Notes under the pieces: generated by a model
What the model saw: only the letters and a program-made list of their open reading frames with translations
The model's database searches: none
Told to the model about the DNA's origin: nothing
Source of the DNA: a phage
Strand: one strand, 5' to 3'
Sequence record: PZ166176.1
Length of the DNA stretch: 64,000 nt
Program-made: the position numbers and the translations under genes
Shown: positions 1 to 64,000 of the stretch, in pieces
Position numbering within the stretch: the first letter of the stretch is position 1
Layout: each line of letters opens with the position of its first letter

Positions 1-110
1 ATTAACAAGGAAATAATAAACGATAAAAGATTTCCCGATTGTTACTGTCTTAGTAACCTCTACACGTTTAACACCTTGCATGTATTTTGCCTTACCGGAA
101 TAGAGTAAAA

Positions 111-392
111 TCATTTTGCATTCCTCTTGTTGTTGATAACATCCATAGCAGTATATGGTTTATTAGTGCCATGATACTCCAGAATCATTGGAGAGCCTTC
201 TTGCACTACTTCAAAGATACCATAAACAGAACTTTCAGCAAATACCATTTGCTTCGTGCCTTCATCGTTTACAACGAGAGAAAACTTCTTGCCTGTCCCG
301 TTGAGGATCTCGTATTTCTTGCCAGCAGTGAATAATCCAGAGTACCACTCATTATCTGTTGCTTTTACACACTTCAGAAAAGTCTTTATCAT
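111..392 (-). CDS. hypothetical protein (93 aa)
   Basis: ORF from the six-frame track; GAGGAG-like RBS upstream of the ATG on the minus strand; same orientation as neighbouring leftward genes. The antisense ORF 87-335 is discarded. Confidence 0.5.
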   Translation of the reverse strand: MIKTFLKCVKATDNEWYSGLFTAGKKYEILNGTGKKFSLVVNDEGTKQMVFAESSVYGIFEVVQEGSPMILEYHGTNKPYTAMDVINNKRNAK

Positions 393-742
393 TTCTTTTT
401 GCTCCTCTTTTTAGATTTCTCATACAAACCTAACACAGCCGCTTCTTTTGCACAAGTAGGAACTGAAGTCATTCCTCTTCTTTTTGCTTCTGGAAGATTG
501 AGTGTCCACCATCCGAACCAATAAATTTGGTCTGCCGTGAGTGGTTCAGCCATTGGATCTGCCTCCTGCTCCTCAAGACGTTGCAACGCTTCTTCAATCT
601 TCTCGATTGGTGTGTCAAAGACGAATGCCTCCGTATCAAATTTATCTTTCTTAGGAACTGATTTAGCTACTTTGAGAACCTCGTTTTTCGGTTTCTTAGT
701 AACGTTCTTTGGCTTTGATAACTTCTTCGGTGTTTTCGCCAC
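389..742 (-). CDS. hypothetical protein with lysine-rich N-terminus (117 aa)
   Basis: ORF with GTG start preceded by GGAGG; N-terminal KK/PKK-rich segment suggests nucleic-acid binding (inference only). Confidence 0.45.
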   Translation of the reverse strand: MAKTPKKLSKPKNVTKKPKNEVLKVAKSVPKKDKFDTEAFVFDTPIEKIEEALQRLEEQEADPMAEPLTADQIYWFGWWTLNLPEAKRRGMTSVPTCAKEAAVLGLYEKSKKRSKKK

Positions 743-935
743 TTACTACCTCCATACGATCTAAAAAGTCATTCACAAATCTCCAGTAACGTTGACCTGT
801 TCTAAGATCTTCATAGATAACCACAGGATCAAACACTTTAGATATTCCGGCAGGTTTTGGAAATTCCACTACCGTATATAAACCACCTTTTGCTACACAA
901 GAATAGGTTACGCCTGTAATTGGATAGTTGCTCAT
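696..935 (-). CDS. hypothetical protein (79 aa)
   Basis: ORF with GGAG upstream of ATG; 47-nt overlap with the downstream gene makes the exact ends uncertain. Confidence 0.4.
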   Translation of the reverse strand: MSNYPITGVTYSCVAKGGLYTVVEFPKPAGISKVFDPVVIYEDLRTGQRYWRFVNDFLDRMEVVSGENTEEVIKAKERY

Positions 936-1126
936 TTCTTTACGTACTCCATGATTGGGGTGTGGTCGCCAGTAAGCGTAACACGGCTGTAGGACACATC
1001 TTGTGTCTTCAGTGTATCAATCCACTCTAAGAAGTGTTCTTTCGCTTCTGTGTAGTTCTGTGTGCCTTTAACAACGTGTATACCATCTAGAGTTACACGG
1101 AATACCATTTGAATAACGTCTTTCAT
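932..1126 (-). CDS. hypothetical protein (64 aa)
   Basis: ORF with AAGGAGG RBS six nt upstream of ATG (minus strand). Confidence 0.5.
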   Translation of the reverse strand: MKDVIQMVFRVTLDGIHVVKGTQNYTEAKEHFLEWIDTLKTQDVSYSRVTLTGDHTPIMEYVKK

Positions 1127-1239
1127 TTCTTACCTCCTTTATTGTCAAAATAGCTTACCAGAATATCGTGAACCACACATAAGGCAAAAATCAGAACAAT
1201 TGTTGCCAGGACTGGATTCTCACTAATCAGTGCTATCAT
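1123..1239 (-). CDS. small hydrophobic membrane protein (about 38 aa)
   Basis: Internal Met of track ORF 1123-1320 preceded by GGAGGTGG; product MIALISENPVLATIVLIFALCVVHDILVSYF is a single predicted transmembrane helix. The longer N-terminus overlaps the upstream gene and is probably not translated. Confidence 0.3.
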   Translation of the reverse strand: MIALISENPVLATIVLIFALCVVHDILVSYFDNKGGKK

Positions 1240-1546
1240 CTTTAACCACCTCCAATTGTCTTTCGAGTTTGACCTTGTTTGAGAACTGATAATGACACAA
1301 CTTACATTGCATGTCAACAATCTGATAGTGATTTAACCCTACAATTTTAACTTCCTTTGCACCATCCCACTCCAAATACTCAAAGCCATCCAAATGATTA
1401 CTCTTGTCCAACAGGAATGCTATCTGCTGCCATTCAATCTGAATGTCATTTAAATGATATGCTGCACAGAAGATATCCTCATAGTAAAAGACGATCATTG
1501 TCATTGCTTCGTCCAGCACAACTACCTCTTGTCTTGTAAATCTCAT
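1223..1546 (-). CDS. hypothetical protein (107 aa), first gene of the leftward unit
   Basis: ORF with TAGGAGG RBS upstream of ATG; sits immediately left of the divergent control region. Confidence 0.55.
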   Translation of the reverse strand: MRFTRQEVVVLDEAMTMIVFYYEDIFCAAYHLNDIQIEWQQIAFLLDKSNHLDGFEYLEWDGAKEVKIVGLNHYQIVDMQCKLCHYQFSNKVKLERQLEVVKDDSTD

Positions 1547-1590
1547 TCTAGCCTCCTAAACGCGTCTCTGATGCACTTTTTATATATAAG

Positions 1591-1619
1591 ATGATAAATC
1601 ACCTTACCTAGTAAGTAAA
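1591..1619 (-). promoter_or_regulatory. sigma70-like promoter for the leftward genes (-35 TTTACT, 17-nt spacer, -10 TATCAT on the minus strand)
   Basis: Hexamers read directly on the reverse complement, correctly spaced and positioned upstream of the 1546 start. Confidence 0.4.
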
Positions 1620-1801
1620 CTTGCTCTACGAGCCTCTTATGAAGCTTATGTTATAGGCTATACTATTGCTACCTGTTTAAGCAAGGTTTTTGCACACAGA
1701 AAATAATTTTTAATAAAACTCTTGACTTTTGTGTTCGAAGTATGCTACCCTAGAAATCTATTAACGAGCGCAGCGAGTTAAGGTTTTAGGTTGTTGATGT
1801 A

Positions 1802-1833
1802 GTACTCTGTACTCAAGTACTGTACTCCGTACT
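1802..1833. repeat. array of five GTACT repeats within 32 bp
   Basis: GTACT at 1802, 1809, 1817, 1822 and 1829; further GTAC sites at 1888, 1907, 1911, 1989 and 1994 flank AT-rich tracts. Confidence 0.8.
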
Positions 1834-1835
1834 AG

Positions 1836-1882
1836 ATTAATAATTATTAAATATTAATAATAAATAATTATTAGATCTAACA
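1836..1882. repeat. AT-rich tract with internal palindromes (ttaataattattaa)
   Basis: Nearly pure A/T for about 45 bp between the GTAC clusters; a second AT-rich tract lies at 1921-1965 and a perfect 14-bp palindrome TGATCTATAGATCA at 1968-1981. Confidence 0.8.
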
Positions 1883-1966
1883 AACAGGTACAGTGTATCA
1901 GAACTGGTACGTACAGATCAACTTCTATCAATTAAAAATAAAATAATAAATTATTATAAATAATAC

Positions 1967-1995
1967 TTGATCTATAGATCAGTATGAAGTACAGT
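1967..1995 (+). promoter_or_regulatory. sigma70-like promoter for the rightward genes (-35 TTGATC, 17-nt spacer, -10 TACAGT), overlapping the palindrome TGATCTATAGATCA
   Basis: Hexamers and spacing read directly; AT-rich UP-like region upstream; the palindrome in the spacer looks like an operator. Confidence 0.4.
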
Positions 1996-2027
1996 ACGGA
2001 ACATCTTAACAAGAATGGAGGTGTGCA

Positions 2028-2213
2028 ATGATTAGCGAGAATCCGTGCAAATGGCATCATGTGCCTATTAAAGATTGTATGTCTTGTAATCCACGTTCTA
2101 TTTATAACATTGCATCTTATGATGATGACAATGTGTTAGACGATGATGAAGGCTGGGAGGATTTAGATTGGACTGGTTATGAAACCAAAAAGGATAAAAT
2201 TATTCCTAGTTGA
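2028..2213 (+). CDS. hypothetical acidic protein (61 aa)
   Basis: ORF with strong RBS (AATGGAGGTG) upstream of ATG; Asp/Glu-rich C-terminal half. Confidence 0.5.
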   Translation: MISENPCKWHHVPIKDCMSCNPRSIYNIASYDDDNVLDDDEGWEDLDWTGYETKKDKIIPS

Positions 2214-2286
2214 CTTAAGATATCCTTCGTGCTAAACTAGAAGTGAGGAGATGCCGATCACTCCCCATTTGGGGTTCGAAGGATAT

Positions 2287-2502
2287 ATGCAAAATAGCTT
2301 TTATTTTAGGTGCCGTGCTTGTAATAGGCATTTGACAAACCACTCCAGACGTGATAAAAATGGAGTCATCAAGGAATCAGACCTCTGTTCTATTTGCACA
2401 GGTTTGGCTTTTGATGATAGTCCCGAAAGGGTTTATCAGCATCAATGTATAACAGACGTTCTCGTGTCAAACTTGGTAGAGGACGAACAACTAACAGATT
2501 AG
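2287..2502 (+). CDS. hypothetical Cys-rich protein (possible zinc ribbon)
   Basis: Track ORF 2251-2502; start placed at the internal ATG after GAAGGA; CxxC...CxxC pattern (CRACNRH, CSIC). Confidence 0.4.
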   Translation: MQNSFYFRCRACNRHLTNHSRRDKNGVIKESDLCSICTGLAFDDSPERVYQHQCITDVLVSNLVEDEQLTD

Positions 2503-2510
2503 GAGGAACA

Positions 2511-2759
2511 ATGTCTCTATTAGAAAAACACGTGTTTGAAGATGGTAACGGCAATGCAGTTTTTCTTTTCCATCCAGAAAAATACACATCTGAAAACAAT
2601 GGTACAACTTCTATTGTAATCACTAAAGATGTTAAAGTTATTGATTTCTTGGCTCTGATGCGAGAGATGGATCTTGAAATTAATACTTTTAACGCAGAAG
2701 CTTTGGTTGTTGCTCTTCTGGAAAAGAAAGATAGTGAAGAAGTAGCAGAATATGCTTAA
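2511..2759 (+). CDS. hypothetical protein (82 aa)
   Basis: ATG at 2511 preceded by AGGAGG (2501-2506); the track ORF starting at 2445 is a longer in-frame artefact. Confidence 0.55.
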   Translation: MSLLEKHVFEDGNGNAVFLFHPEKYTSENNGTTSIVITKDVKVIDFLALMREMDLEINTFNAEALVVALLEKKDSEEVAEYA

Positions 2760-2766
2760 ATAACTA

Positions 2767-2796
2767 TTGACAAACGTATCCTTCATATGTTAGGAT
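2767..2796 (+). promoter_or_regulatory. promoter-like site (actattgacaa motif: -35 TTGACA, 18-nt spacer, -10 TAGGAT) with inverted repeat GTATCCT...AGGATAC
   Basis: Consensus -35 hexamer; weak -10; the 7-bp inverted-repeat arms at 2776-2782 and 2793-2799 overlap the -10 region. Confidence 0.4.
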
Positions 2797-3005
2797 ACGT
2801 TCATCAAGTGTGGTAACAGGGTCGTTGACTTTTGTTAAGAGGGGCTTGCACTGCGGTAGTGTTAGAGACTACTTCTTCAGAGGTTAGCTACCAAAGAGGA
2901 AAAGGAATAGTCTCGGCTCAAGAACTTTTACGCTGAAAGTTGGGCTTGGTCTTAGAGAATGTAGCGGTTCTCTACAATCGTCAGCGTCTCTGTTACCACA
3001 TTTAT

Positions 3006-3080
3006 GGCCCTGTAGCTCAATGGGAGAGCTGTCGGCTCATAACCGATAGGTAGCTGGATCGAAACCAGCCAGGGCCACCA
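3006..3080 (+). tRNA. tRNA with anticodon CAT (Met, or Ile2 if lysidine-modified), CCA encoded
   Basis: Cloverleaf folded by hand: acceptor GGCCCTG/CAGGGCC, D-stem GCTC/GAGC, anticodon loop CTCATAA, T-stem GCTGG/CCAGC, discriminator A, CCA. Confidence 0.8.
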
Positions 3081-3082
3081 AC

Positions 3083-3157
3083 GTCTTTATGGTGTAATGG
3101 ATAGCACAGGAGTCTTCTAAACTCTTAGTCAAGGTTCGATTCCTTGTAAAGACACCA
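3083..3157 (+). tRNA. tRNA-Arg (anticodon TCT), CCA encoded
   Basis: Acceptor GTCTTTA/TAAAGAC, anticodon stem GGAGT/ACTCT with loop CTTCTAA, T-stem CAAGG/CCTTG with loop TTCGATT, discriminator A, CCA. Confidence 0.8.
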
Positions 3158-3353
3158 GAACATTTTAACATGAATTAGCTCAAGTGATTTGAACCCACTA
3201 CTGATCATGGTGGCAGAGAATGAGGCAAGTATGTCAGACATTATAAACAAAGGCCACGGTTATATTAGAAGACATAAATGCTCGAAGAGCACCGTTCGTT
3301 GAGAACGGGGGTTGGTGGAGTCACCATTCATGGTAAAATGTTTTAAAAAACTA

Positions 3354-3383
3354 TTGACAACTAACATTATTTTATGTTAGATT
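3354..3383 (+). promoter_or_regulatory. promoter-like site (-35 TTGACA, 18-nt spacer, -10 TAGATT) with palindrome TAACAT...ATGTTA
   Basis: Same actattgacaa motif as at 2767 and 4103; lies just upstream of tRNA-Ser. Confidence 0.4.
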
Positions 3384-3391
3384 ATAAGTAT

Positions 3392-3482
3392 GGAAGGGCA
3401 AATCGACGTGGCGACGAAAACGGTCTTGAAAACCGCCGAGCTTGAAAGAGCCTTGGGAGTTCGACTCTCCCTCCTTCCGCCA
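3392..3482 (+). tRNA. tRNA-Ser (anticodon TGA), long variable arm, CCA encoded
   Basis: Acceptor GGAAGGG/TCCTTCC, anticodon loop CTTGAAA, long variable arm, T-stem GGGAG/CTCCC with loop TTCGACT, discriminator G, CCA; the D-arm is irregular. Confidence 0.7.
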
Positions 3483-3486
3483 GATT

Positions 3487-3572
3487 GGTAGATTGGTGAA
3501 ATGGTAGCCACGACAGTTTGCTAAACTGTAGTCGGAAACGGCGTGTAGGTTCGAGTCCTACATCTACCGCCA
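3487..3572 (+). tRNA. tRNA-Ser (anticodon GCT), long variable arm, CCA encoded
   Basis: Acceptor GGTAGAT/ATCTACC, D-stem GTGA/CCAC (read as in the analysis), anticodon stem ACAGT/ACTGT with loop TTGCTAA, T-stem GTAGG/CCTAC, discriminator G, CCA. Confidence 0.8.
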
Positions 3573-3578
3573 AATTAA

Positions 3579-3664
3579 GATGAGTTGGCTGAATGGTTTA
3601 AGCGGCGGACTGTTAATCCGTGTTCGAAAGAACGATATAGGTTCAAATCCTATACTCATCGCCA
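3579..3664 (+). tRNA. atypical tRNA: serine-like body (long variable arm, discriminator G) with anticodon GTT (Asn codons), CCA encoded
   Basis: Acceptor GATGAGT/ACTCATC (perfect), anticodon stem GCGGA/TCCGT with loop CTGTTAA, variable arm hairpin GTTC-GAAA-GAAC, T-stem ATAGG/CCTAT with loop TTCAAAT, discriminator G, CCA. Isotype cannot be settled by eye. Confidence 0.55.
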
Positions 3665-3671
3665 GAATTAT

Positions 3672-3750
3672 GGACTTGTAGAGTTAAGGTAAACCCCCAG
3701 TCGCCAAGAGGCTTCTGGAATTGCAGGTATCGAATCCTGCCGAGTCCCAG
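3672..3750 (+). pseudogene. degenerate tRNA-like element (no CCA, 8-nt T-loop, no clean anticodon arm)
   Basis: Acceptor GGACTTG/CGAGTCC and T-stem GCAGG/CCTGC are recognisable, but the D and anticodon arms do not fold canonically and CCA is absent. Confidence 0.3.
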
Positions 3751-3754
3751 CTTT

Positions 3755-3829
3755 GCTCCTATAGTATAATGGCTATTACAACGGTTTTGTAATCCGTGGA
3801 TCTCTGTTCGATTCAGAGTGGGAGCACCA
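3755..3829 (+). tRNA. tRNA-Thr (anticodon TGT), CCA encoded
   Basis: Acceptor GCTCCTA/TGGGAGC, anticodon loop TTTGTAA with a U-U loop-closing mismatch, T-stem CTCTG/CAGAG with loop TTCGATT, discriminator A, CCA. Confidence 0.75.
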
Positions 3830-4102
3830 ACACAACATTAAGAGCACTGTGATTGATCGTCGTATCCTGTGCACAAGGTCTGCTCGAAAGACAGTGTTCT
3901 TAGTATTGTGTTGATCACAAAAAGAGTTACCTGAAACTTGACCGGAGTAGGGTTGGATGGGGCAAAAGAAGAAGCGGCTCTCCCATCGACAGCAACGAAG
4001 AATAATATTTGACTTTGGTTTTGTATTATTTTAAGTTAGCTTACCGAACGTAGGGCTAGTCACCCAATGGGATACTCGTCACTGTCCCGCTCAATAAAAC
4101 TA

Positions 4103-4132
4103 TTGACAACCAATAGTAAAATGTAGTATAGT
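4103..4132 (+). promoter_or_regulatory. sigma70-like promoter (-35 TTGACA, 18-nt spacer, -10 TATAGT) with inverted repeat ACTATTG...CAATAGT
   Basis: Good match in both hexamers; lies upstream of tRNA-Gly and restarts transcription inside the tRNA region. Confidence 0.55.
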
Positions 4133-4143
4133 AAAGATGTAGG

Positions 4144-4217
4144 GCGTTCTTGGTGTAGCGGTAGCATTCCGTCCTTCCAAGTCGGCGGCACGAGTTCGAT
4201 CCTCGTAGAACGCTCCA
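4144..4217 (+). tRNA. tRNA-Gly (anticodon TCC), CCA encoded
   Basis: Acceptor GCGTTCT/AGAACGC (perfect), anticodon loop CTTCCAA, T-stem ACGAG/CTCGT with loop TTCGATC, discriminator T, CCA. Confidence 0.75.
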
Positions 4218-4315
4218 AATTATTTAATAAAGGGTTGCCAGAAAACTTTCTCTTTTACTCATGGTTTTCTCCTTCTCTCACACCTCTTCTGGTTGCCCTT
4301 CATTAAATGATTTAT

Positions 4316-4391
4316 TGGTTTGTAGTGTAGTCCGGTAGCACACGACACTTTGACTGTCGTAGGTTTGGTTCAAATCCAGACAGACCAGCCA
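4316..4391 (+). tRNA. tRNA-Gln (anticodon TTG), CCA encoded
   Basis: Acceptor TGGTTTG/CAGACCA, D-stem GTGT/ACAC region, anticodon stem CGACA/TGTCG with loop CTTTGAC, T-stem TTTGG/CCAGA with loop TTCAAAT, discriminator G, CCA. Confidence 0.75.
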
Positions 4392-4396
4392 TATAA

Positions 4397-4473
4397 CGGA
4401 ATTTAGCTCAGTTTGGTAGAGCATACGCTTTGGGAGCGTAGGGTCGCAGGTTCGAATCCTGCAATTCCGACCA
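4397..4473 (+). tRNA. tRNA-Pro (anticodon TGG), CCA encoded
   Basis: Acceptor CGGAATT/AATTCCG (perfect), anticodon stem TACGC/GCGTA with loop TTTGGGA, T-stem GCAGG/CCTGC with loop TTCGAAT, discriminator A, CCA. Confidence 0.85.
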
Positions 4474-4479
4474 ATCAAA

Positions 4480-4553
4480 TGTTTCGTAGTTCAATGGTAG
4501 AACCCACGACTGATAATCGTGAGACACAAGTTCGATTCTTGTCGAAACAACCA
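4480..4553 (+). tRNA. tRNA-Ile (anticodon GAT), CCA encoded
   Basis: Acceptor TGTTTCG/CGAAACA, D-stem GTTC/GAAC, anticodon stem CACGA/TCGTG with loop CTGATAA, T-stem ACAAG/CTTGT with loop TTCGATT, discriminator A, CCA. Confidence 0.85.
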
Positions 4554-4555
4554 GT

Positions 4556-4625
4556 TTCCCGTTAGACTTACAGGATAAGAGTTCCACAGCTTATTGTGAT
4601 GTTGGTTCGAATCCAGCACGGGATA
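4556..4625 (+). pseudogene. degenerate tRNA-like element (no CCA, irregular anticodon arm)
   Basis: T-arm GTTGG-TTCGAAT-CCAGC and an acceptor pairing with a 1:72 mismatch are present, but the anticodon region gives only a 4-bp stem with a 6-nt loop and ACA replaces CCA. Confidence 0.3.
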
Positions 4626-4631
4626 CATAAT

Positions 4632-4710
4632 AGCGGGATAGAGGAGTCTGGTCGTCCTCGCCAGTTTCATATGCTGGAGATCATCGGTTCAAATCCGATT
4701 CCCGCCTCCA
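4632..4710 (+). tRNA. tRNA with anticodon CAT and an A1:C72 mismatch (second Met/Ile2-type tRNA), CCA encoded
   Basis: Acceptor AGCGGGA/TCCCGCC, D-stem GAGG/CCTC with an 11-nt loop, anticodon stem CCAGT/GCTGG with loop TTCATAT, T-stem ATCGG/CCGAT with loop TTCAAAT, discriminator T, CCA. Confidence 0.65.
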
Positions 4711-4825
4711 AATATCGCTTGCCAGCGGTATCTTTGAAGACCTTGCCTGGTTCCTTCTAAGATGGAGGGGTGCGACTCCTTAACGCACAATTATAATAAA
4801 GCATTTCAAATTAACAGTATTTATT

Positions 4826-4848
4826 AGCCTCCTTATTGGAGGCTTTTT
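4826..4848 (+). terminator. rho-independent terminator after the tRNA cluster
   Basis: Hairpin AGCCTCC-TTATT-GGAGGCT followed by TTTT. Confidence 0.75.
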
Positions 4849-4867
4849 GCTATCTATTGAATAAAAC

Positions 4868-4896
4868 TTGACTTATTATTTTTTATATGTTAAGAT
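4868..4896 (+). promoter_or_regulatory. sigma70-like promoter (-35 TTGACT, 17-nt spacer, -10 TAAGAT)
   Basis: Hexamers read directly; followed by AGGAGG and the ATG at 4918. Confidence 0.5.
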
Positions 4897-4917
4897 AAAG
4901 TTTAGGAGGATTTTATT

Positions 4918-5214
4918 ATGCCTAAACTAAAACGTGGTCGTGGAAGACCAACAGCCGAAATGCAACAGATCTACGCAATGGATGCGGCGCAAGCAAGTGT
5001 AAAAGAATTATTTGCAGAGCATTATTTAGAAGCTATGCGATATATTGTTGAACTTGTTAATGATAAGGATGCAGCAAAACCTCTCCGCTTCCAAGCAGCT
5101 AAAGCTATTAAAGAGCAAGTAGAAGAATGGTTAGAAGAACATTATGAAGCTATGGAAGAAGAAACCCCTGCCGTGCAGAATACAGATGACGTTCCTAAAA
5201 AGATCGTAATCTAA
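4918..5214 (+). CDS. hypothetical protein with AT-hook-like KRGRGRP motif (98 aa); small terminase subunit possible
   Basis: Strong RBS; own promoter and two downstream terminators; N-terminal PKLKRGRGRPT motif suggests DNA binding; lies upstream of the large terminase. Confidence 0.5.
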   Translation: MPKLKRGRGRPTAEMQQIYAMDAAQASVKELFAEHYLEAMRYIVELVNDKDAAKPLRFQAAKAIKEQVEEWLEEHYEAMEEETPAVQNTDDVPKKIVI

Positions 5215-5229
5215 TCCCTCTCCTCTCTT

Positions 5230-5260
5230 GGGGCTTTGCCCCTCCTCCTTGTTATTTTTA
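5230..5260 (+). terminator. terminator hairpin GGGGC-TTT-GCCCC followed by a T-rich tract
   Basis: Read directly after the stop codon at 5214. Confidence 0.55.
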
Positions 5261-5263
5261 ACA

Positions 5264-5298
5264 CCCCTCTCCGAAAGGTTAGGGGCTTTTTTATTTTT
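5264..5298 (+). terminator. rho-independent terminator (stem CCCCT...AGGGG followed by CTTTTTTATTTTT)
   Basis: GC stem followed by a long T-run; second of two tandem terminators. Confidence 0.75.
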
Positions 5299-5303
5299 AA
5301 TGC

Positions 5304-5333
5304 TTGCAATTGTATATCATTTTGTGATAAGAT
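5304..5333 (+). promoter_or_regulatory. sigma70-like promoter (-35 TTGCAA, 18-nt spacer, -10 TAAGAT)
   Basis: Same -10 hexamer as the promoter at 4868; followed by GAGGAGGA and the ATG at 5355. Confidence 0.45.
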
Positions 5334-5354
5334 CAGATATGAGGAGGATAAAAT

Positions 5355-5525
5355 ATGCGCAATTTTGTAGTTAAAAATGATTTTAACCGTTCTTCTTATC
5401 ATAAAGATAAAAAGAATGATTACACACGGGTTTGGAACTTGGAGGAAGAACTTTATGATGACAGAGAAGACTTGGAAAGAGATCCTAGCGGAGGCTCAAC
5501 CAATGGAAGTGAAGAAGATAGTTAA
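5355..5525 (+). CDS. small acidic hypothetical protein (56 aa)
   Basis: ATG at 5355 six nt after GAGGAGGA; not in the track (below 60 aa). Track ORF 5377-5592 in another frame is the alternative. Confidence 0.3.
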   Translation: MRNFVVKNDFNRSSYHKDKKNDYTRVWNLEEELYDDREDLERDPSGGSTNGSEEDS

Positions 5526-5575
5526 CAACGCCCCTTCTCTTCCTAAAATAAAATTTTATGAGGAAGTAGAAGATA

Positions 5576-5968
5576 ATGAATCTAAAGACTAAAACTGTAT
5601 TAAGTTTTGTTTTAATTGTTGTTCTTATTCTTGCCGGAATGTTTGCTTATAACAAGATACGTGAGTCTGGCTACAAAGATGGTATTGCCTATCAAACGCA
5701 AGTATATCAAGCAGCCCAAGCAAAAGCAAAACAAGATTTCGATGTTCTTCAAAAAAGAGCGGATGAAGAAAGAGCATTATTAAATACTCAAATAAACAAC
5801 TTGTCTAAAAACAATGCACAATTAAAAGCAGATTTAGAGAAGAAGAAACAAACGATCAATGAGGATACAACGAATTATGCAAAAACTAATTCTGGCAGTA
5901 TGTCTTGCTTTGCCCCTAATGATGACGGGTTGTTCATCATCAACAAAAGTTTCCCCAGTTCTTATTGA
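5576..5968 (+). CDS. putative i-spanin (Rz-like): N-terminal transmembrane helix plus coiled coil
   Basis: GAGGAAG RBS; product begins with TM helix VLSFVLIVVLILAGMFAY followed by a Gln/Ala/Lys-rich coiled-coil region; overlaps a lipoprotein ORF in another frame. Confidence 0.45.
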   Translation: MNLKTKTVLSFVLIVVLILAGMFAYNKIRESGYKDGIAYQTQVYQAAQAKAKQDFDVLQKRADEERALLNTQINNLSKNNAQLKADLEKKKQTINEDTTNYAKTNSGSMSCFAPNDDGLFIINKSFPSSY

Positions 5969-6203
5969 TGAGTGTAAGGCTGTAGCCATAGAAAAGGTTA
6001 AAGGTCCAGATTCGGACTTGATGGATAAAGTATCGACACCTGTGCCATACACTAAAAATCAAATTGCAAAAGGGGTTAGTAGATCTGAAGTTGTTAACAA
6101 CCAAACTCAAAACAATGCTCTTTGGGAGCAAGATAGACGAAAGGTTCTAGGTTTACAAACATATATTAAAACACTGCAAGAAAAAGGTATTATTGCTGAA
6201 TAA
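5859..6203 (+). CDS. putative o-spanin (Rz1-like lipoprotein), overlapping the i-spanin gene
   Basis: Signal peptide ending in lipobox-like LMMTGC (Cys-first mature protein); probable start at the internal ATG at 5877; 110-bp out-of-frame overlap with 5576-5968. Confidence 0.35.
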   Translation: MRIQRIMQKLILAVCLALPLMMTGCSSSTKVSPVLIDECKAVAIEKVKGPDSDLMDKVSTPVPYTKNQIAKGVSRSEVVNNQTQNNALWEQDRRKVLGLQTYIKTLQEKGIIAE

Positions 6204-6212
6204 GGAGGGAAT

Positions 6213-8288
6213 GTGGCAAAGAAAAAGGCAGCAGGTAGTTTAGCTGGAGTAGATATTGAAGTAAAGGCTCAACCAGGTAAACAGACTCTTGCAATGGATT
6301 TAATGCCAGAAGTTATGATTTATGGTGGTGCCGCTGGATGTGTTTCTGCTGAAACAGAATATCTTACAAAAGATGGTTGGAGACAGATTAGTGAATATTC
6401 TGGAGAGGATATTTACCAATACAATCCTAAGAATAAGCGTTTAGAATTGGTAACACCTTATTTTGTAGAATACGATTTAAATGGAGATAACCTATACAGA
6501 ATAACAAATGGTGTAGGATTGTTCCAAGAACTTAGTATGGAACACCGTTTTGTATTCTATAAGAAAAAGAAATCAAAGAAACATTTCGAGATTCTTGTAG
6601 GAGATCTTATTGCATTACAGCAAATAGGAAAACCCCTGCAAGGTTATGTAGAAAATCCATTCGGTAAACGTGTTCCTTTTAACATACCTGGTAAAAAGAG
6701 CACTTACTTAAAAATACACGAGGTTATTTCAACAGATGATAAGAAATATTGTTTTGAGACTCCAAGCAGCTATATTGTCTTTAGACGTGGCGATCACTGC
6801 TTCGTTACTGGGAATAGCGGCAAGTCTCGTCTGCTATTGCTGAAAGCTTTAAAATACGCCTACAAAGACCCTTTGTTTGGTGGAATACTTTTCCGTAAGA
6901 ACACCACTGCTCACCGTAAACCAGGTGGTCTGTTTACAGAAGCAAAACGTTTGTATCTTCCTTTACAACCGCACGTAAAAGAAAGTACAATGGATATCAT
7001 TTTTGAAGCCACTGGTGGTGGAACCCTCAAATTTGACCATTTGGAAAATGATAACGTAACAGCAGAAACAAACCATCAGGGTACACAGTATTCAATGGTA
7101 GGTTTTGACGAGTTAACCCACTTCACACAATATGAAATGCTCTATCTTCTGGGACGTATGCGTTCAGAGTCAGAAACAAGTTTCATGTTGTGCACATGTA
7201 ACCCTGACGCAGATAGTTGGGTTTTGAATTGGGTGTTACCTTATCTTGATGAGGGTGGTTATCCTAGAGAAGATATGTGTGGTAAACAAAAATATTTCAT
7301 CATTGTTAACGATGAACCTGTTTTTGCTGACACACCTGAAGAACTGAAAGAAAAATATCCAGAAAACTGTTTCATGGAAAACCCTAATACAGGGGAGACA
7401 GTTGTTATTGAACCACAAACTTTCGTATTTATTGGTGGGACAATATTTGATAACCCAGAACTCATTAGGCTTAACCCTAATTACTTAGCACAGCTTAAAT
7501 CACAAACAGCGATTAAAAGAGCACAGCTTCTGGACGGTTGTTGGTTTGCACGTATTCAGAAAGAATCTTTCTTTCAACGTGAATGGTTACATAAAATATC
7601 TTATAAAGATGTTCCTAACAATCTTAAACTAATGCGAGCATGGGATAAAGCTGTTTCAGTTCCTACAGAAACTTACCGTTATCCAGACTATACAACATCT
7701 GTCAAAATGGGTAAAGACCAAGATGGTAATATCTACATCTTTGGCGACTATGATTATGATGCTGTGGATGAGAAAAGTAAAATTTTCGGAAGGTTTCGAA
7801 GACTACCTGGGGAAAGGGATAACCTGATTCTAAATCAATGTAAGATTGATGGACCAGAAGTTACAGTAGTGCTTCCTAAAGACCCATCTGGTGCTGGGAC
7901 AATAGAATACACAGAGTCTGCAAAGAAACTTATTCTAGAAGGTTTTGTTGTTAAACCAGATGCTATGCCAGGTAACAAGAAAAAGCTTCAGCGTTTTATG
8001 CCTTTTAGTAGTGCGTGTCAAAACGGTTTTGTTTATATTGTTGAAGATTCTTTCCCTAATGTGGAAACTTTAACCCACTTTTATAAAGAATTGGAATCTT
8101 TCAATGGTGAAAGATCTACAGCCACTATTAAAGATGACATTCCCGATGCTGCTGCCTCTTGTTTTAATACTCTGTCAAAAGAGAATACTTTCAAAGCAGT
8201 AGCTATCCCTACAACAACAAATGCTCCTACAGGATACAGTAGAATGAACAGCGGATTTCACCAACCGTATAGTGTCCGTAAAAGATAA
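6213..8288 (+). CDS. terL: terminase large subunit, interrupted by an intein in the Walker A P-loop
   Basis: Walker A (GGAAG...SGKS) is split by an inserted segment; Walker B-like MVGFDELTHF; size and position upstream of the portal gene. Confidence 0.85.
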   Translation: MAKKKAAGSLAGVDIEVKAQPGKQTLAMDLMPEVMIYGGAAGCVSAETEYLTKDGWRQISEYSGEDIYQYNPKNKRLELVTPYFVEYDLNGDNLYRITNGVGLFQELSMEHRFVFYKKKKSKKHFEILVGDLIALQQIGKPLQGYVENPFGKRVPFNIPGKKSTYLKIHEVISTDDKKYCFETPSSYIVFRRGDHCFVTGNSGKSRLLLLKALKYAYKDPLFGGILFRKNTTAHRKPGGLFTEAKRLYLPLQPHVKESTMDIIFEATGGGTLKFDHLENDNVTAETNHQGTQYSMVGFDELTHFTQYEMLYLLGRMRSESETSFMLCTCNPDADSWVLNWVLPYLDEGGYPREDMCGKQKYFIIVNDEPVFADTPEELKEKYPENCFMENPNTGETVVIEPQTFVFIGGTIFDNPELIRLNPNYLAQLKSQTAIKRAQLLDGCWFARIQKESFFQREWLHKISYKDVPNNLKLMRAWDKAVSVPTETYRYPDYTTSVKMGKDQDGNIYIFGDYDYDAVDEKSKIFGRFRRLPGERDNLILNQCKIDGPEVTVVLPKDPSGAGTIEYTESAKKLILEGFVVKPDAMPGNKKKLQRFMPFSSACQNGFVYIVEDSFPNVETLTHFYKELESFNGERSTATIKDDIPDAAASCFNTLSKENTFKAVAIPTTTNAPTGYSRMNSGFHQPYSVRKR
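6339..6815 (+). mobile_element. mini-intein (about 159 aa) in the terminase P-loop
   Basis: Begins CVSAETEYLTKDGW directly after GGAAG and ends ...DHCFVTGN before SGKS; excision would restore the P-loop GGAAGSGKS. Confidence 0.6.
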
Positions 8289-8291
8289 TTG

Positions 8292-8320
8292 TTGACAAAA
8301 GTCACTTTAAAGTGTATTAT
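8292..8320 (+). promoter_or_regulatory. sigma70-like promoter (-35 TTGACA, 17-nt spacer, -10 TATTAT) upstream of the portal gene
   Basis: Strong consensus match; the palindrome ACTTTAAAGT lies in the spacer. Confidence 0.6.
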
Positions 8321-8389
8321 AACTAGATAGGTGAGGTTGTATATAATACAGCCTTGCCTTAACGATTTTATACCTGACTGGAGGAACAA

Positions 8390-9955
8390 GTGTCAACAGG
8401 AAAAAGAACGTACACTAAAAAGTCAGAATACTGGGACAAAGGTGCTGCAAATAAAGCTGCTCTCTCTCCAACAAAAGAGGCAGAGAAAGAGAAAACGTTA
8501 CTCCTGTCACCTGAAATAGGAACGATCGGATTAAACTCAATCAAAGCATTTACGAATTTCATGCAACCTTATGAGACTCGTTTCCCAGAATGTATTCGCA
8601 CTTTTAAAGAGATGGGTGAAGACCCTGATGTAGCTACTGCTCTTGACGCTACATATATCTTTGTAGATAGAGCATTCTTTGATTTCAAGATAAAATACAA
8701 TGTAAACTCGGCAAAGTCAAGAAAAGCTGCTAAGTTTATTGATTACATGTTGCGCAATATGCAAGCCCCTCTACGTCAATATGTTAGATCACTTTTGACA
8801 TATAAGCAATATGGTTTTGCATTCGCAGAGAAAGTTTATGAGTTGGATGAAGATCCTAAAAGTCCTTACTTTGGGTATTGGCGATTAACCAAACTGGCTT
8901 TTAGACCACAAGACACTCTTCACATGGCTCAACCTTTTACATATTCGGCAGACGGACGTTCTATTCTATCTGTTAACCAGAATATCACCAATACGATGTT
9001 AGCTCCAGGTAATACAACTTTAGAAACGGGTATTAAAGAAATCCCTTTCAGTAAAGTTTTATTTGTTGGTAGCAACATTACAGAGAATAATCCACTAGGA
9101 GTTAGTCCGCTTTTAGCTGTATATCGTAGCTGGCGTGAAAAATCTCTTATTCAGGAATTTGAGGTTATTGGGGTATCTAAAGATTTAGGCGGTATGCCAG
9201 TTCTTAAGGTTCCAAGTGACATTCTAAACAGGGCATCTTTAGATCCTGCTGGGGATGAAGCACAATCTCTTCGAGTTCTCCAAGCCAACATCGCTAACCT
9301 ACACTCTGGTGAACAAGCCTACATGGTATTGCCTTCAGACGTTTATGAAGGCACAGTGATGCGTCAATACGATCTTGTATTCCAAGGTGTTGATGGCACG
9401 GGTAAACAGTTTGACACTCAAGCACTAATCAAACAACGCAAGCTAGATATTTATAACCGCTTTGGTGCGGGTGTGTTGATTATGGGTGATGGTGATGCAG
9501 GAAGTTTTGCGCTTTCTGACAACAAACAAACACTATTGTCTCATTTTATTGAGCGAGATGTAGATATTGTTGTAGAAGCTATAAACTCTCAACTGATCCC
9601 TCAAACACTACGACTAAACAATATCTTCCTTTCTGATGAAGATATGCCTAAGTTTGTCAGTGGTGAAATGGGTGATCCTGATATTGAAGTAAATGCTAAA
9701 GCTATTCAGCAGTTGGTAGCCTCTGGTGCAATACCTTTAACCCCAGAAGTTATTAACGAGTTCCTTGAAAAAATTGGTTTTGAATATCGCATCCCTGATG
9801 ATATTGTTGCCAATAAAGAGAAATTCTTTGAATTCATGGATAACTATATGCCTGACAAAACTTCACGATCAGGAGATGGTTTAGCTACAGCGGGAACTGG
9901 AACGTCTGATACTGTTTCTGCTCTAGATCCTTCAGCACAAAACCTGTCGAATTAA
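8390..9955 (+). CDS. portal protein (521 aa)
   Basis: GTG start after GGAGG; size and position directly after the large terminase; called by synteny. Confidence 0.7.
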   Translation: MSTGKRTYTKKSEYWDKGAANKAALSPTKEAEKEKTLLLSPEIGTIGLNSIKAFTNFMQPYETRFPECIRTFKEMGEDPDVATALDATYIFVDRAFFDFKIKYNVNSAKSRKAAKFIDYMLRNMQAPLRQYVRSLLTYKQYGFAFAEKVYELDEDPKSPYFGYWRLTKLAFRPQDTLHMAQPFTYSADGRSILSVNQNITNTMLAPGNTTLETGIKEIPFSKVLFVGSNITENNPLGVSPLLAVYRSWREKSLIQEFEVIGVSKDLGGMPVLKVPSDILNRASLDPAGDEAQSLRVLQANIANLHSGEQAYMVLPSDVYEGTVMRQYDLVFQGVDGTGKQFDTQALIKQRKLDIYNRFGAGVLIMGDGDAGSFALSDNKQTLLSHFIERDVDIVVEAINSQLIPQTLRLNNIFLSDEDMPKFVSGEMGDPDIEVNAKAIQQLVASGAIPLTPEVINEFLEKIGFEYRIPDDIVANKEKFFEFMDNYMPDKTSRSGDGLATAGTGTSDTVSALDPSAQNLSN

Positions 9956-9983
9956 AAATATTTAATATTTTTTAATTTTTCTA

Positions 9984-10011
9984 TTGACAAAACAACAAAT
10001 ATCCTGTAGAC
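9984..10011 (+). promoter_or_regulatory. promoter-like site (-35 TTGACA, 16-nt spacer, -10 TAGACT) with AT-rich upstream element
   Basis: ctattgacaa motif preceded by about 25 bp of A/T. Confidence 0.45.
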
Positions 10012-10048
10012 TAAGATTTATGGGATATCTGTTTTTAAGAGGTTTCAA

Positions 10049-10528
10049 ATGGAACTCAATAAAGATACACTGTGGGAACTCTTCAAAACCTTCGCTGGTT
10101 TTAAAGAGAATTCTGAATCCCAACAAGATTCTATACCATCTCAAAAACCTGAAACTCTAGTCAAACAAAATAAATTTGATGAAGAAAAGATGCAGGTTAT
10201 TGAGGTCTTGTATTGTCCACCTGAAGAAGACGATCTCCACGGAGAGCGCATGTCTGATTTGGAAATCAGGAAGATGGTTGACAACTTCAATGAGAATATT
10301 ACCAATATTAGCGGTAATCTTGGTCACATGAAGAACACCGATAAGTTTGCTCCAATTAAAGCTTGGGTAAATGAAGTCGATTGTTACATTGGTGACGAAC
10401 TCGTTGTGGAAGGAACTCCCCTCGTTAAAATCCAATTCAACGACCCTGAATTATATCAAGCTCGTAAAGACGGCGTTCTTAAAGGTTTGAGTATAGGCGC
10501 AATGGGCGTTAAAGTCAAGAAGGACTAA
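10049..10528 (+). CDS. head morphogenesis protein, function unknown (159 aa)
   Basis: ORF between the portal and scaffold-like genes. Confidence 0.4.
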   Translation: MELNKDTLWELFKTFAGFKENSESQQDSIPSQKPETLVKQNKFDEEKMQVIEVLYCPPEEDDLHGERMSDLEIRKMVDNFNENITNISGNLGHMKNTDKFAPIKAWVNEVDCYIGDELVVEGTPLVKIQFNDPELYQARKDGVLKGLSIGAMGVKVKKD

Positions 10529-10530
10529 TC

Positions 10531-11646
10531 GTGGCAAATACATATTTAACTAACGTAGACTTTTCTGGAAAAGCTACGGAAGAGTCACTAGGTGCTCATA
10601 TTGCTTACACTTTTGATTTTCAAGGTGGAGCGGCATCTGGTTATAATACCCCCCTTTTATTTAAGTCAGACGGATCTCCAGACATAACTTTTGAAAAGTT
10701 AGAAGCTCTCACTAAAATGGGAGAAGATGTTACAGAGTTACGTAAAAGCTATATTCAACAAGTGATGGATCGCATTTCTGAAAAAGTGCGTGAAAAATTT
10801 GAAGCTGGTTGGGATTGGGTTTACGTTATTGATGCTGACTTCGATGCGAACGTTGCAATTTTCTGTTCAGATAACGGTATGTTCTCTGTTGGCTTTAAAG
10901 TTGACGGACTGAATGTTGAAGTTGAAGAGGTTGCTAAACCTGTTGTTCGTGTTACTGATTATCAAGTTGTTGATGGTGATGTAATGATCTCCATTGATTT
11001 CTTTGAGGACGTTTTAGACGATGCTTTGAGTAATCTCGTTAAGAGTTCCTTGAAACAAAGTCAAGTTAAAGATTATTTAGTGAAAGCTCACGCTAAAGCT
11101 AATACAAACTCTGTGGATGCAGAGGCTAACCCCGCAGGTGATAAATCTGCAAACACAACTGGAATCAATAAAGGAGAAACCCCTTTGGAAAATATCAACA
11201 AAGAAGAATTCCTGAAATCTGCTGAATTCCAAGAACTGATGAAAGCACAGATCGCTGAAGCTGTAGAAAAAGCAGCCGCAGATGCACGTGCAGCCGCAGA
11301 ACTTGAAGCACAGGAAAAAATCGCTAAGGCAGAACAGGAAGCAGAAGAACTTCGTAAAGCTGAACAAGCTCGTATCGAAGAAGAATATACAACTGTTGTT
11401 AAATCCTATTCTTTCGTAGAAGAAGACAAAGTTGAAGCTCTCGTTAAATATCTGGTAGACAATAAAGATATCGCTGAAACTATCGTCAAAGCATTCGAAA
11501 AAGCACGTGCAGAAGTGGACGCAGTTAAGAAAGAATTTGGAACAGAACGTGGTGTTGACGTGATCAATACTCAACCTGTAGCTAAATCTTCTTCTGAACT
11601 GATTAGTCAGAAAGCTGCTGAACTTAAAAAAGCCCAGAAACAATAA
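10531..11646 (+). CDS. putative scaffolding / head core protein (371 aa)
   Basis: GTG start; C-terminal half is Ala/Glu/Lys-rich coiled coil (EAEELRKAEQARIEEE); lies just upstream of the decoration and capsid genes. Confidence 0.45.
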   Translation: MANTYLTNVDFSGKATEESLGAHIAYTFDFQGGAASGYNTPLLFKSDGSPDITFEKLEALTKMGEDVTELRKSYIQQVMDRISEKVREKFEAGWDWVYVIDADFDANVAIFCSDNGMFSVGFKVDGLNVEVEEVAKPVVRVTDYQVVDGDVMISIDFFEDVLDDALSNLVKSSLKQSQVKDYLVKAHAKANTNSVDAEANPAGDKSANTTGINKGETPLENINKEEFLKSAEFQELMKAQIAEAVEKAAADARAAAELEAQEKIAKAEQEAEELRKAEQARIEEEYTTVVKSYSFVEEDKVEALVKYLVDNKDIAETIVKAFEKARAEVDAVKKEFGTERGVDVINTQPVAKSSSELISQKAAELKKAQKQ

Positions 11647-11665
11647 TCTTAGGAGATTAAATTAA

Positions 11666-12064
11666 ATGGCTAAAGGAATTACTTTATCTAACTCTCGCCA
11701 GGAATTCGGACACCTGGTTCTGGGTGGAGTGTTTAGCTCTGACCTTGGACACTGTGTACGTGAAGTTAACCTGGTTAAAACAGCAACCATGAAAATTGGT
11801 TCTATCCTGAAAGCTGACAACACTGAAGCTGCTAAAGCTGAAGCTGCCGATGCTGCTAAAGTTCTGATTTGGACTGATGCTCTGTTCGGTATTGACGATG
11901 TAGCAGTAGGTGACACTTTCACCGCAGTTGTTGGCGTACGTGATCTTACTCTGAACCGCTTTGCAGTATACTACAAAGATGGCTCCCTGGTAGATGACGC
12001 TGGCGTAGCAGCACTGGAAACACATGATCTGAAACTGACCGAAAAAGTCGTTTTCACTTCTTAA
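11666..12064 (+). CDS. putative head decoration protein (132 aa)
   Basis: Small gene directly upstream of the major capsid gene; codon usage typical of highly expressed genes (CTG, CGT, GGT). Confidence 0.45.
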   Translation: MAKGITLSNSRQEFGHLVLGGVFSSDLGHCVREVNLVKTATMKIGSILKADNTEAAKAEAADAAKVLIWTDALFGIDDVAVGDTFTAVVGVRDLTLNRFAVYYKDGSLVDDAGVAALETHDLKLTEKVVFTS

Positions 12065-12085
12065 TTTTAATAGGAGATTAATATA

Positions 12086-13087
12086 ATGCCAGCAGTAATT
12101 TTAGATCAGGTTGTAGATTTCAGCCCTATGATCGAACTTCAGGATTCCCCTGATACACTGATTGCCAGCCTGAATCTGTTCAGTGTTGACTATCATTCAA
12201 CTACCGCTATTGAAATCGGTAAAGAAAAAGCTGAAGATGCTCTGATCTCCGCTCGTGAGCGTGGTGGTGAGCGTAACTTCCTGAGCATGAAAAATCCAGA
12301 ACTGAAAGCGTTCCGCATTCCGTTCTTCCCTCTGGATAAAAACATCAAAGCTCAAGATATCCAATCTTTCCGTAGCTTTGCAATGGCAGGAATCAATGAC
12401 TCTCTGCGCACAGACGCTGAAGTTGTTAACCGCTATATGTCCCAGATTCTACGTGACGTAGCAAAAACCAAAGAGAAAATCTTTGCAGAAGCAGTTATGG
12501 GTCGTGCCTATAACGGCGTAGGTGGTGCAGCTAACTCTGCATACAACTGGTATACCGAATGGGGTGCTACCCAGAAATCTGTTGCTGTAGACTTTGCTTC
12601 TACCACTATTTCTCCAGCAGCCACTATCGAGAAAGAAGCTCGTGCTTACATCATCGATACTAAACAAGATGGCTCTACCGCTACTCGTATCGTAGCTCTG
12701 TGTTCTCGTGAATTTTTCGCATCTCTGGTTAACTCTCCATTTGTTCGCCAGGCGTATCAGTATTTCCAGGGAACTCCTAACCTTCTGCGTGACCGCCTTA
12801 GCGGTAACATGGATGTTCAGGTGTTCGAATGGAACGGTGTAACTTACATTGAAGATATCCACGGTAACATCCCTGCTGGTGAAGCATATGTTCTGCCTAT
12901 GGGTATCGAAGGTATGTTCCAGGCGCACTACGCTCCTGCGGATACTCCAGAACTGGCTAACACCCAGGCTCGTGAACTGTATACCTTCATGATCAGCCAG
13001 CACCGCACTATTCAGCTTCAGTCTGAATTCTCGCTGCTCGCAGTTAACACCCGTCCAGAACTGGTAGTTAAACTGACTACGGCTTAA
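12086..13087 (+). CDS. major capsid protein (333 aa; lambda gpE-like family suggested)
   Basis: Size, position after the decoration gene, strong RBS (AGGAGATTAATATA ATG), high-expression codon usage, and a strong terminator downstream. Confidence 0.7.
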   Translation: MPAVILDQVVDFSPMIELQDSPDTLIASLNLFSVDYHSTTAIEIGKEKAEDALISARERGGERNFLSMKNPELKAFRIPFFPLDKNIKAQDIQSFRSFAMAGINDSLRTDAEVVNRYMSQILRDVAKTKEKIFAEAVMGRAYNGVGGAANSAYNWYTEWGATQKSVAVDFASTTISPAATIEKEARAYIIDTKQDGSTATRIVALCSREFFASLVNSPFVRQAYQYFQGTPNLLRDRLSGNMDVQVFEWNGVTYIEDIHGNIPAGEAYVLPMGIEGMFQAHYAPADTPELANTQARELYTFMISQHRTIQLQSEFSLLAVNTRPELVVKLTTA

Positions 13088-13108
13088 TAGAACTCTGTTA
13101 AGATTAGA

Positions 13109-13141
13109 GGCTCGTCCGTGATGGGCGAGCCTTTTCTGTTT
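13109..13141 (+). terminator. rho-independent terminator after the capsid gene
   Basis: Stem GGCTCGTCC / GGGCGAGCC with loop GTGAT followed by TTTTCTGTTT. Confidence 0.75.
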
Positions 13142-13171
13142 ACAATAAGAGTTTACAACGAGGAGATTGAT

Positions 13172-13516
13172 ATGTCAAACCCAGAATTGAAACGTTACTT
13201 TAGTTATCACGAAATGATTCGTGATTTCGAATCGCTTTCACCACTGATCGATGCTGATAAAACATTAGTATCTGCGCCACCAATGTCTTTCTATCTGAAA
13301 GATGGTCGTATTGCATTAGGTGGAAACTTCATCCACTTCCTCACACGTTTGAGAGAAGAAACAGGTATTCTTGTGCATCCTTTTGCAAGTGAAGAACACA
13401 TGGGTTACTATCTTGTAAGTTACGAAGACTATGCACCTGTAAAAATCAAAGAAGAAGTTTTAAAAGTAGAAGCGGTAGACACTCCAGCTAAAAAACGTTC
13501 CCTTCGTAAAAAATAA
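13172..13516 (+). CDS. hypothetical head-tail joining region protein (114 aa)
   Basis: ATG at 13172 preceded by GAGGAG; the track start at 13118 falls inside the terminator hairpin and is unlikely. Confidence 0.45.
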   Translation: MSNPELKRYFSYHEMIRDFESLSPLIDADKTLVSAPPMSFYLKDGRIALGGNFIHFLTRLREETGILVHPFASEEHMGYYLVSYEDYAPVKIKEEVLKVEAVDTPAKKRSLRKK

Positions 13517-13525
13517 GGTGGGCTT

Positions 13526-14074
13526 ATGCTGAATGCGGTAGAGTTGGCACCACTGATCCGAATTCTTGTTTATAACCCTTCTCAAGAAGTATTGCCAGAT
13601 GCAATGCTGATTCAGATCATCCAAACTTGGATTGATATTATAGGGAATGAAGATAAGGATAAGTGTGCAGTATTGTGGAACAGCTTGATTTCTGTTTTAG
13701 AGTATCTATGGAACAACGATGTTCTTAACAACAGTACTCAAACAGGAGGAGCTATGTCCCGCAGAGAAAAGATGGGTGAAGTCGAAGTTGAAGTTAAATT
13801 TAACAACGGTCAAGTAACTTATAAGTCTCCGTGGGAAGATATCTATCATAACTATTTAAACGGTCTTATGGTCATTCCTGGGTGCACGGCAGGACGAGGA
13901 GCAACCAGTAAAGTTCTTATTGGCGGTGTGGATGCTCGTGAGATTGATCGAGTAAACAGCGATCCTAACTCTGTGAATGGTCTTGGTAATGTTGCAAGTG
14001 TTGATCGTAATACACGTAACGTTAATTATTTGCGAAATTACGGACCTGTTTCTTTTTATCGTAGGGACAAATAA
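13526..14074 (+). CDS. hypothetical head-tail connector region protein (182 aa)
   Basis: AAGGTGG RBS; between the capsid and sheath genes. Confidence 0.45.
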   Translation: MLNAVELAPLIRILVYNPSQEVLPDAMLIQIIQTWIDIIGNEDKDKCAVLWNSLISVLEYLWNNDVLNNSTQTGGAMSRREKMGEVEVEVKFNNGQVTYKSPWEDIYHNYLNGLMVIPGCTAGRGATSKVLIGGVDAREIDRVNSDPNSVNGLGNVASVDRNTRNVNYLRNYGPVSFYRRDK

Positions 14075-14562
14075 TGGAAAGTGAGATCTTACCAGGTGAC
14101 GATACAGATTGGGAAACCATTATCAAAAAGATGATGGATCTTGAACAAGTTCAAATCGAAGCTGGTTTTTTAACAAACAAAAGGCATCCTGAATCAGATC
14201 TCACTATTCCTGCAATAGCAGCTATTCAACAATATGGTAATGAAACAAACAACATACCTGCTCGCCCTTTTATAACAGATGGTGCTGTTATCTCACAGAA
14301 CAATATCGCTAAAAAGATGAAGCAGGTGTTTGCAAATTACTTACTGAATAATGTCGGGTTAGCTGTTTTTGAGCCTATAGCGAGAGCCTCTAGAGAAGGA
14401 ATAGCTCAAGCGATTGCAATGCAACGTTATCGTCCTTTATCTCCTGTGACAATTAAGATACGACAAGATAAAGGCAACTATTCTAATCATATCTTAATAG
14501 ATACGGCACACATGATAAATGCAATCGAAACAAAAATCACAAAAAGCAAGTCTAAAAAATAA
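14074..14562 (+). CDS. hypothetical head completion / tail completion region protein (162 aa)
   Basis: Start overlaps the previous stop (ATAATGG). Confidence 0.45.
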   Translation: MESEILPGDDTDWETIIKKMMDLEQVQIEAGFLTNKRHPESDLTIPAIAAIQQYGNETNNIPARPFITDGAVISQNNIAKKMKQVFANYLLNNVGLAVFEPIARASREGIAQAIAMQRYRPLSPVTIKIRQDKGNYSNHILIDTAHMINAIETKITKSKSKK

Positions 14563-14563
14563 C

Positions 14564-14592
14564 TTGCATAAACTTTGTTTTTGATGTATACT
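14564..14592 (+). promoter_or_regulatory. sigma70-like promoter (-35 TTGCAT, 17-nt spacer, -10 TATACT)
   Basis: Good match in both hexamers; followed by AAGGAG and a GTG at 14608. Confidence 0.5.
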
Positions 14593-14607
14593 AAAAAGGA
14601 GATACAA

Positions 14608-15024
14608 GTGTTACTAGATCAATTTACTCTCCTTGATCTAACTGAATACCAAGGTCGTAGACGAGTCTACAAAGAGGCCGTTGGTTCAGTTATTGCTAAC
14701 TTAGAAAGTAGTGTAGAATATGAACAATTTACTATTGAAGCGGCAAGCTTACAACCGATATCTGGTAAAACACTGAATGCACTACCTGAAGGTTACAGAT
14801 CTAAGGCTCAATATAGTTTCTGGACTAAAACAGAAATGAAGGGGTTACAACAAGGAACAGAACAGTTATCAGATCAGATATTGATAGATGGTAAATGGTA
14901 TTCTGTTTATTCCCTTAAAGATTGGACCAGAACATCTTTCTTAGTCCATCATCACTGTGTTGCGATATTAGACGATCAAAACAACTCCTGGTCTTATGGA
15001 ACAGAAGGAGGAAACTTTGGCTAA
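14608..15024 (+). CDS. hypothetical protein (start uncertain; GTG at 14608 or ATG at 14584)
   Basis: Track ORF 14575-15024; the GTG at 14608 has AAGGAG seven nt upstream, whereas the ATG at 14584 lies inside the predicted promoter. Confidence 0.4.
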   Translation: MLLDQFTLLDLTEYQGRRRVYKEAVGSVIANLESSVEYEQFTIEAASLQPISGKTLNALPEGYRSKAQYSFWTKTEMKGLQQGTEQLSDQILIDGKWYSVYSLKDWTRTSFLVHHHCVAILDDQNNSWSYGTEGGNFG

Positions 15025-15655
15025 TATTTACCAACAAATAGAAGCATACGAAAATGCCATCTACTTAAATATAGGTGGCTTCCTTCAAGAATTAGTGGGG
15101 TTGCCAGTCTATGTTATGGATAAGCCATTCATTAAACCGGATACTCCTTACCTAGCACTACGTATTATCACTTCCAGCGATTCTGGAGGTTGGTCTTACC
15201 GAAGCTCTATTCAAAATGATATGTATTCCTACGAGATGGATAATACCTACGAGATTGAACTTGTAGCCTATCGTGGAAGACCTACCACTTTGATGAGCTA
15301 TGTTCTGGCTGCTCTCCGTGGTGCAGAGGAATTAAAATACAAACATCTCTATTCTAAAGGTCTTGGTTTTTTAGGAGCCTCCAATATAGCTCAAGCCAAT
15401 ACAATTGTAGACGGAGATAAGACTGAATTAAGAGCGCGTATGGTTATGACGTTCAACACTCGTATGAGTATTGAAGATATTGCTACTACACCAATAGAAG
15501 CAATCAACATGCACATCCGTTCATTCAGAGATAGTTACAATGATCCTATCCCTTTAGATTTAATTCTAAACAGGATTTATGCAATTACTTTGGTTCCAGG
15601 CGAATACTCGTCAGTCAATCAAAATGGATCATTATTTAACAACCCTACCGAATAA
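14996..15655 (+). CDS. hypothetical tail-associated protein (219 aa)
   Basis: ORF; GAAGGAGG RBS suggests the in-frame TTG at 15017 may be the true start. Confidence 0.45.
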   Translation: MEQKEETLANIYQQIEAYENAIYLNIGGFLQELVGLPVYVMDKPFIKPDTPYLALRIITSSDSGGWSYRSSIQNDMYSYEMDNTYEIELVAYRGRPTTLMSYVLAALRGAEELKYKHLYSKGLGFLGASNIAQANTIVDGDKTELRARMVMTFNTRMSIEDIATTPIEAINMHIRSFRDSYNDPIPLDLILNRIYAITLVPGEYSSVNQNGSLFNNPTE

Positions 15656-15689
15656 ACTCATTGGAATTAAGTTTCTAACAGGAGCATAA

Positions 15690-17063
15690 ATGGCAACTTT
15701 TCGTGAAAAGGTAGCAACCGTAACTTTACTGTATGGTGCTACATCAATTCGTGAAACCCAGTTCGATATTCCCCTGATCCTTACAGGTCAGAACGTAACT
15801 GGCGAAGCGATTCAATATTACTCTTCTTCCGATGCACTTTTGGAAGCAGGTTATGGATTAAATGATCCAGCGTATATTATGGCAGTCAAACTGTTTAACG
15901 GTTTGTTCCCACCAGATCAAGTTATGGTTGGTAAGCGTGAAGTTACAAACTTTACTCTAACTCCAATCGTAGAAGATAGTGCAACTTACACAATTACCAT
16001 CAAAAATGGTACCAAGAAAAAAGAATTTAAATTCATTGCTGATGACACTGCAACTGCACAAGAGATTGTAGTTGGTCTGACTGAAATGATCAATGCAGAT
16101 CTCGTTTATGGCCCACTGTTTACAGTAGCTAACAACGGCGCCGCAATGACTTTCACTCCAGTAGAAGGTAAGTTTGGTTCTATTGACAGCACAGGTTTCA
16201 CTCAAGAAACTGTCTATGCTAATGCTATTACGGAAGATATTGCTGCTCTGCATGATATTGATAGTAGCTGGTTCTGGACCCTTTCAGATTCCCATGAAAC
16301 AGAAGATGTTCTAGCTTTGGCTGCATGGGTAGAAGAGAATGATAAAGTTTACTTCTTCTCTAGCTCTGAACCTGGAATTAAAACGAAAGCAGAAGATAAC
16401 GTTCTGGAACGACTGAATGACCTCGGTTATAATAACACTTGCTTTGCTTTGTGGATGACCGATGCAGATTCTGTATTCCCAGAAGCAGCAGTTGTTGGTG
16501 CAATCTGTTCTCGTCAACCTGGTTTAACTACTCTTCACGGTAAAACACTGGTAGGCGTAGAGATCGAGAAACTGGATCAGACTTCGGAAAATAATATTGT
16601 TCAACAGAACGGTAACATCTATCGTAAAGAGCATGGAACTCTGTTCTATCGTGATGGATTGATGGTTAGCGGTTTCTTTGTTGATTATGTTGTTCATGCT
16701 TTGTGGTTTAAAGCTCGCACAGAAGAATCACTGTTTACACTGTTTAAACAACAGTCTATGCTGGGTGGCGGTGTTCGTGCTACTTCAAACGGTCTGGCTT
16801 TGATTCGACAAGCTGTTCTGGCTAACCCGATCCAAGTAGGTATCCTCAACGGTTCCATCGCTAATGAAGTTGTTACTTCTGAAGAGACTGGTTTGCGTGT
16901 CGATCTGAAACCTATTGTTTATATTCCTTCTCGTGCCGATATGACTGATGCGCAAATCAATGCTCGTCTGGTCGATGGGATGAAGATTGAATATGTTTAC
17001 GCTGGCTTCTTCCATTACGTTAAAGTTCAGGTCAACGTCCTGACTAACCGTACTGCAAACTAA
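15690..17063 (+). CDS. putative tail sheath protein (457 aa)
   Basis: Large gene followed by a 159-aa gene, two chaperone ORFs and the tape measure; high-expression codon usage; called by synteny only. Confidence 0.5.
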   Translation: MATFREKVATVTLLYGATSIRETQFDIPLILTGQNVTGEAIQYYSSSDALLEAGYGLNDPAYIMAVKLFNGLFPPDQVMVGKREVTNFTLTPIVEDSATYTITIKNGTKKKEFKFIADDTATAQEIVVGLTEMINADLVYGPLFTVANNGAAMTFTPVEGKFGSIDSTGFTQETVYANAITEDIAALHDIDSSWFWTLSDSHETEDVLALAAWVEENDKVYFFSSSEPGIKTKAEDNVLERLNDLGYNNTCFALWMTDADSVFPEAAVVGAICSRQPGLTTLHGKTLVGVEIEKLDQTSENNIVQQNGNIYRKEHGTLFYRDGLMVSGFFVDYVVHALWFKARTEESLFTLFKQQSMLGGGVRATSNGLALIRQAVLANPIQVGILNGSIANEVVTSEETGLRVDLKPIVYIPSRADMTDAQINARLVDGMKIEYVYAGFFHYVKVQVNVLTNRTAN

Positions 17064-17065
17064 TA

Positions 17066-17090
17066 CGGCGGGGGTTAAGCCCCCGTTATC
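17066..17090 (+). terminator. hairpin CGGGGG-TTAA-GCCCCCG after the sheath gene (weak T-run; attenuator-like)
   Basis: GC-rich stem-loop read directly; only a short U tract follows. Confidence 0.4.
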
Positions 17091-17109
17091 AAAATAAAGA
17101 GGATCTATA

Positions 17110-17589
17110 ATGGATAAAATGCTTACTGGCGTAATGGCCTACGACCCATCTCAAGTTATCCTTTCATTAGGTGGTTGGGAACCGTGGGGTTTTGCGGCTG
17201 ATACTAAAATCGTTATTGCTAAATCTAACGATATTATCAACCCTTATTCAGGGACTGATGGCGACGTTTCTCTAGCTTTGAGTCGTAACCGTTTGGGAAC
17301 ACTCACAATGTCTTTGCAACGCACATCTCCAGCTAACGAAGTACTTGCAACATATGCACAAACAATGTATTCTACTCGTCAAGTAGCGTTCAGTGTTTAC
17401 TTGGAAGACCCACGTGGCTATTACATTAGCACGATTGGATGGATTCAAAGTCAGCCTGAAGATACTATTGGTGAAATGATTACAGAGAACCAATGGGTTA
17501 TTGGTCTTAAAGATGCAAGCCTTCTGCGTAATGAAGTTGGTGTAGGTTTGAGCACCCTTAACTCAATCTCTGCTCTGACAATTCAATAA
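17110..17589 (+). CDS. putative tail tube protein (159 aa)
   Basis: Position after the sheath gene, size, strong terminator downstream; called by synteny. Confidence 0.5.
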   Translation: MDKMLTGVMAYDPSQVILSLGGWEPWGFAADTKIVIAKSNDIINPYSGTDGDVSLALSRNRLGTLTMSLQRTSPANEVLATYAQTMYSTRQVAFSVYLEDPRGYYISTIGWIQSQPEDTIGEMITENQWVIGLKDASLLRNEVGVGLSTLNSISALTIQ

Positions 17590-17594
17590 TAAAT

Positions 17595-17616
17595 AAAGGG
17601 CAGAAATGCCCTTTTT
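17595..17616 (+). terminator. rho-independent terminator after the tube gene
   Basis: Hairpin AAAGGGCA-GAAA-TGCCCTTT followed by TTTTT. Confidence 0.75.
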
Positions 17617-17634
17617 ATCATTAGAGAGGAAAAT

Positions 17635-18117
17635 ATGTCACAAGAACAAGATAACACAATTCAAAAATATGCTCGACCAGAAGAAGTAGTTGAGATTCCG
17701 TTAGATGGAAACAGATCTGTTACTTTCCGTATTATGAAGTGGAGTCCATCTAAAGTGTTTGACAGGATTCCAGAATTGGGTAGTGTTCTGGTTGTTCCTA
17801 TGACTATGTATAGCACAGCAACAATGTCCGCAGACGAAGACCTTGAGTCACGTATTGCTATGGCACTGATCCAACTTTTTTCAGGTTTGGAAGAAAAGAA
17901 TTTAACTGTCTTTTTGCGTAAAATTTTAGATGAGGTTTATACCCAAGACGGTTATAACGTTGCAGAAAATTTTGATGAATTATTTATGGCTCACCCAGAA
18001 CTAGTGTTAGATCTTACTGCTAAAGTTCTGGAGGTAAACTACGGCCCTTTTTTCAAACGAGGTTTCGGAAAACTGTTCACACAGCTTCAGGCGATGACGA
18101 GTTTAGCAGCAAATTAA
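17635..18117 (+). CDS. tail assembly chaperone (G-like, 160 aa)
   Basis: Located directly before the tape measure gene; contains a slippery heptamer near its 3' end and an overlapping -1 frame ORF. Confidence 0.5.
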   Translation: MSQEQDNTIQKYARPEEVVEIPLDGNRSVTFRIMKWSPSKVFDRIPELGSVLVVPMTMYSTATMSADEDLESRIAMALIQLFSGLEEKNLTVFLRKILDEVYTQDGYNVAENFDELFMAHPELVLDLTAKVLEVNYGPFFKRGFGKLFTQLQAMTSLAAN

Positions 18118-18383
18118 CACCTGCGATTGAACATGCTATCGACACAGCAACGAAAACCCTTACTTTGAAGTGGTATGAGGTTATTCTTTGCAAAGTCGTT
18201 AAAGATACCTCGGAAACACTGAAAACATTAGATAACTACGGTGTAGATTATCTTTTAAAACTATATGAGTATTTAACATACGAAGAGTATGTTGAAGCCA
18301 TGTATGTTAAAGACACTTCAATAAAGAGAAAACATCAAAACCAGACAAATAAAATGTCAGATTTGTTTAAGAAACTTGTTTAA
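18048..18383 (+). CDS. -1 frameshift extension of the tail assembly chaperone (GT-like fusion product)
   Basis: Heptamer T TTT TTC at 18048-18054 in the zero frame of 17635-18117; the -1 frame is open from 18024 to 18383 (track ORF 18165-18383 is in this frame). Confidence 0.45.
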   Translation, partial: FFQTRFRKTVHTASGDDEFSSKLTPAIEHAIDTATKTLTLKWYEVILCKVVKDTSETLKTLDNYGVDYLLKLYEYLTYEEYVEAMYVKDTSIKRKHQNQTNKMSDLFKKLV

Positions 18384-18403
18384 TCCAACACGAGGAACAT
18401 ACT

Positions 18404-20392
18404 TTGTTAGAAATTAACGCCTCCAAAATTAGTAACGTGGTTACGTTTAAGGTGGACAAGAACAGTCTCAAGGAAGCAAAAGATGCCGTGTTGAGTGTTC
18501 AGAAGTTTGCAAATAAAATGCAACCCACTATGAACATGACCAAGTTTAGACAACAAATGAAAGAGATTGAGCGTGAACTTAAGAAAGCTCAAACTCAAAG
18601 TCAAAAGCCTATGCGAGCACCTACTCCCGCTGGAGCGGGTGCTCCTGTAGGTGGTTCTGGTAGACCTAGAACTCCTAAAACGCCGCAAGGAAGAGAAGAA
18701 GAAAAAGCTCGTAAAGCTGCTGAACGCGAAGCTAAAGCAGCAGCACGTAGGGAAGACTTAGGTAATCTTCGTTTGCAGAACTTTAACTACCGAGCAAGAG
18801 CATTTAGTAAAGCAAGCCCTGGTGCTATGCAAGAAGCTAGAGACGTTATGGGTAAAGCCGTAGAGCAATACAAAAAGGGTGAAATAACTCTTCAACGTAT
18901 GAACCAAGCTCTTGCTCACCAGTTAGATGCTTTACGCAGATCTCATCGTGAAAAGAATGCTGAAATAGAAGACGAGGTTCGAGGTCGTCGCCGTATTCGT
19001 AGAGAGCTAGAAGCAGAAGCTAAAATGCGTATACGTATGCGAAATCGTGAACTTAGAGATATAGAACGCAACCGTAAGCGTGAATTAGCTCAACAGAAAC
19101 GTGATCGTGATCGTCGATATGGACAATTAAAAGAAGGTGCAGCAGGTCTTAATCCACGCATGATTGCATCCTCTTTGATTGGTGCTGGGCTGTTTGCAGG
19201 TGGTTCTGTAGTTGGTAACACGTTGATGAATACTAACGAAAGAATTAAACTTGTAAGCCGTGGTGCTGAAAACGTTCAGACAAACGCCAACGCTATTTTG
19301 GCAATGACAGCTTGGGGTGAACAGAACGGTGTAGACTCTGCAAATATTATTAAATCAATAGATAATATTAAAGACGTTCGTGAACGTCTTGGTAATACAG
19401 TTTTAGCTGCAAAGTGGAATGAGAAAGAAGGGAAGTGGAAAGGCGGTGATAATGGCATAACTGACATTATGAACTTGTTTGGATGGAATCCAGAACAGCT
19501 TAAACCTTTACAGAACGATCCTTTAGCTTTTATTCAGGCTACTGTTAATGAAGGTGAGCGTCGAGGTATGAACTCTGCTCAAATCGGGCGACTTCTTGAA
19601 AACCTTGGTGATGACCTTATGCACTACCAACGTATGTTTAGTAAAAACGGCGAAGGGTATAATGAAGTATTGAAGATGCTTCAAAGAACAGGTGCAACAT
19701 TAACTCAAGAACAAATAGATGCTTCTAAAGAGTTTACTCGTTTTGCTGCAACAGTTCAGCTTGTAGGTCAAGGTATGCAGAACCATTTCTTAGAAGGTTT
19801 TGTAAAAGCTTTACCTAAAGATGATTCTTGGTTGGATAACGTTAAAGTGCTAGATCAGTTCGCCAAAGATTTAGGTGAAGAACTCGGTAAGACAACAGTT
19901 CAATTAGGAGGTTTTGCTAAAGAATTGGGAGATGGTTTCGGATCTTTTACCAATTGGCTTAAAGAAACATTCCCAGATACATTCGGAGACAACACAGATC
20001 CTAATAAATCTATAGCACAAAAAGCATACGAGGCAACGCAAAGTGGAGACAGCAATCCTGTAGCAGATTGGTTGTACAATTTAACAGGTATTGATACACA
20101 AGATATTGGTCGTATGTGGAGAGGAGAACAAACAAGAACACGTGCTTTTGGATTTGGTAATCCTCTTGAAGATTTACGTGAATCAGCCTATACACCTAAC
20201 GTAAGTTTGGCTCGTAATCAACCTGTTGTTGAGAATACGGTAGCAATACCAAGTGATCTTATCAAAGTTACGATCAGCCCTTCTTCAGAGTTTGGAAATA
20301 TTCTTGATGCAAGAATTCAAAATAGCGGAAATAGCATTTTCCAACGTTTGTCTCTTTCAACTCTAAGTGGACAATCTAACACTGGTGGTTAA
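18404..20392 (+). CDS. tail tape measure protein (662 aa)
   Basis: TTG start after GAGGAACA; Arg/Lys/Glu-rich coiled-coil middle region; position after the chaperone pair. Confidence 0.65.
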   Translation: MLEINASKISNVVTFKVDKNSLKEAKDAVLSVQKFANKMQPTMNMTKFRQQMKEIERELKKAQTQSQKPMRAPTPAGAGAPVGGSGRPRTPKTPQGREEEKARKAAEREAKAAARREDLGNLRLQNFNYRARAFSKASPGAMQEARDVMGKAVEQYKKGEITLQRMNQALAHQLDALRRSHREKNAEIEDEVRGRRRIRRELEAEAKMRIRMRNRELRDIERNRKRELAQQKRDRDRRYGQLKEGAAGLNPRMIASSLIGAGLFAGGSVVGNTLMNTNERIKLVSRGAENVQTNANAILAMTAWGEQNGVDSANIIKSIDNIKDVRERLGNTVLAAKWNEKEGKWKGGDNGITDIMNLFGWNPEQLKPLQNDPLAFIQATVNEGERRGMNSAQIGRLLENLGDDLMHYQRMFSKNGEGYNEVLKMLQRTGATLTQEQIDASKEFTRFAATVQLVGQGMQNHFLEGFVKALPKDDSWLDNVKVLDQFAKDLGEELGKTTVQLGGFAKELGDGFGSFTNWLKETFPDTFGDNTDPNKSIAQKAYEATQSGDSNPVADWLYNLTGIDTQDIGRMWRGEQTRTRAFGFGNPLEDLRESAYTPNVSLARNQPVVENTVAIPSDLIKVTISPSSEFGNILDARIQNSGNSIFQRLSLSTLSGQSNTGG

Positions 20393-20399
20393 TAAAATA

Positions 20400-20422
20400 C
20401 CTCGCTTCGGCGGGGTTTTTTC
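20400..20422 (+). terminator. rho-independent terminator (CCTCGC-TTCG-GCGGGG plus TTTTTT)
   Basis: UUCG tetraloop hairpin followed by a T-run directly after the tape measure stop. Confidence 0.8.
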
Positions 20423-20429
20423 GTTTCCC

Positions 20430-20459
20430 TTGACACGAAGTTTCTATATGTGTTACAAT
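20430..20459 (+). promoter_or_regulatory. sigma70-like promoter (-35 TTGACA, 18-nt spacer, -10 TACAAT) for the baseplate genes
   Basis: Consensus hexamers immediately after the terminator. Confidence 0.55.
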
Positions 20460-20518
20460 AATCAATATGGGAAGATCTTGCATCTTCCTTTTGGCATTAT
20501 CATTACTACGAGGTTATC

Positions 20519-21220
20519 ATGGCAGCAATGACTCCACAACAGTCGGTGAGAGCCGTCTATAAGGCAGAACAGGAAATCAACTCTACCGAGAATAAAAATA
20601 CCTCGGCATCTACTGTAAAAGGTGATAATGGTTTCTGCATTTTAGCAAGTGTTTATAATAGTTCAAGTGATCAATACATTCAAAACTTTAAAGCAATTAC
20701 TTTCGATTCAGTCCCTGAAATAGGTGTAACTCGTGAGGCAGATGTTACAAGTTTTCCAGTAGAATCAGGATCAGATGTAAGTGACCACGTTCAAATAAAA
20801 AACAACAGATTTAAACTTTCAGGTATAATTACCGAAACACCAATTCGGCTTATGCGAGATCAATTATACAGTGCAGGTGTAAATGGAGCAAGGATTTCTC
20901 AAGCAATAGAATACCTAGATCAAATATTTGAGTCAAGACAACCAATAGTTCTTTTGACAGAACATAGAACTTTTGAAAATGTTATTCTCAAAGGTTATTC
21001 CTATGATTATAAATCTGAATTTGCTATGCAATTTGATTTAGAGTTTGAACAAATCCGTCTTGTTTCTAAGGCCACTACTAACGCTATTGCTGTAAAAACA
21101 GCACCAAATAAGTCAACTGGTGGTGATGTGAAAGGTCAAGTTGCTTCGAATGGTCCTAAGTCAGATATTACAGTAAGAACTGCTGAAGCTACTAATACCC
21201 CAACAAACAACGGAGGTTAA
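20519..21220 (+). CDS. tail / baseplate structural protein (233 aa)
   Basis: ORF in the post-tape-measure baseplate block. Confidence 0.45.
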   Translation: MAAMTPQQSVRAVYKAEQEINSTENKNTSASTVKGDNGFCILASVYNSSSDQYIQNFKAITFDSVPEIGVTREADVTSFPVESGSDVSDHVQIKNNRFKLSGIITETPIRLMRDQLYSAGVNGARISQAIEYLDQIFESRQPIVLLTEHRTFENVILKGYSYDYKSEFAMQFDLEFEQIRLVSKATTNAIAVKTAPNKSTGGDVKGQVASNGPKSDITVRTAEATNTPTNNGG

Positions 21221-21222
21221 TA

Positions 21223-21636
21223 GTGACAACTTATTCTAAAACAACAAGGTCTACAAGTAATACAGGCTACAGTGCAGTTTATCTGGAGGACCATTCTACT
21301 TATTTTGCATGGTATCTGAAAACTGAAGAGTACCCTGATCAAACATATACAGTTACATTGGATGGAGTTGATTATGACATTCGTTTAAGGTGGAACACTA
21401 GGGACGAGTCTTGGCAATGTCAGATGGGATTATCTGGAGATGATCCAAGTATAAGTTTCAAAGTTACAAATGGTTTAGATCTTCTTAAACCTTATAAATA
21501 TCTTGAAAGTGTTCCAGATGGTCAATTGTATATAGTAGATACAGTTAAGATTAATGGTCGTCCTGGGTATACAACTACAGGTCGAGATAAACGTTTTGTA
21601 TTGGTTTATATTGATAACAAACCTAATCAGGCGTAA
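21223..21636 (+). CDS. tail / baseplate structural protein (137 aa)
   Basis: ORF tightly packed with its neighbours. Confidence 0.45.
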   Translation: MTTYSKTTRSTSNTGYSAVYLEDHSTYFAWYLKTEEYPDQTYTVTLDGVDYDIRLRWNTRDESWQCQMGLSGDDPSISFKVTNGLDLLKPYKYLESVPDGQLYIVDTVKINGRPGYTTTGRDKRFVLVYIDNKPNQA

Positions 21637-21645
21637 GGAGATAAT

Positions 21646-22656
21646 ATGGCAGAAAGAGAGTATACAAAAGCTCCTGCCCCTAATTTAAACAGGGCATACA
21701 AATTATTAATTGGTTCTGCCACAAACACAATACAGAAGAGAACTAAGAACTCGGCATTTAAATCTACAGTAGATTTGGATACCAAGTTAGGGACAACAGA
21801 AAAATCCTCTTCTAATTTGTATTTGTTGCAAGACCATCAAATAACCTTCAGCATTAAGAAAGATAATAACAAAGATCCTAACCAAGCAGAGATTGTAGTT
21901 TATAACCTTTCGGATGATACTGTTAATTATATAAACCGTGGTATCCGAAATAACTTGGCTGTTGCTTTAGCGGTAGGATACGAAGGTGAAGAGTTGGTTA
22001 TGATCTTCAAAGGAACTATCCAATGGGTTAGTGATACTTTTGACTCGGTAGACAGGAAAACCACTTTACACTGTTTGGATGGCGGTATTAACATTGCAGA
22101 AGCAAGAACAAGCCGCAGTTATCCAAAAGGAACTAAAATCAAACGTGTTGTGACAGATTTGGTAAAGGATTTAGGAACTACAGAAGGTAATATACACGTA
22201 GATAATGATCAAACCTTATCTTCAGCAACAGCTATGTGTGGAAACACTTCACATTACCTAGAACATATTTGTAAAAGTATTGATCACAATGTGTCAATAC
22301 AAGATGGATCTGTTTATGTTACTCCTCGTTCACAAATGTCTAGTGCACGTAGCGCCTATATTAGCCCTGAAACTGGTCTGATAGGAAGTCCAGAACCATT
22401 CCACAACGATATAAAACCTACTAAAAAAGTTACCAAGTCCTCTAAGAAGGCAAAGAAACCTACAGATGGTGTTAAATTCAAATGCCAAATGAATGGTGCA
22501 ATATTACCAGAAAAAACAATCTGGTTAAAAAGCCGAGATTATGACGGTCCATTTAAAGTTGTTTCTGTTTCTCACAATGGTGATAAAGAGGGTAAAGAGT
22601 GGGTTACTGAAGTGGAGTGTGTATCCGTGTCTGAAATAATGACTAAGGAGAAATAA
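21646..22656 (+). CDS. putative baseplate hub protein (336 aa)
   Basis: Position after the tape measure; function not verifiable by motif. Confidence 0.4.
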   Translation: MAEREYTKAPAPNLNRAYKLLIGSATNTIQKRTKNSAFKSTVDLDTKLGTTEKSSSNLYLLQDHQITFSIKKDNNKDPNQAEIVVYNLSDDTVNYINRGIRNNLAVALAVGYEGEELVMIFKGTIQWVSDTFDSVDRKTTLHCLDGGINIAEARTSRSYPKGTKIKRVVTDLVKDLGTTEGNIHVDNDQTLSSATAMCGNTSHYLEHICKSIDHNVSIQDGSVYVTPRSQMSSARSAYISPETGLIGSPEPFHNDIKPTKKVTKSSKKAKKPTDGVKFKCQMNGAILPEKTIWLKSRDYDGPFKVVSVSHNGDKEGKEWVTEVECVSVSEIMTKEK

Positions 22657-23390
22657 TGGATGCATTGAATTTTGTCACAGCAATGCGTGGCTTAATGACA
22701 GAACAATTAGCAGAAGTCCATACAGCCTTGCCAGTCCGTGTGACTGGTGTTAATTATGGTGCTAAAACTGTCACTTTAGAATCTATTGTTAAAAACACAC
22801 GATCTAGTGAAGATGAAATAGATTATCCAACTTTCGAAGATGTTCCTTTCATGGTTAATGGTGGTGGGACAGGAAGAATCTCATTCCCTATTAAAGCTGG
22901 CGATTTAGGAACTGTTATATTTTCTGAAAGAGATCCTTCTAATGCACTGCAAACTAGTGGGGAAACCTCTTCATCATCCACTTTTATGCAGCCTTGTGGA
23001 TTATACCCTATTTGTTTTATTCCCAAAATAGCTACAGGAACAGATTCAACAGAAGCTGTAGATTCTGAAAAGGTAGTTATTTCTAATAACAAAAACACGT
23101 ACGCTTCTTTCGACCCTACAGGTAATATTTCAATATGGAATAGTCAAGGGATGAAAATAGATATTACTACCTCCGGTATTACTATTACAGATGGCACAGG
23201 AACTTTGGATCTAAAAGGTGGTAATTTAACTTTCAAAGGCGGCGTGGCAGATATCAATGGTCTTAAAATAGACCAGAACGGTTTGATGACAGATGGTAAT
23301 GGCATCGGATTCCATACTCACACGCACACGGTTCGTAACATTCAGAGCGGTAACTCAAGTGCCGAGTCCTTAAAACCAACAGGAGCCTAA
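22656..23390 (+). CDS. putative baseplate central spike protein (244 aa)
   Basis: Position immediately upstream of the baseplate wedge-like gene; start overlaps the previous stop. Confidence 0.35.
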   Translation: MDALNFVTAMRGLMTEQLAEVHTALPVRVTGVNYGAKTVTLESIVKNTRSSEDEIDYPTFEDVPFMVNGGGTGRISFPIKAGDLGTVIFSERDPSNALQTSGETSSSSTFMQPCGLYPICFIPKIATGTDSTEAVDSEKVVISNNKNTYASFDPTGNISIWNSQGMKIDITTSGITITDGTGTLDLKGGNLTFKGGVADINGLKIDQNGLMTDGNGIGFHTHTHTVRNIQSGNSSAESLKPTGA

Positions 23391-23391
23391 C

Positions 23392-24015
23392 ATGGGAATC
23401 CCTTTTGACTTAAAGCTTGGACCAAACAACGACCTCATCATGGACGATGGGGATTTGGTCCTCACCACAACCAGAACAGAAATTGCAGCACAAACTCTTG
23501 GGATAACTCTGAACACGTATCGTGGAGAGTGGTTTTTAAATACTAACTTCGGTGTTCCTTACTTACAAGAGATTATTGGTGTTGCTAGAAAGAAAGATAT
23601 TGTAGACAGAATATTTTTAGCGGAGATTGCCAAAAACGTTTACATAGATACAATAAACAGTTATAAATCTGCTTACGACATGGACCAACGTTATTACTCA
23701 ATGACAGTTATGGTGACAGTTGGAGCAGATACAGTAACATCCATATTCAATACTCAACCTTCTGAAGAGTTTATTTACCCTGAAGCTGGTGAAGACAATG
23801 CAGCGATCATTTGTGAAGCTTACAGTATTGTTGAGAATTCGAATAGACTTTATCGCTTTATCAACTTTGTTGGTTTGCCACGTGATACCTACTCTACTTG
23901 GTGGAATGAATGGTCTACAGAGTCAGCAGGGGAAAGAATCATGGTTAACGAAAAAGGTGATGCATTAGCTACAAACAATAATTTCGGTATAACAGCTATG
24001 ACAGGAGTAGAATAA
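23392..24015 (+). CDS. putative baseplate wedge protein (gp25 / GPW-like)
   Basis: N-terminal region MGIPFDLKLGPNNDLIMDDGDLVL resembles the gp25-like baseplate wedge family; position fits. Confidence 0.4.
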   Translation: MGIPFDLKLGPNNDLIMDDGDLVLTTTRTEIAAQTLGITLNTYRGEWFLNTNFGVPYLQEIIGVARKKDIVDRIFLAEIAKNVYIDTINSYKSAYDMDQRYYSMTVMVTVGADTVTSIFNTQPSEEFIYPEAGEDNAAIICEAYSIVENSNRLYRFINFVGLPRDTYSTWWNEWSTESAGERIMVNEKGDALATNNNFGITAMTGVE

Positions 24016-24488
24016 TGGCAGATTTAACTACGATCAAAGTTTCTGATCTTACACAAACAACCTCTGTATCTGATACAGATTTCTTTGTAACAGATCAGGC
24101 TGGAATAACAAAGAAGACTTCTTTGAAAGTGCTGTTGAGTGGTGCAGGGGTAACTAGAAACCGTTTAAATGCACGTGGAACAGTAACTAGCACCTTGGCA
24201 TTAGATATTAGTTCAGCAGAATATTTTTCGGCAACTTTATCTTCTGCAACATGCACAATTAGTTTTACTAATATTCCAGTAGCAACGAATGCAGTTTTAA
24301 ACTTTACTTTAGCTTTGCGTCAAGGAAGTGGCGCAAATAAAGTCGTATGGCCTTCTTCTGTAAAATGGAGTTTTGGTCGTTCCCCAGTTTTGAGTTATCG
24401 TCAAGGTGCAACAGACACTTTTGAGTTTATCAGTTATGATAATGGTGCAACTTGGACAGGTAGCTTAGTTTTAGCAGGAGTTATTTAA
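24015..24488 (+). CDS. baseplate-associated hypothetical protein (157 aa)
   Basis: ORF; ATGGCAG start overlaps the previous stop. Confidence 0.45.
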   Translation: MADLTTIKVSDLTQTTSVSDTDFFVTDQAGITKKTSLKVLLSGAGVTRNRLNARGTVTSTLALDISSAEYFSATLSSATCTISFTNIPVATNAVLNFTLALRQGSGANKVVWPSSVKWSFGRSPVLSYRQGATDTFEFISYDNGATWTGSLVLAGVI

Positions 24489-27364
24489 TGTCAAGAGTTA
24501 AGCACAATATTGACAACACGTTTCAGTTGATTGAAGGGTTGGTTCAGTTTTTGGAAAGAAATACTGGGCTTACCATAGATCCTACGGTTCAGCATTACAT
24601 TATCAACCCACAAAACGTATTGGCGAACAACAGACACTTTATTAACTGGACAGCGCAGGAAGGGCAACCAAACGGTGACGCTACTACCGAAGGTCAATCT
24701 GTGCTTATCACTGGTTTTGCTTATGCATATTTGGCTACAGGGGATAAAAAATATCTTGAATCTGCCGAGAAGTATTGGCAAGCCTATATAGATCACTTCT
24801 TCGGGGGCCAACCTATTCCTGATCCTCCGGCTAAGTATCGTCCCAACTGGATCATCAATGGTAAAGAACCACGTTTAGCACATTACCCTCTCACAGATGA
24901 TGGGTATCCTACGCACGGTGGGTTCAAAGGTAGCATGATGACTTGGATTAACGGAAGGACTGTTATTCCTAAAGGTGCACCGCATTGGGGGGAATACTTA
25001 GATAAAGCTTGGTTTGCTTTCAATGGCAATCTTGGTTGGAACTCCGTTAACGCAACAGTTTATGCAACTAATCCAGATGGTTCAACCAACTGGAAAGAAT
25101 ATGGAGATCAGTGGGACGTTGAATGGATTATAGATCGTCTAGGACGTAAAGTTGATTGGGATGGTAACATTTTATCTACAGATCACAGCTTCGCAGAATA
25201 TGGAACAGTGCAACTTAAAAATGCTTCTGTGAACGGTGATTATAAATTCAACTACGCTACATGCAACCCTGTAGAACACGGTGGATATCTGCTTAAGCGT
25301 AATGAGATGTGGCATAACCGTCCTGTAAACGTTCCGGTAGAGTTAGGTTATCAAGATAATGCTTCCGATGCTGAAACGTGGTGGTGTGATGCAAACTACT
25401 TGATGTATCAGATCACAGGAGAGAGAAAATACTGGCTTTGCTGGCAATCTTCTTTATTGTTGTGTCAAGACTACTCAAACATCGATATGTTTGATAAATT
25501 CTTCCGTAGATCTACGACAGCAATAATTCCTTTTACAGATGGTATCTCGTATGATTACTCATACCCATCTACAGCAATACCTAAATATTCTCGTGACGAA
25601 TTAGGATACACAGTAATTCGCCAAGATGTTTCAGCACAAACAACTCTAGAACAACAGGCAGTTTGGTTCAGAGTAGATCAGAATTCAAAACTGCGTATTG
25701 AGTTTCAAGGTGTAGATGATGCAGGGGAAGGTGTTCTTTTCCGTCCAGAGCTAGAATTAAGCAAAACTAAGAGTGAAACAGACACAGTGACATATCGTTG
25801 TGGCTTACCTCTTGGTGCAGCTAATATGACTAAGATGGATATACCTTTATCTAGTTTTATGCGCACCGAACCTCCTGGAGGTGGTGTATATATTATTGCT
25901 GAACCCAGAATTATTGTTGACTGGGGAAGCAATACTGTGATACAATATAAATATGCAACTGGTATTGCTGGGACAAATAGTGATCAGATAGTTTCTGCTA
26001 ATATGGATTCAGATGGTGGTTTTACTGTTGGGTTTTGGTTAACACCAACTAAAACAGCCAATTTAAAATCTATTACATATCGTTCATACGCAGATGATTT
26101 TAACATCACTATTACGGATTCCGCAGGTTGGAGATGGTGGGCCATGTTAGAAAAAACAAATTCTGCATGGGTTACTAAAGCTTTAAGTCCTGCTGATTTC
26201 AAATTAAGCACTTGGCAACCCAATCATAACGACACAGAGACAAAACCTTCGTCAATAAACCTGACTGCTGTTGATCAGATCAACATTGCATTGGATTCTG
26301 AACCTGCAAATGGCTTGACAGGGGCAATCGATTTTTATTGTGTTAACGATATCCCATCTTTGTATTCTTCAGCCGCTGGTGATGATTACACAATGTATTT
26401 CAGGGTTACAGTTTCATCTGAAAATCCTTATACAGCAAAACTTGGAGATTGTACAATACTGGACTATAAACTTGACAGTTTGAATTATACTCCAGGAATC
26501 ATTCCATTTTCCAATATTAGTGATCCTAACACAGCATTATATGACGGTTGGCGTGGTATTCCTTACCCAGGTTATCAATACCCATCCTTATATTGTTTTA
26601 AAGGGAGAGATATTGACTGGGTTCGTATGAACAACAGTATAGACTTTTTATATGATTCACAAATGTGGTTTTATAATAAGTTTGCCCCTGTAATGCCTGG
26701 GCCAATGGCACAAGCTTATGTTTGGGATCGTTGGGATGCTCATAAATATGGAAACAAAAATGAGTTCACAATGTATCATTGGAACGATAAAGCTTGGGAT
26801 GGTTATGAAGCACGAGCATTCTTCTGTGCGTGTCATACGGTATACGAACTAAAGCGACGAGGAGCCGAAGTTCCTGAAAAACTTTTAACAGTTTGTAAAA
26901 ACTGGATCAACTACCTGAAGTGGTTCCAAGATAACAACGAAGGAAGAACACCAACAATATTTTATCCCAACGGAGAAGTGGCTGCGCCTGTAGATGACTT
27001 TACAAGTCACATGTCTGCGCTCTTTATGGCGGGATGTGCTATAATGGGGATGGCTGGATATGATTCAGAAATTCCTAACATTAAAATAGTAGCAGACCGC
27101 TGTTTTGAACTTATTCAGGAAAACTATATTGTTCTTGGTCCTAATCACGTTATGAATGGTTGTTGGAGTGCTGCTCCTAGACCAGACAGTGATAACGGAG
27201 TCTTCTTTGGCTTCCACGCTGGAGAGTTGTTACGTGGTTTTGGGTTGTATGCTTTATACAAAAAACTTAATCCCCAAAATGCATTACCTGTTTTGGATTC
27301 GAGCAATATTCCTGCACTTACTGTTTTGACAATGGCAAACATTAGTGTGGACGTTACCGAGTAA
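24488..27364 (+). CDS. large tail / baseplate structural protein (958 aa)
   Basis: Long ORF within the baseplate block; no recognisable catalytic motif. Confidence 0.5.
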   Translation: MSRVKHNIDNTFQLIEGLVQFLERNTGLTIDPTVQHYIINPQNVLANNRHFINWTAQEGQPNGDATTEGQSVLITGFAYAYLATGDKKYLESAEKYWQAYIDHFFGGQPIPDPPAKYRPNWIINGKEPRLAHYPLTDDGYPTHGGFKGSMMTWINGRTVIPKGAPHWGEYLDKAWFAFNGNLGWNSVNATVYATNPDGSTNWKEYGDQWDVEWIIDRLGRKVDWDGNILSTDHSFAEYGTVQLKNASVNGDYKFNYATCNPVEHGGYLLKRNEMWHNRPVNVPVELGYQDNASDAETWWCDANYLMYQITGERKYWLCWQSSLLLCQDYSNIDMFDKFFRRSTTAIIPFTDGISYDYSYPSTAIPKYSRDELGYTVIRQDVSAQTTLEQQAVWFRVDQNSKLRIEFQGVDDAGEGVLFRPELELSKTKSETDTVTYRCGLPLGAANMTKMDIPLSSFMRTEPPGGGVYIIAEPRIIVDWGSNTVIQYKYATGIAGTNSDQIVSANMDSDGGFTVGFWLTPTKTANLKSITYRSYADDFNITITDSAGWRWWAMLEKTNSAWVTKALSPADFKLSTWQPNHNDTETKPSSINLTAVDQINIALDSEPANGLTGAIDFYCVNDIPSLYSSAAGDDYTMYFRVTVSSENPYTAKLGDCTILDYKLDSLNYTPGIIPFSNISDPNTALYDGWRGIPYPGYQYPSLYCFKGRDIDWVRMNNSIDFLYDSQMWFYNKFAPVMPGPMAQAYVWDRWDAHKYGNKNEFTMYHWNDKAWDGYEARAFFCACHTVYELKRRGAEVPEKLLTVCKNWINYLKWFQDNNEGRTPTIFYPNGEVAAPVDDFTSHMSALFMAGCAIMGMAGYDSEIPNIKIVADRCFELIQENYIVLGPNHVMNGCWSAAPRPDSDNGVFFGFHAGELLRGFGLYALYKKLNPQNALPVLDSSNIPALTVLTMANISVDVTE

Positions 27365-27372
27365 GGGGTAAA

Positions 27373-29526
27373 ATGAAACAAGCTATATTTACTGTCACGC
27401 GAGACAAGAGAGTAAATGCGAGTTCATTTAACTACACGACTGTTGACGGAACAGCAGTCGCTGGTAGAGATTATATTGCAAAATCGGGAACACTTGTGTT
27501 CCCTGATGATGCGGATTCTGCTACTATTGTGGTTGAAGTATTTGAACGACCAAAGAACTCAATAGATCTTAACTTCTCCCTCCAAGTTTCAGGGATTAGT
27601 CAAAATAACATGATGGTTGAAACGACCATTAATTGTATTATAACTACTATCCAAGAAAATACTACTCCAATAACTTGGACTACAAAAGACGTTAAAATGT
27701 TCTCTCCTATGTATTGGACAATAGATTCTCAAGCAACGGAAAGTTGTTCTATTGTATCTCATGGAGACTCTTTTACTGCAAGATTTGTAAACAGAACAAC
27801 AGCAGGTTTGGCAGGGGTTATCTGGAGCACAGTTGACAAATATGACCATAAAGGTGTTGGGTATTTGCCTCACACAGATTTAAGTTCAGAGAAACTTTGG
27901 TTTAAAATGGAAATTAGTCAAAACATGCCAGGTTTTAAAGAAGAACCTTTGGTGCCGACTTTGACTGTAACTCTCCTGGATAAAAGTGTTCATTATGTCA
28001 GTTTAGGATTCTACGCTTCAGATATTTCAGAAGATGGTAAAACAGCCACAATAAAGTTAGATTTTGGTAATATCTTTTCTGGCCCTAATAATGATATTCC
28101 TTTGGATATGAGTGCTGTAGATAATATTTTCTTCTCTTTGATTACAGCAAGGTATGAAGAAATAGAAGAGATTATACCTATTGCCAGTCAAGAGGCTTGG
28201 TTTACTTTCACTCTTCTTGAACCTACTTCTGGTTACAGTATGATGAAAGTCAGCAACCTTGTCCAGCCTGAACATGATATTCGCATGTGCACATCTTATG
28301 ATGATATGTATAACCTGACTCCAGAGAGAGTTATTTATAATACATATGCACTAGGTTATCGTGGAATGATTAACCATTACAACGGAATGTCTCACTATTA
28401 TGAGTTCTCATGGAACGGAACATCTTGGGCTTTAAATAGATCTGTTTTCCTGAATCCGGCTACAGAAGCTTGGCTTAACAGTTTCCATTCTATAGCTAAT
28501 GAAAATGGCTACACAATAATGAACTCTTTGAGTTTTGAGTTGATGAGCACAGTTTGTCCTGTTGAATGGGTCCAGCATGATTGGAACGATGCTCTTGCAG
28601 CAACAGGGTATAAGCCTCCTAGTTACGTGTTGTCTCCAACTATTGACGAAGGCATGGAATATTTGCAAAATGTTATTAACAAAATAGCATCTATTTCTCA
28701 AGCTAATAACATTCCAGTCGTAATTCAAATTGGTGAACCTTGGTGGTGGTATAATACAGCAAGTAAAATGCCTTGTATATATGATTACACTACCAAACTG
28801 GCATTCAATACAGAAACAGGCTTATTTGCACAAGACGCAGGAACAATAGATAATTATAAAACAGGAACACCATTTGACGAATACTATGCATTTTTGTCTC
28901 GTAAACTAGGGTTAAGAGTTACAAAGTTTGCAACAGACACCAGAGCAACTTATCCTGGAGCTAAAGTAACATTGCTTCCGTTCTTACCGTCAATTATTGG
29001 CAACGGTTTGATGGAGAAAGTTAACTTCCCGTCTGATTACTACATTCCTGAAGCTTTTGATTTTTACTGTTCAGAGTGTTACGACTGGCTTCTGGAAGGT
29101 AAAATGATGAAAGCATTCGATGCAATTACCATACCACATGAAAAATTAGGTTTTGAATATTCTGATATTCACTATCTTTCGGGTTTTGTTCCAGATGCTA
29201 CTCTTGCACCTTTGTATGGCTTCGATCCTGAATCAAACTACCGCACGTATCTTTGGAAAATGATTATAGGTAATATAGTGTTGAACGCCAATAAGTTCAA
29301 TGGGCTTACACAATATATATGGGCCTATCCTCAAATAATGCATGATTCCATCACGGTAGTTAATTCTCAATCCCAAGTTTTCTATATGGGTAATGTGCCT
29401 TTGAATTGTTATTTGCAAGATATCACTCTTAAACAAGCAAATGTTGAGATTGCTACCATAAGTGGAATTACATTAGCTACTAAATCTGGAGAAGATTTAG
29501 TAACAACACAAAAATTTTATATATAG
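27373..29526 (+). CDS. large tail-associated protein (717 aa)
   Basis: Long ORF following the 958-aa gene. Confidence 0.5.
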   Translation: MKQAIFTVTRDKRVNASSFNYTTVDGTAVAGRDYIAKSGTLVFPDDADSATIVVEVFERPKNSIDLNFSLQVSGISQNNMMVETTINCIITTIQENTTPITWTTKDVKMFSPMYWTIDSQATESCSIVSHGDSFTARFVNRTTAGLAGVIWSTVDKYDHKGVGYLPHTDLSSEKLWFKMEISQNMPGFKEEPLVPTLTVTLLDKSVHYVSLGFYASDISEDGKTATIKLDFGNIFSGPNNDIPLDMSAVDNIFFSLITARYEEIEEIIPIASQEAWFTFTLLEPTSGYSMMKVSNLVQPEHDIRMCTSYDDMYNLTPERVIYNTYALGYRGMINHYNGMSHYYEFSWNGTSWALNRSVFLNPATEAWLNSFHSIANENGYTIMNSLSFELMSTVCPVEWVQHDWNDALAATGYKPPSYVLSPTIDEGMEYLQNVINKIASISQANNIPVVIQIGEPWWWYNTASKMPCIYDYTTKLAFNTETGLFAQDAGTIDNYKTGTPFDEYYAFLSRKLGLRVTKFATDTRATYPGAKVTLLPFLPSIIGNGLMEKVNFPSDYYIPEAFDFYCSECYDWLLEGKMMKAFDAITIPHEKLGFEYSDIHYLSGFVPDATLAPLYGFDPESNYRTYLWKMIIGNIVLNANKFNGLTQYIWAYPQIMHDSITVVNSQSQVFYMGNVPLNCYLQDITLKQANVEIATISGITLATKSGEDLVTTQKFYI

Positions 29527-29534
29527 GAGTAAAA

Positions 29535-31481
29535 ATGTCAACTACAATTACTAATTTACCCGAAACATCAAAAGTTAATGGTTCTGATTACCTAGTTTTA
29601 GACCAATCTGATAAGACCGTTAAAAGCACAGTTTCTAACTTTCTTGCTGACACTGGGGTGGTTTTAGCCACCCAGTTGAAAGATACAAATGGAGCAGATT
29701 TAATACAATCCTCAAATGGTAATACTGTTCAGGAAGAGTTGAATAACAATCTTCTTAATGATCGTGAACAGTGGTGTCGTAGTCTTGCTGAGGCAGGGTT
29801 AACCCTTGTCAACGGTAGCTTTGAAGAAGGCGCTACATTAAATAATAAGACCGATGCTGTTTGGTATATTGCAGGCGGTCAGTGTTATTCATGGGATGGT
29901 GCACTACCTAAAGAAGTTCCAAATGGCTCAACTCCAGAAACATCTGGTGGTGTTGGTCTGGGTGCGTGGGTTAGTGTTGGTGATGCATCGTTGCGCACTG
30001 AACTTTCCTCTTTATCAGGGGCTAATCTTGTTGGGTATAGCGTTTCCATGAGATATAATGAAGAGACTGTTGGGTGGATGTTAGAAAATCTCACCGACAG
30101 AGCTTTATCATCAAGTGATTTCCCTGGAGACGATGCCGGAGAACAAATAAATAACGGTCTTGATTTTTTACGCTCCCAGAATGAGAAATATAGACAAGGG
30201 GGAACATTAAACCTACCCAGAGAAACACTGAATGTATCGACACCGATTACACTCGACAGAACTCCAAGCGGTGCGCCAGATGAAAATGATGAATATACAA
30301 TATCTGGCTCTGGAAAAGGAGGGACAGTACTGATAGCGGGTAATAGCTTCCCACCAGATAAAGCGGTTTTAACAACTAACTCTGCTAATGGTAATGCGGT
30401 TCAAGGTTTTAAATTAAAAGACTTTTCCATCAGGGGTGGCAAAAACGGACTTCGTATTGAAACCGCATCAAGAAGTATAATAGACAGCATCAAAGTTTCG
30501 GGATCAGGTTCGGACGGTATTTATGTAGGTAATAGCTGGGTCAATCTTTATAGTCAGGTGCTTGTAGATTCAAGCGGTGGTAATGGAATTACGTTCGATA
30601 ATAGTCTACAAAAAACAAGCACAACAGTACTTTCAGGATACCAGTTAAAAAACAAGGGGTCAGGTTGGGATTTTGGTTTTATGAACTATTCAGTGGCAAT
30701 TGCCACTGCTTCAGATCAGAACTCACAACATGGCTATAAAATATCAAGGTCGGAAGGATTTGTTCTTATATCTCCGGGAGCGGAAAGCAACGGGGGTGCT
30801 GGTATATTAGCTGAGGCATCAACATCTTTAGGGGAAAACAAGAGCGTCCTAATTCAAGGAGCTTTTTGCCACAATAATAATAAGATAGGTACTTACGCGA
30901 ATCTTTTATATGCGGTGAGTACTGCTAACACAATAAACCGTGTAAAAATAACAGATAGCACAGCACATTCCAGCCCTGTAGGTTCTCCAGATGTTGTTGC
31001 TGATGGGAACGAATGCGTTGTCACAATAGATAACTGCGTACTACCTAACGGCTGGGAATCCAGAAATGGTGGATATATTGACTGGGTTCATCATACCCTA
31101 TATGTACAGAAACCAGGAATCACAGGGGCAACAGCCATATGCAACTTAAGAGGAACTCAGGGGCACGGTAGAAATGAAGCTTCTGCTTCTGATAGTTTTG
31201 CTGGGGAAGTAACCATAGTAGCAAGTCCATTAGCGCCTTCAACAGCGACAAGACGACTTGCTATCTATAAACTTTTTATTTGCGTAGCAGCGGATACCGG
31301 CGTTCAATGCGAAGTGATAAAACAATTGGGTTACGTATCTGGAAATGTTCCAGGTTCGCCAAGTTTCACATGGAGCATCGGTTCATCTCATGAATTGATA
31401 GCAACCCCAATAGGGTCTACAGCCGGAACGTTCTATTTTGAAATCACAACGGATTCGCAAGTTGTAGCCCTCAAAAGATAA
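29535..31481 (+). CDS. putative tail spike / fibre protein (648 aa)
   Basis: Long ORF; Gly/Ser/Asn/Thr-rich middle region consistent with a beta-helix receptor-binding protein (inference). Confidence 0.45.
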   Translation: MSTTITNLPETSKVNGSDYLVLDQSDKTVKSTVSNFLADTGVVLATQLKDTNGADLIQSSNGNTVQEELNNNLLNDREQWCRSLAEAGLTLVNGSFEEGATLNNKTDAVWYIAGGQCYSWDGALPKEVPNGSTPETSGGVGLGAWVSVGDASLRTELSSLSGANLVGYSVSMRYNEETVGWMLENLTDRALSSSDFPGDDAGEQINNGLDFLRSQNEKYRQGGTLNLPRETLNVSTPITLDRTPSGAPDENDEYTISGSGKGGTVLIAGNSFPPDKAVLTTNSANGNAVQGFKLKDFSIRGGKNGLRIETASRSIIDSIKVSGSGSDGIYVGNSWVNLYSQVLVDSSGGNGITFDNSLQKTSTTVLSGYQLKNKGSGWDFGFMNYSVAIATASDQNSQHGYKISRSEGFVLISPGAESNGGAGILAEASTSLGENKSVLIQGAFCHNNNKIGTYANLLYAVSTANTINRVKITDSTAHSSPVGSPDVVADGNECVVTIDNCVLPNGWESRNGGYIDWVHHTLYVQKPGITGATAICNLRGTQGHGRNEASASDSFAGEVTIVASPLAPSTATRRLAIYKLFICVAADTGVQCEVIKQLGYVSGNVPGSPSFTWSIGSSHELIATPIGSTAGTFYFEITTDSQVVALKR

Positions 31482-31487
31482 AAACAA

Positions 31488-31510
31488 CCCCGCTTCGGCG
31501 GGGGGTTCTT
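31488..31510 (+). terminator. terminator-like hairpin CCCCGC-TTCG-GCGGGG (same module as at 20400)
   Basis: Identical stem-loop motif to the tape-measure terminator; downstream T tract is weak. Confidence 0.5.
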
Positions 31511-31530
31511 AGAAAAACAAAGAGGTACTT

Positions 31531-31842
31531 ATGAACGAGATGTTCTCACAAGGTGGTAAAGGTTCAACTGGAATCTTAACCAATAAACAAGCAGTAGCCC
31601 GTCACTTTGGAGTTAAACAATCTGAGGTTGTTTACTTCTCAGTTGGTGCACTGCTTGATGGGTACAAAGTTATCTATGATAAGGAGACGCAAAGGGCGTA
31701 TTCCCTACCTGCTGATATTGCCCCAGGTACTATTGCCATTAGTCTTAGTGCTGCCGGAGTATTAGTTCACTCTGCGGGTAATGTGGACCTTGGGGAATTA
31801 GCTGTATCTCGTGATTTAAAAAGTAATGAGAACGCACTATGA
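31531..31842 (+). CDS. hypothetical protein (103 aa)
   Basis: ORF with RBS AGAGG; sits between fibre-like genes. Confidence 0.45.
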   Translation: MNEMFSQGGKGSTGILTNKQAVARHFGVKQSEVVYFSVGALLDGYKVIYDKETQRAYSLPADIAPGTIAISLSAAGVLVHSAGNVDLGELAVSRDLKSNENAL

Positions 31843-32081
31843 GAAAATTTTTAATAGGTATGTTCTGTACATATCCTGATAATAAAGTCAGTTCTACGAA
31901 AGTCTGGAACGCTGTAGGCATGTCGGTTATGACAGGCATGTTTATCTTTTTAGGAATAGAAAAAGAAATTCCTGAATGGATGGGTTGGGCTTTTGTTTTC
32001 ATGATAACTCCTTCTCGCCTCATGAAAAATCTTATTGATTTACGCTGGGGCAGATCACAATCTACCAAAGAGGATGACTAA
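31839..32081 (+). CDS. small membrane protein with two predicted TM helices (holin-like topology)
   Basis: 80 aa; hydrophobic segments VWNAVGMSVMTGMFIFLGI and WMGWAFVFMITP followed by a charged C-terminus. Confidence 0.35.
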   Translation: MRKFLIGMFCTYPDNKVSSTKVWNAVGMSVMTGMFIFLGIEKEIPEWMGWAFVFMITPSRLMKNLIDLRWGRSQSTKEDD

Positions 32082-33568
32082 TGGACGAATATGGTTTGAC
32101 AGATGCGGGATTTGTAATCCCGACTTTTGACGATGTTTTAAACAACTACATGACAGCAGTAAAAAACACATTTGGTGCAGATGCAGCCACTTCGGAAGAT
32201 ACTGTGATCGGACAACTGTTTAGAATAATTGCATACACAGATTACACATTGTGGGAAGGTATGCAAGGTGTTTACAATACTCAAACACTGGATGGTGCAG
32301 AAGGTATTTATCTTGATGAAATCTTTTCTAAACGCGGTTTCTATCGAGCAGGGGCAGCAGCAAGTACAGGTTATGCATATGTTAAGAGTAATAACAAAGC
32401 AGCTTGGACTTATGAGCTAGGCACGGATATTTACTTCAACTCTGATAGTGATATGAACTACTATGTTAGCACACCAACTATGTTGAATGCTAAGATTGCA
32501 GCTTATCAAATCTCTCGTGCTAATGCAACTGCTACAGGTGTTCCAAATATTACTTTTTATGCACAAAGTGCGGTGGATGGAGGACTAAACAGTAAAACAC
32601 TTGCACCTGGTTCTTCTACATTTATAACCGATCTTGAAACTTTTATCAAGGCGAATTTAACAGAAGCTGATCGTAGTCTTGTATTTTCTGATTCAGGTAA
32701 CTTATCAATTGGTTTTACTTCTTTAACCAGCGATACTCCAGTGGGACTAGTAACTCCTATCAAATTTTATGCCAGTGTTCCAGTTGGAACCAAATGGAGT
32801 GAAATTCCAGTAGTTGCAGCAGAGAAAGGATACAATCCTGTTGGTGTGGAGTCTATTACAGGGATATCTTCTACCTTTACAGGTTATCTTGACAGTGGTA
32901 ACTTTTATTCATTTTCTCCTGGTCGGGATGTTGAGACAGATGCAGAATTCCGCTCTCGTTTCAATGACAACGTTGATGAAGCTAACGCAGGGACACGAGC
33001 AGCTATTGTGAAAGCTCTGTTACTTACAGATGGTGTTACTAAGGTGAAGATTTATGATAACCCTACGTTACATGATCAAGAACACGCTCCAGCTATGACT
33101 TTCCAGACTATAGTTTATGGTGGCAGTGCAGAAGAAATTGCAAATGTTATCTATAAAACCAAACCAATCAACACTTTGACACACGGAACAACTAACATAA
33201 CAGTTACAACAGAAGATGGAGGACAAGAAATTATTCGCTTCTCTCCTGGTGCTTCTGCTATGTATTCCGTAAAACTTGTTTATCAAACTGTCAACGGAAC
33301 AACTTTAAGTGGAACAGAAAAACAAAACATCGTAGAAGCTTTACAAAACCTGCAAGCTTACTTTGAGTTAGGTTCTTCAGTAACGAACGATCAAATCAAA
33401 GGTGTTATTTATGCAGCACTTGCTTTTGGACGCTTGACTTCTCTTCGTGTTTATGTTAAACTTAATACTGAGGATGACAGTAAATATACAGAGAATAATA
33501 TAGTTCCTGCTTATAATGTTGTCCCTTCTTTTGACCTTGATAACATTTCTTACGAGTATGGAGTGTAA
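32081..33568 (+). CDS. putative baseplate J-like protein (495 aa)
   Basis: Size and position (followed by a roughly 200-aa gene and a fibre gene, as in P2-type baseplate modules). Confidence 0.4.
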   Translation: MDEYGLTDAGFVIPTFDDVLNNYMTAVKNTFGADAATSEDTVIGQLFRIIAYTDYTLWEGMQGVYNTQTLDGAEGIYLDEIFSKRGFYRAGAAASTGYAYVKSNNKAAWTYELGTDIYFNSDSDMNYYVSTPTMLNAKIAAYQISRANATATGVPNITFYAQSAVDGGLNSKTLAPGSSTFITDLETFIKANLTEADRSLVFSDSGNLSIGFTSLTSDTPVGLVTPIKFYASVPVGTKWSEIPVVAAEKGYNPVGVESITGISSTFTGYLDSGNFYSFSPGRDVETDAEFRSRFNDNVDEANAGTRAAIVKALLLTDGVTKVKIYDNPTLHDQEHAPAMTFQTIVYGGSAEEIANVIYKTKPINTLTHGTTNITVTTEDGGQEIIRFSPGASAMYSVKLVYQTVNGTTLSGTEKQNIVEALQNLQAYFELGSSVTNDQIKGVIYAALAFGRLTSLRVYVKLNTEDDSKYTENNIVPAYNVVPSFDLDNISYEYGV

Positions 33569-33570
33569 AA

Positions 33571-34200
33571 ATGGCAGTGAGTGTTGACCATGTAACAACT
33601 TGGGCCAGTATCAATGAAGATGTTAAAAACCTTCTGATTGAAGATTTTAAATCTTCTCCTAACATTGTCAAGCTCCTCTACATCGTATCCAGTGAAAAGC
33701 AAAAGATAGATCAGGCAATGATCTATCTTGCTAAACACCGCTTGATCTCTACAGCCACAGGCAAATACCTAGATATTCTAGGGGAAGAAATGGGGATCGA
33801 ACGTAATGGCTCTGATGATGAAGAGTATAGAACAATATTAAAAATCAGGGCTTACCGCGTAGCCTCATCGGGGACTCGTGGTGACATAATTGATATCTTC
33901 GCCCGTTTCACAGGAACAGAGCGTGAAACGCTTAATACTTACGTAGGTTTGAATAAAACCTTTGATGTGTTTTTCTACAACCTGTGTCTTCAATCTGATC
34001 AAGCTTTAGAGCAGTTGCTAAGTGTTTTCCCTATTATTAGTAGCTACCGTCTTGGAGCAAAAGCAGGATCAGCTTTTGGTTTTAGTTCTTATTATGCTAC
34101 CAAACCGCCTCATGGTATTGGTGGTTTAGGTTCCCTGTACATGGAATCTACTGGGGATGAAACAGGACGCATGTGTACGCTTCTCAAGCAAATAGATTAA
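33571..34200 (+). CDS. putative baseplate protein (gpI-like position, 209 aa)
   Basis: Synteny: between the J-like and fibre genes. Confidence 0.35.
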   Translation: MAVSVDHVTTWASINEDVKNLLIEDFKSSPNIVKLLYIVSSEKQKIDQAMIYLAKHRLISTATGKYLDILGEEMGIERNGSDDEEYRTILKIRAYRVASSGTRGDIIDIFARFTGTERETLNTYVGLNKTFDVFFYNLCLQSDQALEQLLSVFPIISSYRLGAKAGSAFGFSSYYATKPPHGIGGLGSLYMESTGDETGRMCTLLKQID

Positions 34201-34209
34201 GGAGTTTAA

Positions 34210-35271
34210 ATGGCGAAGCCAATATATTATCCTGACTGGGCTACACAAACTGTAACGCTCCCAGGAACTTTAAACACAAACAAAATTAGACCTAAAGAAA
34301 CCATCCGCACAGTTGGTATGGATTATGGTCAAATCATGACTTGCGAAGAAATGAACTGGATTCTTAATAATATCGGTTTATGGATTCGCTATTTGGTGGA
34401 TGACTTTCTTCCAACTTTGCCTGATACTTACTTGCCTTTAGTGGGAACTAAGATTACAATGGCTGGTGACGCTACTGGTGAGGCTACTTGGAATGGTAAC
34501 AAAGAAGTTACTTTATCTATCCAGGTTCAAGATAACAGTCATAATCACTTGTCGGCAAACATTACAGATGCCACTAGTTCAACAGTAACACCAAACGTGC
34601 TGGTAAAACGTGATGCGGGTGGTGCTATTTATGGTGGCGATGTTTATGTTAACGGTACTTCCACAACAGATCCTGCAACACTGTTCTTCAAAAACTTTGC
34701 AGGACAAACAAATGGTGAGATTTCTGCCGAGTATCAAAGCGGAGGTCAGCTTTATATTTATCGTAGAAATCCTAGCACAGGTAGTGTATCGGCAGGTGTT
34801 CGTTTATATGATGCAGGTTATGTTCTAATAGATAATCCAAGATCAAACAGTGGACAAGATACTTCTAACGGAAATGCTTTAGTTCGTTTAGATTATCTGA
34901 ACTCTCGTTTGACTTCCCTTCAGAACACATTGCAGACGAATATTAACACTGTTCAAAATAACTTGAATAATGTTAACAGCAACCTTTCTTCCCGTATAAA
35001 CAATGTAGAAAGTAATCATCAAAGTCAGATTACAAATAACTACAATTATGCTAACGGAACCTTTGTAAGAGATATTCGTTATACTAGCCAAGGTGTGTAT
35101 TATCCACCAGGGAACGAGGTTTCTTGGACTTATATCTGTTCTTCTGGTTATGTTCTTTCTGGTATTATCGTACAGGAAACAGGACGTAGTTCTGCGGATA
35201 ACATCGGTGGGGTTTATTTCAAACGCCTCCAGCGCAACGTTAACGGAAACTGGTACGATATCGGAGGCTAG
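34210..35271 (+). CDS. tail fibre protein (353 aa)
   Basis: Asn/Ser/Thr/Gln-rich repetitive C-terminal region; followed by a chaperone-sized gene. Confidence 0.5.
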   Translation: MAKPIYYPDWATQTVTLPGTLNTNKIRPKETIRTVGMDYGQIMTCEEMNWILNNIGLWIRYLVDDFLPTLPDTYLPLVGTKITMAGDATGEATWNGNKEVTLSIQVQDNSHNHLSANITDATSSTVTPNVLVKRDAGGAIYGGDVYVNGTSTTDPATLFFKNFAGQTNGEISAEYQSGGQLYIYRRNPSTGSVSAGVRLYDAGYVLIDNPRSNSGQDTSNGNALVRLDYLNSRLTSLQNTLQTNINTVQNNLNNVNSNLSSRINNVESNHQSQITNNYNYANGTFVRDIRYTSQGVYYPPGNEVSWTYICSSGYVLSGIIVQETGRSSADNIGGVYFKRLQRNVNGNWYDIGG

Positions 35272-35272
35272 A

Positions 35273-35818
35273 ATGAGATTTACAAATTTTAAAAGATATA
35301 TTCCCGAAGATCCCGAACTAAAAGAATTGGTAGAAGTAGAGAACATTCTTTTTCTTCGTTGCGATCAAGGTTACGATTGGTATGATTTACGTAGCACAGA
35401 ATTCAATAACGATAAAATGAAAGTCGTTTTTGACGATCAAAATCGTATTGTGTTTTGGAATACTGATCCTACACTACTTTGCCCTGAAGATCTTTCTATA
35501 GCACAAGTAGACTTTAATATAGATACTTTTGAGGATATTAGGAACAAGGTTCTGGATTTAGAAACCTTAACTCTTAAGGATAAAGAGTATTCCCGTGAAG
35601 AGTTGATGACACAAGCTAGTGCAAAAATTCGCTCTTTACAAGAAACAGCGGTAGCACTTATAACACCTTTACAGTATGCTAAAGATTTAGAAATGGCTAC
35701 TGAAGACGAATTAGCTTATCTTAAAAATCTTCAAGTTTATGTAGTTAAACTAAATCGTGTTCCGCTTCAAAAAGACTATCCTTACGCTATAGATTGGCCT
35801 ACATTACCGACAGAATAA
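35273..35818 (+). CDS. putative tail fibre assembly protein (181 aa)
   Basis: ATG at 35273 preceded by GGAGG and directly after the fibre stop; the track ORF starting at 35093 overlaps the fibre gene and is unlikely. Confidence 0.4.
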   Translation: MRFTNFKRYIPEDPELKELVEVENILFLRCDQGYDWYDLRSTEFNNDKMKVVFDDQNRIVFWNTDPTLLCPEDLSIAQVDFNIDTFEDIRNKVLDLETLTLKDKEYSREELMTQASAKIRSLQETAVALITPLQYAKDLEMATEDELAYLKNLQVYVVKLNRVPLQKDYPYAIDWPTLPTE

Positions 35819-35827
35819 GGGATCACT

Positions 35828-36163
35828 ATGGAATTTCAAGAAGCATGGGGACTTGCAAAGGATGCAATAATCCCTTTAATCGGAGTCATCTGGTTCTTTT
35901 TCAAACAAAAAATGGATAAATTCGGCTCTGATCTTGAGGAAATGGAGGAGAAAAGTCGAGAGCTAGAGAAGAAGTTGGTCTTTGTTGAATCAACTTATGC
36001 AACTAAAGCCGAACTTACCCAGATGCTAAATCAAATTAACTCTACATTAATGGCAAATAATAACACCCTTGAGCAAAAAATTGAAAAGATTATGGACCTC
36101 AAGAATGCGACTATCCAAATGATGCTAGATGACATAGTTAAACGTACACAGAATAAGGGGTAA
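35828..36163 (+). CDS. small protein with N-terminal TM helix and coiled coil (111 aa)
   Basis: Hydrophobic AIIPLIGVIWFFF followed by a heptad-like EEMEEKSRELEKKL region. Confidence 0.45.
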   Translation: MEFQEAWGLAKDAIIPLIGVIWFFFKQKMDKFGSDLEEMEEKSRELEKKLVFVESTYATKAELTQMLNQINSTLMANNNTLEQKIEKIMDLKNATIQMMLDDIVKRTQNKG

Positions 36164-36166
36164 TTA

Positions 36167-39100
36167 ATGGCAACATTCCCAACATATCCAGCAACGTCTC
36201 TCGAACAGGGCGTAGACCTGGTTATTTTCTCATCTAACCAACTCCATGATGTTATTAATGGAAGTGCTACAGAGAGTATTGAAACAGAATCAGGGTTGAT
36301 ACCAACCCTGAGAAAAGCCCTTGTTGACAACTTTTTCTTTAAAAGCCCATTGGATTGGGCGCAAGGCACAAACGAAACAGTTTTTAACCAACTTCGTTAT
36401 TTCCAGAATGGAGTATTGAGCGGTTATTACTATGCCCCTAACGCTACATTGGTTAACCCAATCCCTATGCAAGGGACTCCAGTAGGAGATAACAACTGGG
36501 TATTGTGGGGACTGAAGACAGAACAATTGGCAACAGAAGTCACCCCTTGGGTATATTCTGGTGCAACTGGTTATGAAACAGTAATTAGTCCTCCTTACAT
36601 CTTTGATAGTGCTATTGTTACGATCAATGGTGTTATTCAGGTTCTGGGGGAAGCTTTCCGTATAGAAGACAGTAAGATCATCTTATCTGAACCTTTGGGA
36701 CACGATCCTGCAACAGGACTGCCAAACAAGCTTTTTGCTTATATTGGTAAAATCGTAGCTTCAGCAGATACAGATCCTAATCTAGAGAACCGTCTTGTTA
36801 GTTTAGAAACAAAAACGGAAGAACTAACAGAAAGCATGGATAAAGTCCCTCTGCAAGCTATTGCTCGTAAGTATGGTTTGTTAGATGATGAGGTGGCTTA
36901 CGCAACAGCAGGTCAATCGTTAACAGGGATTAAAGCTCTGTATGATCCGGTAGCACAGTCTTCCTACACATTACCTCCTAACATCACAGGAACTTTAACA
37001 TCCTTATCTGTTTCTGGAGTAATGACTTATTCTGGAGGATCTGTAGACCTTTCTGCACTGGCTGTTGAGCGTGGACAGTTTGTTCATTTGCCTACAAGCT
37101 TTGGTAATAACGTAACTCTGACAGCTAAAAATCAGACGATTGGACGTGGTGCTGGTCGTTATCGTTGGGCTGGAAGTTTACCAAAAAGTATTTTGGCCTC
37201 TGATACATTGGAGACAAGCGGAGGATTAGGTCCAAATGCATGGGTTCTGACTAATACAGAAGGACTGTTAACCCCTCGTGGTGGAACATACAACGATCTA
37301 TTCGATGTTGTCTACTTGTCAGAATTTGCTAACAATACAACTACCTATACCACACCAGAAGCAGCTTTCCAGGCGGCACTGTTAGCAGCAAAAGCTTCGA
37401 AAAGCAAGATTCTCGATGCTTACGGTTGCGACATGACTTTCACGACAAGCTCTTTTGATATTCAAGATATCACTTTGCGTGGTGGTGTGTTCCGTGGTCA
37501 ACGCGACTATCGTGTGCAGAATGCTACAGTAGAAGGCACAACTTTCCGTAACTCTCGTGTTATGTATTGGGGTGGTGCTGTGCGCATGTTCGATTGTTTG
37601 TGGGACGGTGCTCCTCGCGCAGGTCAAGTTGGTAGCTTGGTATTCCAAGGCAACCCAATATCAGGTACTTTTGAAATTGATAATTGTACTTTTAAAAACG
37701 GGTTATATGGCATTCTTCAACAAGGAACAGGGGAACCAGTAACACGCGGTGTCTTCCGTAACCTTACCTTCATGGACATGCAAGGTGATGCAATAGAACT
37801 GAACGTCATCAATAAACATTATGACGATGGTTGTGTGATTGAGAATATTTACCTGTCTAATATCGATGGGACTAACGCTCCTATTCCTCTGTCCAACTGG
37901 GGTATCGGTATCGGTGTAGCTGGTAAAGGACCATATGGTTACGGAATCCCTGATGATCAATATTGTAAGAACATTACAATTCGTAACGTTTTTGCAAAAC
38001 GTTGTCGTCAGATTGTCCACGTAGAAGTTGGTCGTAATATCTCTATCGAAAACATTCATGGCGATCCAGATCAAACCGTATCTGTTGGGACAGGTTTGGC
38101 AACTGGCGCAGTTGTAATGTATGGAAGTAAAGACTTTACGATTGATGGTGTTTATGGAGAGCCTAAAACAGACGGTAGCACACTTGCAAGTAATATCCGT
38201 ATGATTTACTTGGAGTGGGGAACTAACGCAGTTCTGGATGAAGAGGGTAATCCGGTAGTTCCGGCACAGGGCAGACCTTCAAACCCATGCTTTAACTATT
38301 CTGTTCGTAACATTCACACCAAAACTGGGCGTGTTTTTGCGGGAGTTTCCGCTGGGCCAGGTTATGAAAACAGAGTTAGCTTTGAAAATATTCGTTGCGC
38401 TGCCTTGCAGTTGTTCGGTATAGCTTCTTGGCTTTCAATGTCTAACATCACCTGTAATATCTTCGATTGTGTTGGTCAACCTGAATCTGGTCCAGGGACA
38501 TTTTATGATGGATTCTTCCGTAGAGAAAAATCTGTTCTTGAAATGGTTAACGTAAACTGTTACCCAGATGGCAAGACGATGGTTACTGGTCGTCCACAGT
38601 GGAGCCGTTGCCGTTACTCGGATATTCATCGTGTCAACTGTAATGTTGAAGCTAATATGTATACCAATATCGCAGGTGGTATTGGAGCTATTGTAGGGAC
38701 AACGGGCAAAGTTTATTACTTAGAGCCTAATCCTAGTCGAAACATTGATGGAATGCATTTCCCAACAGGGAAAGAGTTTGACAAAGGGGATATGATAGTC
38801 AAGGCGGATAATACGTTCTTCCTTGTAACAACAAGTGGGGCATATATTCCAGATATCCCAGCTTTCGGTATTCGAGCTACACAGGCAGGAGATACCTTCC
38901 TGACACAGAACTTGACTCCTAACGGGACAGCAACAAATGCTTCTTGGTTGTATCATTACCCTCTGTCAGCAGGGACACGTATCCGTATTCCTGGCGCTGG
39001 TGTAGGTGGAGCAGATTTGGACACAGTTATTACTCGTGCACCTTATCAAGATAATGATACGTGGACTAACCCAGTTAAAATAGACATTGCAGATCCAATT

Positions 39101-39220
39101 GTAACGCCTACAAGTGCTGGAGTTAGAATTAAAACCATACCTAATGATTCCAGTAATGTTTCTGTAGGTAATACTGCGGTTATTCGCCCAACGCCAGTAG
39201 TAGATGTGCCAACAACCTAA
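36167..39220 (+). CDS. large tail spike / fibre protein (1017 aa)
   Basis: Long ORF; Gly/Asn/Thr-rich repetitive middle region consistent with a beta-helix fold (inference). Confidence 0.5.
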   Translation: MATFPTYPATSLEQGVDLVIFSSNQLHDVINGSATESIETESGLIPTLRKALVDNFFFKSPLDWAQGTNETVFNQLRYFQNGVLSGYYYAPNATLVNPIPMQGTPVGDNNWVLWGLKTEQLATEVTPWVYSGATGYETVISPPYIFDSAIVTINGVIQVLGEAFRIEDSKIILSEPLGHDPATGLPNKLFAYIGKIVASADTDPNLENRLVSLETKTEELTESMDKVPLQAIARKYGLLDDEVAYATAGQSLTGIKALYDPVAQSSYTLPPNITGTLTSLSVSGVMTYSGGSVDLSALAVERGQFVHLPTSFGNNVTLTAKNQTIGRGAGRYRWAGSLPKSILASDTLETSGGLGPNAWVLTNTEGLLTPRGGTYNDLFDVVYLSEFANNTTTYTTPEAAFQAALLAAKASKSKILDAYGCDMTFTTSSFDIQDITLRGGVFRGQRDYRVQNATVEGTTFRNSRVMYWGGAVRMFDCLWDGAPRAGQVGSLVFQGNPISGTFEIDNCTFKNGLYGILQQGTGEPVTRGVFRNLTFMDMQGDAIELNVINKHYDDGCVIENIYLSNIDGTNAPIPLSNWGIGIGVAGKGPYGYGIPDDQYCKNITIRNVFAKRCRQIVHVEVGRNISIENIHGDPDQTVSVGTGLATGAVVMYGSKDFTIDGVYGEPKTDGSTLASNIRMIYLEWGTNAVLDEEGNPVVPAQGRPSNPCFNYSVRNIHTKTGRVFAGVSAGPGYENRVSFENIRCAALQLFGIASWLSMSNITCNIFDCVGQPESGPGTFYDGFFRREKSVLEMVNVNCYPDGKTMVTGRPQWSRCRYSDIHRVNCNVEANMYTNIAGGIGAIVGTTGKVYYLEPNPSRNIDGMHFPTGKEFDKGDMIVKADNTFFLVTTSGAYIPDIPAFGIRATQAGDTFLTQNLTPNGTATNASWLYHYPLSAGTRIRIPGAGVGGADLDTVITRAPYQDNDTWTNPVKIDIADPIVTPTSAGVRIKTIPNDSSNVSVGNTAVIRPTPVVDVPTT

Positions 39221-39281
39221 TGGAATAGAGGGGGATTCCCCCTCTTCTTCCAATAGAATGGTCTAATGATAGGAGAGATAA

Positions 39282-41306
39282 ATGAATTTAACAAGACCTA
39301 ATAGTGCGATAGCCGATCTGGTAGAAGCTACTTATCGAAAACGTCGCAGCTTTGAGGCAGGTTTTACATTACGTAATTCCCGTGAAGTTTTGCTGTTAGC
39401 AGCAGAAGGGAATTATTACCAATGGAAAGGAACTTTTCCTAAAGTTGTTCCAGCAAACTCTACGCCAGCCACCACAGGTGGTATTTCTTCCCTTGCATGG
39501 CAAAGTGTTGGGACCGCTGATGATATAGCAATTATCAATGCCAAGTTTACGGCAATGCAGCAACAGATTGATGATCTGTCGGAAACAATACCTGAAGCTG
39601 GTAAATCGGCTTATCAGATCGCACTTGATAATGGTTTTGTTGGAACAGAAGCACAATGGCTTGCTTCTTTGAAAGGGGATACTGGTGCTCAACTTAATAT
39701 TAAAGGATCATTAGCAAACACTAGTGAACTACCATCCACAGGTAACGTTGCAGGGGATGGTTATATCGTAGGTGATGTAATCTACGCTTGGGATGGTTCT
39801 GTTTGGAAACTTATTTCTTCTCTTGGGCCAGAAGGTAAATCAGCTTACGAGGTATGGTTGGCAGATGGTAATACAGGATCTGTTTATGATTTTCTTACCT
39901 CTATAAAAGGTGATAAAGGTGATGTTGGTCCTACAGGGCCACAGGGAGCACCTGGTGTTAACGCCAACGGTTTTGATTATCGTGGGGATTTGCCTTCTAC
40001 AAGTAACTTACCACAACCAAACTCTGAAAACGTAAGTCAAGCTTATTCTATCAATGGTAATCTTTATGTCTCTAATGGGACAGCTTGGGTCAACATGGGT
40101 AATATTGTTGGTCCTCAAGGTCCACAAGGTGAGGCAGGTAAAGACGGTCTTGATGGAACAGATGGAGATGAAGGGAAGTCTGCATATCAAAGTTGGCTGG
40201 ATGCTGGTAATGAAGGGACAGAAGTAGATTTTATTGCCTCACTTAAAGGTCCAAAAGGAGACAAAGGTGATCAAGGAGAGCGAGGTCCACAAGGTGAACT
40301 AGGTCCACAAGGACCAGTGGGTGCAACAGGATCAGGCTTAGATATTATCGGGGTTCTGAACAGTGAAGCTGAACTTCCTCCTACCGGAGAAGTAGGTGAT
40401 GCATATAAAATTAATAATGATTTATATGTTTGGGTTCAAGATGCTACGGAATGGATGAATGTTGGCAGTCTTGGAGGAACATCAATTACAGCTAAAGGTC
40501 ATGTTCCGAACAGTGAAGCTCTCCCTGTTTATAATAACTATGGCGATGCCTACTTAACTGAAGACACTAGTAATCTTTACATCTATACCTACGATCAAGA
40601 CACCAATTCCGCATCTTTTGTTGACATGGGAAGTATTAAAGGCGACAAAGGTGAAAAAGGGGATAAAGGAGATAAGGGTGATCCTGGAACAAACGGAACC
40701 AACGGTACTGATGGGACCAACGGTAAGGACGGCGCACAGTGGTTTGTAGCAACAACTAATCCAGTCGCAGGAGACGGTGTTATCAATGATTACGCCTTCA
40801 ATACTACCACTGGAGCAGTGTTCAAGAAAACAGATTCTTCTACTTGGACACTTATAGGAACTCTTCCTAGTATACCAGAAGCACCTCAAGACGGCTTGAC
40901 GTATGGTCGTTCTGATGGGAACTGGATTGAAATATCAGGATCAGATCCTACGGAAGCTATAACACCAACTAGAGTTACAGCAGGTTTCATGGAACTTGAA
41001 ACAACTACTGCCAACTCTGGAGCATCTTGGACCCCTTCTGGAACTTCCAATATGTATGTTGTTACAGTAACTGACGCTCTGACAGTTGGAGCATGGCCTG
41101 GTGTCACTGGCTCTACAAAGCCTAAAGCGTTTTCAGCAATGATTTATTTGATTCAAGATACAACGGGACACACGGTTACACTAGATGCGTCTTATGGAGC
41201 ACTGAATGATACAGAAATAGCAACTACTGCTAACGCAGTAACAATTTTGCAATTAACGTATCCTGGTGTGGGTAATGTCGTGGACATGGTTGTTGTAACA
41301 CGATAA
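39282..41306 (+). CDS. collagen-like tail fibre protein (674 aa)
   Basis: Several Gly-X-Y runs (GDKGDVGPTGPQGAPG, GPQGPQGEAGKDGLDGTDGDEG, GDKGEKGDKGDKGDPGTNGTNGTDGTNGKDG) and a threefold repeat GKSAYxxWLxxGNxGxxxDFxxSLKGxKGD. Confidence 0.6.
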   Translation: MNLTRPNSAIADLVEATYRKRRSFEAGFTLRNSREVLLLAAEGNYYQWKGTFPKVVPANSTPATTGGISSLAWQSVGTADDIAIINAKFTAMQQQIDDLSETIPEAGKSAYQIALDNGFVGTEAQWLASLKGDTGAQLNIKGSLANTSELPSTGNVAGDGYIVGDVIYAWDGSVWKLISSLGPEGKSAYEVWLADGNTGSVYDFLTSIKGDKGDVGPTGPQGAPGVNANGFDYRGDLPSTSNLPQPNSENVSQAYSINGNLYVSNGTAWVNMGNIVGPQGPQGEAGKDGLDGTDGDEGKSAYQSWLDAGNEGTEVDFIASLKGPKGDKGDQGERGPQGELGPQGPVGATGSGLDIIGVLNSEAELPPTGEVGDAYKINNDLYVWVQDATEWMNVGSLGGTSITAKGHVPNSEALPVYNNYGDAYLTEDTSNLYIYTYDQDTNSASFVDMGSIKGDKGEKGDKGDKGDPGTNGTNGTDGTNGKDGAQWFVATTNPVAGDGVINDYAFNTTTGAVFKKTDSSTWTLIGTLPSIPEAPQDGLTYGRSDGNWIEISGSDPTEAITPTRVTAGFMELETTTANSGASWTPSGTSNMYVVTVTDALTVGAWPGVTGSTKPKAFSAMIYLIQDTTGHTVTLDASYGALNDTEIATTANAVTILQLTYPGVGNVVDMVVVTR

Positions 41307-41311
41307 CAGAA

Positions 41312-41337
41312 GCCCCGAAAGGGGCTTTCTTTTTATG
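41312..41337 (+). terminator. rho-independent terminator (AGCCCC-GAAA-GGGGCT plus TTCTTTTTAT)
   Basis: GNRA-type tetraloop hairpin followed by a T-run. Confidence 0.8.
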
Positions 41338-41347
41338 GAGGGTTTAA

Positions 41348-44020
41348 ATGTTTCCAATTCCAATATTTACTATTATGACCAGCACTGGTGTCGTTCCTCT
41401 GCCAGCAGGTATTGTTAAAAAAGTAATTACTTTAGATTACCCAGATAATGCTGGTAATTCTAACAGCAGTTTAGCAATTTTGCTTAATGATGGTAGATTG
41501 TTTACTCAAGGCGCAAACCTCTTTGGTGAGATTGCAGATGGAACTCGTAGTGCACGATTCAATAATTTCCACTTAGCTTCTACTGTAGTAGCGGATGTGT
41601 TTACCGCAGATCGTTGTTTTGTTATTAAAACTAACAGTGGGGGATGGCAATATTCAGGATTGACAGCAGGGTTAGTAGGATCTATAGCAGCAGGTGGTAC
41701 GGATGCATGTGTAACTACTTGGACCAGCTTTCCATCTGTAATAACAGGGACTATCTCTTTAGCCAATCTTAAAGAGGTTAAGGGAGGATATAACAACACT
41801 CTCTGGTTAATGAATAGTGGTGTTCTTTATGGATCGGGTCAAAACACAGTAGGTAGTTTAGGTGCAAGCACTACTAACGAAGTTTCTACTCCTCGTCAGA
41901 TAACAAGTTCAGCAGTTGCTTTTGATGCAGGTTACAACCAATGCTCTTATGTCAACAATGTGGGAACCTTGCGTGTTTGTGGAGCTAGTAAAGGTTTAGC
42001 AGGTAATAATAACACAACAACAGCTTTTGTCAATGCCAAGATATCCGCTACTGAAACAGTGTATGTCAAAGATTACATCAATACAGTTTCCCAGACAATA
42101 GTTGTAGGAGATACCTCCGGTGGCACGGGTACAGTAAACTACTTATATGTCAGGTCTAATACAGAAACAACCTACACTAAACTGGATACCTTTGCAGCAG
42201 GTTTCTCAACATGGAAATTTCCACCAAGCCGCCACTCTTTTTTCGTTGGGATCAACAATTCCTTGTGGGCTATTGGTAAGAACTACACTGCAAACTTAGG
42301 TTTGGGGTATGATTCTGCGAGCGGAGATCCACTCCAAGTGGGAAAACCAGTTAAACCTGAAGGAGTGGGTTCTTGGGATATAAACAAGCTCACAAGCGTT
42401 CATACGCTGAATATGGATATTACTAACCAATTAGGTTATCAAGGAACCTTTTTCGTTTATAACGGGGATATGTATTATTCCGGTATTTGGAAAGATGGGA
42501 AAGCCTCGTATCTGTTCAACAGTGGTCTAAATTATAATAAATTCACACCGATAGCAAGCTCTGTGATTACGGGTGATATTCTGGCAACTGGTTTAACTAC
42601 AGATTCTTTAGGAATTTGTATTGTAGGTGGAACTAAACAGTTGACACATTCTGTTAGCCCAGAAGGAGGTAAACTTTTCAATATTAAATACACTTCTTCT
42701 GCCCCTGCAAACATGACAATATCATCCACTGGTTTAATGACTTTCCATGCAGAAGGTGGTTTTGATGCAGGTATGACAGCCTTAAACGCTGAAGGAACAA
42801 CTTTATCAGATACCTCTGGAGGATATGCTTCAACATTGAGTGTTTACACCCCTAGCTTATCTGCGATGGATGTAGGAACAACACAAACAATGGTAGCAGA
42901 AATAACGCCAACAGGAGCAGCAAGCTTACCTGGTATGGTTGTTGAGTATACAACTACAGATCCTAATGTTGCTACAGTAGATCCTACAACTGGTGTAATA
43001 ACTGGTGTTGGTGATGGTGGTTGTAGAATTGGTTGCACAGCTACGTATCAAGGTGTTGTTACCGCTTCTGATAGTTCTTATTTAACGGTGAACGCTGTTG
43101 CGGGAAAGGAGTTAGCTCCATCTCCGAGTAGTAGTTTAACGGTTCTAAACGGATATTTCAACCACTCGGCAGATGGGGCAATTACGTTCCCAATTTTATC
43201 GGGTACTGTCACACCAGCTAACTTTGTAGTTAAGGTGGATGACGTTGTAATACCTTCAAATAAAGTAATATTTAGAAATAAAGCTTTCTCTACAGTGGAT
43301 AGTTATCCAGCAGGAGAATATAGACTGGCTATTGAATTTGCAAGTGCTTCAGTAGTGAATAGTGTTGATGTGTCTATGGAAGCAAATCCAGATCTTTTAG
43401 AATTATGGGGCGGCAACAGAATTGGTTATTCTACAAGCCCAGCCTCACAATTCTTAAAAGGTTGTGCTAACTTAAGACGAATAACTTCTGATTGTTTTAG
43501 TAACACATCTTACACCGGAACATCTATAAGTGGTATCTTCTCTGGCTGTACAAGTTTGACAGCTATCCCTGAAGGATTATTCAGTGATGCTTTATTTCCT
43601 TCAATGACAACAATGTCAAGCACGTTTGAAGGTTGTACATCTTTAACATCTATTCCTTCAGATTTATTTAAGAATCTATCAAAAGTTACAAGATATTCTT
43701 ACACCTTTAAAGATTGCACCTCTCTTGCAGAAGTTCCAGCAGGAATGTTTGATAATATTCCAACGAAAGTGACCTCTTTAACAGCTACATTCCAAGGTTG
43801 TTTAGCACTTACAGATTTTAATAAAATCTTTAATGACAACCCAGGGTTAACGGTTTGTGGTCAACGTGGAGCATTATCTTCTTTCTTTAGTGGATGCACA
43901 AATCTTACAGGAACAGGAGTAACATTAACAAGCACATTAGGTGGAGCAGCTAATAGTTACCTATTCAGGTATTGCACAAAACTTTCTGATTATAACAATA
44001 TTCCTTCGGGTTATAAATAA
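41348..44020 (+). CDS. tail fibre / adhesin with Ig-like domain and C-terminal leucine-rich repeats (890 aa)
   Basis: Ig-like segment (TTTDPNVATVDPTTGVITGVGDGG) and repeated CTSLTxIPxxLF units resembling BspA-type leucine-rich repeats. Confidence 0.5.
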   Translation: MFPIPIFTIMTSTGVVPLPAGIVKKVITLDYPDNAGNSNSSLAILLNDGRLFTQGANLFGEIADGTRSARFNNFHLASTVVADVFTADRCFVIKTNSGGWQYSGLTAGLVGSIAAGGTDACVTTWTSFPSVITGTISLANLKEVKGGYNNTLWLMNSGVLYGSGQNTVGSLGASTTNEVSTPRQITSSAVAFDAGYNQCSYVNNVGTLRVCGASKGLAGNNNTTTAFVNAKISATETVYVKDYINTVSQTIVVGDTSGGTGTVNYLYVRSNTETTYTKLDTFAAGFSTWKFPPSRHSFFVGINNSLWAIGKNYTANLGLGYDSASGDPLQVGKPVKPEGVGSWDINKLTSVHTLNMDITNQLGYQGTFFVYNGDMYYSGIWKDGKASYLFNSGLNYNKFTPIASSVITGDILATGLTTDSLGICIVGGTKQLTHSVSPEGGKLFNIKYTSSAPANMTISSTGLMTFHAEGGFDAGMTALNAEGTTLSDTSGGYASTLSVYTPSLSAMDVGTTQTMVAEITPTGAASLPGMVVEYTTTDPNVATVDPTTGVITGVGDGGCRIGCTATYQGVVTASDSSYLTVNAVAGKELAPSPSSSLTVLNGYFNHSADGAITFPILSGTVTPANFVVKVDDVVIPSNKVIFRNKAFSTVDSYPAGEYRLAIEFASASVVNSVDVSMEANPDLLELWGGNRIGYSTSPASQFLKGCANLRRITSDCFSNTSYTGTSISGIFSGCTSLTAIPEGLFSDALFPSMTTMSSTFEGCTSLTSIPSDLFKNLSKVTRYSYTFKDCTSLAEVPAGMFDNIPTKVTSLTATFQGCLALTDFNKIFNDNPGLTVCGQRGALSSFFSGCTNLTGTGVTLTSTLGGAANSYLFRYCTKLSDYNNIPSGYK

Positions 44021-44022
44021 GA

Positions 44023-44052
44023 AAAGGAGCCAAATGGCTCCTTTCTTTTATT
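44023..44052. terminator. bidirectional rho-independent terminator between the convergent plus and minus modules
   Basis: Hairpin AAAAGGAGCC-AAAT-GGCTCCTTT with A-run upstream and T-run downstream, so a U tract follows the stem on either strand. Confidence 0.8.
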
Positions 44053-44542
44053 CAGCGTTCAACCCTTCCCCATGTTCTTGATGCCAAGCTTCATGGTGCA
44101 GAGGACACAGCCATAGAACATCTAACGGTTTATCATAATCACAATGATGAGCATGAACATCAACAGACCCACACACTTGGCAAGGTTGTTTTACTAACTT
44201 TCCATCTCGGAGTGCGTTACCTACAGCTATATGAGCAGAACGTTTTTTCGGATTCTTTTCGATGTAACGTTTCTTAGCTTCATTAGCCTTATCTTTACCT
44301 TTCCCTTTTGCGTAAGCCTCTTTCAAAGCTTTGCGCTCTGGGGTCTGATCTCTGCTTTTATCATACTCTTTGTAATATTCAGATTTATCTTTACGATTCT
44401 GTTTAACATCTTTCTTATTACATTCCTTGCATTTATTGACGTGACCGTCAGCCATAGCTTTATGTTTGTAAAATTCAGTGAGGGGCTTTAACACCCCACA
44501 CTTGAAACAAACCTTAGAAGCAATGCAGGAAGTTTCGACCAT
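44048..44542 (-). CDS. HNH homing endonuclease (free-standing)
   Basis: C-terminal HNH signature (VHAHHCDYDKPLDVLWLCPLHHEAWH) and upstream Cys cluster (CFKCG...CKEC); start placed at the Met of MVETSC; the longer track ORF to 44740 is out of context. Confidence 0.6.
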   Translation of the reverse strand: MVETSCIASKVCFKCGVLKPLTEFYKHKAMADGHVNKCKECNKKDVKQNRKDKSEYYKEYDKSRDQTPERKALKEAYAKGKGKDKANEAKKRYIEKNPKKRSAHIAVGNALRDGKLVKQPCQVCGSVDVHAHHCDYDKPLDVLWLCPLHHEAWHQEHGEGLNAE

Positions 44543-45446
44543 ATTGCAGTCCAATAGGGGCAAATGGAATATCATCATCGAAGTCCATTGGAGGTTCTTC
44601 TTGATTACTTGGAGTTGGTTCTGGTTGTGGTTCAGGCTTCTTAACTTCTTTCTTCTCTTCTTTCTTAGGTTGTTCTGCGGAACCACGGATGGCAGCAGCA
44701 ACTTTATCAGACAGAGCCAGAACTTTACGAGCAGAGTCAATCAGATCTTCTACAGATACAGTCTTAATGGTATGGTCTTTACAAGCATTGAGGATAGCGT
44801 GACCAACAGATGCCCCAAGATCATAATCATTAATATCAACGCCACGAGATTCAGCAATTTCCGATTTCAGTGTGACAGTTGCAGATTGAACAACCCCAGC
44901 GATATCGAAAGCATCGCCTTTAACACCATTACGAATCAGTTCCAGTGCACCATTTACTGCGTGACCAGTTTCCAGACCTACAGTATCACGTTTTTTATAG
45001 GATTGCTTAGGAGCAGCATCGTTGGAACCTTTATTGCCAGAAGATTTGTTAGACTTCTGAACACCATCGGTAGACAATACTGTAATACGAGATTTTTTAG
45101 TATTGTAGTAAGTTTTACCGCCTTTATTATCAACGCGATCAATATCAATACTTACTTCTACACCTTTTTCAATAGTGATCCAATTATCACCTTCTTTGAC
45201 TTGCAGGTTTTCATAACCTTCTTTCAGTTCAATGTCACCAAGAGAAATCCAAACACCTTTCTCATCTGGTTTAGCACCTTTCTCTTTCAGAACAAGAGAA
45301 GCTCGGTGAGTTGAAACAATCGTTTTTCCTTCCCAATGAAAAGTTTTAGGTTCAGCGAATTTATCCAGTTTAACGTAGTCTACGATACCAGTTGCATAAG
45401 TTACGGTTTTGCCTTTACGATCAGTTTCAGTATTAATTACGGACAT
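44514..45446 (-). CDS. ssb: single-stranded DNA-binding protein with internal DFDDDIPF acidic tip and a 15-aa C-terminal extension
   Basis: Sequence PPMDFDDDIPF matches the conserved SSB C-terminal tip, preceded by a Gly/Ser/Asn/Lys-rich linker; the ORF continues APIGLQYGRNFLHCF past the usual end. Confidence 0.6.
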   Translation of the reverse strand: MSVINTETDRKGKTVTYATGIVDYVKLDKFAEPKTFHWEGKTIVSTHRASLVLKEKGAKPDEKGVWISLGDIELKEGYENLQVKEGDNWITIEKGVEVSIDIDRVDNKGGKTYYNTKKSRITVLSTDGVQKSNKSSGNKGSNDAAPKQSYKKRDTVGLETGHAVNGALELIRNGVKGDAFDIAGVVQSATVTLKSEIAESRGVDINDYDLGASVGHAILNACKDHTIKTVSVEDLIDSARKVLALSDKVAAAIRGSAEQPKKEEKKEVKKPEPQPEPTPSNQEEPPMDFDDDIPFAPIGLQYGRNFLHCF

Positions 45447-45462
45447 TATTATCTCCTCTACA

Positions 45463-45855
45463 TTACATTAATTTTGCACAGAAAGAGCGGAGTCTTTCCA
45501 TATCATCTTGCTCTAACAGGTATTTACCTTTACCTATTCCAACTCCAATTTCACCATTAGGGAAATGAACTATTTGCACTGGAAAACCTCCGAGTTTAAT
45601 TGTGGCAGCTTTGCCTTCTTCGTCTATAACGTTTCGGATTGTATCTTGCAGTGAAATGAATTCTTTGTTTGTAACAGTGGTTTCAATTATTTCAGATGTT
45701 TCAACACGAGCAGTTAGCTTCTTGTTTCCACCTTGAATAACCAAAATTTGAAAATAAAAAGAGTTGTCAAGACCTATAACATTTTTCTCAACTAGTGTCA
45801 AACTGGTATAGTTTCCATAAACAGTTTCAACAGCTATCTTAGAACGTTCAGTCAT
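45463..45855 (-). CDS. hypothetical protein (130 aa)
   Basis: ORF in the replication module. Confidence 0.5.
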   Translation of the reverse strand: MTERSKIAVETVYGNYTSLTLVEKNVIGLDNSFYFQILVIQGGNKKLTARVETSEIIETTVTNKEFISLQDTIRNVIDEEGKAATIKLGGFPVQIVHFPNGEIGVGIGKGKYLLEQDDMERLRSFCAKLM

Positions 45856-45900
45856 TGAATGCTATCCTATCATAAAATGTTTAATATTGTCAAGCTTTAA

Positions 45901-46494
45901 TTACCAAGGAATATCATCTTCTTCCAATCTGGCATCTACTTTAGGTGGACGTGGAACCTTAACCTCTTTCACAAAACGAAGATATGGGAAACGTGTAGCA
46001 ATTTTAATAACATGTTTGGCATCTTCTCTAACATCTTTGTGCAAGAAGCAGATCCCTGTTTCCAAGGTTGTTTCAAAATCTTTAGAATAATAACAGTCCT
46101 TCCCATCAAATGCAGCCTGGCAGATGGACAGATCGAACTCATTTAGAAAGGTTGTCATTACGCTTGGTTCCATAATCATAAGGTTGCAAAGCTGACCATC
46201 ACGTTCAAACTCAAAAACGTGTTTAAGACCAGTAACACCTTCATAATTGTCAGAAGCCTCTTTGTTTCCTAGTTTACGAATATTGGTTCCCATTAAAGCA
46301 GATGCAATTAATCCTTGTATTTGTTCTTCAGTCTGATGTGCAGGAAGGGATGTATAGAAATCCAGATCACGTCCAGCAATATCAAGAATACGCCAATCAC
46401 GAACAGCACCGCCAGCCAAGACAGAATTAGGATCAGCGATCTTTAATACGGTAAGAATCTCTTTGGCAATATTGATTTGTTTTGATTTAGTCAT
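45901..46494 (-). CDS. nucleotidyltransferase with CCA-adding-enzyme-like head motif and SSB-tail-like C-terminus
   Basis: LAGGAVRDWRILDIAGRDLDF matches the GGAVRD...DxD signature of tRNA nucleotidyltransferase / poly(A) polymerase head domains; C-terminus EEDDIPW resembles the SSB tip. Confidence 0.5.
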   Translation of the reverse strand: MTKSKQINIAKEILTVLKIADPNSVLAGGAVRDWRILDIAGRDLDFYTSLPAHQTEEQIQGLIASALMGTNIRKLGNKEASDNYEGVTGLKHVFEFERDGQLCNLMIMEPSVMTTFLNEFDLSICQAAFDGKDCYYSKDFETTLETGICFLHKDVREDAKHVIKIATRFPYLRFVKEVKVPRPPKVDARLEEDDIPW

Positions 46495-46705
46495 TGATAC
46501 GCTCCACAGTTACTTTTACAACATCGTCCATATTAATCTCATCCCCCAAGACCTCAATAACACCTTCCTCATAAAGTCGAGCACATTCTTCCCACACTTC
46601 AGCTTCCGTCATTCCACCTGCAATCTTATTTGCAAGACCTTTAATAACATCTTCATTTTGTTCATCAACAAGAATTGAAACATTAAAGCTCACTAATTTA
46701 CGCAT
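46487..46705 (-). CDS. hypothetical protein (72 aa)
   Basis: ORF; acidic. Confidence 0.45.
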   Translation of the reverse strand: MRKLVSFNVSILVDEQNEDVIKGLANKIAGGMTEAEVWEECARLYEEGVIEVLGDEINMDDVVKVTVERIND

Positions 46706-46882
46706 TGTTTTCTCCTTATACTTCTAAACGGAAAGTTTCTTTAGATACAAAATCGTATCCACCTTTTTCAAGCCAGTTATTGTAAACCTCATCGGCTTGA
46801 GACTCTATCATAAAATACCGAGTGGTAACTTCGTCTCCGACAATACGCACAATTTTATAGCAAATCATGATACCATTTCCCA

Positions 46883-47074
46883 TTAATCTTCCTCCAGATC
46901 AATTTCATTGTAACAATGTATGCAGAAACCATCATTGTGCATATGTTGTTCATAAGACATATCTTTACCACAAGACCAACAACGGATATCCCCATCGTCC
47001 CATTCACGTTCTTCTTCACCTTCAAATTCATCTGGTAGGTAAGGCATACCAAGACAATCTAAATCGTAATGCAT
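46883..47074 (-). CDS. small zinc-ribbon-like protein (63 aa)
   Basis: CxxC...CxxC pattern (CWSCGKD...CIHC); GGAGGAG RBS upstream. Confidence 0.5.
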   Translation of the reverse strand: MHYDLDCLGMPYLPDEFEGEEEREWDDGDIRCWSCGKDMSYEQHMHNDGFCIHCYNEIDLEED

Positions 47075-47086
47075 ATCTCCTCCTAT

Positions 47087-47106
47087 AAAGGGGCAGAAGC
47101 CCCTTA
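47087..47106 (-). terminator. hairpin AGGGGC-(4-nt loop)-GCCCCT between the polymerase and downstream genes (weak terminator or stability element)
   Basis: Stem-loop read directly; on the minus strand it is followed by TTTAT and then the RBS of the next gene. Confidence 0.4.
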
Positions 47107-47122
47107 TAAAACAATGAGTTAA

Positions 47123-50100
47123 CTAGTGACAGGACGCCCAGGAATTACCCACATCATACCCAGCAGTAAGCTGAACATTAAGATTGTAAAATTCTCCAGC
47201 CTTAGTAACAGCTAAAGCAGCAAGTTCACCTGCCCGACTATAAGCTGTAAACCATCCACCTTTGGGAGATTCATGAATGTTAGCCCAAATTTGCCCTGTC
47301 TCTTTTTCCTTATTATGCTTCCATTCTTCGACTTTAGCAAGGCATTCTTTATCAATTTTCTTTTGTTCTTCAGGATCGTCTACTTTCTTCCAACCTAATG
47401 ATTCAGGTGAAAACCATTTAAATTCTACAAGGTTACGAGAAACTTCAAGCTGGGCTTCATCGTGATATGCAATCATTTGTTGCACGAAATCTTTATTCTT
47501 CCAGTCATCTTTAAAGAAGTCAACACTTAGCCCTTCTTCTTCGATCATGTCATCATAAATAACCATTGCACGTTTAGCACAGATAACCCCACCGCTTTGG
47601 AACAGAGAGTTAAGAATCGCGTGAGCAGAACGAGTAGGAACCTTACGACCGTCAATACCCAAAACATATTGTTTACCAGTCTTAACCCAGAAATCGTTTA
47701 AACGTTCTTTAAGACGCGCCAATGGGAATGCAGCTTCCCAGAAAGCATCGAACACCAATTGCCCTGTAAACTTGTCGCTACCAATTGTTTTAGCAACCTT
47801 GTCGGCTTGTGCACCATAGGTAATACCATACTTAACAGATTTAGCAGGACTACGTTCAAATTTACGTCCAATAGTTTCAGTGATACGTTTTGCCATCATT
47901 GTGTGAACATCATTAGGTTTCTCTAACAACAGAGCGTTACAATATTCGTGTGGCTCCGGCTCGTACCGCCAACAGTTTCCTGTGATGGTAATGCAGTCTT
48001 TCTGACGCATGACCCACGTACCAAGTTCTGTTTGTGGACACCAAACATCCTCTACACCCCACTCTTCAATAGTCAAACTTTGAACAGGAATGTGAGAGCG
48101 GTTAGTCAATGTTGCCACTTTTACTTTCTGCTCTTTTGTATTGAAAGCTACAGAGATATTGCCTCCATGCACCAGGTACGAGGCAGTTAAAGCTGCTTCA
48201 AAAAGTTCACCTGGGTTCTGCGCCCAACGCCAAACAGGTTTTTGTTTATGTTCGTGCCAGTAACCATCTGCAATCAAGAAACCTTCCAAGAAAGCTACAC
48301 GCTCGGCATGAGACATATTAACTACACGTTCTACCCACGGAACATCCCATTTACCTTGTTGAACAGAAGTTAAACTATTTACCTGATCTTGTTCCATGTT
48401 AAATGGAGCATTACAAATAATGTTATCTCCTGTGCAAAGCTCGGCAGTTGTTCTGACTTTAGGCACATAAGTATTCCCTTTACTACGGGTATTAACATAC
48501 CAACGGTGATCTGCTGTTGCACGGTAAGTGTGTGATTTCCCTTTAATCTCAAACGTCTTACTATTTTTATAGAAGACCTTACCTTTTACTTTAGTCCATT
48601 CTTTCAGACCTGTTTCAGCATTGTACCCTAAAATCTCATCCCCTTCCTTCAGGTCGTGATATCCTACCCAACCTTTACGAGTCAAAGCTTGAGCATCCAT
48701 CGGCACACAGTAATGCGATTCAATTTTTGCTTCCAAAGAGTCGAAGTCGTAGCCAATCTGGAAGTATTTAGGAACTTCTACACCAAACAAGTTACGCATC
48801 TCCCATCCAAACAAAGATGTGACACGAGGAATATTAGCTACAGATCTATGCTTCATACGAGAGGTTGCAGCATCACATGTAGCGGCTGGGGTAGGAATAC
48901 GCCCATCCGCCCTTACTGCGGCTAAGAAACCTTTATCGTATTCTTGATCTTCTTCATCTTCTTCCCAATCGGCACCGCCACCTAAAATAGAGTTCCTACG
49001 ATGCTTATACGTTAAGTATTCTACAATCTGTGTAGCATAAGGAAACTTCTCACCCAAAGCTTGCAGGTTAGGACAAATTTCTTTTTCCTGACCTTTGGTA
49101 AAACACGGGTTAGTCAATACTTTAAGACCGCGACCTTTACCTTTTGCTATACGCTCTTGAATCTTCCTTTCCAGGGTTTCCGGTGTGCACTCCAGATGAT
49201 CACAACGATCCTGACAAAAATTAGAAGATAGGGTTTGCTCAACGTAAGCTCGAATACCTTTCTGAAGTTCTTCCTCGCTCTTTTTAATTTTGGTGCCAGA
49301 TTTAAGCGTCAAGTCTTTATCTTTATATTCAGACGGTACCCAACCTAATCCTACGAGCCAGTTTTTAATATGGGTTGTATCGTTCAATGTTGCAGGGATG
49401 TTAGGATCACATAGAGGCTCATCTGCTGCAACTGGTAGTTTCCACTCTTTCCCCAACATAACTAACCACCAATCGCCATCCCTCTCTTCCAAATGACCAT
49501 CATGTTTCTTAGCAAAATTGATCATATGGTTAGTTGGCTCTAAGTTCTTTTTAATTTGCAACTTAGGTGGAATAAAAGCCTTAAGATAACCTTTTGTTGC
49601 TGGTTTAGGTGGCAAAATAGGCTCAACGAGTAAACGAAGACGCTCCATTTCTGCATCCAAAAAAGCAAGGTTCTCTTCTGCTTGCTTCATGTTAAAAGCA
49701 AACCCACGGTGTTCCTGGCGTGTAATAATGTCTGCTACACGTTGTTCAAGTTCAAACGGACCTTCCCATTTATCATAATCACCCCATTCTTCCATAAGGT
49801 AATTATATACGCTCGTATTGGCTTTGTTGTCATAGATACAGTAATAAAGCATGTCCGCAGCAAAAGTCTTAAATCGATCCTCTTCTGGAATCTCTTTACG
49901 GAAATCTATTTTTACATCACCACCTGCCTTTCGAGAAAGTGCTGCCAAACTATGTCCTGATTTGCCCTCAATCTTTCGATCTGGGTTTAACACTTTACTC
50001 AAAATCAAGGAGTCAATAAGTTTTACCTTATTTTTGCCCCACGTGTTATATTTAACACTGTAATCTAAGCCATAAAACAGTTTTGTAGCCAACCAGTCGT

Positions 50101-50455
50101 AGTTGATACCGTTGTGAGCCACAGCCATTTCAACCAGATATTCAGGCTTATCTTTAAAATAACCTTCATGATTAATAAAGTCTGGGAAATCTTTTAGTTG
50201 AAAATGTGTGTAATCTTGCGCCACATACTCTTTAAGAACATATGTGTATTTGCCATCTGACTCTTCATAAGGACGCCCATCAAAGATGTATTTAGGACCA
50301 TCGTGGAAAGCTACTATTTCTCCTGTTTCATGGTTCTCTAAGACAATACAGTGCATTTGAAATGTGTCTTTGAGACGATAAGGACTAGCTAAATAATCAA
50401 TAGTGTCATTATTCAACAATCCGTTTGCTTCAATATCCCATGTAAACTTACTCAC
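47123..50455 (-). CDS. family A DNA polymerase with 3'-5' exonuclease domain, interrupted by an intein
   Basis: Exo motif DIEANGL; motif A region GYDFDSLEAKIESHY; motif B ERSPAKSVKYGITYG; motif C HDEAQLEV; a 245-aa insertion separates motifs A and B. Confidence 0.85.
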   Translation of the reverse strand: MSKFTWDIEANGLLNNDTIDYLASPYRLKDTFQMHCIVLENHETGEIVAFHDGPKYIFDGRPYEESDGKYTYVLKEYVAQDYTHFQLKDFPDFINHEGYFKDKPEYLVEMAVAHNGINYDWLATKLFYGLDYSVKYNTWGKNKVKLIDSLILSKVLNPDRKIEGKSGHSLAALSRKAGGDVKIDFRKEIPEEDRFKTFAADMLYYCIYDNKANTSVYNYLMEEWGDYDKWEGPFELEQRVADIITRQEHRGFAFNMKQAEENLAFLDAEMERLRLLVEPILPPKPATKGYLKAFIPPKLQIKKNLEPTNHMINFAKKHDGHLEERDGDWWLVMLGKEWKLPVAADEPLCDPNIPATLNDTTHIKNWLVGLGWVPSEYKDKDLTLKSGTKIKKSEEELQKGIRAYVEQTLSSNFCQDRCDHLECTPETLERKIQERIAKGKGRGLKVLTNPCFTKGQEKEICPNLQALGEKFPYATQIVEYLTYKHRRNSILGGGADWEEDEEDQEYDKGFLAAVRADGRIPTPAATCDAATSRMKHRSVANIPRVTSLFGWEMRNLFGVEVPKYFQIGYDFDSLEAKIESHYCVPMDAQALTRKGWVGYHDLKEGDEILGYNAETGLKEWTKVKGKVFYKNSKTFEIKGKSHTYRATADHRWYVNTRSKGNTYVPKVRTTAELCTGDNIICNAPFNMEQDQVNSLTSVQQGKWDVPWVERVVNMSHAERVAFLEGFLIADGYWHEHKQKPVWRWAQNPGELFEAALTASYLVHGGNISVAFNTKEQKVKVATLTNRSHIPVQSLTIEEWGVEDVWCPQTELGTWVMRQKDCITITGNCWRYEPEPHEYCNALLLEKPNDVHTMMAKRITETIGRKFERSPAKSVKYGITYGAQADKVAKTIGSDKFTGQLVFDAFWEAAFPLARLKERLNDFWVKTGKQYVLGIDGRKVPTRSAHAILNSLFQSGGVICAKRAMVIYDDMIEEEGLSVDFFKDDWKNKDFVQQMIAYHDEAQLEVSRNLVEFKWFSPESLGWKKVDDPEEQKKIDKECLAKVEEWKHNKEKETGQIWANIHESPKGGWFTAYSRAGELAALAVTKAGEFYNLNVQLTAGYDVGNSWASCH
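47975..48709 (-). mobile_element. intein (about 245 aa) with LAGLIDADG-like motif, inserted after polymerase motif A
   Basis: Starts CVPMDAQALTRKGW, contains ERVAFLEGFLIADGYW, ends ...DCITITGN followed by Cys; the termini resemble those of the terminase intein. Confidence 0.6.
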
Positions 50456-51249
50456 TATTCCTCCTTTCTAATGTTCTCCAGAACCCACTGAAGTTCTTTT
50501 AAACTTAAACTTCTTACTCCCGCAGTTTTACTAGCTTCAGCTTTAAGTAACGGGTAAGCCTCAATGATACGCGTTTTAAGATCAGAAGTCAAGGCTTTTA
50601 AAAAATAGGTAGATGCTTCAGATAAAGAATCTTCTTCTGATAACACTTTACCTGCACTTGCTCCCGCTCTCCTAACAGCTATATCGTAGTCTTTACTGTT
50701 ACCTAATACGAACAGTCGATTCTCTCCTAAAACAACGGGAGAACGCTTCTCGTTGCGTTTAATCCATACTTGGAATACACAAGGAACATCCCAAGGTTCT
50801 CCATGAAGAATAAAAGATCCTTTTGGACATTCTTCTTCGTAAAGAAGATGCATATGGGGATTTAGTTTGTGTGCAAAAAAGATTTTTTGAAATGTGCGAG
50901 GCAAGATAAAACAAATACCACCTTCGTTATCCAGCATTTCAGCACAATGGTTAAAGAATTTAATGGCAAGACTAGCATTTTTTCCAAATGGAGGATTACC
51001 GACAAAAGCAGTTACACTACCAACAGACTCAACAGATTGAGCTAAAAAATCTGCCTCAATACAATCTTCAAACTTAGGGTCAATATCAAAAGAAGTTATG
51101 TTTTTAAAACAAGAAGAGAAAGCTCCTTCTCCCGCAGATGGTTCTACGTAGTTAGCTTCCTCTCCAAAAATTTCTTTGATCTTATCACATAAGAACCCCG
51201 CATAAGCGGGGTTAGTGTAATATTGATCAAGTGTGTTCAACTTGCTCAA
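50455..51249 (-). CDS. DNA methyltransferase (amino-methyltransferase, NPPF motif), no cognate nuclease seen
   Basis: SAM-binding motif EPSAGEGAF and catalytic motif VGNPPFG; upstream DQYYTNP motif. Confidence 0.6.
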   Translation of the reverse strand: MSKLNTLDQYYTNPAYAGFLCDKIKEIFGEEANYVEPSAGEGAFSSCFKNITSFDIDPKFEDCIEADFLAQSVESVGSVTAFVGNPPFGKNASLAIKFFNHCAEMLDNEGGICFILPRTFQKIFFAHKLNPHMHLLYEEECPKGSFILHGEPWDVPCVFQVWIKRNEKRSPVVLGENRLFVLGNSKDYDIAVRRAGASAGKVLSEEDSLSEASTYFLKALTSDLKTRIIEAYPLLKAEASKTAGVRSLSLKELQWVLENIRKEE

Positions 51250-51258
51250 TAGTCCTCC

Positions 51259-51690
51259 TTAGTTGTTAGCGAACTCAATAGTGAGGTCAACTTTACCATC
51301 ATCAGAAATAACCATGTTTTTAGTATTTTTAAAGATGATATCTACTTTACCTTCACTTACACGACAAAATGCAACACCATCTGCAACTTTATCGATATAA
51401 TATTTGTAAGAAAGAATACCCACTTTACTACGACCAGCACCTTTTGTGAAAGAAGGGCTTACATCGAAACGGAAACCTTTAGAAGAAACAACACGGTAAG
51501 AACGTCCAGTTGGGATATGTTCAATAACAGAAACATTGTTCTCAACAACTTTTACAGCAAACTCTTCAGGATGATCCTCAACAATCATATGTGGGATGGC
51601 AAATGCCAACGCTTGTTTGTGTTTAATAACACCAGCACCCAGAGCACCAGCAGCTTTAACTTTTGCATTCAGATCGATTGTCATACGCAT
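51259..51690 (-). CDS. hypothetical protein (143 aa)
   Basis: ORF with RBS; between the primase-helicase and methyltransferase genes. Confidence 0.5.
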   Translation of the reverse strand: MRMTIDLNAKVKAAGALGAGVIKHKQALAFAIPHMIVEDHPEEFAVKVVENNVSVIEHIPTGRSYRVVSSKGFRFDVSPSFTKGAGRSKVGILSYKYYIDKVADGVAFCRVSEGKVDIIFKNTKNMVISDDGKVDLTIEFANN

Positions 51691-51760
51691 TTTTACTTCT
51701 CCTCTTGTTTGGTTGATGAGACAAGTATAAGTCCCTTCCGCAAAGTTGTCAACAGGTATT

Positions 51761-51784
51761 TTTAATAAAAGGGCCGAAGCCCTT
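51761..51784 (-). terminator. rho-independent terminator at the 3' end of the primase-helicase gene (minus strand)
   Basis: Hairpin AAGGGC-TTCG-GCCCTT followed by TTTATTAAAAAT on the minus strand; overlaps the stop codon. Confidence 0.6.
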
Positions 51785-53561
51785 AATAGTTGCTATCCGT
51801 AGGCAAATTAGCAGGATTGTTGAAATACTGCTCTTTGTCATGCAGAGTTGCAGTTCTAATGTCATAGTAAAACTGCCCTGCCGGACCAGTTTCCGAGAAC
51901 TCACGGTTTTTTAGGATAAAGCAATGAGTCGTATTGCGTTCTACAGGGTCTTCAGCGGCTTTATCTCGTTCCAAAGCCAAGGTAATACCAGCACCTTTAG
52001 CCAAGAAACTACTACCCATTGCATCGTCCTCTGTTAAGTGTTCATTGCCACCATTAGCCGATTTCTTAACGTGTGAGATGACGATAATAGTTATAGCATA
52101 CTCTTTCATGATGCGCTTCAACCATGTTGCTAACTCTTCCTGGGCTTGAACATCCATACCAGAAAGCAAATCAGAATAAGGGTCGATAACAAGAATTGTT
52201 ACTCCAAAATAGATGATCATCTCCAAAACTTTTTCTTTGATAGACTCCACATCTGCTCCACGATCATCACACACATAAAAACGTGGTGATCCATCTTCTC
52301 TTTCGTAAAAATCTAGGATTTTTTCTTTATTCTCTTCCAAGATTTGAAATTTCTCTTCCGGTGTTTTCCTGTGCAGAGGAATATGCAGGAACGAGGACAA
52401 CAGGTTACGAGAGTATTTCTTATAAGTTGCTTCCAAGGACAGAATGCCGAGGGTATGTTCTGGGTGCGCAACAATAATATGTTTTGTGATCTCGTTCACC
52501 ATCAAAGTTTTACCGATACTGGTCTTTGCTAGGATGACTGTAATCTCTTCCTCTACTAAACCACCACCCAGCATATTTGCAGCAACACGCATAAAAGGGG
52601 GCAAGGTAATCATCTTGGATTCCAAGCATTCTAATGCAGCTTCATACAAGACATTAGAAGCATAAACACCTGCTGGGGTGTATAGACGAGCACTCCAAAA
52701 AGCCTTTACGAAATCCTTTGCACGACCTTCTTCCAGATACTGATTGGCATCCTTAAGATCCATCTGCATACGGTAGACTTTGTTACGAGGTAGCACCTTA
52801 ACAATATTTTCAAATGCCTCATTACCTGCTTTGTCATTATCCATGCAAACAATAATCTTCTTAAATTTTTCAAAGAAAGGATATTGTGCCTGAACTTGTT
52901 TATACATACTGGTTTCACCAGTTGTGCCACTAACTACTGCTGGAAGTTCATATTTGTTGTCCAAGTTTTCAGACAGCATTTGATAAGCTGCCAGAGCATC
53001 GTGTTCACCACCTGTAATTACCACAGTATGAGAACGGTCTGCAAAACGAATTTGTCCAAAAAGATCTACATCTTTACCTACTTGACCAATAGGTTTACTG
53101 AAATCTTTAGGATGAATACGACGCTTAAAACCAACCAATTCTTTACCGATGGTAGTTGGATATAAACAACTTTCTACTACCATCTGATCCCCTTCCTGAC
53201 GGTATTCATAACGAACACCATAGAAAGATGAAACTTTTTCTTTAATGCCTCGATAACCACGTGGGTTGGCTGATGTTTCTTGAACAATTTTACGATGAAT
53301 CTGTTTATTAAATTCCGAACCCACAATCTCCTCCTCTTCTTCTAAAACTTCACCATTTTCTCGTAACCATTCTACGCTAGGAATAGTGTATTCACACGCA
53401 AAGCACTTAGCACCTTTATGCTCTCCATTAGAATCTAATCCATAAACCATCAGGTTATTACGAGAGCGATCCTTGCCATTTTTCATGCAGCGCGGACAAC
53501 CTGTATGCCCTTCCTTGCTAAGATCAACATCAAATCCATATTTAGTTATAATGTGCGACAC
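51783..53561 (-). CDS. bifunctional DNA primase-helicase (T7 gp4-like)
   Basis: N-terminal zinc finger (CPRC...CFAC), Toprim region (VVITGGEHD, IIVCMDNDKAG), helicase Walker A (AKTSIGKT) and Walker B (LVIDPYSDL). Confidence 0.8.
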   Translation of the reverse strand: MSHIITKYGFDVDLSKEGHTGCPRCMKNGKDRSRNNLMVYGLDSNGEHKGAKCFACEYTIPSVEWLRENGEVLEEEEEIVGSEFNKQIHRKIVQETSANPRGYRGIKEKVSSFYGVRYEYRQEGDQMVVESCLYPTTIGKELVGFKRRIHPKDFSKPIGQVGKDVDLFGQIRFADRSHTVVITGGEHDALAAYQMLSENLDNKYELPAVVSGTTGETSMYKQVQAQYPFFEKFKKIIVCMDNDKAGNEAFENIVKVLPRNKVYRMQMDLKDANQYLEEGRAKDFVKAFWSARLYTPAGVYASNVLYEAALECLESKMITLPPFMRVAANMLGGGLVEEEITVILAKTSIGKTLMVNEITKHIIVAHPEHTLGILSLEATYKKYSRNLLSSFLHIPLHRKTPEEKFQILEENKEKILDFYEREDGSPRFYVCDDRGADVESIKEKVLEMIIYFGVTILVIDPYSDLLSGMDVQAQEELATWLKRIMKEYAITIIVISHVKKSANGGNEHLTEDDAMGSSFLAKGAGITLALERDKAAEDPVERNTTHCFILKNREFSETGPAGQFYYDIRTATLHDKEQYFNNPANLPTDSNY

Positions 53562-53573
53562 TTTGTTCTCCTG

Positions 53574-53852
53574 TTAAAATGGTTCGTTAGTCTCCATCAT
53601 ATATTCTGCTTCTAGTTCTTCCATATGCTTTCTAAATTGGAAAGCAATTTCTGCTACAGTTACATTTAAATCTTTTTCAAAAACTTCTGTAGAGCCTTCA
53701 TAAAAACGAATACCGTCAATTAAAAGCCCTCCGTGGTAATCCCAATCACTTTCACGAGAAAGCGGGTTAGGCTCTTCATAATAGTAATCCACCTCCACAA
53801 CTAAGGCTTTCCCGTTACGAGTGGTGTATTCAAAATCAAAAGTGTTAATCAT
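53574..53852 (-). CDS. hypothetical protein (92 aa)
   Basis: ORF; acidic. Confidence 0.45.
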   Translation of the reverse strand: MINTFDFEYTTRNGKALVVEVDYYYEEPNPLSRESDWDYHGGLLIDGIRFYEGSTEVFEKDLNVTVAEIAFQFRKHMEELEAEYMMETNEPF

Positions 53853-54796
53853 TATAGCTCCTCAAATAAAAGTCTACGACGCTCATTCAACACATCAATG
53901 TGATAATGAGTCCTGACATACTTAGCTAATGCTAATCCTTTCTCCATGCAAACATCGGGAGCACTTAATAAGTATTCCGTAATATCTTTCCACTCGGAAG
54001 GTGTTTCAGCAAAGAATAACAAATCTTTAAACTCTTGTGTATGATAATTCTCACGAGGAGAACAGATCAAAGGTAAACCCTTAGCACCTGCCTCAAGAAT
54101 TTTAAGATTGCTTTTTGCATTATTAAACACGTTATCAATCAATGGCGCAAGACTGATTTGATGACCATCGTAAGATTCCATGTAGTTGGCATATGGTCTT
54201 ACACCTTCATAAACACAAGTTGGTGCTACATTTTCTCTGATTACAGACCATTCACGACTACTTAAAACTTCAGAATCCCTACGAAAACCACATATTGTAA
54301 GATCTTTACCAAAATCGGGCAAGATAGCCAAATCTTGTTTATGTGTTTCACTTCCAGCCCAGACTAATGGAGTTTTGGAGTAGCGATCACGGGTCAACAC
54401 AAATTGACCTTCATCATAAGGAAGTCCATTAGGGATTATGTGCACATTATCATTGTATTGTGAAAGTTCAACTTGCAAGGCAGGTGTCGTAGTTGTAACA
54501 AGATCACTGTGCTCTAAAAACCATTTTAAATGTTCACGAATACCTGATTCAAAAATACCTTCTAACATGTGTCCTTTTGGAATAACTAAAGAGTCATCCA
54601 AATCCATAACCATTTTAAAGCCTAGGTTTTTAAGGGCTAAAAAGCCCTCTTTACCTTTTGTTGGCACTCCGTTAAAAACGAAAACGTTGTATTTAGGTTG
54701 TGAAGAGAACTGCCTTGAGTAAGGCAGCACTACCCTATGGAAATCGCAGACACTATAATTGATTCCGTTACGATTGTCAAGAATTATTTGTCCCAT
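53852..54796 (-). CDS. glycosyltransferase-like protein (paralog 1)
   Basis: Paralogous to 54804-55751 (shared blocks VWAG, KSNLKILEAGAKGxPxxCS, VRTHY); the blocks resemble nucleotide-sugar-binding GT-B enzymes (inference). Confidence 0.4.
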   Translation of the reverse strand: MGQIILDNRNGINYSVCDFHRVVLPYSRQFSSQPKYNVFVFNGVPTKGKEGFLALKNLGFKMVMDLDDSLVIPKGHMLEGIFESGIREHLKWFLEHSDLVTTTTPALQVELSQYNDNVHIIPNGLPYDEGQFVLTRDRYSKTPLVWAGSETHKQDLAILPDFGKDLTICGFRRDSEVLSSREWSVIRENVAPTCVYEGVRPYANYMESYDGHQISLAPLIDNVFNNAKSNLKILEAGAKGLPLICSPRENYHTQEFKDLLFFAETPSEWKDITEYLLSAPDVCMEKGLALAKYVRTHYHIDVLNERRRLLFEEL

Positions 54797-54803
54797 ACTT
54801 CAC

Positions 54804-55751
54804 CTACAAACTTTCAATAACCTGGCGTCGCAACTCATTTGCATCTGCCAGATTATAATGTGTTCGAACATGTTCAGCCAAGAACAAGCCACGATCTTCC
54901 CGATAGTTTGGATTGCGAAGAAGCTTAACAATTTCGTAATGCCATTCTGCTTTGTTCTCTGCGTAAGCAACAGCACGAGCATCTACAGGGTTAAAATAAG
55001 GTAATACCTTAGAACAAACAATCGGAATACCCTTTGCTCCAGCTTCTAGGATTTTGAGATTACTTTTACAATTATTAAAATCATTATCTACCAAAGGAGC
55101 TATAGCAATAGCATGACTTTCGTAAACACTCATGTAATTATCTAAATCTTTTACAGCAGCTTTATATTTAGCATTTGGTAAATTTCTGCGAATCTTAATC
55201 CACTCTTGTCCCGTGATGCTCTGCGATGCTTCATATCCCGCAATAGTAAGAAGTTCATCATCGAAAGTATTAGAGACTAGTCGTAAATCGGGTTCGTGAC
55301 TAGCACCGCCAGCCCATACAACAGGGGTACCGGATGAACGATCATTTGACAAAGTGAATTGTCCACTATCAAAAGGAAGTGCATTTCGGATCACAACAAC
55401 ATTCCTATTTAAGTGACGGATCTTATATGCCAAGTATTCCGTAGTCACAATAACCACATCAGCAAGCTTAACCATAGCCACAATAGCATGAGTGTTTGAC
55501 TCGTATAAACTTGCTAAATAATGCTCTGGATTAAGTTGGTAAAAATCATCTAAATCTACAACAACCTTAACACCTTGACGTTTCAAAGATAAAACGTATT
55601 CTGCACCTTTAGAGTGGATACGGTTAAACACAACAATATCTTTCTTAGGTTGAAAATTATTGTTGTTAAATGGCATAACAATACGATGATAGTCACAACC
55701 GCTATGAGGTTTTGCATCAATTTTTAGTTTAGACCATTTTTTATTTGACAT
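54804..55751 (-). CDS. glycosyltransferase-like protein (paralog 2)
   Basis: Tandem paralog of 53852-54796 with the same conserved blocks. Confidence 0.4.
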   Translation of the reverse strand: MSNKKWSKLKIDAKPHSGCDYHRIVMPFNNNNFQPKKDIVVFNRIHSKGAEYVLSLKRQGVKVVVDLDDFYQLNPEHYLASLYESNTHAIVAMVKLADVVIVTTEYLAYKIRHLNRNVVVIRNALPFDSGQFTLSNDRSSGTPVVWAGGASHEPDLRLVSNTFDDELLTIAGYEASQSITGQEWIKIRRNLPNAKYKAAVKDLDNYMSVYESHAIAIAPLVDNDFNNCKSNLKILEAGAKGIPIVCSKVLPYFNPVDARAVAYAENKAEWHYEIVKLLRNPNYREDRGLFLAEHVRTHYNLADANELRRQVIESL

Positions 55752-56424
55752 GTGCTAGTGCCTCCTCATAGGAAATTCGGATTTTCCCATTTTTAATATC
55801 CTCTAAAGATGCTTTATATTCTTCCCAGTTAATCCCGATAGCAGCTTCTTTCTCTTCTTTTGTCAGATTAGCAAAAGGCATAGGGTTGTTTCCAAAAACA
55901 TCGTCTGGGTGGATATAAGCCATGATACGAAGTGGACAAGGTGTTGCCTGAATACCATGATTCAAACCAGCAGCTTTCAAACGGTGTCCCCATTCGGCAT
56001 CTTCAAAACCATAACCGTGAGTGTAAGGGCGGAAATAACCCATCTTCTCAACAACGGCACGAGAATACATTGCAAATTGACACATTGCAAGTTCCCAGAG
56101 AATAACTTCTCCTTTGCTTCCAACAACTTTATCTTTGAAGTACTCCGGCATACCAAAGAAATCCCATCCTCCAGAAACAGCTTGATCTACAAAGTATGTT
56201 TCCCATCCTTCCATGACTGGGTAGCAATCGTCGTCAAAAATAAACCAATAATCATAACCTTCTTCATAAAACTGGTGCATAAGTTCATTCCTGGCATAAG
56301 CTACACCTTTACGGTCTGGATCGTTGAATACTCGAAAATCTGCACGTGGATCTGTTACAAGGTAGTCTTTAAGTGGGCGGACACCTACAGTGATAACACC
56401 CACTCCGATTTTAATATTTTCCAT
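55741..56424 (-). CDS. putative GT-A-type glycosyltransferase (DxD motif)
   Basis: Motifs GVAYARNELM and WFIFDDDCYP are typical of family-2-like GT-A folds. Confidence 0.4.
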   Translation of the reverse strand: MENIKIGVGVITVGVRPLKDYLVTDPRADFRVFNDPDRKGVAYARNELMHQFYEEGYDYWFIFDDDCYPVMEGWETYFVDQAVSGGWDFFGMPEYFKDKVVGSKGEVILWELAMCQFAMYSRAVVEKMGYFRPYTHGYGFEDAEWGHRLKAAGLNHGIQATPCPLRIMAYIHPDDVFGNNPMPFANLTKEEKEAAIGINWEEYKASLEDIKNGKIRISYEEALAHVK

Positions 56425-56432
56425 TTTCTCTC

Positions 56433-56996
56433 CTAAATAGTTTTACTGTGATCGTGACAGTGTAATAAATGATGTATAGACCGTTGAGGATTTGTTTGAC
56501 CTAATCTGTAAATGTGAAACAGATACATTCCCCGCATCAATCCTAACCTCTTTCCTTTTTCATGTAAAGTGCGAGAGAAAATTAAGTCGAATTGGATAGA
56601 TTTTTCTTCGAAATGAATTTCATTCCACAATGATTTTCTAAAAAGCAAAAAGAAACCTGCCAAAGGTGTTCCGAAAGGAACTTCTTCAACACTCACTTTA
56701 TGATATTCTCTTGCAATCTTAGCATATTCTATATGGTTTAGAATATCTGGATCATCGTTAATTTGGTTAGAGAAAAGCTGATAACCACTGCCTAACCTGT
56801 TACAAGTTGCACCTATTACATCAAAAGGCGGGTTTGACATAACAAGCTCTTCAAGCATAGATGGTTGATCAGGTAGGAGGAACATTGTATCGGTATCTCT
56901 TAAACACACCCAACTATCATCTGGAAGAACGGCAATGGCTTCATTGATAGCCTTGCCGATATTTCCTGTCAGATAGGGAGTAATATAATAAATCAT
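56433..56996 (-). CDS. putative glycosyltransferase-like protein (weak)
   Basis: Acidic DTD motif (CLRDTDTMF) in an N-terminal Rossmann-like region; clustered with three other GT-like genes. Confidence 0.3.
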   Translation of the reverse strand: MIYYITPYLTGNIGKAINEAIAVLPDDSWVCLRDTDTMFLLPDQPSMLEELVMSNPPFDVIGATCNRLGSGYQLFSNQINDDPDILNHIEYAKIAREYHKVSVEEVPFGTPLAGFFLLFRKSLWNEIHFEEKSIQFDLIFSRTLHEKGKRLGLMRGMYLFHIYRLGQTNPQRSIHHLLHCHDHSKTI

Positions 56997-57012
56997 TCTC
57001 CCCTCCGTTATA

Positions 57013-57204
57013 TTAACTGTCGGCTACAATCCCGCGTTTAATCATTTCCTGTTGGATTTGGATGACACGATCTCGTGCTTCCATGTATTCTTTAAAAGAT
57101 TCTTGAAGATGGTCACGAGCTACGTCTCGTAGCTTAATCAGCTTGTCGTTTGTCACTTCTTGAAGAGAGATTTCGCCAGTTTCATTGGTCCCAAGCGTTT
57201 TCAT
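57013..57204 (-). CDS. hypothetical protein (63 aa)
   Basis: ORF. Confidence 0.4.
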   Translation of the reverse strand: MKTLGTNETGEISLQEVTNDKLIKLRDVARDHLQESFKEYMEARDRVIQIQQEMIKRGIVADS

Positions 57205-57412
57205 TTACAACCTCCTTAATAGCTACTGCACAGTTCTTACAAATACATTGACCTTTGTTCTTAGAAATTTCAATGTAAGGTTCATTTTCGTTTTCTCCGC
57301 GTCGTGAGTCGTATATTACTGTATTGAAGCAGACAACGCAAATGTTTTTAATAACGACATATTTTTGCACTTTCTGTTTAGTGCGAAAATTGACTTCAAT
57401 GACTTCTCCCAT
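57182..57412 (-). CDS. small Cys-rich protein (zinc-binding?)
   Basis: Track ORF 57182-57460; start placed at the internal Met; CVVC...CICKNC pattern. Confidence 0.4.
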   Translation of the reverse strand: MGEVIEVNFRTKQKVQKYVVIKNICVVCFNTVIYDSRRGENENEPYIEISKNKGQCICKNCAVAIKEVVNENAWDQ

Positions 57413-57696
57413 CAGTGAATCTCCCCTAAAATATTGTTTTGAGACATTACTGCGGAGCATTCTACAGCATCATGAGTCCTTGCAAAACGCTCCCACAACA
57501 CAGCATCTACTTTAAGAACCATACAAGGATAAATACTGTCGTTGATCATGTCAATGCTATATTTATCTACATCCTTTTCATCTTCCATAAACAAAGTAGC
57601 GTATGCTTCTAAATGCTTACGGGTGTAGTATACATCCTCTTCAGTAAGACCGACAACCAGGTAACTTGCTACAACAACAGTATTATCTTCTTGCAT
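57412..57696 (-). CDS. hypothetical protein (94 aa)
   Basis: Track ORF 57412-57759; start placed at the internal Met (MQEDNTVVV) to avoid overlap with the upstream gene. Confidence 0.4.
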   Translation of the reverse strand: MQEDNTVVVASYLVVGLTEEDVYYTRKHLEAYATLFMEDEKDVDKYSIDMINDSIYPCMVLKVDAVLWERFARTHDAVECSAVMSQNNILGEIH

Positions 57697-57697
57697 T

Positions 57698-58219
57698 TTA
57701 ACTCCCCTTTGGTAGATAGAAACCATGCACTTTATCTCGATAAACAAGACGCATATCACGTTCCCAGTGTGTCCTTATATTCCGTTTCTTGAAGTATAGA
57801 GCACCTTTAGTAACATCTAAAACAGACCGCAATTCAGGAAAATGTTTCTCTAAATAAAGTAAACGCTCCGCTATTGCTTTTGCTTCCTGCCACTTATCTT
57901 TCTCTGTTACGTTAAAAGTTTTCGCATATGAGAATTGTCCTTTCTGGAACAAGACTCCTCTGACTGTGTTAGGGAAGTAGGTATCATTTCTTCTGTTGAT
58001 TACCACGTTCCCAACGGCATTCATTCCTTTTTTACCCAGACCGCGACCTTCTGCGTAAATTGCACAAGCTAATAGAATTTTATCATTATATTGCTTTGTA
58101 CATTTGTGAACTACTTTAGCGGTTTTTACGTTTGCAGCTTCGGCTTTCGCCACAACAGGTGTAAATGTAAAAGCAGTTAAGGATAGTAACGCAACTGTTA
58201 CAAAGTTTTTTATCAGCAA
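57698..58219 (-). CDS. secreted cell-wall hydrolase (SleB-like), candidate endolysin
   Basis: N-terminal signal-peptide-like segment (VTVALLSLTAFTFTPVVAKA) and motifs LACAIYAEGRG...GMNAVGNVVINR...VLFQKGQFS. Confidence 0.55.
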   Translation of the reverse strand: MLIKNFVTVALLSLTAFTFTPVVAKAEAANVKTAKVVHKCTKQYNDKILLACAIYAEGRGLGKKGMNAVGNVVINRRNDTYFPNTVRGVLFQKGQFSYAKTFNVTEKDKWQEAKAIAERLLYLEKHFPELRSVLDVTKGALYFKKRNIRTHWERDMRLVYRDKVHGFYLPKGS

Positions 58220-58318
58220 ATTTTGCCTCCTTTTTAAGTTAACGAATTTCTAGTATAGCACGATAGAGGCTTTATTGCAAGAGGGGTATTTCTCCCCCTC
58301 AAAATCATTTGTTAATTA

Positions 58319-58921
58319 TTATGGACATTCATACCATTCTTTTTTACCACCGAAGGCCATCACCACATCACAAATATCCAGACCAGCTTTACCTACACCA
58401 TATGCTTTCAGCTTCCATTCCCCATCTTCACGGACCAAGGAAGCCACGTGGCAGATTGTGTTGCCAGCTACTTCAGGAGCCAGGAAGTCAAAATCCAGAA
58501 TTTCCACATTGCGCTCGGAGTCGAAGATTTTAAGCATACCTTCAGAAGCATGACCAAAACGTTTCAGACCTGTATCATCATCAATGGTCAGAACAAAGGC
58601 AATCTCTTGTGCATCAGGAGAGATTTTAGCTAGAGTAATATCAATCTGCTCCATGCTGCCAGTTCCATCACGAACATCGTCACCAGCGAAGGTAGAACGT
58701 TCAGGATCAAACTTGTTAGCATAGCAAACCAGATGACGTGCAGACAGCATTTCAGGATTGCCAGCGGCATTGTGACGACAAACCAGTGCACTTACATCCA
58801 GATCCAGTTTAGAATCAGATTTCCAAGAGAATTCAAGGCGCAGTTCTTTCAGAGCCGGAGCAACTTTCTTCAGGGAAATTTTTTCGCTAGAGCCTTTTTT
58901 CAGGGAAATTTTATCAGTCAT
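58319..58921 (-). CDS. TerD-domain protein
   Basis: N-terminal KISLKKG repeats, DLDVSAL and later acidic segments characteristic of TerD-family proteins; 200 aa. Confidence 0.6.
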   Translation of the reverse strand: MTDKISLKKGSSEKISLKKVAPALKELRLEFSWKSDSKLDLDVSALVCRHNAAGNPEMLSARHLVCYANKFDPERSTFAGDDVRDGTGSMEQIDITLAKISPDAQEIAFVLTIDDDTGLKRFGHASEGMLKIFDSERNVEILDFDFLAPEVAGNTICHVASLVREDGEWKLKAYGVGKAGLDICDVVMAFGGKKEWYECP

Positions 58922-58936
58922 CTTTTGTCTCCTCTA

Positions 58937-59206
58937 TTATTTAAGTGTAATACCAGTTACAGTCAATTCTACTTCCAAAAGCTTAGATGTGTTTTGGATT
59001 GATACTAATTGTGCATGATGGTTTAGTTCTACAGCAGAACAATCATTTTCCCCATCATCTACTTTTAAATAAACAATGATTTCACTAAGGTCTAAACCAT
59101 TTTCGTCAAATGCATTTTCATAGACGAAAGTATCTCCTACATCCAAATCTTTAATGGTAAGGCATCGTTTATTTACTTTTTGCTCATCAATTTCGAAGTT
59201 TAACAC
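58937..59206 (-). CDS. small protein, paralog of 60228-60572
   Basis: Shares DLDVGxTF...NGLD...LEVELTVTGITLK blocks with the 114-aa protein on the other side of the vWA gene. Confidence 0.45.
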   Translation of the reverse strand: MLNFEIDEQKVNKRCLTIKDLDVGDTFVYENAFDENGLDLSEIIVYLKVDDGENDCSAVELNHHAQLVSIQNTSKLLEVELTVTGITLK

Positions 59207-59435
59207 TTCTTCCTCCTAATGTTATCTCCGGTTTGTATATACGAAGAATTATAGCATTTTCATTTTCTTTGTCAACCCATTCTTCATAATCGGGCCATAC
59301 ATGAATCTCTACTCTACTTACAATATCTTCCATTCGCACAGTCCCAATGAAATACTCTTTGAGACTGCGCATAATGAAAGCTTCTCTCTCGCGCCAATAA
59401 TTTTCTATGACTTGAGAGGCAAGCTCGTCGATCAT
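59187..59435 (-). CDS. hypothetical protein (82 aa)
   Basis: ORF between the TerD and vWA genes. Confidence 0.4.
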   Translation of the reverse strand: MIDELASQVIENYWREREAFIMRSLKEYFIGTVRMEDIVSRVEIHVWPDYEEWVDKENENAIILRIYKPEITLGGRSVKLRN

Positions 59436-60226
59436 TTTTTAGCACCTACTTTAACAACCCACTCTCCGAACTCTTCAGATAAGAGTTTGTCATAAAGCTC
59501 TGAATCTGTCAAGTCTAAATCTTTAATGCCAATAAAACCAACATTATCATAAGCATTTGCCAGTTCTTTCAGGAAGCCGAACTTCTCATTACCAACGCCA
59601 ACCATGAACCAATAAATAGGTTTATTCTTATTCTCTTCGATAAGACGACGAACAGCACTAGGATCACCATTCTCACCATCCGTCTGGAAGAATACAACAC
59701 CAGGGGTAACGTCAGCACCTGGTTCAGATACAGCTACAACTTTTTCACGCTCTACAGACACTGTTTCAGTTTTACCAAGCAGACGATTAAAGAAGCCTTT
59801 CTTTGGAGCCTCCTCTTGTACCACTTGTTTAGTGGTAATATATTTAGTAACAGTGCCAAAATACTCATCGTAGATATCCGCCATTACAGGGGCGTAATTT
59901 GTTCCACCTCCGATACGAACATTACGCATACATTTGCCAACATAGTCATCGTAAACATCTGCTGTTGCTGGAGTAAGCTCTTGGGAACTCGTATTGAAGG
60001 CCCACATATCAATTTGTTGATTATCGTCGAACAGCATACCAAAAGGAAGCAGTTTACCTACAAAATCACTCACTACCCCACTAGAATATAGACCATGCAT
60101 ACTACCAGAAATATCTAGAGCACATGCTACACGAAGAACAATCTTACCTTCATTCAGGTTCTTATTCTTTTTCAGAGAGAAAGCAAGGTTTTCTTGACGT
60201 TTTTTCAGGCTGATTTTCTCGGACAT
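59432..60226 (-). CDS. von Willebrand factor A domain protein (TerY-like)
   Basis: MIDAS motif ALDISGSM with downstream acidic residues; N-terminal KISLKK segment shared with the TerD gene. Confidence 0.55.
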   Translation of the reverse strand: MSEKISLKKRQENLAFSLKKNKNLNEGKIVLRVACALDISGSMHGLYSSGVVSDFVGKLLPFGMLFDDNQQIDMWAFNTSSQELTPATADVYDDYVGKCMRNVRIGGGTNYAPVMADIYDEYFGTVTKYITTKQVVQEEAPKKGFFNRLLGKTETVSVEREKVVAVSEPGADVTPGVVFFQTDGENGDPSAVRRLIEENKNKPIYWFMVGVGNEKFGFLKELANAYDNVGFIGIKDLDLTDSELYDKLLSEEFGEWVVKVGAKK

Positions 60227-60227
60227 A

Positions 60228-60572
60228 TTATTTCTCCTTCTTAAGTGTAATATTGGTAACTTCTAAATCTACTTCCACCATATTTGTATCTGGTGGGATG
60301 CAATGAGTATAGCCTCGTTGTGCTAGTGATCCATTAATACAAATCGCACTGTTTGTGGAATTTTTAATGAACACCAAGTTACGGTAGGTATCCAACCCTG
60401 CGTCTTCATAGGCATCATAATACATGAATGTGGCCCCTACGTCAAGATCTTCGAAAGCAATAGGTAAATCCTGACTTTTTTCTTCTTGAATATTGAATCT
60501 AAACACGCATACCTCCTCTACCAATTTTGAAGCCCAAATCGTAAGCTTCCTTAGTGATCTTTTGTAACTCAC
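60228..60572 (-). CDS. small protein, paralog of 58937-59206
   Basis: Shared blocks DLDVGATF, GLD, VEVDLEVTNITLKK. Confidence 0.45.
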   Translation of the reverse strand: MSYKRSLRKLTIWASKLVEEVCVFRFNIQEEKSQDLPIAFEDLDVGATFMYYDAYEDAGLDTYRNLVFIKNSTNSAICINGSLAQRGYTHCIPPDTNMVEVDLEVTNITLKKEK

Positions 60573-61062
60573 TTATAGGAAGTGTTACAAGAGGATCATC
60601 TTCTTCAATTTCCATCTTGTCATCTTCTGTTTCAATGAGAGTATTATGCACTTTGTGATAAGGGTTGTCAACACGTTTAAACTTATTCTTTTCTGTGCTG
60701 AAAAAACAATCTGGATCTTCTTCACCATCACCCCAACCTTGGTTAGGATCTCCGTCAGATTGTTCTGTAGGGATTTCACCTGTAAAGTACTCTTCCAGCA
60801 CCATAGCAATACCGTCCCTTGGATTTGAGGAATGCATTAAATCACAAACCTTACCCCAATCCATAGCCCATTCGAACCGTTCACGAACGCCATTTTCATC
60901 CTCCTTTCCAGAGAAAACACAACCATAACTATCATAGTTGCCATACATCTCTTCAATAACAACACCGTCCTTCAAAAGAAAGAGGTAGCAAGGTGATCCG
61001 TCGAAAGAAGTAGAAAGGGCAGCTTTGCCCGATTCTTTGCACAAAAAGCTAAAACAACCCAT
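60499..61062 (-). CDS. hypothetical acidic protein (187 aa)
   Basis: ORF; 3' end overlaps the downstream paralog gene by 74 nt. Confidence 0.4.
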   Translation of the reverse strand: MGCFSFLCKESGKAALSTSFDGSPCYLFLLKDGVVIEEMYGNYDSYGCVFSGKEDENGVRERFEWAMDWGKVCDLMHSSNPRDGIAMVLEEYFTGEIPTEQSDGDPNQGWGDGEEDPDCFFSTEKNKFKRVDNPYHKVHNTLIETEDDKMEIEEDDPLVTLPISELQKITKEAYDLGFKIGRGGMRV

Positions 61063-61265
61063 TACAAACCCTCCTTCAGATTATCAAGAGCTACAGTGGT
61101 TTCACAAGAGTCTCCATAAGTTTTATGATGTTCCAGAAAAGCTTCGGGTCCACCCCAGTCATTATCTTGTGTATTCCAGCCATCAATAAAAGCATCTTCA
61201 ATGATTGTGATCAGTTCTTGTCGGGTTAACTGGATAATATTAGGATCGTTATCGTAGTTAAACAT
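61062..61265 (-). CDS. hypothetical protein (67 aa)
   Basis: ORF with RBS. Confidence 0.4.
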   Translation of the reverse strand: MFNYDNDPNIIQLTRQELITIIEDAFIDGWNTQDNDWGGPEAFLEHHKTYGDSCETTVALDNLKEGL

Positions 61266-61430
61266 CTTCTTCCTCCTCTAAAATATGGAACCCGTAATTA
61301 CAATAATCCTGAAAGGTTTCGTGCGCAAGATCTTCTATATCCTCTTGAGACATATCATCTTCAATTTCGATATCCACAACCTCATTGCATCCACACCAAG
61401 CAGTTTCAATATTCACTCGTAATGTTTTCA

Positions 61431-61628
61431 TTACTCCTCCTCCTCATTGAAGTCAATATCTGCAAGGAGTTCGAATTTACGGAAGTTACGACAACCTTCA
61501 TAAATATAACAATCACGACAAACTGCTAGAACACTTGCGGGATATATACCTCCCATCGGTGCGAATCGTTTTTCGTCATCATAACGGACACCAATGTCTT
61601 CATCAATTATATAGATACGGATTCTCAT
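61431..61628 (-). CDS. hypothetical protein (65 aa)
   Basis: ORF; contains Cys residues; overlaps the upstream stop by 4 nt. Confidence 0.4.
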   Translation of the reverse strand: MRIRIYIIDEDIGVRYDDEKRFAPMGGIYPASVLAVCRDCYIYEGCRNFRKFELLADIDFNEEEE

Positions 61629-62737
61629 TTACCAAGCCCTCGTTTCACAGCAGCTACCATCCCGTCTTCCAGAGATTGAACTTCATTAATATAATCAACA
61701 CGAGCAGCACGGGCTTCCGTATTGATGCGGTTAGTTTCTTCCAACATCTTAACCAAGTTTTCCTGATCGTGACGCAGAGTTTCAATATCCAACACTTGAC
61801 GGTTAGCCAGTGCTGCTGCTTCGATCTGATTCTGTGTGGCAAGATCGCTACCCAGTTTAATTGCCAGGTTAAATTCATCAAGAACGTTATTCTGCGTCTC
61901 TGCTGCTTTCATTTGACGTAAGCTCTCGATATACATTGAGAAGTTAGCAGAGTAAGCAGGAATAACATTATTTACTATGTTACGCGCAGATCGCATTAAG
62001 CTTGCAGAAACTTTTTGCATACCTTGTACACGCGGTCCCATTTGGACACACAGTAGGCGCAATGCTTTTAAATCTGCAATACGAATCTCCAGAAGATCCA
62101 AAGTATCTCGGATCACTTGTCGCTGTTCTACTGCATCTTCTGGAAGAGCAGCCAAAGCTTGTTCTTCTTTTTCATAGGTTGCTGTTAGAAGCTGCATATC
62201 TCGGTTCAAACTTGCAGCATATTGTCCAATAGCTTGATGCAGCTTTTCAAGATATACCAAGGAATCTTCTTCTTTGCGAATATCCATTTGAAGGTTCTTT
62301 ACCAACTCTTCAATACGGTTATTAACATTATCAAACTCCCCGAACAGGTCTTCTTTCATACCCATAACTTTTTTAATGAGTTTAGTAATACCCTTGCTTT
62401 GTTTAATAGAGTTTGGATCAAGTTGTTTTGCCTGTTTAATCAAAGCTGTGAGTCGTTCACTCATCTGATCGCCTTGATTACTACGTTGATGTTTTAACAC
62501 CTCGGCATTCAAGGAACGCAAGGTTGTTCCTGCCTCTGCCCCAATCTCTTCAATCTCTTGTCGGGTCATAGAAGGCAAAACTGGAACTTCTTGCGGTGCC
62601 GCTGGTGCATAAACAGGACTGGCATCTAACACGCTTGGAGCGAATACAGATTTACTTGCATCTGTTGTTGCAGCGAATACACTCATTTCAGACTTCTTCT
62701 GACCACCAGTAGCTGCTTTTAAAAATGGACTTGTCAT
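61625..62737 (-). CDS. coiled-coil protein, possibly TelA-family (toxic anion resistance-like)
   Basis: 370-aa, largely helical, Gln/Leu/Glu-rich; size and architecture fit TelA-like proteins but no diagnostic motif could be verified by eye. Confidence 0.3.
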   Translation of the reverse strand: MTSPFLKAATGGQKKSEMSVFAATTDASKSVFAPSVLDASPVYAPAAPQEVPVLPSMTRQEIEEIGAEAGTTLRSLNAEVLKHQRSNQGDQMSERLTALIKQAKQLDPNSIKQSKGITKLIKKVMGMKEDLFGEFDNVNNRIEELVKNLQMDIRKEEDSLVYLEKLHQAIGQYAASLNRDMQLLTATYEKEEQALAALPEDAVEQRQVIRDTLDLLEIRIADLKALRLLCVQMGPRVQGMQKVSASLMRSARNIVNNVIPAYSANFSMYIESLRQMKAAETQNNVLDEFNLAIKLGSDLATQNQIEAAALANRQVLDIETLRHDQENLVKMLEETNRINTEARAARVDYINEVQSLEDGMVAAVKRGLGK

Positions 62738-63324
62738 TCTTCATTCTCCTCTTCTGCATCTCTTATATATGGTGAAACACCGTACTCTTTAGCTACTTTA
62801 ACCCAATCATCCCATTTATACAACCATAATTTTCCTTCAGTTCCTTCTTTATCTGATTTCAACCACATGTTAGGTTGCTTGCCTGGGTACATGCGATTAG
62901 GTTTACGATTATAACCTCTAACACATCTTGTCGCAAACCTATCTACCAGAACAAGAACATATTTATATTCGTGGTTCAACGGCTCTTTGGAAGTGGCTTT
63001 AGGATTAGCCCCTAACTCTGCTGCCAGTTTTTGCCAATGAGCACCGTGTCTACTAAACTTACCCATACAACCATCAATAGCATGAGCAATTTCGTGCTTC
63101 ATTGTATCCACGATCATATCTCTTGTGGAGTTCTTATGCAAGTGCCAATTTACAACAACAATTTTATCTCGGTAGTTGCACCAACCGAAAGAGTTATTCA
63201 CTTTGTTTCTAACACAAGCTTTATATCCTGCTTCACGTAACATGTTGTAGTAAACAGGAAAATCTTCTTTTATTTCCTGCATCACTTCCCACCACAAGAG
63301 TTGCAAGTCTCTCTCGGTATGCAT
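62734..63324 (-). CDS. SprT-like zinc metallopeptidase
   Basis: HExxH motif (MKHEIAHAI) followed by HGAHW, as in SprT-family proteases. Confidence 0.5.
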   Translation of the reverse strand: MHTERDLQLLWWEVMQEIKEDFPVYYNMLREAGYKACVRNKVNNSFGWCNYRDKIVVVNWHLHKNSTRDMIVDTMKHEIAHAIDGCMGKFSRHGAHWQKLAAELGANPKATSKEPLNHEYKYVLVLVDRFATRCVRGYNRKPNRMYPGKQPNMWLKSDKEGTEGKLWLYKWDDWVKVAKEYGVSPYIRDAEEENEE

Positions 63325-63327
63325 AAC

Positions 63328-63921
63328 TTACACCTTAAAAGCGAAATGCGTGGTCGTGGCTTCAAAATCAGGGCCAGATAAACTTGCACTGAAATCTGAA
63401 ATATTTGTAATTAAAAAGCTTTTATGCATACCTAACACAGCCACGCTTTCAATATCTTCTACTAACATTTCAATCATGTTAGAAACATGGCTGAACGTAT
63501 AGTTTTGTTTTTTGATGGTGTAGAAAGAAAGACTCCCACCTGCTGTATAAGATACCTCTTCAAAATCTTTAATCGTATATTGTGTGCCATCAGTAAAGAA
63601 AATGGTAGCTTTATTAGTAGCACGTTTCTTGTTTTTTGGTCCTTTTTTACGTTTACTGCGAGTAGGCAAACCGTTTGGAAATACTGTAGCTACAAATTCT
63701 TCAGGAGAAACCTCCTTACCGAAATCATAACCGTAAGAAACAGCGTCTATAAACTCGTCGTCTTCATTTTTAAAATAATGAAAATAGGGCCAATTTGAGA
63801 GATTATCGAGCATCTTATGCTCATCCACAGCAGAGAACGTATCCCTCAAAGCACGTGTGATTTGCAAAGCATTAGGCAAACTTTTAACACCTGTAATGGA
63901 AGTACGAATAGAAATTGTCAT
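63328..63921 (-). CDS. hypothetical protein (197 aa)
   Basis: ORF; basic patch KRKKGPKNKKR. Confidence 0.45.
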   Translation of the reverse strand: MTISIRTSITGVKSLPNALQITRALRDTFSAVDEHKMLDNLSNWPYFHYFKNEDDEFIDAVSYGYDFGKEVSPEEFVATVFPNGLPTRSKRKKGPKNKKRATNKATIFFTDGTQYTIKDFEEVSYTAGGSLSFYTIKKQNYTFSHVSNMIEMLVEDIESVAVLGMHKSFLITNISDFSASLSGPDFEATTTHFAFKV

Positions 63922-64000
63922 TGTTTTTCTCCTTATTAACGTCGCTTGCTACGAGATGAACTCTTTTTACTTAAAGGGCTATTGTAAGATTTACGAGTTG

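What the first reader, a model, noticed from the sequence alone, without database searches (positions are those of the whole stretch)
3672..3750. Degenerate tRNA-like elements without CCA among CCA-encoding tRNAs
Two elements (3672-3750 and 4556-4625) keep acceptor and T-arm pairing but have irregular anticodon arms and no encoded CCA, whereas all eleven good tRNAs encode CCA. They may be decaying tRNA genes, tRNA-like processing signals, or non-canonical tRNAs that need CCA addition, which ties in with the phage-encoded nucleotidyltransferase.
Basis: seen in the sequence. Interest (0 to 1): 0.35.

Follow-up and report, generated by a model that had tools for sequence, protein, structure and literature searches.

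The report
Anticodon-less tRNA mimics in phage tRNA operons
Two conserved tRNA-shaped RNAs that cannot read codons sit among the real tRNA genes of this E. coli phage, and one belongs to a widespread, apparently undescribed phage-specific class of tRNA mimics with an unusual 8-base T-loop.

Summary
The window is the tRNA cluster of a Phapecoctavirus (phAPEC8-like E. coli phage). Elements at 3672-3748 (el1) and 4556-4625 (el2) keep the acceptor, D and T arms. They have a closed hairpin with a 4-nt loop in place of an anticodon loop, and no CCA in register. ARAGORN, the Rfam tRNA model and about 90 deposited annotations all miss them.

They do not look like decaying genes. El1 is nearly invariant across the genus while its flanks are rearranged. 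El2 is 76-78% identical between Phapecoctavirus and Vequintavirinae, against 58-75% for same-anticodon tRNAs and 47-50% for flanks, and shows compensatory pair changes.

El1's T arm has an 8-nt loop (UAUCGAAU). That 18-mer led to about 98 diverse viral contigs. Nearly all of them have a covarying 7-bp acceptor stem, a tRNA-Leu-like D arm, and a hypervariable 16-265-nt insert where the anticodon arm should be. The class is rare in cellular genomes and absent from Rfam 15. A model built without Phapecoctavirus copies hits the window only at el1 (44 bits). The same elbow also occurs, circularly permuted, in Y-RNA-like modules next to phage Ro60 genes.

Best reading: these are non-decoding tRNA mimics matured by tRNA-processing enzymes. 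Their function is unknown, and no phage CCA-adding enzyme was found.

The parts
3672..3748 (+). el1: 77-nt anticodon-less tRNA mimic, a class-A (8-nt T-loop) member; N73 = C at 3748, no CCA
   Evidence: Sequence; fold z = -3.63; model R1 scores 44.4 bits, E 4.7e-9, the only strong hit in 64 kb; not called by ARAGORN or Rfam
3672..3678 (+). el1 acceptor 5' strand GGACUUG; pairs with 3741-3747 CGAGUCC (7/7, one U.G)
3681..3696 (+). el1 D arm GAGU-UAAGGUAA-ACCC (G-C, A.C, G-C, U-A; loop has A14, A15 and GG)
   Evidence: aligned to the family D arm
3697..3718 (+). el1 hairpin replacing the anticodon arm: CCAG-UC-GCC-AAGA-GGC-UU-CUGG; the tetraloop varies AAGA/AAUA among relatives
3723..3740 (+). 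el1 T arm GCAGG-UAUCGAAU-CCUGC with an 8-nt loop, preceded by U (position 48)
   Evidence: the identical 18-mer occurs in 98 viral contig stretches
4556..4625 (+). el2: 70-nt anticodon-less tRNA mimic of a separate lineage; U1.U72 mismatch, A73, then CAU instead of CCA
4565..4583 (+). el2 D arm GACU-UACAGGAUAAG-AGUU; the core CUUAYAGGAUAAG is invariant in all homologues
4585..4598 (+). el2 hairpin replacing the anticodon arm: CACAG-CUUA-UUGUG; the loop is 3-7 nt in homologues
4601..4617 (+). el2 canonical T arm GUUGG-UUCGAAU-CCAGC
3392..3482 (+). Context: third non-canonical member of the array. It is tRNA-Ser(UGA)-like, with a 7-nt loop CUUGAAA, a long variable arm, an aberrant D arm (C8) and an encoded CCA.
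   Evidence: Rfam tRNA-Sec 37.4 bits, below the 47-bit cut-off; not called by ARAGORN; unannotated in relatives
3354..3383 (+). Promoter-like site (TTGACA-18-TAGATT, TG) heading the sub-operon Ser-like, Ser, Asn, el1, Thr
4103..4132 (+). Promoter-like site (TTGACA-18-TATAGT) heading the sub-operon Gly, Gln, Pro, Ile, el2, Met
4826..4853 (+). Intrinsic-terminator-like hairpin plus U run closing the tRNA array

Best explanation
El1 and el2 are maintained genes for tRNA-shaped RNAs that cannot decode. I call them tRNA mimics; they are not decaying tRNA genes.

Proposed pathway:
- Both are transcribed inside the phage tRNA operons. Each sits 2-7 nt from its neighbouring tRNAs, the same spacing as between true tRNAs.
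- Both fold into an L-shape-compatible cloverleaf of acceptor, D arm and T arm. The anticodon arm is replaced by a closed hairpin.
- They are therefore most likely released like tRNAs. RNase P would cut at the 5' end. Host 3' trimming (exonucleases or RNase BN) would follow, possibly with CCA addition by the host enzyme.
- They then accumulate as stable small RNAs that do not enter decoding.

El1 is the E. coli-phage member of a widespread, phage-specific class. Its features are:
- a 7-bp covarying acceptor stem;
- U8;
- a tRNA-Leu-like D arm, usually without G18G19;
- U48;
- a 5-bp T stem with the 8-nt loop UAUCRAAY;
- an arbitrary insert of 16-265 nt where the anticodon and variable arms would be.

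El2 is a separate lineage, restricted to E. coli phages. It is related to a marginal 'tRNA-Val(AAC)' of phage phiEB49.

What is shown: sequence anatomy, conservation, covariation, class membership and operon context.
What is inferred: expression, processing, CCA addition and function.

My preferred function is that the tRNA frame itself (acceptor stem plus elbow) is the active part. It would act as a competitor or decoy for a host or phage factor that recognises tRNA bodies independently of the anticodon. The insert would be a tolerated or exploited cargo position. I hold the functional part at about 0.3.
For: Anatomy and failure of tRNA finders:
-.

Operon context:
- Promoters at 3354 and 4103, and a terminator at 4826.
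- No credible ORF overlaps either element.

El1 conservation:
- About 88 records cover it at 95-100% identity.
- In 10 aligned genomes the body varies only in the tetraloop and at position 26/27, plus one single-base insertion. The 3' trailer and the upstream neighbour differ.

The el1 class:
- The 18-mer T arm occurs in 98 viral contig stretches with unrelated flanks.
- Nearly all have a perfect 7-nt acceptor complement 43-265 nt upstream, followed by the conserved UGGCGGAAG..AGACGC.
- An independent search starting from the D arm recovers the same T arm with a covarying stem.
- Register test that does not select on pairing: 69 of 130 anchor pairs are 7/7 paired in register and 0 in shifted registers. 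There are 57 distinct acceptor stems.
- In alignment A3, 96.8% of cells are paired against about 40% in slid controls, and 13 of 15 pairs show double changes.
- N-CCA is encoded in 12 of 75 members, U is at position -1 in 52%, and G at +1 in 64%.
- R1, built without Phapecoctavirus copies, hits el1 at 44.4 bits. It hits a 67-nt member in the Synechococcus phage S-CAM9 tRNA cluster at 41.9 bits.
- The class is phage-specific. There are 24 exact hits in 596 Gb of cellular genomes, where about 17 are expected by chance, and only about 8 carry the hallmarks.
- Many member loci contain no tRNA gene at all.

El2:
- Homologues exist in Vequintavirinae and phiEB49.
- 92.4% of cells are paired against 31-51% in slid controls, and 5 pairs show double changes.
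- It is 78% and 76% identical to the A73 and UPEC06 copies. The same-anticodon tRNAs are 58-75% identical and the flanks 47-50%.
Against: - No expression, end-mapping or processing data exist.
- Genomes within Phapecoctavirus are 95-99% identical overall, so el1's invariance is weak evidence taken alone.
- The family was seeded from el1's own T arm. That part of the R1 score is circular. El1's D arm (GAGU/ACCC, with GG) departs from the family consensus.
- El2's covariation rests on only three lineages. Its D stem is not maintained: pair 11:27 breaks in three Phapecoctavirus rows and pair 12:26 in the three non-Phapecoctavirus rows.
- The same-anticodon tRNAs used as a yardstick may not be orthologous.
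- El2's history reads equally well as stepwise degeneration. The series runs from a 7-nt loop with CCA (phiEB49), to a 5-nt loop with CCA one base out of register (Vequintavirinae), to a 3-4-nt loop with no CCA (this genus).
- No partner protein or conserved neighbour gene was found.
Confidence: 0.55

Rival explanations
1. Processing punctuation only. The elements are kept because their tRNA shape recruits RNase P and 3' processing enzymes, which sets transcript ends or precursor folding in the polycistronic tRNA operon. In phages without tRNAs, they would do the same between mRNAs. The released RNA itself would have no function.
For: - Both sit in register within the array, 2-7 nt from neighbours.
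- Class-A members show U(-1)/G(+1) enrichment, and 16% have CCA in register, as expected of RNase P and tRNA-type ends.
- Solitary members occur in loci without tRNAs.
- Known precedents, from my own knowledge: plant mitochondrial t-elements and mascRNA.
Against: - In the window both elements are flanked by true tRNAs that already supply RNase P sites, so an extra signal adds little.
- The unusual 8-nt T-loop and the conserved D arm are more specific than RNase P should require.
- Inserts of up to 265 nt are not needed for a cleavage signal.
Confidence: 0.2
2. Decaying tRNA genes. These would be pseudogenes that lost the anticodon loop and CCA and are drifting towards deletion.
For: - El2 homologues form a graded series, from a 7-nt loop with CCA (phiEB49) to a 3-4-nt loop without CCA.
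- The loop has indels within the genus.
- The D stem is imperfect.
- The cluster also carries other marginal tRNAs, at 3392-3478 and the 'Pseudo-CAT' Met.
- tRNA content in the cluster is fluid: tRNA-Tyr is present or absent, and tRNA-Asn is replaced in some relatives.
Against: - El1 and el2 are retained in essentially all genus members, whereas true tRNAs come and go.
- El2 is more conserved across subfamilies than same-anticodon tRNAs, and far more than its flanks.
- There are compensatory changes in acceptor, T and central stems.
- El1 belongs to a class with strong covariation that also occurs in phages lacking tRNAs.
Confidence: 0.12
3. Cargo display. The tRNA frame is a natural stabilising and processing scaffold, and the functional part is whatever is inserted in place of the anticodon arm, for example an antisense RNA, an aptamer or a decoy.
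For: - At one orthologous locus of related Bacteroidota phages, frames are identical and flanks are mostly 59-99% identical. The inserts are unrelated: 30-57% identity, lengths 52-136 nt.
- The insert length range is 16-265 nt.
- Tandem copies carry different inserts.
Against: - El1, el2 and the S-CAM9 member carry only a 14-22-nt hairpin capped by a 4-nt loop, that is, essentially no cargo. They are nevertheless conserved.
- This argues that the frame itself is functional, at least for these minimal members.
Confidence: 0.08
4. Unconventional decoding tRNAs, for example frameshift or suppressor adaptors that use a non-standard anticodon loop.
For: - The phiEB49 homologue has a 7-nt loop with U33 and is called tRNA-Val(AAC) by ARAGORN.
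- CCA is encoded in some class-A members.
Against: - El1 has a 4-nt AAGA loop closing a 3-bp helix.
- El2 has a 3-4-nt loop that varies in length and sequence within the genus.
- Rfam gives no tRNA score at E<=10.
- phiEB49's copy scores only 24.6 bits, below the 29-bit cut-off.
Confidence: 0.03

Closest known systems
Phage T4 stable RNAs species 1 and 2 (rnaC, rnaD) in the T4 tRNA cluster
   Same: These are small non-tRNA RNAs encoded inside a phage tRNA operon and annotated as stable RNAs. RnaC ends in a canonical T arm (CCGGG-UUCGAAU-CCCGG) followed by an acceptor-like 3' strand, so a tRNA-like frame encloses a 139-nt body. To my knowledge their function is still unknown.
   Different: I saw no sequence similarity. 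RnaC has a 7-nt T-loop, an imperfect acceptor (5/7 by my reading) and no recognisable D arm after the 5' strand. R1 gives no hit on rnaC; its only match in the T4 locus is tRNA-Ser, at 22 bits.
YrlA-type bacterial and phage Y RNAs (Rfam RF02553), tRNA mimics bound by Ro60/Rsr
   Same: Both are tRNA-like modules with conserved D and T arms and no anticodon loop. [quoted passage not shown] The same class-A elbow (8-nt T-loop plus a GG-less D loop) occurs in three YrlA-like permuted modules. Two of them lie next to a TROVE/Ro60 gene, in Rhizobium phage RHph_TM30 and in a jumbo viral contig.
   Different: YrlA is circularly permuted: T arm, then a closed acceptor hairpin, then the D arm, with the RNA ends in the Ro60-binding stem. 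Its consensus has a canonical T-loop and a GG D loop. El1, el2 and at least 75 class-A members are not permuted. They get no RF02553 hit. No TROVE gene is found in the window or in the other fetched loci.
Canonical tRNA (Rfam RF00005) and tRNA pseudogenes
   Same: Shared features are the 7-bp acceptor, U8, D arm, U48/Levitt position and T arm, the location in a tRNA array, and tRNA-like spacing.
   Different: There is no 7-nt anticodon loop and no tRNA-model score at E<=10. El1 has an 8-nt T-loop. Conservation is not pseudogene-like.
Eukaryotic and viral tRNA-like RNAs made by tRNA processing: mascRNA, and the MHV68 TMER vtRNAs (from my own knowledge; not tested here)
   Same: Both are tRNA-shaped, non-aminoacylated RNAs released by RNase P or RNase Z. 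They receive CCA and are used as processing or promoter modules, or as small effectors.
   Different: They belong to a different domain of life and are unrelated in sequence. This is an analogy of mechanism only.
Engineered 'tRNA scaffold' for recombinant RNA, with the insert placed in the anticodon arm (from my own knowledge)
   Same: The architecture matches long-insert class-A members: an intact acceptor, D and T frame with a foreign RNA replacing the anticodon arm.
   Different: It is an artificial construct. Whether phages use the frame for the same stabilising purpose is inference.

Membership tests
Canonical tRNA (RF00005 / ARAGORN) | Detected by tRNA covariance model at or above 29 bits, or by ARAGORN | tested here: not met
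   No hit on 3672-3750 or 4556-4625 even at E<=10. ARAGORN calls neither.
Canonical tRNA (RF00005 / ARAGORN) | 5-bp anticodon stem closing a 7-nt loop with U33 and a purine at 37 | tested here: not met
   El1 has the tetraloop AAGA on a 4+3-bp stem. El2 has the 4-nt loop CUUA, and the loop is 3-7 nt in homologues.
Canonical tRNA (RF00005 / ARAGORN) | Acceptor stem, D arm and T arm in cloverleaf order | tested here: met
tRNA pseudogene (decaying) | Faster divergence than functional neighbours, broken helices, patchy retention | tested here: not met
   El2 is 76-78% identical against 58-75% for true tRNAs and 47-50% for flanks. Helices are 92% paired with compensatory changes. El1 and el2 are present in about 88 and 71 or more records.
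Class-A phage tRNA mimic (defined here) | 5-bp T stem with the 8-nt loop UAUCRAAY, preceded by U | tested here: met
   El1 3722-3740 is U-GCAGG-UAUCGAAU-CCUGC. This feature seeded the family, so it is met by construction. El2 does not meet it, having a canonical 7-nt loop.
Class-A phage tRNA mimic (defined here) | 7-bp acceptor whose strands directly abut U8/D arm and the T arm | tested here: met
   El1 is 7/7 paired. For the family, 69 anchor pairs are 7/7 in register and 0 in shifted registers.
Class-A phage tRNA mimic (defined here) | D arm of the U-R-G-Y-N-N-A-A...type (consensus UGGCGGAAGAUAGACGC) | tested here: inconclusive
   El1 has UAGAGUUAAGGUAAACCC. It fits the positions U8, R9, G10, A14 and A15, but has an A.C mismatch and a GG-containing loop. 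The closest members are L060 UAGCGUAAGGUAACGC and L014 UAGAGGAAGUACACUC.
Class-A phage tRNA mimic (defined here) | Significant score with a covariance model built without the query lineage | tested here: met
   R1 scores 44.4 bits, E 4.7e-9, at 3672-3748. The next hit is tRNA-Pro at 18.8 bits. Caveat: the T-arm columns derive from el1's own 18-mer.
YrlA / Y RNA (RF02553) | Permuted order (T arm, closed acceptor hairpin, D arm) with the ends in a Ro60-binding stem carrying the GNCGAA motif | tested here: not met
   El1 and el2 are not permuted. The only RF02553 hit in the region lies on tRNA-Pro/Ile, at 22.8 bits against a 69-bit cut-off.
YrlA / Y RNA (RF02553) | Encoded next to an rsr (Ro60/TROVE) gene | tested here: not met
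   A tblastn search with a phage TROVE protein finds nothing in the window.
tmRNA | tRNA-like domain plus a tag-peptide reading frame | tested here: not met
   ARAGORN and Rfam find no tmRNA in the window. The elements are only 70-77 nt.
T4 rnaC/rnaD-type stable RNA | Stable small RNA co-processed from the phage tRNA precursor | not testable with these tools
   This needs RNA data. Position in the operon is compatible.

The most novel reading that the evidence does not exclude
El1 is the experimentally tractable, E. coli-phage representative of a previously unrecognised, widespread and phage-specific class of tRNA-framed RNAs. The class has its own elbow architecture: an 8-nt T-loop that may compensate for a D loop usually lacking G18G19. 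The same elbow is reused in phage Y-RNA modules.

Under this reading the frame engages, or titrates, a host tRNA-body-recognising factor. Candidates are a tRNA-targeting defence nuclease or a tRNA-processing or quality-control enzyme. The anticodon-arm position would be a hypervariable cassette that diversifies rapidly between related phages.
Probability: 0.3. Interest if true: 0.85.

Novelty: new variant of a known kind. Interest (0 to 1): 0.62.

Why it matters
- Phage tRNA genes are now read as counter-measures to tRNA-targeting immunity as well as codon-usage helpers. tRNA-shaped RNAs that cannot decode do not fit the codon-usage role, and they are invisible to annotation pipelines.
- If the class defined here is real, many phages, including ones with no tRNAs, carry a dedicated tRNA mimic with a distinctive elbow and an exchangeable insert. 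This bears on the old question of what the T4 'species 1/2'-type stable RNAs do.
- It gives structural biology a natural 8-nt T-loop elbow to study.
- Phapecoctavirus on E. coli K-12 and cyanophage S-CAM9 are cultured systems in which this can be tested.
- There is a practical annotation consequence: short 'hypothetical protein' ORFs are currently called over these loci in some genomes.

Tried and rejected
1. Canonical tRNA with other boundaries. ARAGORN and Rfam (E<=10) find none.
2. CCA in another register.
   - El1 reads ...GAGUCCCAG. A CCA would be in register only with a 5-bp acceptor. I rejected this as incompatible with the 12-bp acceptor/T stack.
   - Vequintavirinae el2 copies have CCA one base out of register.
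3. Intron-containing tRNA. Inserts of 16-140 nt are too small for group I introns, and no anticodon-stem halves flank the inserts.
4. YrlA membership. Rejected on gene order, Rfam score and the absence of TROVE.
5. A conserved partner protein. All-against-all comparison of ORFs within about 3 kb of about 70 class-A loci found no shared neighbour. The largest cluster covered 6 loci and looks like DNA methyltransferases from its DPPY motif, though I did not scan it against Pfam.
6. A CsrA-type GGA site in el2's D loop (UACAGGAU). Rejected because the GG is simply G18G19 of an ordinary D loop.
7. A phage CCA-adding enzyme. None was found among 10 ORFs scanned with Pfam or in relatives' annotations.
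8. A wider el2 family. A 15-mer from its D arm gave 49 viral contig hits, and all but phiEB49 were unrelated coding sequence. This also serves as a negative control for the el1 result.
9. Literature.
   - Sequence strings gave no relevant hit.
   - Five keyword searches found no description of an 8-nt-T-loop phage tRNA-like class.
   - Subscription journals are not covered.
10. One search failed on a term shorter than three characters, and one pattern was too short for a collection scan.
Full report
CONTEXT

The window is 99% identical over the tRNA region to Escherichia phages ECO340P2, dw-ec and anhysbys. These are Phapecoctavirus, Stephanstirmvirinae, phAPEC8-like.

ARAGORN finds 10 tRNAs between 3006 and 4710, all on the + strand. 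A permissive Rfam scan adds one weak tRNA-clan hit at 3392-3478. It reports nothing over 3672-3750 or 4556-4625, even at E<=10.

Consensus scans place sigma-70-like promoters at 2767, 3354 and 4103, and a terminator-like hairpin at 4826-4844. This gives two sub-operons:
- El1 lies in Ser-like / Ser / Asn / el1 / Thr.
- El2 lies in Gly / Gln / Pro / Ile / el2 / Met.

Both elements are 2-7 nt from their neighbours, which is the spacing seen between true tRNAs. No ORF longer than 66 aa overlaps the area, and all the short ones overlap tRNA genes.

THE OBSERVATION

It is correct.

El1 (3672-3748) has these parts:
- a 7/7-paired acceptor (GGACUUG/CGAGUCC);
- U8 and A9;
- a 4-bp D stem with one A.C mismatch, and a UAAGGUAA loop;
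- a central hairpin, CCAG-UC-GCC-AAGA-GGC-UU-CUGG;
- four linker bases;
- a T arm, GCAGG-UAUCGAAU-CCUGC. Its loop is 8 nt, not 7.
- a 3' end of C-AGC rather than N-CCA.

Its predicted fold is this cloverleaf, with z = -3.63.

El2 (4556-4625) has these parts:
- a 6/7 acceptor with U1.U72;
- a D arm containing GG;
- a 5-bp stem closed by CUUA;
- only two linker bases;
- a canonical T arm;
- a 3' end of A-CAU.

Its z-score is -1.86, similar to the true tRNAs next to it.

All 10 ARAGORN tRNAs and the 3392-3478 element are followed by CCA. That eleventh 'good' tRNA is itself irregular. It has an aberrant D arm with C8. ARAGORN does not call it. Its only Rfam hit is tRNA-Sec at 37.4 bits, below the 47-bit cut-off. 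It is unannotated in relatives.

ARE THEY DECAYING?

El1:
- It is found at 95-100% identity in about 88 phage records. Almost all are Phapecoctavirus, whatever host name they carry.
- In 10 aligned genomes the 76-nt body varies only in the tetraloop (AAGA/AAUA) and at position 26/27, plus one single-base insertion.
- The sequence immediately outside differs: CAGCUUU, AAGUAUU or CAGAAAA.
- In phiWec188 and phiWec179 the upstream tRNA-Asn is replaced.
- True tRNAs in the cluster are less stable. tRNA-Tyr is present in phAPEC8 and absent here.

El2:
- Homologues exist outside the genus. In Vequintavirinae (A73, W70, UPEC06, LTH01) it lies directly after tRNA-Tyr. In the drexlervirus phiEB49 it is annotated tRNA-Val(AAC).
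- Ten distinct sequences are 92.4% paired on the cloverleaf, against 31-51% when partners are slid.
- Double changes occur in three acceptor pairs, one central-stem pair and one T-stem pair.
- The central loop is free to vary: CUUA, UUUA, CUA and UUU within the genus, AUAUC and GUCUC in Vequintavirinae, and UUAACAA in phiEB49.
- Between the window and A73/UPEC06, el2 is 78% and 76% identical. tRNA-Met, Gly, Gln and Pro are 58-75% identical and the flanks 47-50%.
- phiEB49's copy scores only 24.6 bits with the tRNA model, and the Vequintavirinae copies score nothing.

These data argue for purifying selection on the tRNA frame and none on an anticodon.

Caveats for el2:
- Only three deep lineages are available.
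- The D stem is not kept.
- The tRNAs used as a yardstick may not be orthologous.

THE LEAD FROM EL1'S T ARM

Retrieval:
- The exact 18-mer GCAGGTATCGAATCCTGC occurs in 98 stretches of IMG/VR contigs with unrelated surroundings.
- In nearly every one, the 7 nt after the T arm have a perfect complement 43-265 nt upstream.
- That complement is followed by a conserved motif that was not used in the search: U-GGCGGAAG(A)UAGACGC. This is the D arm of bacterial tRNA-Leu minus G18G19 (the comparison with tRNA-Leu is from my own knowledge).
- Searching from that D arm instead retrieves 88 stretches. Their 3' hairpins fall into two groups. One is the same 8-nt-loop T arm, with a covarying stem (GCAGG/CCUGC, GUAGG/CCUAC, CCAAG/CUUGG, GCUGG/CCAGC and others). 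The other is a second type, for example GCAAGGGUGAAAGUCCCUUGC.

Statistical support:
- I ran a register test that does not select on pairing. It anchors only on D-arm and T-arm patterns.
- In that test 69 of 130 anchor pairs are 7/7 paired in register and none in shifted registers. There are 57 different acceptor stems, and all four Watson-Crick pairs occur at pairs 2-6; pairs 1 and 7 lack C-G.
- On a 40-sequence alignment, 96.8% of cells pair against about 40% in slid controls, and 13 of 15 pairs show double changes.

Properties of the 75 unique members:
- Length is 68-295 nt, with a median of 132.
- U is at position -1 in 52%, against a 31% background.
- G is at +1 in 64%.
- A is at position 73 in 47%.
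- N-CCA is encoded in register in 12, where about 1 is expected by chance.

What the class is not:
- ARAGORN does not call these RNAs.
- Rfam 15 has nothing for them at gathering threshold or at E<=5.
- Most loci contain no tRNA at all.
- There is no conserved neighbouring protein.

Distribution:
- In 596 Gb of bacterial and archaeal genomes the 18-mer occurs 24 times. About 17 are expected by chance, by my calculation of 2 x 5.96e11 / 4^18.
- Only about 8 of those carry the hallmarks. They are from Petrimonas, Dysgonomonas, Dyadobacter, Acidobacteriota, Omnitrophota and a mis-binned phage contig.
- The class is therefore essentially viral.

IS EL1 A MEMBER?

A covariance model (R1) was built from 40 non-Phapecoctavirus members with inserts trimmed. 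It hits the window once, at 3672-3748, with 44.4 bits and E 4.7e-9. The next hit is tRNA-Pro at 18.8 bits.

This is partly circular, because the T-arm columns come from el1's own 18-mer. The independent features are these:
- the acceptor abuts U8 and the T arm in register;
- U48 is present;
- the D arm fits the U-R-G...A14-A15 pattern. It differs from consensus in having GG in the loop and an A.C mismatch. It is closest to members such as L060.

R1 also finds a 67-nt member in Synechococcus phage S-CAM9, at 41.9 bits. Its central hairpin is only CUC-UUCG-GAG, and it lies between tRNA-Leu and tRNA-Thr(UGU). Like el1, it sits directly upstream of tRNA-Thr(UGU). Two metagenomic members do the same.

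RELATION TO Y RNAS

- The same elbow (8-nt T-loop plus a GG-less D arm) occurs in circularly permuted order, T arm then closed hairpin then D arm, in three places.
- One is the first of about eight Y-RNA-like modules upstream of a TROVE/Ro60 gene in Rhizobium phage RHph_TM30. One is next to a TROVE gene in a 545-kb viral contig. One is in a Dyadobacter genome bin (MAG).
- The Rfam YrlA consensus has a canonical T-loop and a GG D loop, so this elbow is a variant.
- No TROVE gene is in the window or in the other loci.
- The YrlA literature had already inferred an unknown elbow-binding effector from conserved D and T stems (10.1101/312249). [quoted passage not shown]

INSERTS

- At one orthologous locus of related phages (L010, L042, L065, L070 = a Petrimonas prophage, L097) the frames are identical.
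- Their flanks are mostly 59-99% identical.
- The inserts are unrelated, at 30-57% identity and 52-136 nt long.
- This could mean cargo exchange or an unconstrained position.
- Because el1, el2 and the S-CAM9 RNA have essentially no cargo yet are conserved, I favour the frame as the functional unit.

MECHANISM

Shown: anatomy, conservation, covariation, class membership and operon position.

Inferred:
- co-transcription with the tRNAs;
- 5' cleavage by RNase P;
- 3' trimming, possibly followed by host CCA addition;
- accumulation as stable non-decoding RNAs.

E. coli matures CCA-less T4 tRNAs in this way (my own knowledge).

The function is unknown. My preferred guess is competition for a factor that recognises the acceptor/T-arm/elbow irrespective of the anticodon. 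Such immune nucleases exist. [quoted passage not shown] Nothing here links el1 or el2 to any of them.

THE NUCLEOTIDYLTRANSFERASE LINK

- Ten unassigned ORFs of the window-equivalent region gave TelA, TerD, vWA-TerF and weak glycosyltransferase hits, or nothing.
- Relatives annotate RNA ligase and phosphoesterase genes just upstream of the window, but no CCA-adding enzyme.
- I could not confirm the link.

VERDICT

The elements are best read as maintained, non-decoding tRNA mimics.

El1 opens onto a widespread phage-specific class that I could not find in Rfam 15 or in the searchable literature. Literature coverage is incomplete.

I rate this a new variant of a known kind, namely tRNA mimics and stable RNAs of phage tRNA operons. 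Interest is 0.62.

Noticed in passing
window 3392-3482: A tRNA-Ser(UGA)-like gene with anticodon loop CUUGAAA, a long variable arm, an encoded CCA and a strongly aberrant D arm (C8, CAAAUCGACGUGGCGACGAAA). ARAGORN misses it. Its only Rfam hit is tRNA-Sec at 37.4 bits, below the 47-bit cut-off. It is unannotated in phAPEC8 and Mt1B1_P17.
   Followed up: partly
window 2806-3004: The leader between the promoter at 2767 and tRNA-Met is a roughly 200-nt closed multi-branch structure. Its fold has z = -5.95, and 0 of 200 shuffles fold as well. No Rfam family matches it. It is a candidate ncRNA co-transcribed with the tRNAs. The 3830-4095 spacer is less exceptional, at z = -1.58.
   Followed up: partly
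window 3006-3080: The first tRNA-Met(CAU) has the T-loop AUCGAAA, with A at the positions of T54 and N60. As far as I recall this pattern is typical of eukaryotic initiator tRNAs, and it is unusual for a bacterial or phage elongator-type tRNA with G1-C72.
   Followed up: no
window 4632-4710: The second tRNA-Met(CAU) has an A1.C72 mismatch. It is flagged 'tRNA-Pseudo-CAT' in relatives' annotations. It directly follows el2, which also has a 1:72 mismatch.
   Followed up: no
window 3572-3579, compared with L002 1174-1390: This phage lacks the roughly 215-bp insert carrying tRNA-Tyr(GUA) that phAPEC8 and many relatives have between tRNA-Ser(GCU) and tRNA-Asn. In Mt1B1_P17 it is flagged Pseudo-GTA. 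Phage tRNA-Tyr is a known counter to Septu and retron defences (PMC13096335; 10.1101/2023.03.15.532788).
   Followed up: no
L010, L042, L065, L070/L195, L097 (class-A loci): At an orthologous locus of related Bacteroidota phages, including a Petrimonas sulfuriphila prophage, the tRNA-like frames are identical and the flanks conserved. The inserts are unrelated, at 52-136 nt long.
   Followed up: partly
L213 2450-3640 (Rhizobium phage RHph_TM30): About eight tandem Y-RNA-like modules, each starting with GUUGCGA, lie between tRNA-Leu and a TROVE/Ro60 gene. The first uses the 8-nt-T-loop elbow. Two others match Rfam YrlA at 36-37 bits, below the 69-bit cut-off.
   Followed up: partly
L003 1435-1513; L004 1069-1147 and 2589-2655: Vequintavirinae phages A73 and UPEC06 carry further marginal tRNA-like elements that ARAGORN misses. 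One scores 35.8 bits as tRNA just upstream of tRNA-Met. Another scores 19 bits as tRNA-Sec-like just downstream of the el2 homologue.
   Followed up: no
L185 about 1801-1866 (phage ESCO25): The el2 copy of ESCO25 has an extra A in the T-loop (GGAUUCGAAUCC, 8 nt). This is either a real variant or a sequencing error.
   Followed up: no
L187 14186-16543 (anhysbys; just upstream of the window's left end): Relatives encode a putative RNA ligase, a phosphoesterase and a second RNA-ligase-like protein within about 4-6 kb upstream of the tRNA cluster. This suggests a tRNA-repair module near the tRNA operons.
   Followed up: no
window about 58,000-63,500 (- strand), read on L188 1293-5894 (ECO340P2, the 99%-identical relative): Tellurite-resistance-type genes (TelA, TerD, vWA-TerF-like) sit in the replication-side module of this phage.
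   Followed up: no
L214 1197-1260 (Lactobacillus phage SAC12B): A class-A T arm is followed by a short hairpin and a canonical-looking D arm (UAGCUCAAUUUGGAAAAGC). It lies in an 0.9-kb non-coding stretch near a tRNA-Gly and may be another permuted tRNA-like module.
   Followed up: no

Follow-up and report, generated by a model that had tools for sequence, protein, structure and literature searches.

Introduction

Phage T4 encodes two stable RNAs that are not tRNAs, species 1 and species 2 (genes rnaC and rnaD), within its tRNA cluster, at the end of the cluster and on the same strand as the tRNAs. To our knowledge, both RNAs are still without a known function. In E. coli, 3′ETS-leuZ, a by-product of tRNA precursor processing that associates with Hfq, acts as a sponge for small RNAs. 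In murine gammaherpesvirus 68, each TMER consists of a tRNA-like unit followed by hairpins, which are freed by tRNA-processing enzymes.

Phage lambda produces LPR2, a single defined band of ~63 nt that co-purifies with Hfq in RIL-seq, is expressed mainly in the lytic cycle and is encoded beside 6S RNA in the late operon (bioRxiv 10.1101/2024.10.31.621285). Its only chimeric partners are PreS and fliC, and it has no established function (bioRxiv 10.1101/2024.10.31.621285). The literature that we found on LPR2 consists of this preprint and one review.

Phage tRNA clusters are usually annotated as tRNAs separated by junk spacers. We analyzed a 64,000-nt stretch of phage DNA (sequence record PZ166176.1; here called the window) in which the spacer between tRNA-Thr and tRNA-Gly is conserved at least as well as the tRNAs. 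With some confidence, we propose that this spacer is functional RNA-coding DNA plus a promoter: a hairpin at its 5′ end (hairpin 1) would be cut from the tRNA polycistron as a stable, trans-acting small RNA, and a following segment (part B) would form a second structured RNA.

The locus resembles each of these systems in part. Like rnaC and rnaD, hairpin 1 would be a non-tRNA RNA gene on the tRNA strand inside a phage tRNA cluster, a resemblance of position only. The T4 RNAs are 139 and 119 nt long and rnaC folds into a tRNA-like structure with a true T-arm, whereas hairpin 1 is a single long hairpin. When our hairpin model R1 was run with filters off on the T4 tRNA region, it found no match in rnaC or rnaD, and the best match (E 0.2) lay elsewhere. 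The likeness to 3′ETS-leuZ, a functional small RNA derived from the spacer of a tRNA operon, is a functional analogy. RNAs of that type are short, single-stranded trailers with a terminator at the end; they lack a long conserved-handle hairpin and any sequence relation to hairpin 1. The TMERs share a design in which hairpins that vary in sequence are joined to a tRNA or tRNA-like unit and tRNA processing sets one end; since they belong to a eukaryotic virus and depend on RNA polymerase III and the microRNA pathway, they too are an analogy only.

Results

The Thr–Gly spacer of a Phapecoctavirus tRNA cluster is composite

ARAGORN identified a cluster of 10 tRNAs at 3006-4710 of the window, all on the + strand. 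The cluster is 98-99% identical to those of phAPEC8, ECO340P2, anhysbys, Mt1B1_P17 and other phages, which assigns it to Phapecoctavirus (phAPEC8-like). In the records of these relatives, the Thr–Gly spacer is empty, carries a "repeat_region" over the promoter or is filled with short hypothetical ORFs; none of these is a credible annotation. The 314-nt spacer is 95-100% conserved in ~60 records, and a second group of relatives (SF1-1, EF1-1 and phiWec179/181/188) keeps all 314 nt at 84-87% identity.

The spacer, at 3830-4143, has three components: first an LPR2-type hairpin, then a further structured segment and finally a promoter. Its neighbors and the promoters are as follows.

3755-3829, + strand: tRNA-Thr(UGU), called by ARAGORN and by Rfam (tRNA, 59.5 bits); its CCA end directly abuts hairpin 1
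4144-4217, + strand: tRNA-Gly(UCC), called by ARAGORN and Rfam
4103-4132, + strand: sigma-70-type promoter from a consensus scan (TTGACA, 18 nt, TATAGT; 11/12 match), kept in relatives
3354-3383, + strand: upstream promoter-like site from the same type of scan (10/12, with TG), predicted to drive a single precursor that holds the Ser-Asn-Thr tRNAs together with hairpin 1 and part B

A further, similar promoter copy is at 2767-2796. The promoter at 4103-4132 is predicted to serve tRNA-Gly and the tRNAs downstream. A scan for terminator-like sites on the + strand found none in 3384-4143, and the terminator of the tRNA cluster is at 4826-4844. Since the promoter at 3354-3383 is followed by no terminator before 4143, hairpin 1 and part B should belong to the Ser-Asn-Thr precursor. 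The same scan led us to reject an intrinsic terminator or attenuator, as 3830-4143 contains no + strand terminator-like site; GAUCACAAAAAG comes after hairpin 1.

An earlier note on this DNA had described the spacer as a non-coding insert of 310 nt, free of ORFs and tRNAs, with nested inverted repeats that might form a small stable RNA. The absence of genes was borne out. ARAGORN called nothing in 3830-4143, the ORFs of the window that fall in the spacer encode just 20-26 amino acids, and neither ARAGORN nor the Rfam tRNA model detected a cloverleaf there, which dismisses a tRNA or tRNA pseudogene. Rfam gave no family for the window here at the gathering score or at E<=10, and 11 homologous loci were likewise empty; with Rfam 15, a 277-nt slice searched at E<=10 yielded just two matches, both at chance level (E about 5), and no family. 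Taken as a single 314-nt molecule, the spacer is not unusually stable (z -1.19). The folding signal is confined to discrete elements rather than spread over the whole 314 nt.

Hairpin 1 is a conserved helix on the tRNA strand

The strongest inverted repeat, 3828-3850 with 3891-3913, has 23-nt arms that are 87% complementary. It underlies the first element, whose parts are listed below.

3830-3912, + strand: hairpin 1, a long hairpin of the LPR2 family, defined by fold, covariation and model R1
3830-3835 with 3906-3911, + strand: predicted outer stem of hairpin 1
3837-3850 with 3891-3904, + strand: predicted handle stem of hairpin 1
3851-3890, + strand: conserved insert of hairpin 1, with inner pairs 3857-59/3885-87, 3862-64/3881-83 and 3866-68/3876-78
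3837-3904, + strand: predicted processed small RNA of 68 nt, putatively equivalent to the upper hairpin of lambda (63 nt, GG...CC)

On the + strand, these 83 nt fold at -30.4 kcal/mol (z -3.75), and none of 200 shuffled sequences was as stable; the minus strand of 3830-3912 folds less well (-22.7). The motifs that the earlier note had quoted are located about where it had placed them (TGTGATTGATC at 3848, TTGATCACA at 3911, CACTGT at 3845, ACAGTG at 3891, GATGGGG at 3956 and CTCCCATC at 3980), and its pairing of CACTGT with ACAGTG is real, forming part of the hairpin 1 stem. The nesting that it proposed did not hold up: TGTGATTGATC/TTGATCACA is a weak alternative (-18.0 kcal/mol, z -0.78) that is not conserved in relatives that keep hairpin 1. 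Since it shares TGT with CACTGT, this pairing competes with the hairpin 1 stem and does not enclose CACTGT…ACAGTG.

The first 85 nt of the spacer are ~82-85% identical in the unrelated Klebsiella phage SCNJ1-C, lambdoid Klebsiella prophage ST16-OXA48phi5.2 and Sashavirus BDX09P1. Further copies of hairpin 1 came from pattern scans, both of IMG/VR and of metagenomes; those added by the metagenome scan all belonged to the same three lineages. In an alignment of 17 distinct homologues (A4), 93.7% of cells were paired, compared to 34-46% when the partners were slid. Seven pairs were changed on both sides and none of 500 shuffles reached the observed covariation score, a signal that comes from few independent lineages (three for this insert type). 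Structure prediction with covariation, the check that the earlier note had suggested, came out in favor of an RNA through the z score of -3.75 and these seven pairs. Conservation across related genomes, whose lack the same note had said would count against a small RNA, was found and extends to unrelated phages.

G.U pairs are frequent in the hairpin 1 alignment and A.C pairs are rare. Many of these G.U pairs would turn into A.C mismatches if the other strand were the RNA, so the pattern fits a + strand RNA. Model R1 scored 87.8 bits on the + strand of the window and 23.8 bits on the minus strand, and found a single copy of hairpin 1 in the window. A more divergent copy, in L160, scored 71 bits. 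These comparisons indicate that hairpin 1 is a conserved + strand RNA helix.

The insert is set apart from the stem. In the Sashavirus copies, the stem is fully recoded (CACCCACGAAUGAGAGUAUUGU / ACAGUAUUCUCAUUCGUGGGU) and the insert is nearly unchanged, and the invariant columns of the alignment are concentrated in the insert (GAUUGAUCGUCGU ... GUCUGCUCGAA). This invariance and the survival of the insert through stem recoding suggest that it is under a constraint of its own. A conserved micropeptide was rejected as the source of this constraint, as the window type and the Klebsiella type differ by a 1-nt indel within the conserved insert, which puts the reading frame out of register. Complements of two conserved loop strings were no commoner than chance within the 64-kb window, giving no antisense target there.

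A constant handle carries exchangeable inserts

Sashavirus, phiWec188 and SF1-1 contain a second hairpin with the same lower stem and a different interior. When we scanned IMG/VR for the handle alone (ACAGGTAAGARCA, 30-60 nt, TGYTCTTNNCGTTGTG), at least 120 loci matched. Among the matches listed, there are at least 63 distinct hairpins, whose 64 inserts fall into at least 37 clusters. The largest clusters among these matches comprise 33, 30, 23 and 14 occurrences, and the insert of the window belongs to the most frequent type (the one with 33). The exact-match patterns bias this census, and its counts hold among the matches listed.

Model R1 recovers 81 copies in 74 loci. In the resulting alignment (A7), 13 of the 19 handle pairs are changed on both sides and 94.6% of cells are paired, compared to 36-66% with partners slid; as A7 was fitted to the model and leans towards structure, these figures are upper estimates. 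The handle contains a conserved bulged A and a recurrent U.U mismatch, and the lower stem spans about two helical turns. The handle alignment also contains 114 G.U cells, which would mismatch in the complementary strand.

In the window, the handle reads ACACAAC-AUU-AAGAGCACUGU on its 5′ side and ACAGUGUUCUU-AGU-AUUGUGU on its 3′ side, and thus has both the outer stem and the AAGAGCA/UGCUCUU-type helix by which the family is recognized. By these sequence features, we identify hairpin 1 as a member of a widespread, unannotated family of enterobacterial-phage hairpins. Of 5426 complete E. coli genomes, 163 contain the lambda variant (see below) and 11 the insert type of the window; neither is annotated in any of them. 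Among representative bacterial genomes, the pattern matched five times, each time in an unrelated non-enterobacterial taxon, and we took these matches as chance.

A literature search for the conserved sequence strings gave no match, and a preprint on the Pas sRNA proved unrelated to the hairpin. For the architecture of the family as a whole (handle, discrete inserts, coupling to tRNA-like units, occurrence in lambda and P1), we found no description in the literature. We also considered a BoxA/nut site, as the 3′ strand of the handle, UGCUCUUU, matches the rrn boxA core. Since the hairpin holds this strand in a helix and the window has a changed version of it (UGUUCUUA), we treated the match as coincidence.

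Family hairpins adjoin tRNAs and tRNA-like units

Among the matches listed, 23 of 136 loci have tRNAs within 1 kb, and in 23 of these 23 the tRNAs are on the same strand as the hairpin. At five loci, the hairpin begins 5 nt past tRNA-Thr(tgt); that of the window begins at the base right after the CCA of tRNA-Thr. At other loci, the 3′ end of the hairpin (GUUGUG, then G...) leads directly into the acceptor stem of the next unit, which is either a tRNA-Arg or tRNA-like; PGAP labels one of these units a pseudogenic tRNA. The P1-like phage RCS47 carries three family hairpins that alternate with tRNA-like units, directly after tRNA-Asn and tRNA-Thr. The annotation of the RCS47 record places the ORFs plp and upl on the opposite strand of this array.

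Near-identical handles with exchangeable inserts in phages as unrelated as lambda, the P1-like RCS47, Klebsiella and Salmonella prophages and the lytic Stephanstirmvirinae could also be the mark of a DNA-level element, either a mobile miniature element resembling a MITE or a recombination cassette resembling attC, that inserts beside tRNA genes with the handle as its recombination site. Presence does differ among close relatives, and phiWec188 and SF1-1 bear an extra copy of the hairpin compared to theirs. We nevertheless consider a DNA element very improbable. The strand asymmetry (the 114 G.U cells, and 87.8 versus 23.8 bits) fits RNA, the element is always co-oriented with tRNAs where tRNAs are nearby, an RNA product has been seen in lambda, and no target-site duplications were noticed in passing in the sequences read. 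Exchange between phages by homologous recombination at the handles is compatible with an RNA. As to integron attC sites, which the AAC...GTT ends recall, their consensus is not present and the strand bias favors RNA.

The lambda member of the family is LPR2

By searching the concatenated inserts against GenBank phages, we found one insert type of the family in phage lambda, at 44804-44846. Right after the tR′ terminator of 6S RNA, lambda reads CACAACAGGTAAGAGCATTGAG...CAGTGCTCTTTCCGTTGTG, and R1, which was made from copies of the window type without lambda, matches 44786-44865 (40.1 bits, E 3e-8). The LPR2 hairpin of lambda occupies 44787-44862. The upper hairpin of lambda, from GG to CC, extends from 44794 to 44856 and is exactly 63 nt long. 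Lambda 44816-44850, within the hairpin, is exactly complementary to the northern probe used for LPR2 (P844, Table S5; bioRxiv 10.1101/2024.10.31.621285). The probe match and the length of the upper hairpin together indicate that, in lambda, the upper hairpin is what remains after trimming and accumulates as a stable RNA. In the window, the corresponding product would be the 68 nt at 3837-3904.

The two hairpins share the ACAAC/GUUGU outer stem, the AAGAGCA/UGCUCUU-type handle and a structured insert of 40-45 nt, and both are located inside a long non-coding part of a polycistronic transcript, neither having its own promoter directly upstream. Their insert sequences differ and their handles are ~70% identical, so processing in the window phage could differ from that in lambda. 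The settings differ as well: the lambda copy is in the Q-dependent late leader of a temperate phage, follows tR′ rather than a tRNA and is followed by a tRNA-like segment, whereas the window copy belongs to a lytic myovirus of 150 kb, in whose tRNA operon it comes directly after tRNA-Thr. Discrete size, Hfq binding and partners are features of LPR2 in lambda and would extend to the window copy by homology only.

By this homology, the link to LPR2 supports the idea that hairpin 1 yields a real RNA, and excision as a stable small RNA is its most likely fate. The small stable RNA suggested by the earlier note thereby gains ground for the first 83 nt, through covariation, strand asymmetry and homology to LPR2, and loses it for 310 nt as one nested-repeat RNA.

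The hairpin might instead act purely in cis: it could be a site of cleavage by a nuclease such as RNase III, it could block 3′ exonucleases, or it could insulate the folding of neighboring units in the precursor, and the excised hairpin would be a functionless by-product. Such a role would suit its frequent position next to tRNAs or tRNA-like units, right after the CCA end or right before the acceptor stem, and also a lower stem of about two helical turns in which a bulged A is conserved and a U.U mismatch occurs; other spacers of the cluster in the window form long stems too. We judge it unlikely, as the insert is the most conserved part of hairpin 1 and survives complete recoding of the stem, and as loop filler leaves unexplained the at least 37 insert clusters (the largest with 33, 30, 23 and 14 occurrences among the matches listed). 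Moreover, the lambda member accumulates as a defined, Hfq-bound RNA. We therefore favor a trans-acting RNA.

Part B is a second structured element

The segment that follows hairpin 1, part B at 3930-4095, is built from several parts.

3930-3955, + strand: 5′ segment of part B (ACCnGAAACnTGACnGG..AGTAGG), predicted to be mostly single-stranded, with invariant columns across three Stephanstirmvirinae lineages
3956-3987, + strand: helix H2 (GATGGGG / CTCCCATC, 3956-3962 with 3981-3987), with compensatory variants
3991-4041, + strand: helix H3, whose sequence and length vary by lineage (z -3.04 in the window)
4043-4092, + strand: most conserved 3′ block (CCGAACGTAGG), with helices H4 (4053-55/4063-65) and H5 (4069-74/4083-88)

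H2 is the second hairpin of the earlier note. Although it is thermodynamically weak alone (z -0.68), it is preserved in relatives by compensatory changes: the variants GATGGAA/TTTCCATC, GGTTGG/CCAACC and GATTGG/CCAATC occur in L011/phiWec179, Tr1, L041 and KP13-26. The sequence of H3 is replaced in each lineage, yet five of six form a single hairpin at the same place, the sixth (L011) having several small hairpins instead; z is between -2.4 and -4.2 in four of the six. H4 and H5 have one compensatory pair each and are 98.8% paired. For the global fold of part B, including possible pseudoknots (UGAC/GUCA), we found no convincing covariation, the covarying pairs being a handful.

Part B is also present in Citrobacter phage Tr1, in the Klebsiella phages KP13-26 and FKP3 (Justusliebigvirus) and in contigs L040 and L041. 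Between the window and Tr1, 42 of 48 positions are identical at 4041-4088, compared to 31 of 75 in tRNA-Thr and 29 of 74 in tRNA-Gly, so that the 3′ portion of part B is better conserved between genera than the flanking tRNAs. Model R2 detected the 3′ block in Stephanstirmvirinae-type loci only, and once in the window. Taken together, these comparisons suggest that part B is a second multi-helix element, specific to the Stephanstirmvirinae.

In Tr1 and L041, part B is followed immediately by a strong ribosome-binding site and a 108-amino acid ORF (phrog_8792; no Pfam match). Part B could therefore be the 5′ leader or regulatory element of a gene since lost or, given that 11 nt separate its conserved 3′ block from the -35 box in the window, a binding site ahead of the promoter, the rest being decaying tRNA-derived spacer of the kind seen in the decayed tRNA-like sequences elsewhere in the cluster. 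However, high identity is kept in lineages that lack the ORF (Phapecoctavirus, KP13-26, FKP3 and L040), and part B is not tied to the promoter, from which the ORF separates it in Tr1 and L041 and which is absent in L186. This persistence without the ORF and the separation from, or absence of, the promoter argue that part B is not simply an ORF leader or a promoter-upstream site. The helices change by compensation and no tRNA model matches part B, which further counts against a leader or decaying spacer. We rate these possibilities as improbable and continue to regard part B as a structured RNA.

A model for the spacer RNAs

Starting from the putative promoter at 3354-3383, a + strand tRNA polycistron would carry hairpin 1, which would fold so that its lower stem of ~20 bp presents the conserved 40-nt apical insert. 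Endonucleolytic cuts in or beside the lower stem, for which RNase III and RNase E are candidates, would release the hairpin and in doing so free the 3′ end of tRNA-Thr; in relatives, RNase P may act on the tRNA or tRNA-like unit that follows the hairpin. The expected product, a stable hairpin of about 65-70 nt, would work in trans through its insert, either by base pairing, in association with Hfq like lambda LPR2, or through binding of a host factor. Processing, stability and action in trans are what we infer for this phage from sequence relationships. Part B would be a lineage-specific structured RNA on the same precursor, and the promoter at 4103-4132 would restart transcription for tRNA-Gly.

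More tentatively, the family as a whole may be a modular RNA system in which a near-constant handle, coupled to tRNAs or tRNA-like units, delivers any one of dozens of interchangeable inserts, which would work as small RNAs or decoys. In such a system, phages would use the tRNA-processing machinery generally to launch effector RNAs, and the operon would encode one more of these, specific to its lineage, in part B. This proposal is plausible to us, if somewhat short of probable. It would offer a possible cassette mechanism for swapping phage small RNAs.

The family occurs in both classic model phages, lambda and P1, and LPR2, so far one unexplained band in one preprint, joins a large group with a constant handle and many inserts. 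The role of non-tRNA RNAs in phage tRNA regions, a question since T4 species 1 and 2, can now be tested using lambda genetics.

Finally, we looked for tmRNA. ARAGORN calls none in the window. Upstream of the hairpin in SCNJ1-C and Sashavirus, there are weak, sub-threshold tmRNA matches with a tag-like frame, ANEDRFLMAA, to which nothing in the window is comparable.

RNA elements beside the hairpin in other phages

The hairpin that lies directly 3' of tRNA-Thr in the window (3830-3912) belongs to a family built on a near-constant lower stem, the handle, and an exchangeable apical insert. In temperate phages, family hairpins are followed on their 3' side by tRNA-like units, segments that resemble tRNAs. 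These units and the other RNA features beside family hairpins are located as follows.

L029, 720-860: tRNA-like unit
L160, L080 and L046: tRNA-like units
L190 (phage lambda), 1063-1150: tRNA-like unit
L191 (P1-like phage RCS47), 1570-1690: tRNA-like unit
L191, 1479-2080 (FO818745, about 76360-76960): array in which tRNA-like units alternate with three handle-type hairpins
L017, L032 and L042 (one prophage type, found in prophage contigs and in an E. coli chromosome): hairpin-bearing RNA region
L006 (Klebsiella phage SCNJ1-C), 2826-2925: RNA 5' of the hairpin
L008 (Sashavirus BDX09P1), 2817-2915: RNA 5' of the hairpin

The tRNA-like unit has the form GUGGUG-AAU-[GCGCA GGCUGA UGCGC]-variable-[GCCGG AGAUCAGCA CCGGC]-CACCAC. 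Covariation is seen in its acceptor-like stem, which reads GUGCUG/CAGCAC in lambda and GUGGUG/CAUCAU in SCNJ1-C. Since the two loops of the unit are complementary (GCUGAU/AUCAGC) and change together, to ACUGAU/AUCAGU in L080 and L160, their sequences suggest a kissing contact like that between the D-loop and T-loop of tRNA.

The RCS47 array lies 3' of tRNA-Asn and tRNA-Thr. On the opposite strand, FO818745 carries the annotated ORFs plp (putative lipoprotein) and upl, both of which may be misannotations.

In the prophage type, the hairpin is contained within a region of ~650 nt that has no ORF and possesses its own TTGACA promoter and terminators. This region is located between terL and the portal gene, in the opposite orientation, and a variable small gene comes after it. 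The arrangement resembles that of a moron.

The RNA upstream of the hairpin in SCNJ1-C and BDX09P1 starts at a sigma-70 promoter. It matches tmRNA models weakly, at sub-threshold scores of 31.9 and 27.8 bits, and contains a tag-like frame, GCAAACGAAGATCGTTTCCTGATGGCGGCGTAA, that encodes ANEDRFLMAA*; ARAGORN called no tmRNA within it. This could be a phage RNA that resembles tmRNA or derives from it.

Further RNA elements in Phapecoctavirus tRNA clusters

Two Phapecoctavirus loci, from phiWec188 and SF1-1 (L037, 1014-1101; L034), carry an additional handle-type hairpin with a different insert; this hairpin and a ~110-nt segment separate tRNA-Thr from the window-type hairpin. Other records of Escherichia and Klebsiella phages, about 48-160 kb in length, contain this additional insert with 98-100% identity.

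Two other spacers of the window's cluster are also structured.

3158-3350: spacer 3' of tRNA-Arg (-53.9 kcal/mol, z -4.43)
4218-4315: Gly–Gln spacer, long hairpin (-24.2 kcal/mol, z -5.68)

A long-range stem of 17 nt, AACATTTTAACATGAAT ... ATTCATGGTAAAATGTT, encloses the first spacer, which from its predicted fold looks like a further structured non-tRNA RNA domain that starts immediately 3' of the tRNA end. The Gly–Gln spacer is identical at 98/98 positions in SF1-1 and phiWec179 and at 75/98 in Citrobacter phage Tr1, and is therefore as conserved as the tRNAs.

Three segments (3392-3478, 3665-3754 and 4554-4631) are tRNA-like, yet none was called by ARAGORN. The first scores 37.4 bits, below threshold, with the Rfam tRNA-Sec model; the predicted folds of the others include an acceptor-like closure and a T-arm, which in 4554-4631 contains GGTTCGAATCC. 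All three may be decayed or atypical tRNAs. At about 3573-3578, between tRNA-Ser and tRNA-Asn, the window lacks ~218 nt relative to its close relatives (L001-L004), in which the missing stretch contains a tRNA-Tyr or pseudo-tRNA(GTA).

The Phapecoctavirus region also occurs, at 85-96% identity, in records named Campylobacter phage B15, Acinetobacter phage ABPW7, Pseudomonas phage PsgM04F and Dompiswa phage TSP7_1, whose host labels look doubtful.

Follow-up and report, generated by a model that had tools for sequence, protein, structure and literature searches.

Are the lysis genes of this phage scattered along its genome, and which of its proteins would open the host cell? The question is raised by two overlapping genes just upstream of the large terminase gene in the window analyzed here, a stretch of 64 000 nt of phage DNA (sequence record PZ166176.1). 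An initial annotation had read these genes as a spanin-like pair, had named a two-TM holin-like protein among the tail genes and a signal-bearing hydrolase as the only cell-wall hydrolase, and had proposed that there is no compact lysis cassette and that the lysin may be exported.

The window belongs to a Phapecoctavirus (phAPEC8-like), with 99.7% identity to deposited genomes over 3 kb; 65 phage records were at least 95% identical to it over the 3 kb compared. Phapecoctavirus phages are E. coli myoviruses with genomes of ~150 kb. For genome-wide checks we used OR437326, the complete genome of a relative with 99.4% identity across the spanin-TerL region. The features considered are listed in Table 1.

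Table 1. Genes considered in relation to lysis; coordinates are those of the window unless another record is given
Feature	Coordinates	Strand	Basis
i-spanin (Rz-type), 130 aa	5576..5968	+	phrog_4297, TM segment, public annotations
o-spanin (Rz1-type outer-membrane lipoprotein), 108-aa precursor	5877..6203	+	phrog_1267, lipobox, homologues
Large terminase subunit (TerL; context gene)	6213..8288	+	PF03237 Terminase_6N from residue 202 onward
80-aa small membrane protein, holin candidate only	31839..32081	+	phrog_1322
SleB-like (Hydrolase_2) peptidoglycan hydrolase, 173 aa	57698..58219	-	PF07486, predicted Sec signal peptide
T4 e-like lysozyme, 166 aa	OR437326 12.2-12.7 kb, ~21 kb upstream of window start		PF00959

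The spanin genes beside the large terminase

The product of the first gene matched the PHROGs family phrog_4297, 'Rz-like spanin' (E 9e-35). It has a single strong N-terminal TM anchor (residues 7-25, KD 2.57), preceded by MNLKTK with its two Lys and followed by ~105 residues of charged periplasmic domain; a single conserved Cys, C111 near the C-terminus, is kept in the phi92 and KP13-16 homologues. Weak matches of the periplasmic domain to coiled-coil families, DUF7365 (E 7.5e-4) and OmpH, stayed below threshold. As the protein scored 17.4 bits against the NCBIfam LysB equivalog cut-off of 92.75, it is no LysB equivalog. Public records label this gene 'Rz-like spanin' or 'Rz spanin'.

The second gene, read in the +1 frame, shares 92 nt with the first, an arrangement also found in phi92 and KP13-16, and its stop codon is 9 nt before the TerL start. 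The ORF, which opens at 5859 and is 100% identical to that of phAPEC8, matched phrog_1267, again 'Rz-like spanin' (E 1e-20, PHROGs). The true start is most likely the ATG at 5877 (MQKLILAV...), with GAGGA 11 nt upstream; the phi92 ORF extends only one codon upstream of the corresponding Met. From this start the signal reads MQKLILAVCLALPLMMTG, followed by the lipobox Cys and by Ser at +2, and the lipobox CLALPLMMTG-C fits the PROSITE PS51257-type pattern. Cleavage would leave a mature protein of 90 aa, in which residue 15 is a second conserved Cys. Both the lipobox Cys, invariant among the homologues compared, and this second Cys are kept in three diverged homologues (phi92, KP13-16 and ESCO5), in which the +2 residue is Ala, Asn or Ser and never Asp; with no Asp at +2, the protein is predicted to be sorted to the outer membrane. 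One conserved periplasmic Cys was noted in each of the two spanin proteins. A protein homologue search with the o-spanin returned close relatives only.

Could the second ORF be a chance out-of-frame reading, with only the i-spanin-like gene real? Several gene callers do omit or shorten it: many records begin it at 5919 (MMTGC...), thereby losing the signal peptide, the resulting 94-aa calls predominate in the protein database, and the phi92 RefSeq entry has no CDS there. However, protein-level conservation extends to both frames (66% identity to phi92, 37.5% to KP13-16), and the invariant lipobox Cys and the phrog_1267 match likewise argue against chance, so that we regard such a reading as extremely improbable. 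What does count against a spanin, beside the low LysB score of the i-spanin, is length and composition: lambda Rz1 is short and proline-rich, whereas the mature protein here is long (90 aa), with only 4 prolines.

Judged by sequence, the two genes are confirmed as a genuine overlapped two-component spanin. The spanin-like pair and the out-of-frame lipoprotein gene of the initial annotation thus hold up, including a lipobox that looks functional. The pair is already known: it was catalogued by Kongari (2018, BMC Bioinformatics, PMC6139136), where phi92 and phAPEC8 form a family of i- and o-spanins outside the 'separated' class, and that family's gene pair is the present one, with no substantive difference. 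Several GenBank records annotate it as i-/o-spanin; 'o-spanin' appears in those of ESCO5, EmilieFrey and BME3. The o-spanin is nevertheless shortened or left out in many Phapecoctavirus and Justusliebigvirus records, an error that can be corrected.

The neighboring TerL gene carries a 159-aa mini-intein (6339-6815) that interrupts the Walker A motif; sequence searches of Pfam and PDB found nothing for the insert, and a library-wide HMMER search settled it as an intein. A 98-aa gene at 4918-5214 may encode the small terminase subunit.

The 80-aa membrane protein and the search for a holin

The putative holin is a real and conserved membrane protein, and its position among tail genes is as proposed: it follows a tailspike-anchor ORF and precedes a baseplate gene, with translational coupling to both (ATGA and TAATG overlaps). 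The gene was found in 372 phage records, within the tail-fibre/baseplate module in every locus sampled, and tail-fibre modules throughout the rV5-like phages retain the protein. The 'two-TM holin-like' description is only half borne out. Only one TM segment is clear (about residues 22-41); a second hydrophobic stretch, 47-62, is sub-threshold in the window protein as in its APECc02 and CB7 homologues. A low-confidence AF2 model from a shallow alignment (pLDDT 63; helices 19-41, 46-56 and 59-70) splits that stretch into two short helices. The protein matched phrog_1322, 'membrane protein' (E 1.8e-27), which PHROGs files under moron/host takeover, and it had no hit at all in Pfam or NCBIfam and none to a holin family in PHROGs; a protein homologue search returned close relatives only. 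Beyond the clear TM segment, 6 K+R are balanced by 6 D+E, giving the tail a net charge of 0 (-1 or -2 in homologues), and the usually basic C-tail of a class II holin is absent. Nor is the gene linked to an endolysin or spanin, lying 26 kb away from both the spanin genes and the SleB-like gene.

A dual-start (holin/antiholin) motif, M1...M8, was set aside as evidence for a holin; it occurs in Stephanstirmvirinae only and is lacking in distant homologues. A PF10841 flag on the homologue P0038 could not be reproduced. As to public labels, the BME3 record calls its homologue 'membrane protein-holin', and the ESCO9 and REC records call theirs 'structural protein'.

Because only one of its TM segments is clear, its C-tail is neutral and it matched no holin family, the 80-aa protein is a putative candidate among several. 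Higher PHROG numbers mark smaller families, so that the other small TM proteins of the genome, in PHROGs numbered 16065 to 30003, presumably belong to small ones. Some of these other small proteins look, from their sequences, at least as holin-like: the 68-aa product of a gene at 126593-126799 of OR437326 has two TM segments and a tail charge of +4, similar to rV5 ORF129, whose tail is +2. ORF129 is the holin candidate of rV5 (PMC3606486) and CB7_82 that of CB7 (PMC7344957); they are different proteins from those here, and neither gave a tblastn hit better than E 0.9. By homology, then, no holin was identifiable in this phage. The phAPEC8/phi92/rV5-like group is popular in therapy, and three differing, non-homologous holin candidates have been proposed in three of its genera.

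That the 80-aa protein is nonetheless the holin we hold as a tentative possibility: it is the only small membrane protein kept throughout the rV5-like supergroup, and it is encoded in a late operon. Its single TM segment, neutral tail and strict tail synteny suit a tail-related role equally well. With a likelihood somewhat short of even, it may be a membrane factor of the tail module with no part in lysis, for example an assembly helper or a protein of Llp/Cor type for receptor masking or superinfection exclusion, while the true holin would be a small two-TM protein encoded elsewhere, such as the 68-aa product just described. Synteny with tail-fibre genes is strict in Stephanstirmvirinae, Vequintavirinae and Aeromonas Plateaulakevirus, and the PHROGs category points the same way. 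The invariant motifs of the family, S.TK, PEW and LRWG, sit in its non-TM parts and thus suggest a specific partner. Receptor masking, however, is hard to reconcile with conservation across phages of differing hosts and receptors, and the 80-aa homologue is absent from the virion proteins of CB7 confirmed by MS/MS, among which its neighbors are present. The alternative two-TM candidates, moreover, are restricted to single genera, and those of rV5 and CB7 have no homologue here.

Wall-degrading enzymes and a scheme of lysis

The SleB-like protein scored 64.1 bits with PF07486 Hydrolase_2 (cut-off 27). Its 'IYAEGRG' aligns with 'VYGESRG' of the SleB structures 4F55 and 4FET, and the YxE motif is retained, the Glu of which we take to be the catalytic residue of SleB. 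The signal peptide ascribed to it is borne out by the N-terminal sequence: by a rule-based reading MLIK, NFVTVALLSLTAFTF and TPVVAKA stand in turn before EA, with cleavage after residue 26, a predicted cleavable signal of SPase I type with n-, h- and c-regions and A-x-A. The homologue CB7_83 has a signal as well, MRKSTAALIAASVLSLAPAPALA before KE (...APAPALA/KE). The TTG start is preceded by a strong Shine-Dalgarno sequence, AAGGAGG, and a sigma70-like promoter match (TTGCAA-17-TATACT with extended -10 TG) lies upstream at 58280-58252. The gene is part of a minus-strand module of replication, Ter and glycosyltransferase genes; this location and the promoter match suggest expression ahead of the late genes.

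As the only cell-wall hydrolase, this enzyme stands within the window, where 10 tail proteins scanned for hidden peptidoglycan-hydrolase domains had none; genome-wide it does not. OR437326 encodes a protein matching PF00959 Phage_lysozyme (GH24; 43.4 bits, cut-off 22.3) and sharing 47.6% identity across 166 aa with the lysozyme found in T4-like (~165-170 kb) coliphages. It has no TM segment, signal sequence or hydrophobic N-terminus and is predicted to be of cytoplasmic type. The gene recurs at ≥95% identity in 65 phage records (65/65 near-identical genomes), from which we infer that the present isolate has it too. In OR437326 it is flanked by a PhoH-like gene and a gene for a 49-aa soluble protein, with no small TM protein encoded within ~13 kb. 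A PF00959 lysin of the rV5 lineage, LysECP26, lyses Gram-negative cells in vitro (PMC9728275).

On these data we consider T4-style dispersed lysis likely, with an overlapped spanin, the cytoplasmic e-type lysozyme as main lysin and the SleB-like enzyme as accessory. The inner-membrane-anchored i-spanin and the Lol-sorted o-spanin share one late message with the terminase gene. The wall would most likely be degraded by the cytoplasmic lysozyme, which would require a hole-forming holin to get to it, and the SleB-like enzyme, exported by Sec, would act as an accessory wall enzyme in the periplasm. By analogy with the lambda Rz/Rz1 model, the spanin C-termini would meet across the periplasm as disulfide-linked homodimers and, after removal of the peptidoglycan mesh, fuse the inner and outer membranes.

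An exported lysin was not supported as the only candidate, given the rival cytoplasmic lysozyme, which is the more conventional endolysin. In its fullest form it would make the SleB-like hydrolase the main lysin, waiting in the periplasm until the 80-aa protein, as a class-II-like (pin)holin, depolarizes the membrane and unleashes it, with the spanin finishing lysis. The canonical signal peptides here and in CB7_83 and the retained catalytic motif speak for this, as do the conservation of the enzyme across all rV5-like lineages and that of the universally kept, late-encoded 80-aa protein; CB7_83, which bears a signal peptide, was toxic when expressed, and a part in host lysis has been ascribed to CR3_087 (Buttimer et al. 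2020, PMC7344957). Yet every Phapecoctavirus genome encodes the conventional T4 e-type lysozyme, the module and promoter match of the SleB-like gene suggest expression ahead of the late genes, the 80-aa protein shows neither a second clear TM segment nor a basic tail, and Hydrolase_2 domains also occur in other large virulent phages (T5-like, Pakpunavirus). The main endolysin of T5 is a separate protein. We therefore find this course of events improbable; the SleB-like protein is probably a conserved accessory wall enzyme of the periplasm rather than the primary lysin, and it could, in view of the toxicity of CB7_83, contribute to lysis. Simple genetics could resolve the role of this conserved signal-bearing hydrolase. 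One could also speculate about lysis on two tracks throughout the rV5-like supergroup: an early, Sec-exported SleB-type transglycosylase held inactive in the periplasm and a waiting cytoplasmic lysozyme would both be triggered by phrog_1322 as a new holin family in the tail-fibre module, possibly with a neighboring TM-coiled-coil protein (35828-36163) as regulator; we think this quite improbable.

The dispersed layout among known systems

No canonical holin-endolysin-spanin cassette was found in the complete OR437326, in agreement with the absence of a compact one proposed at the outset. In that genome the spanin genes occupy 38.7-39.3 kb, the SleB-like gene is found at 91.2-91.7 kb, and no TM gene stands beside these or beside the lysin gene. 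Dispersed layouts have been published for rV5, CB7, PVP-SE1 and BME3 (PMC7344957; PMC3606486; PMC12210895). Since both the scattered layout and the spanins had been described for the group and its relatives, the finding is an ordinary one, of little significance as a discovery: the spanins are catalogued and annotated, and the layout is in print for this phage lineage.

With rV5-like phages the present phage shares spanin genes beside TerL, the lack of a classic cassette, a signal-bearing SleB-like hydrolase and a separate lysozyme-type lysin. The differences are in detail: the spanin genes of rV5-like phages are 'separated' and those here overlapped (PMC6139136), the rV5 lysin is closer to the lambda enzyme and the lysin here is T4 e-like (PMC9728275), and in CB7 a small TM gene, CB7_82, is downstream of the SleB-like gene, where there is none here.

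The lysis genes of T4 (e, t and those of the spanin) are located apart, and its holin gene t adjoins tail-fibre genes, as does the 80-aa candidate here. Like T4, the phage is a large virulent myovirus; its e-type lysozyme is soluble, and its lysin, candidate holin and spanin genes are at unlinked loci. It has, however, neither a homologue of the T4 holin T nor one of rI, and the T4 spanin is 'separated' according to Kongari (PMC6139136), unlike the overlapped one here. The rV5 authors had likened the dispersed position of their putative holin to that in T4 (PMC3606486).

With T7 and SP6 the phage has in common that its spanin genes directly precede the large terminase gene and are distant from that of the endolysin. 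In T7 the spanin genes 18.5/18.7 are between genes 18 and 19. SP6 and VP4 have been cited for terminase-adjacent spanins (PMC7344957). In contrast to T7 and SP6, the present phage is a myovirus.

Exported endolysins are known in a Sec-type form (Lys44 of Oenococcus phage fOg44) and a SAR-type form (P1 Lyz, phage 21 R). Like them, the SleB-like wall hydrolase carries an export signal at its N-terminus and would need no large-hole holin to reach the periplasm. It differs in having no (pin)holin gene adjacent and in that its role in lysis is putative; SAR endolysins have a Gly/Ala-rich anchor, whereas its signal resembles the cleavable SPase I type (AKA/EA).

A spanin gene pair beside the large terminase gene

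By sequence, the two overlapping genes at 5576-6203 form a true spanin pair next to the terminase gene, in agreement with the initial annotation, which had seen a spanin-like pair upstream of the large terminase gene (TerL). Matches to two PHROGs named 'Rz-like spanin', a lipobox, conserved cysteines and an overlap of 92 nt with protein-level conservation in both frames put this call far beyond chance. In the i-spanin, a single strong hydrophobic segment at the N-terminus (residues 7-25) leads into a charged domain of ~105 residues; the N-terminus of the o-spanin, MQKLILAVCLALPLMMTG-C, agrees with a PROSITE-type lipobox pattern. Only 9 nt separate the o-spanin stop from the start codon of TerL.

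Features discussed in the text (window coordinates, unless OR437326.1, the complete genome of a close relative, is named)
Feature	Location	Strand	Description
Ten tRNA genes	3006-4710	+	Met, Arg, Ser, Asn, Thr, Gly, Gln, Pro, Ile, Met
98-aa protein	4918-5214	+	phrog_3330; N-terminal KRGRGRPT motif; just 5' of spanin genes
i-spanin	5576-5968	+	130 aa; phrog_4297, E 9e-35
o-spanin ORF	5859-6203	+	+1 frame; phrog_1267, E 1e-20
159-aa insertion	6339-6815	+	inside TerL (6213-8288); divides Walker A: YGGAAG / C...FVTGN / SGKS
80-aa protein	31839-32081	+	phrog_1322 'membrane protein'
SleB-like hydrolase	57698-58219	-	Pfam Hydrolase_2, 64 bits (cut-off 27)
Tellurite-resistance-type stress cluster	beside SleB-like gene	-	TerD, vWA-TerF-like, TelA, SprT-like
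Four glycosyltransferase genes	other flank of SleB-like gene	-	
T4 e-like lysozyme	OR437326.1 12161-12661		PF00959; 166 aa, without export signal
Neighbours of lysozyme gene	OR437326.1		PhoH-like gene, 49-aa soluble protein, thioredoxin-like gene
68-aa protein	OR437326.1 126593-126799		phrog_30003; among small early genes

The lipobox Cys was invariant in phi92 (66% identity to the o-spanin), Klebsiella phage KP13-16 (37.5%) and ESCO5; the +2 residue was Ser, Ala or Asn, never Asp, a pattern that agrees with outer-membrane sorting by Lol. Another Cys, ~14 residues past the lipobox Cys, was kept in the same comparison, and the i-spanin retains one Cys close to its C-terminus across homologues; these conserved residues mirror the periplasmic cysteines carried by lambda Rz/Rz1. 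Lambda Rz1 is short and proline-rich, unlike the mature o-spanin, which has 90 aa and only four prolines. The i-spanin scored below the NCBIfam LysB equivalog cut-off, which places it outside the LysB family; it may still work in a P2 LysB-like manner.

The o-spanin start is most likely ATG 5877, since GAGGA lies upstream of it, the longer ORF aligns with diverged homologues in tblastn from residue 6-7 onwards, and the phi92 ORF (1201-1533 of the phi92 locus, L013) opens just one codon ahead of the equivalent Met. Many public records share a systematic annotation error, calling the gene from MMTGC (5919 versus 5877; 94 aa) and thus removing the signal peptide; the phi92 RefSeq record carries no o-spanin CDS. 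Nevertheless, the pair is already known: RefSeq/GenBank records name the i-spanin 'Rz-like spanin', both genes are labelled i-/o-spanin in the ESCO5, EmilieFrey and BME3 records, and Kongari et al. 2018 (PMC6139136) included (phi92, phAPEC8) among both the i-spanin and the o-spanin families, and not in their 'separated' class.

Genome context and the TerL insertion

By sequence, the window can be assigned to Phapecoctavirus (Stephanstirmvirinae), as a phAPEC8-like myovirus with a genome of ~150 kb. Dozens of Escherichia Phapecoctavirus phages in the databases share 99.3-99.7% identity with a 3-kb stretch around the spanin locus, and 65 records match at >=95% identity. The tRNA cluster lies directly 5' of the packaging module; the plus-strand packaging/head/tail module is followed by a minus-strand replication module from ~44 kb. 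Genome-wide statements were checked on the complete annotated OR437326.1, 99.4% identical over the spanin-TerL region.

In T7 the spanin genes 18.5/18.7 sit between 18 and 19. Spanin genes also adjoin terminase genes in SP6 and VP4 (PMC7344957), so that the arrangement seen here has parallels in all three phages. Should the 98-aa protein of 4918-5214 be the small subunit of terminase, the gene order here (TerS-spanins-TerL) would be that of T7; family searches gave no match in favour of this identity. The linkage is not universal within Stephanstirmvirinae, as in the more distant member KP13-16 (858-1515 of its locus, L014) a homologous overlapped spanin pair precedes tRNA genes and not the large terminase gene.

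Sequence searches of Pfam and PDB with the TerL insertion gave no matches; HMMER, run across the whole library, returned 388 homologues. All of them align from the first Cys of the insert, mostly as two blocks, at varied positions within unrelated proteins of 225-1320 aa, some with LAGLIDADG endonucleases (sampled hosts were RecD-like and SNF2 helicases, a primase, a SAM synthetase and a LAGLIDADG-containing phosphoesterase). The insertion thus bears the signature of a mini-intein.

A cytoplasmic lysozyme and a hydrolase with a predicted export signal

The SleB-like enzyme had been proposed as the only cell-wall hydrolase and as a lysin exported by its signal peptide. Within the window the former holds, as no wall-hydrolase domain was found in ten tail proteins; genome-wide it does not, and the exported enzyme fails as sole lysin, because OR437326.1 encodes a cytoplasmic T4 e-like lysozyme, at a position ~21 kb ahead of where the window begins. 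Along its entire length this enzyme shares 47.6% identity with the lysozyme of T4-like (~165-170 kb) coliphages, and copies at >=95% identity occur in 65 records, as many as there are Phapecoctavirus records. For the rV5-lineage PF00959 lysin, lytic activity has been measured (PMC9728275). A hydropathy scan of OR437326.1 detected no small membrane protein within ~13 kb of the lysozyme gene; a canonical holin-endolysin cassette was therefore not found elsewhere in that genome, and the proposed absence of a compact lysis cassette stands.

The signal peptide proposed for the SleB-like protein is supported: the N-terminus reads as a cleavable signal of standard type (MLIK / hydrophobic core / TPVVAKA-EA), translated from a TTG start with AAGGAGG seven bases before, and the CB7 homologue has a similar signal (...APAPALA-KE). 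In alignment, 'YAEGRG' pairs with 'YGESRG' of solved SleB catalytic domains. A total of 1,094 phage records carry the domain, among them records of T5-like phages and of Pseudomonas Pakpunavirus; matches to these two groups cover the catalytic part only (residues 49-170). The flanking stretches, 58319-63324 (-) and 53852-56996 (-), suggest that the gene belongs to an envelope/stress module and not to a lysis module, and that its role is accessory and envelope-related, not dedicated to late lysis. There is a sigma70-like promoter match 5' of the gene; such matches are only ~twofold enriched in the region. The CB7 SleB-like protein, with signal peptide, was toxic when expressed (PMC7344957). Beyond these flanks, OR437326.1 has genes for a membrane protein with 9 TM segments and for a two-TM protein of 73 aa.

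Following the lambda, P2 and T4 paradigms, some holin would permeabilise the inner membrane late in infection, the cytoplasmic lysozyme would next degrade the wall, and the i-/o-spanin complex, released from the peptidoglycan mesh, would fuse inner and outer membranes; the SleB-like enzyme would be accessory. The published layout of rV5-like relatives is the same (PMC7344957, PMC3606486, PMC12210895); in BME3, two endolysins were described, along with distant class-II-like small proteins (PMC12210895). The initial annotation was largely correct as observation and partly as interpretation, on a subject already known; what interest remains, modest and experimentally easy to pursue, concerns which protein is the holin and what the exported hydrolase does.

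Holin candidates and membrane proteins of the tail module

The 80-aa protein had been described as a two-TM holin-like protein among tail genes. Its location and one clear TM segment were confirmed, but the second hydrophobic stretch was sub-threshold, likewise in two distant homologues. Together with a net neutral to acidic C-terminal region, this makes its sequence features weak for a class II holin. It had no match in Pfam or NCBIfam, and its AF2 model was of low confidence. The gene overlaps its neighbours at both ends (ATGA at the start, TAATG at the stop), indicating translation within the late tail operon. Homologues in 372 phage records (Stephanstirmvirinae; Vequintavirinae including rV5, CB7 and Seunavirus; Aeromonas Plateaulakevirus) sat amid tail-fibre or baseplate genes in all loci inspected; the invariant residues S.TK, PEW and LRWG are all outside the TM segment.

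At least seven further small two-TM proteins are encoded in OR437326.1, in PHROGs numbered 16065 to 30003. As PHROG numbers rise with falling family size, we took these as small, genus-restricted families. One of them, the 68-aa protein, combines Ala/Gly-rich sequence in both TM segments with a basic C-tail of +4; in these features it is closer than the 80-aa protein to rV5 ORF129, a proposed holin. The published candidates, ORF129 in rV5 (PMC3606486) and CB7_82 in CB7 (PMC7344957), differ from the 80-aa protein and have no homologue in Phapecoctavirus. The holin idea for the 80-aa protein is already in print, as the BME3 record and paper (PMC12210895) name its homologue 'membrane protein-holin'. 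We regard it as the best-conserved candidate, though a doubtful one; a function linked to the tail module is about equally or more likely.

Directly 5' of the 80-aa gene, a 103-aa ORF (31531-31842, +) corresponds to the N-terminal anchor domain of tailspikes only, covering positions 327-420 of phrog_7992 and positions 1-95 of many tailspike families; the ORF is either a free-standing adaptor or a remnant. After the tail-fibre assembly gene, 35828-36163 (+) encodes a 111-aa protein whose N-terminal TM segment precedes a long coiled-coil-like tail. Its PHROGs label is 'lipoprotein', yet the protein has no Cys and hence no lipobox. Weakly similar to CB7_33 (E 0.008), weakly matching a spanin PHROG (E 1e-3) and encoded where rV5 has gp31, it joins the 80-aa protein as a second conserved membrane protein in the tail-fibre module.
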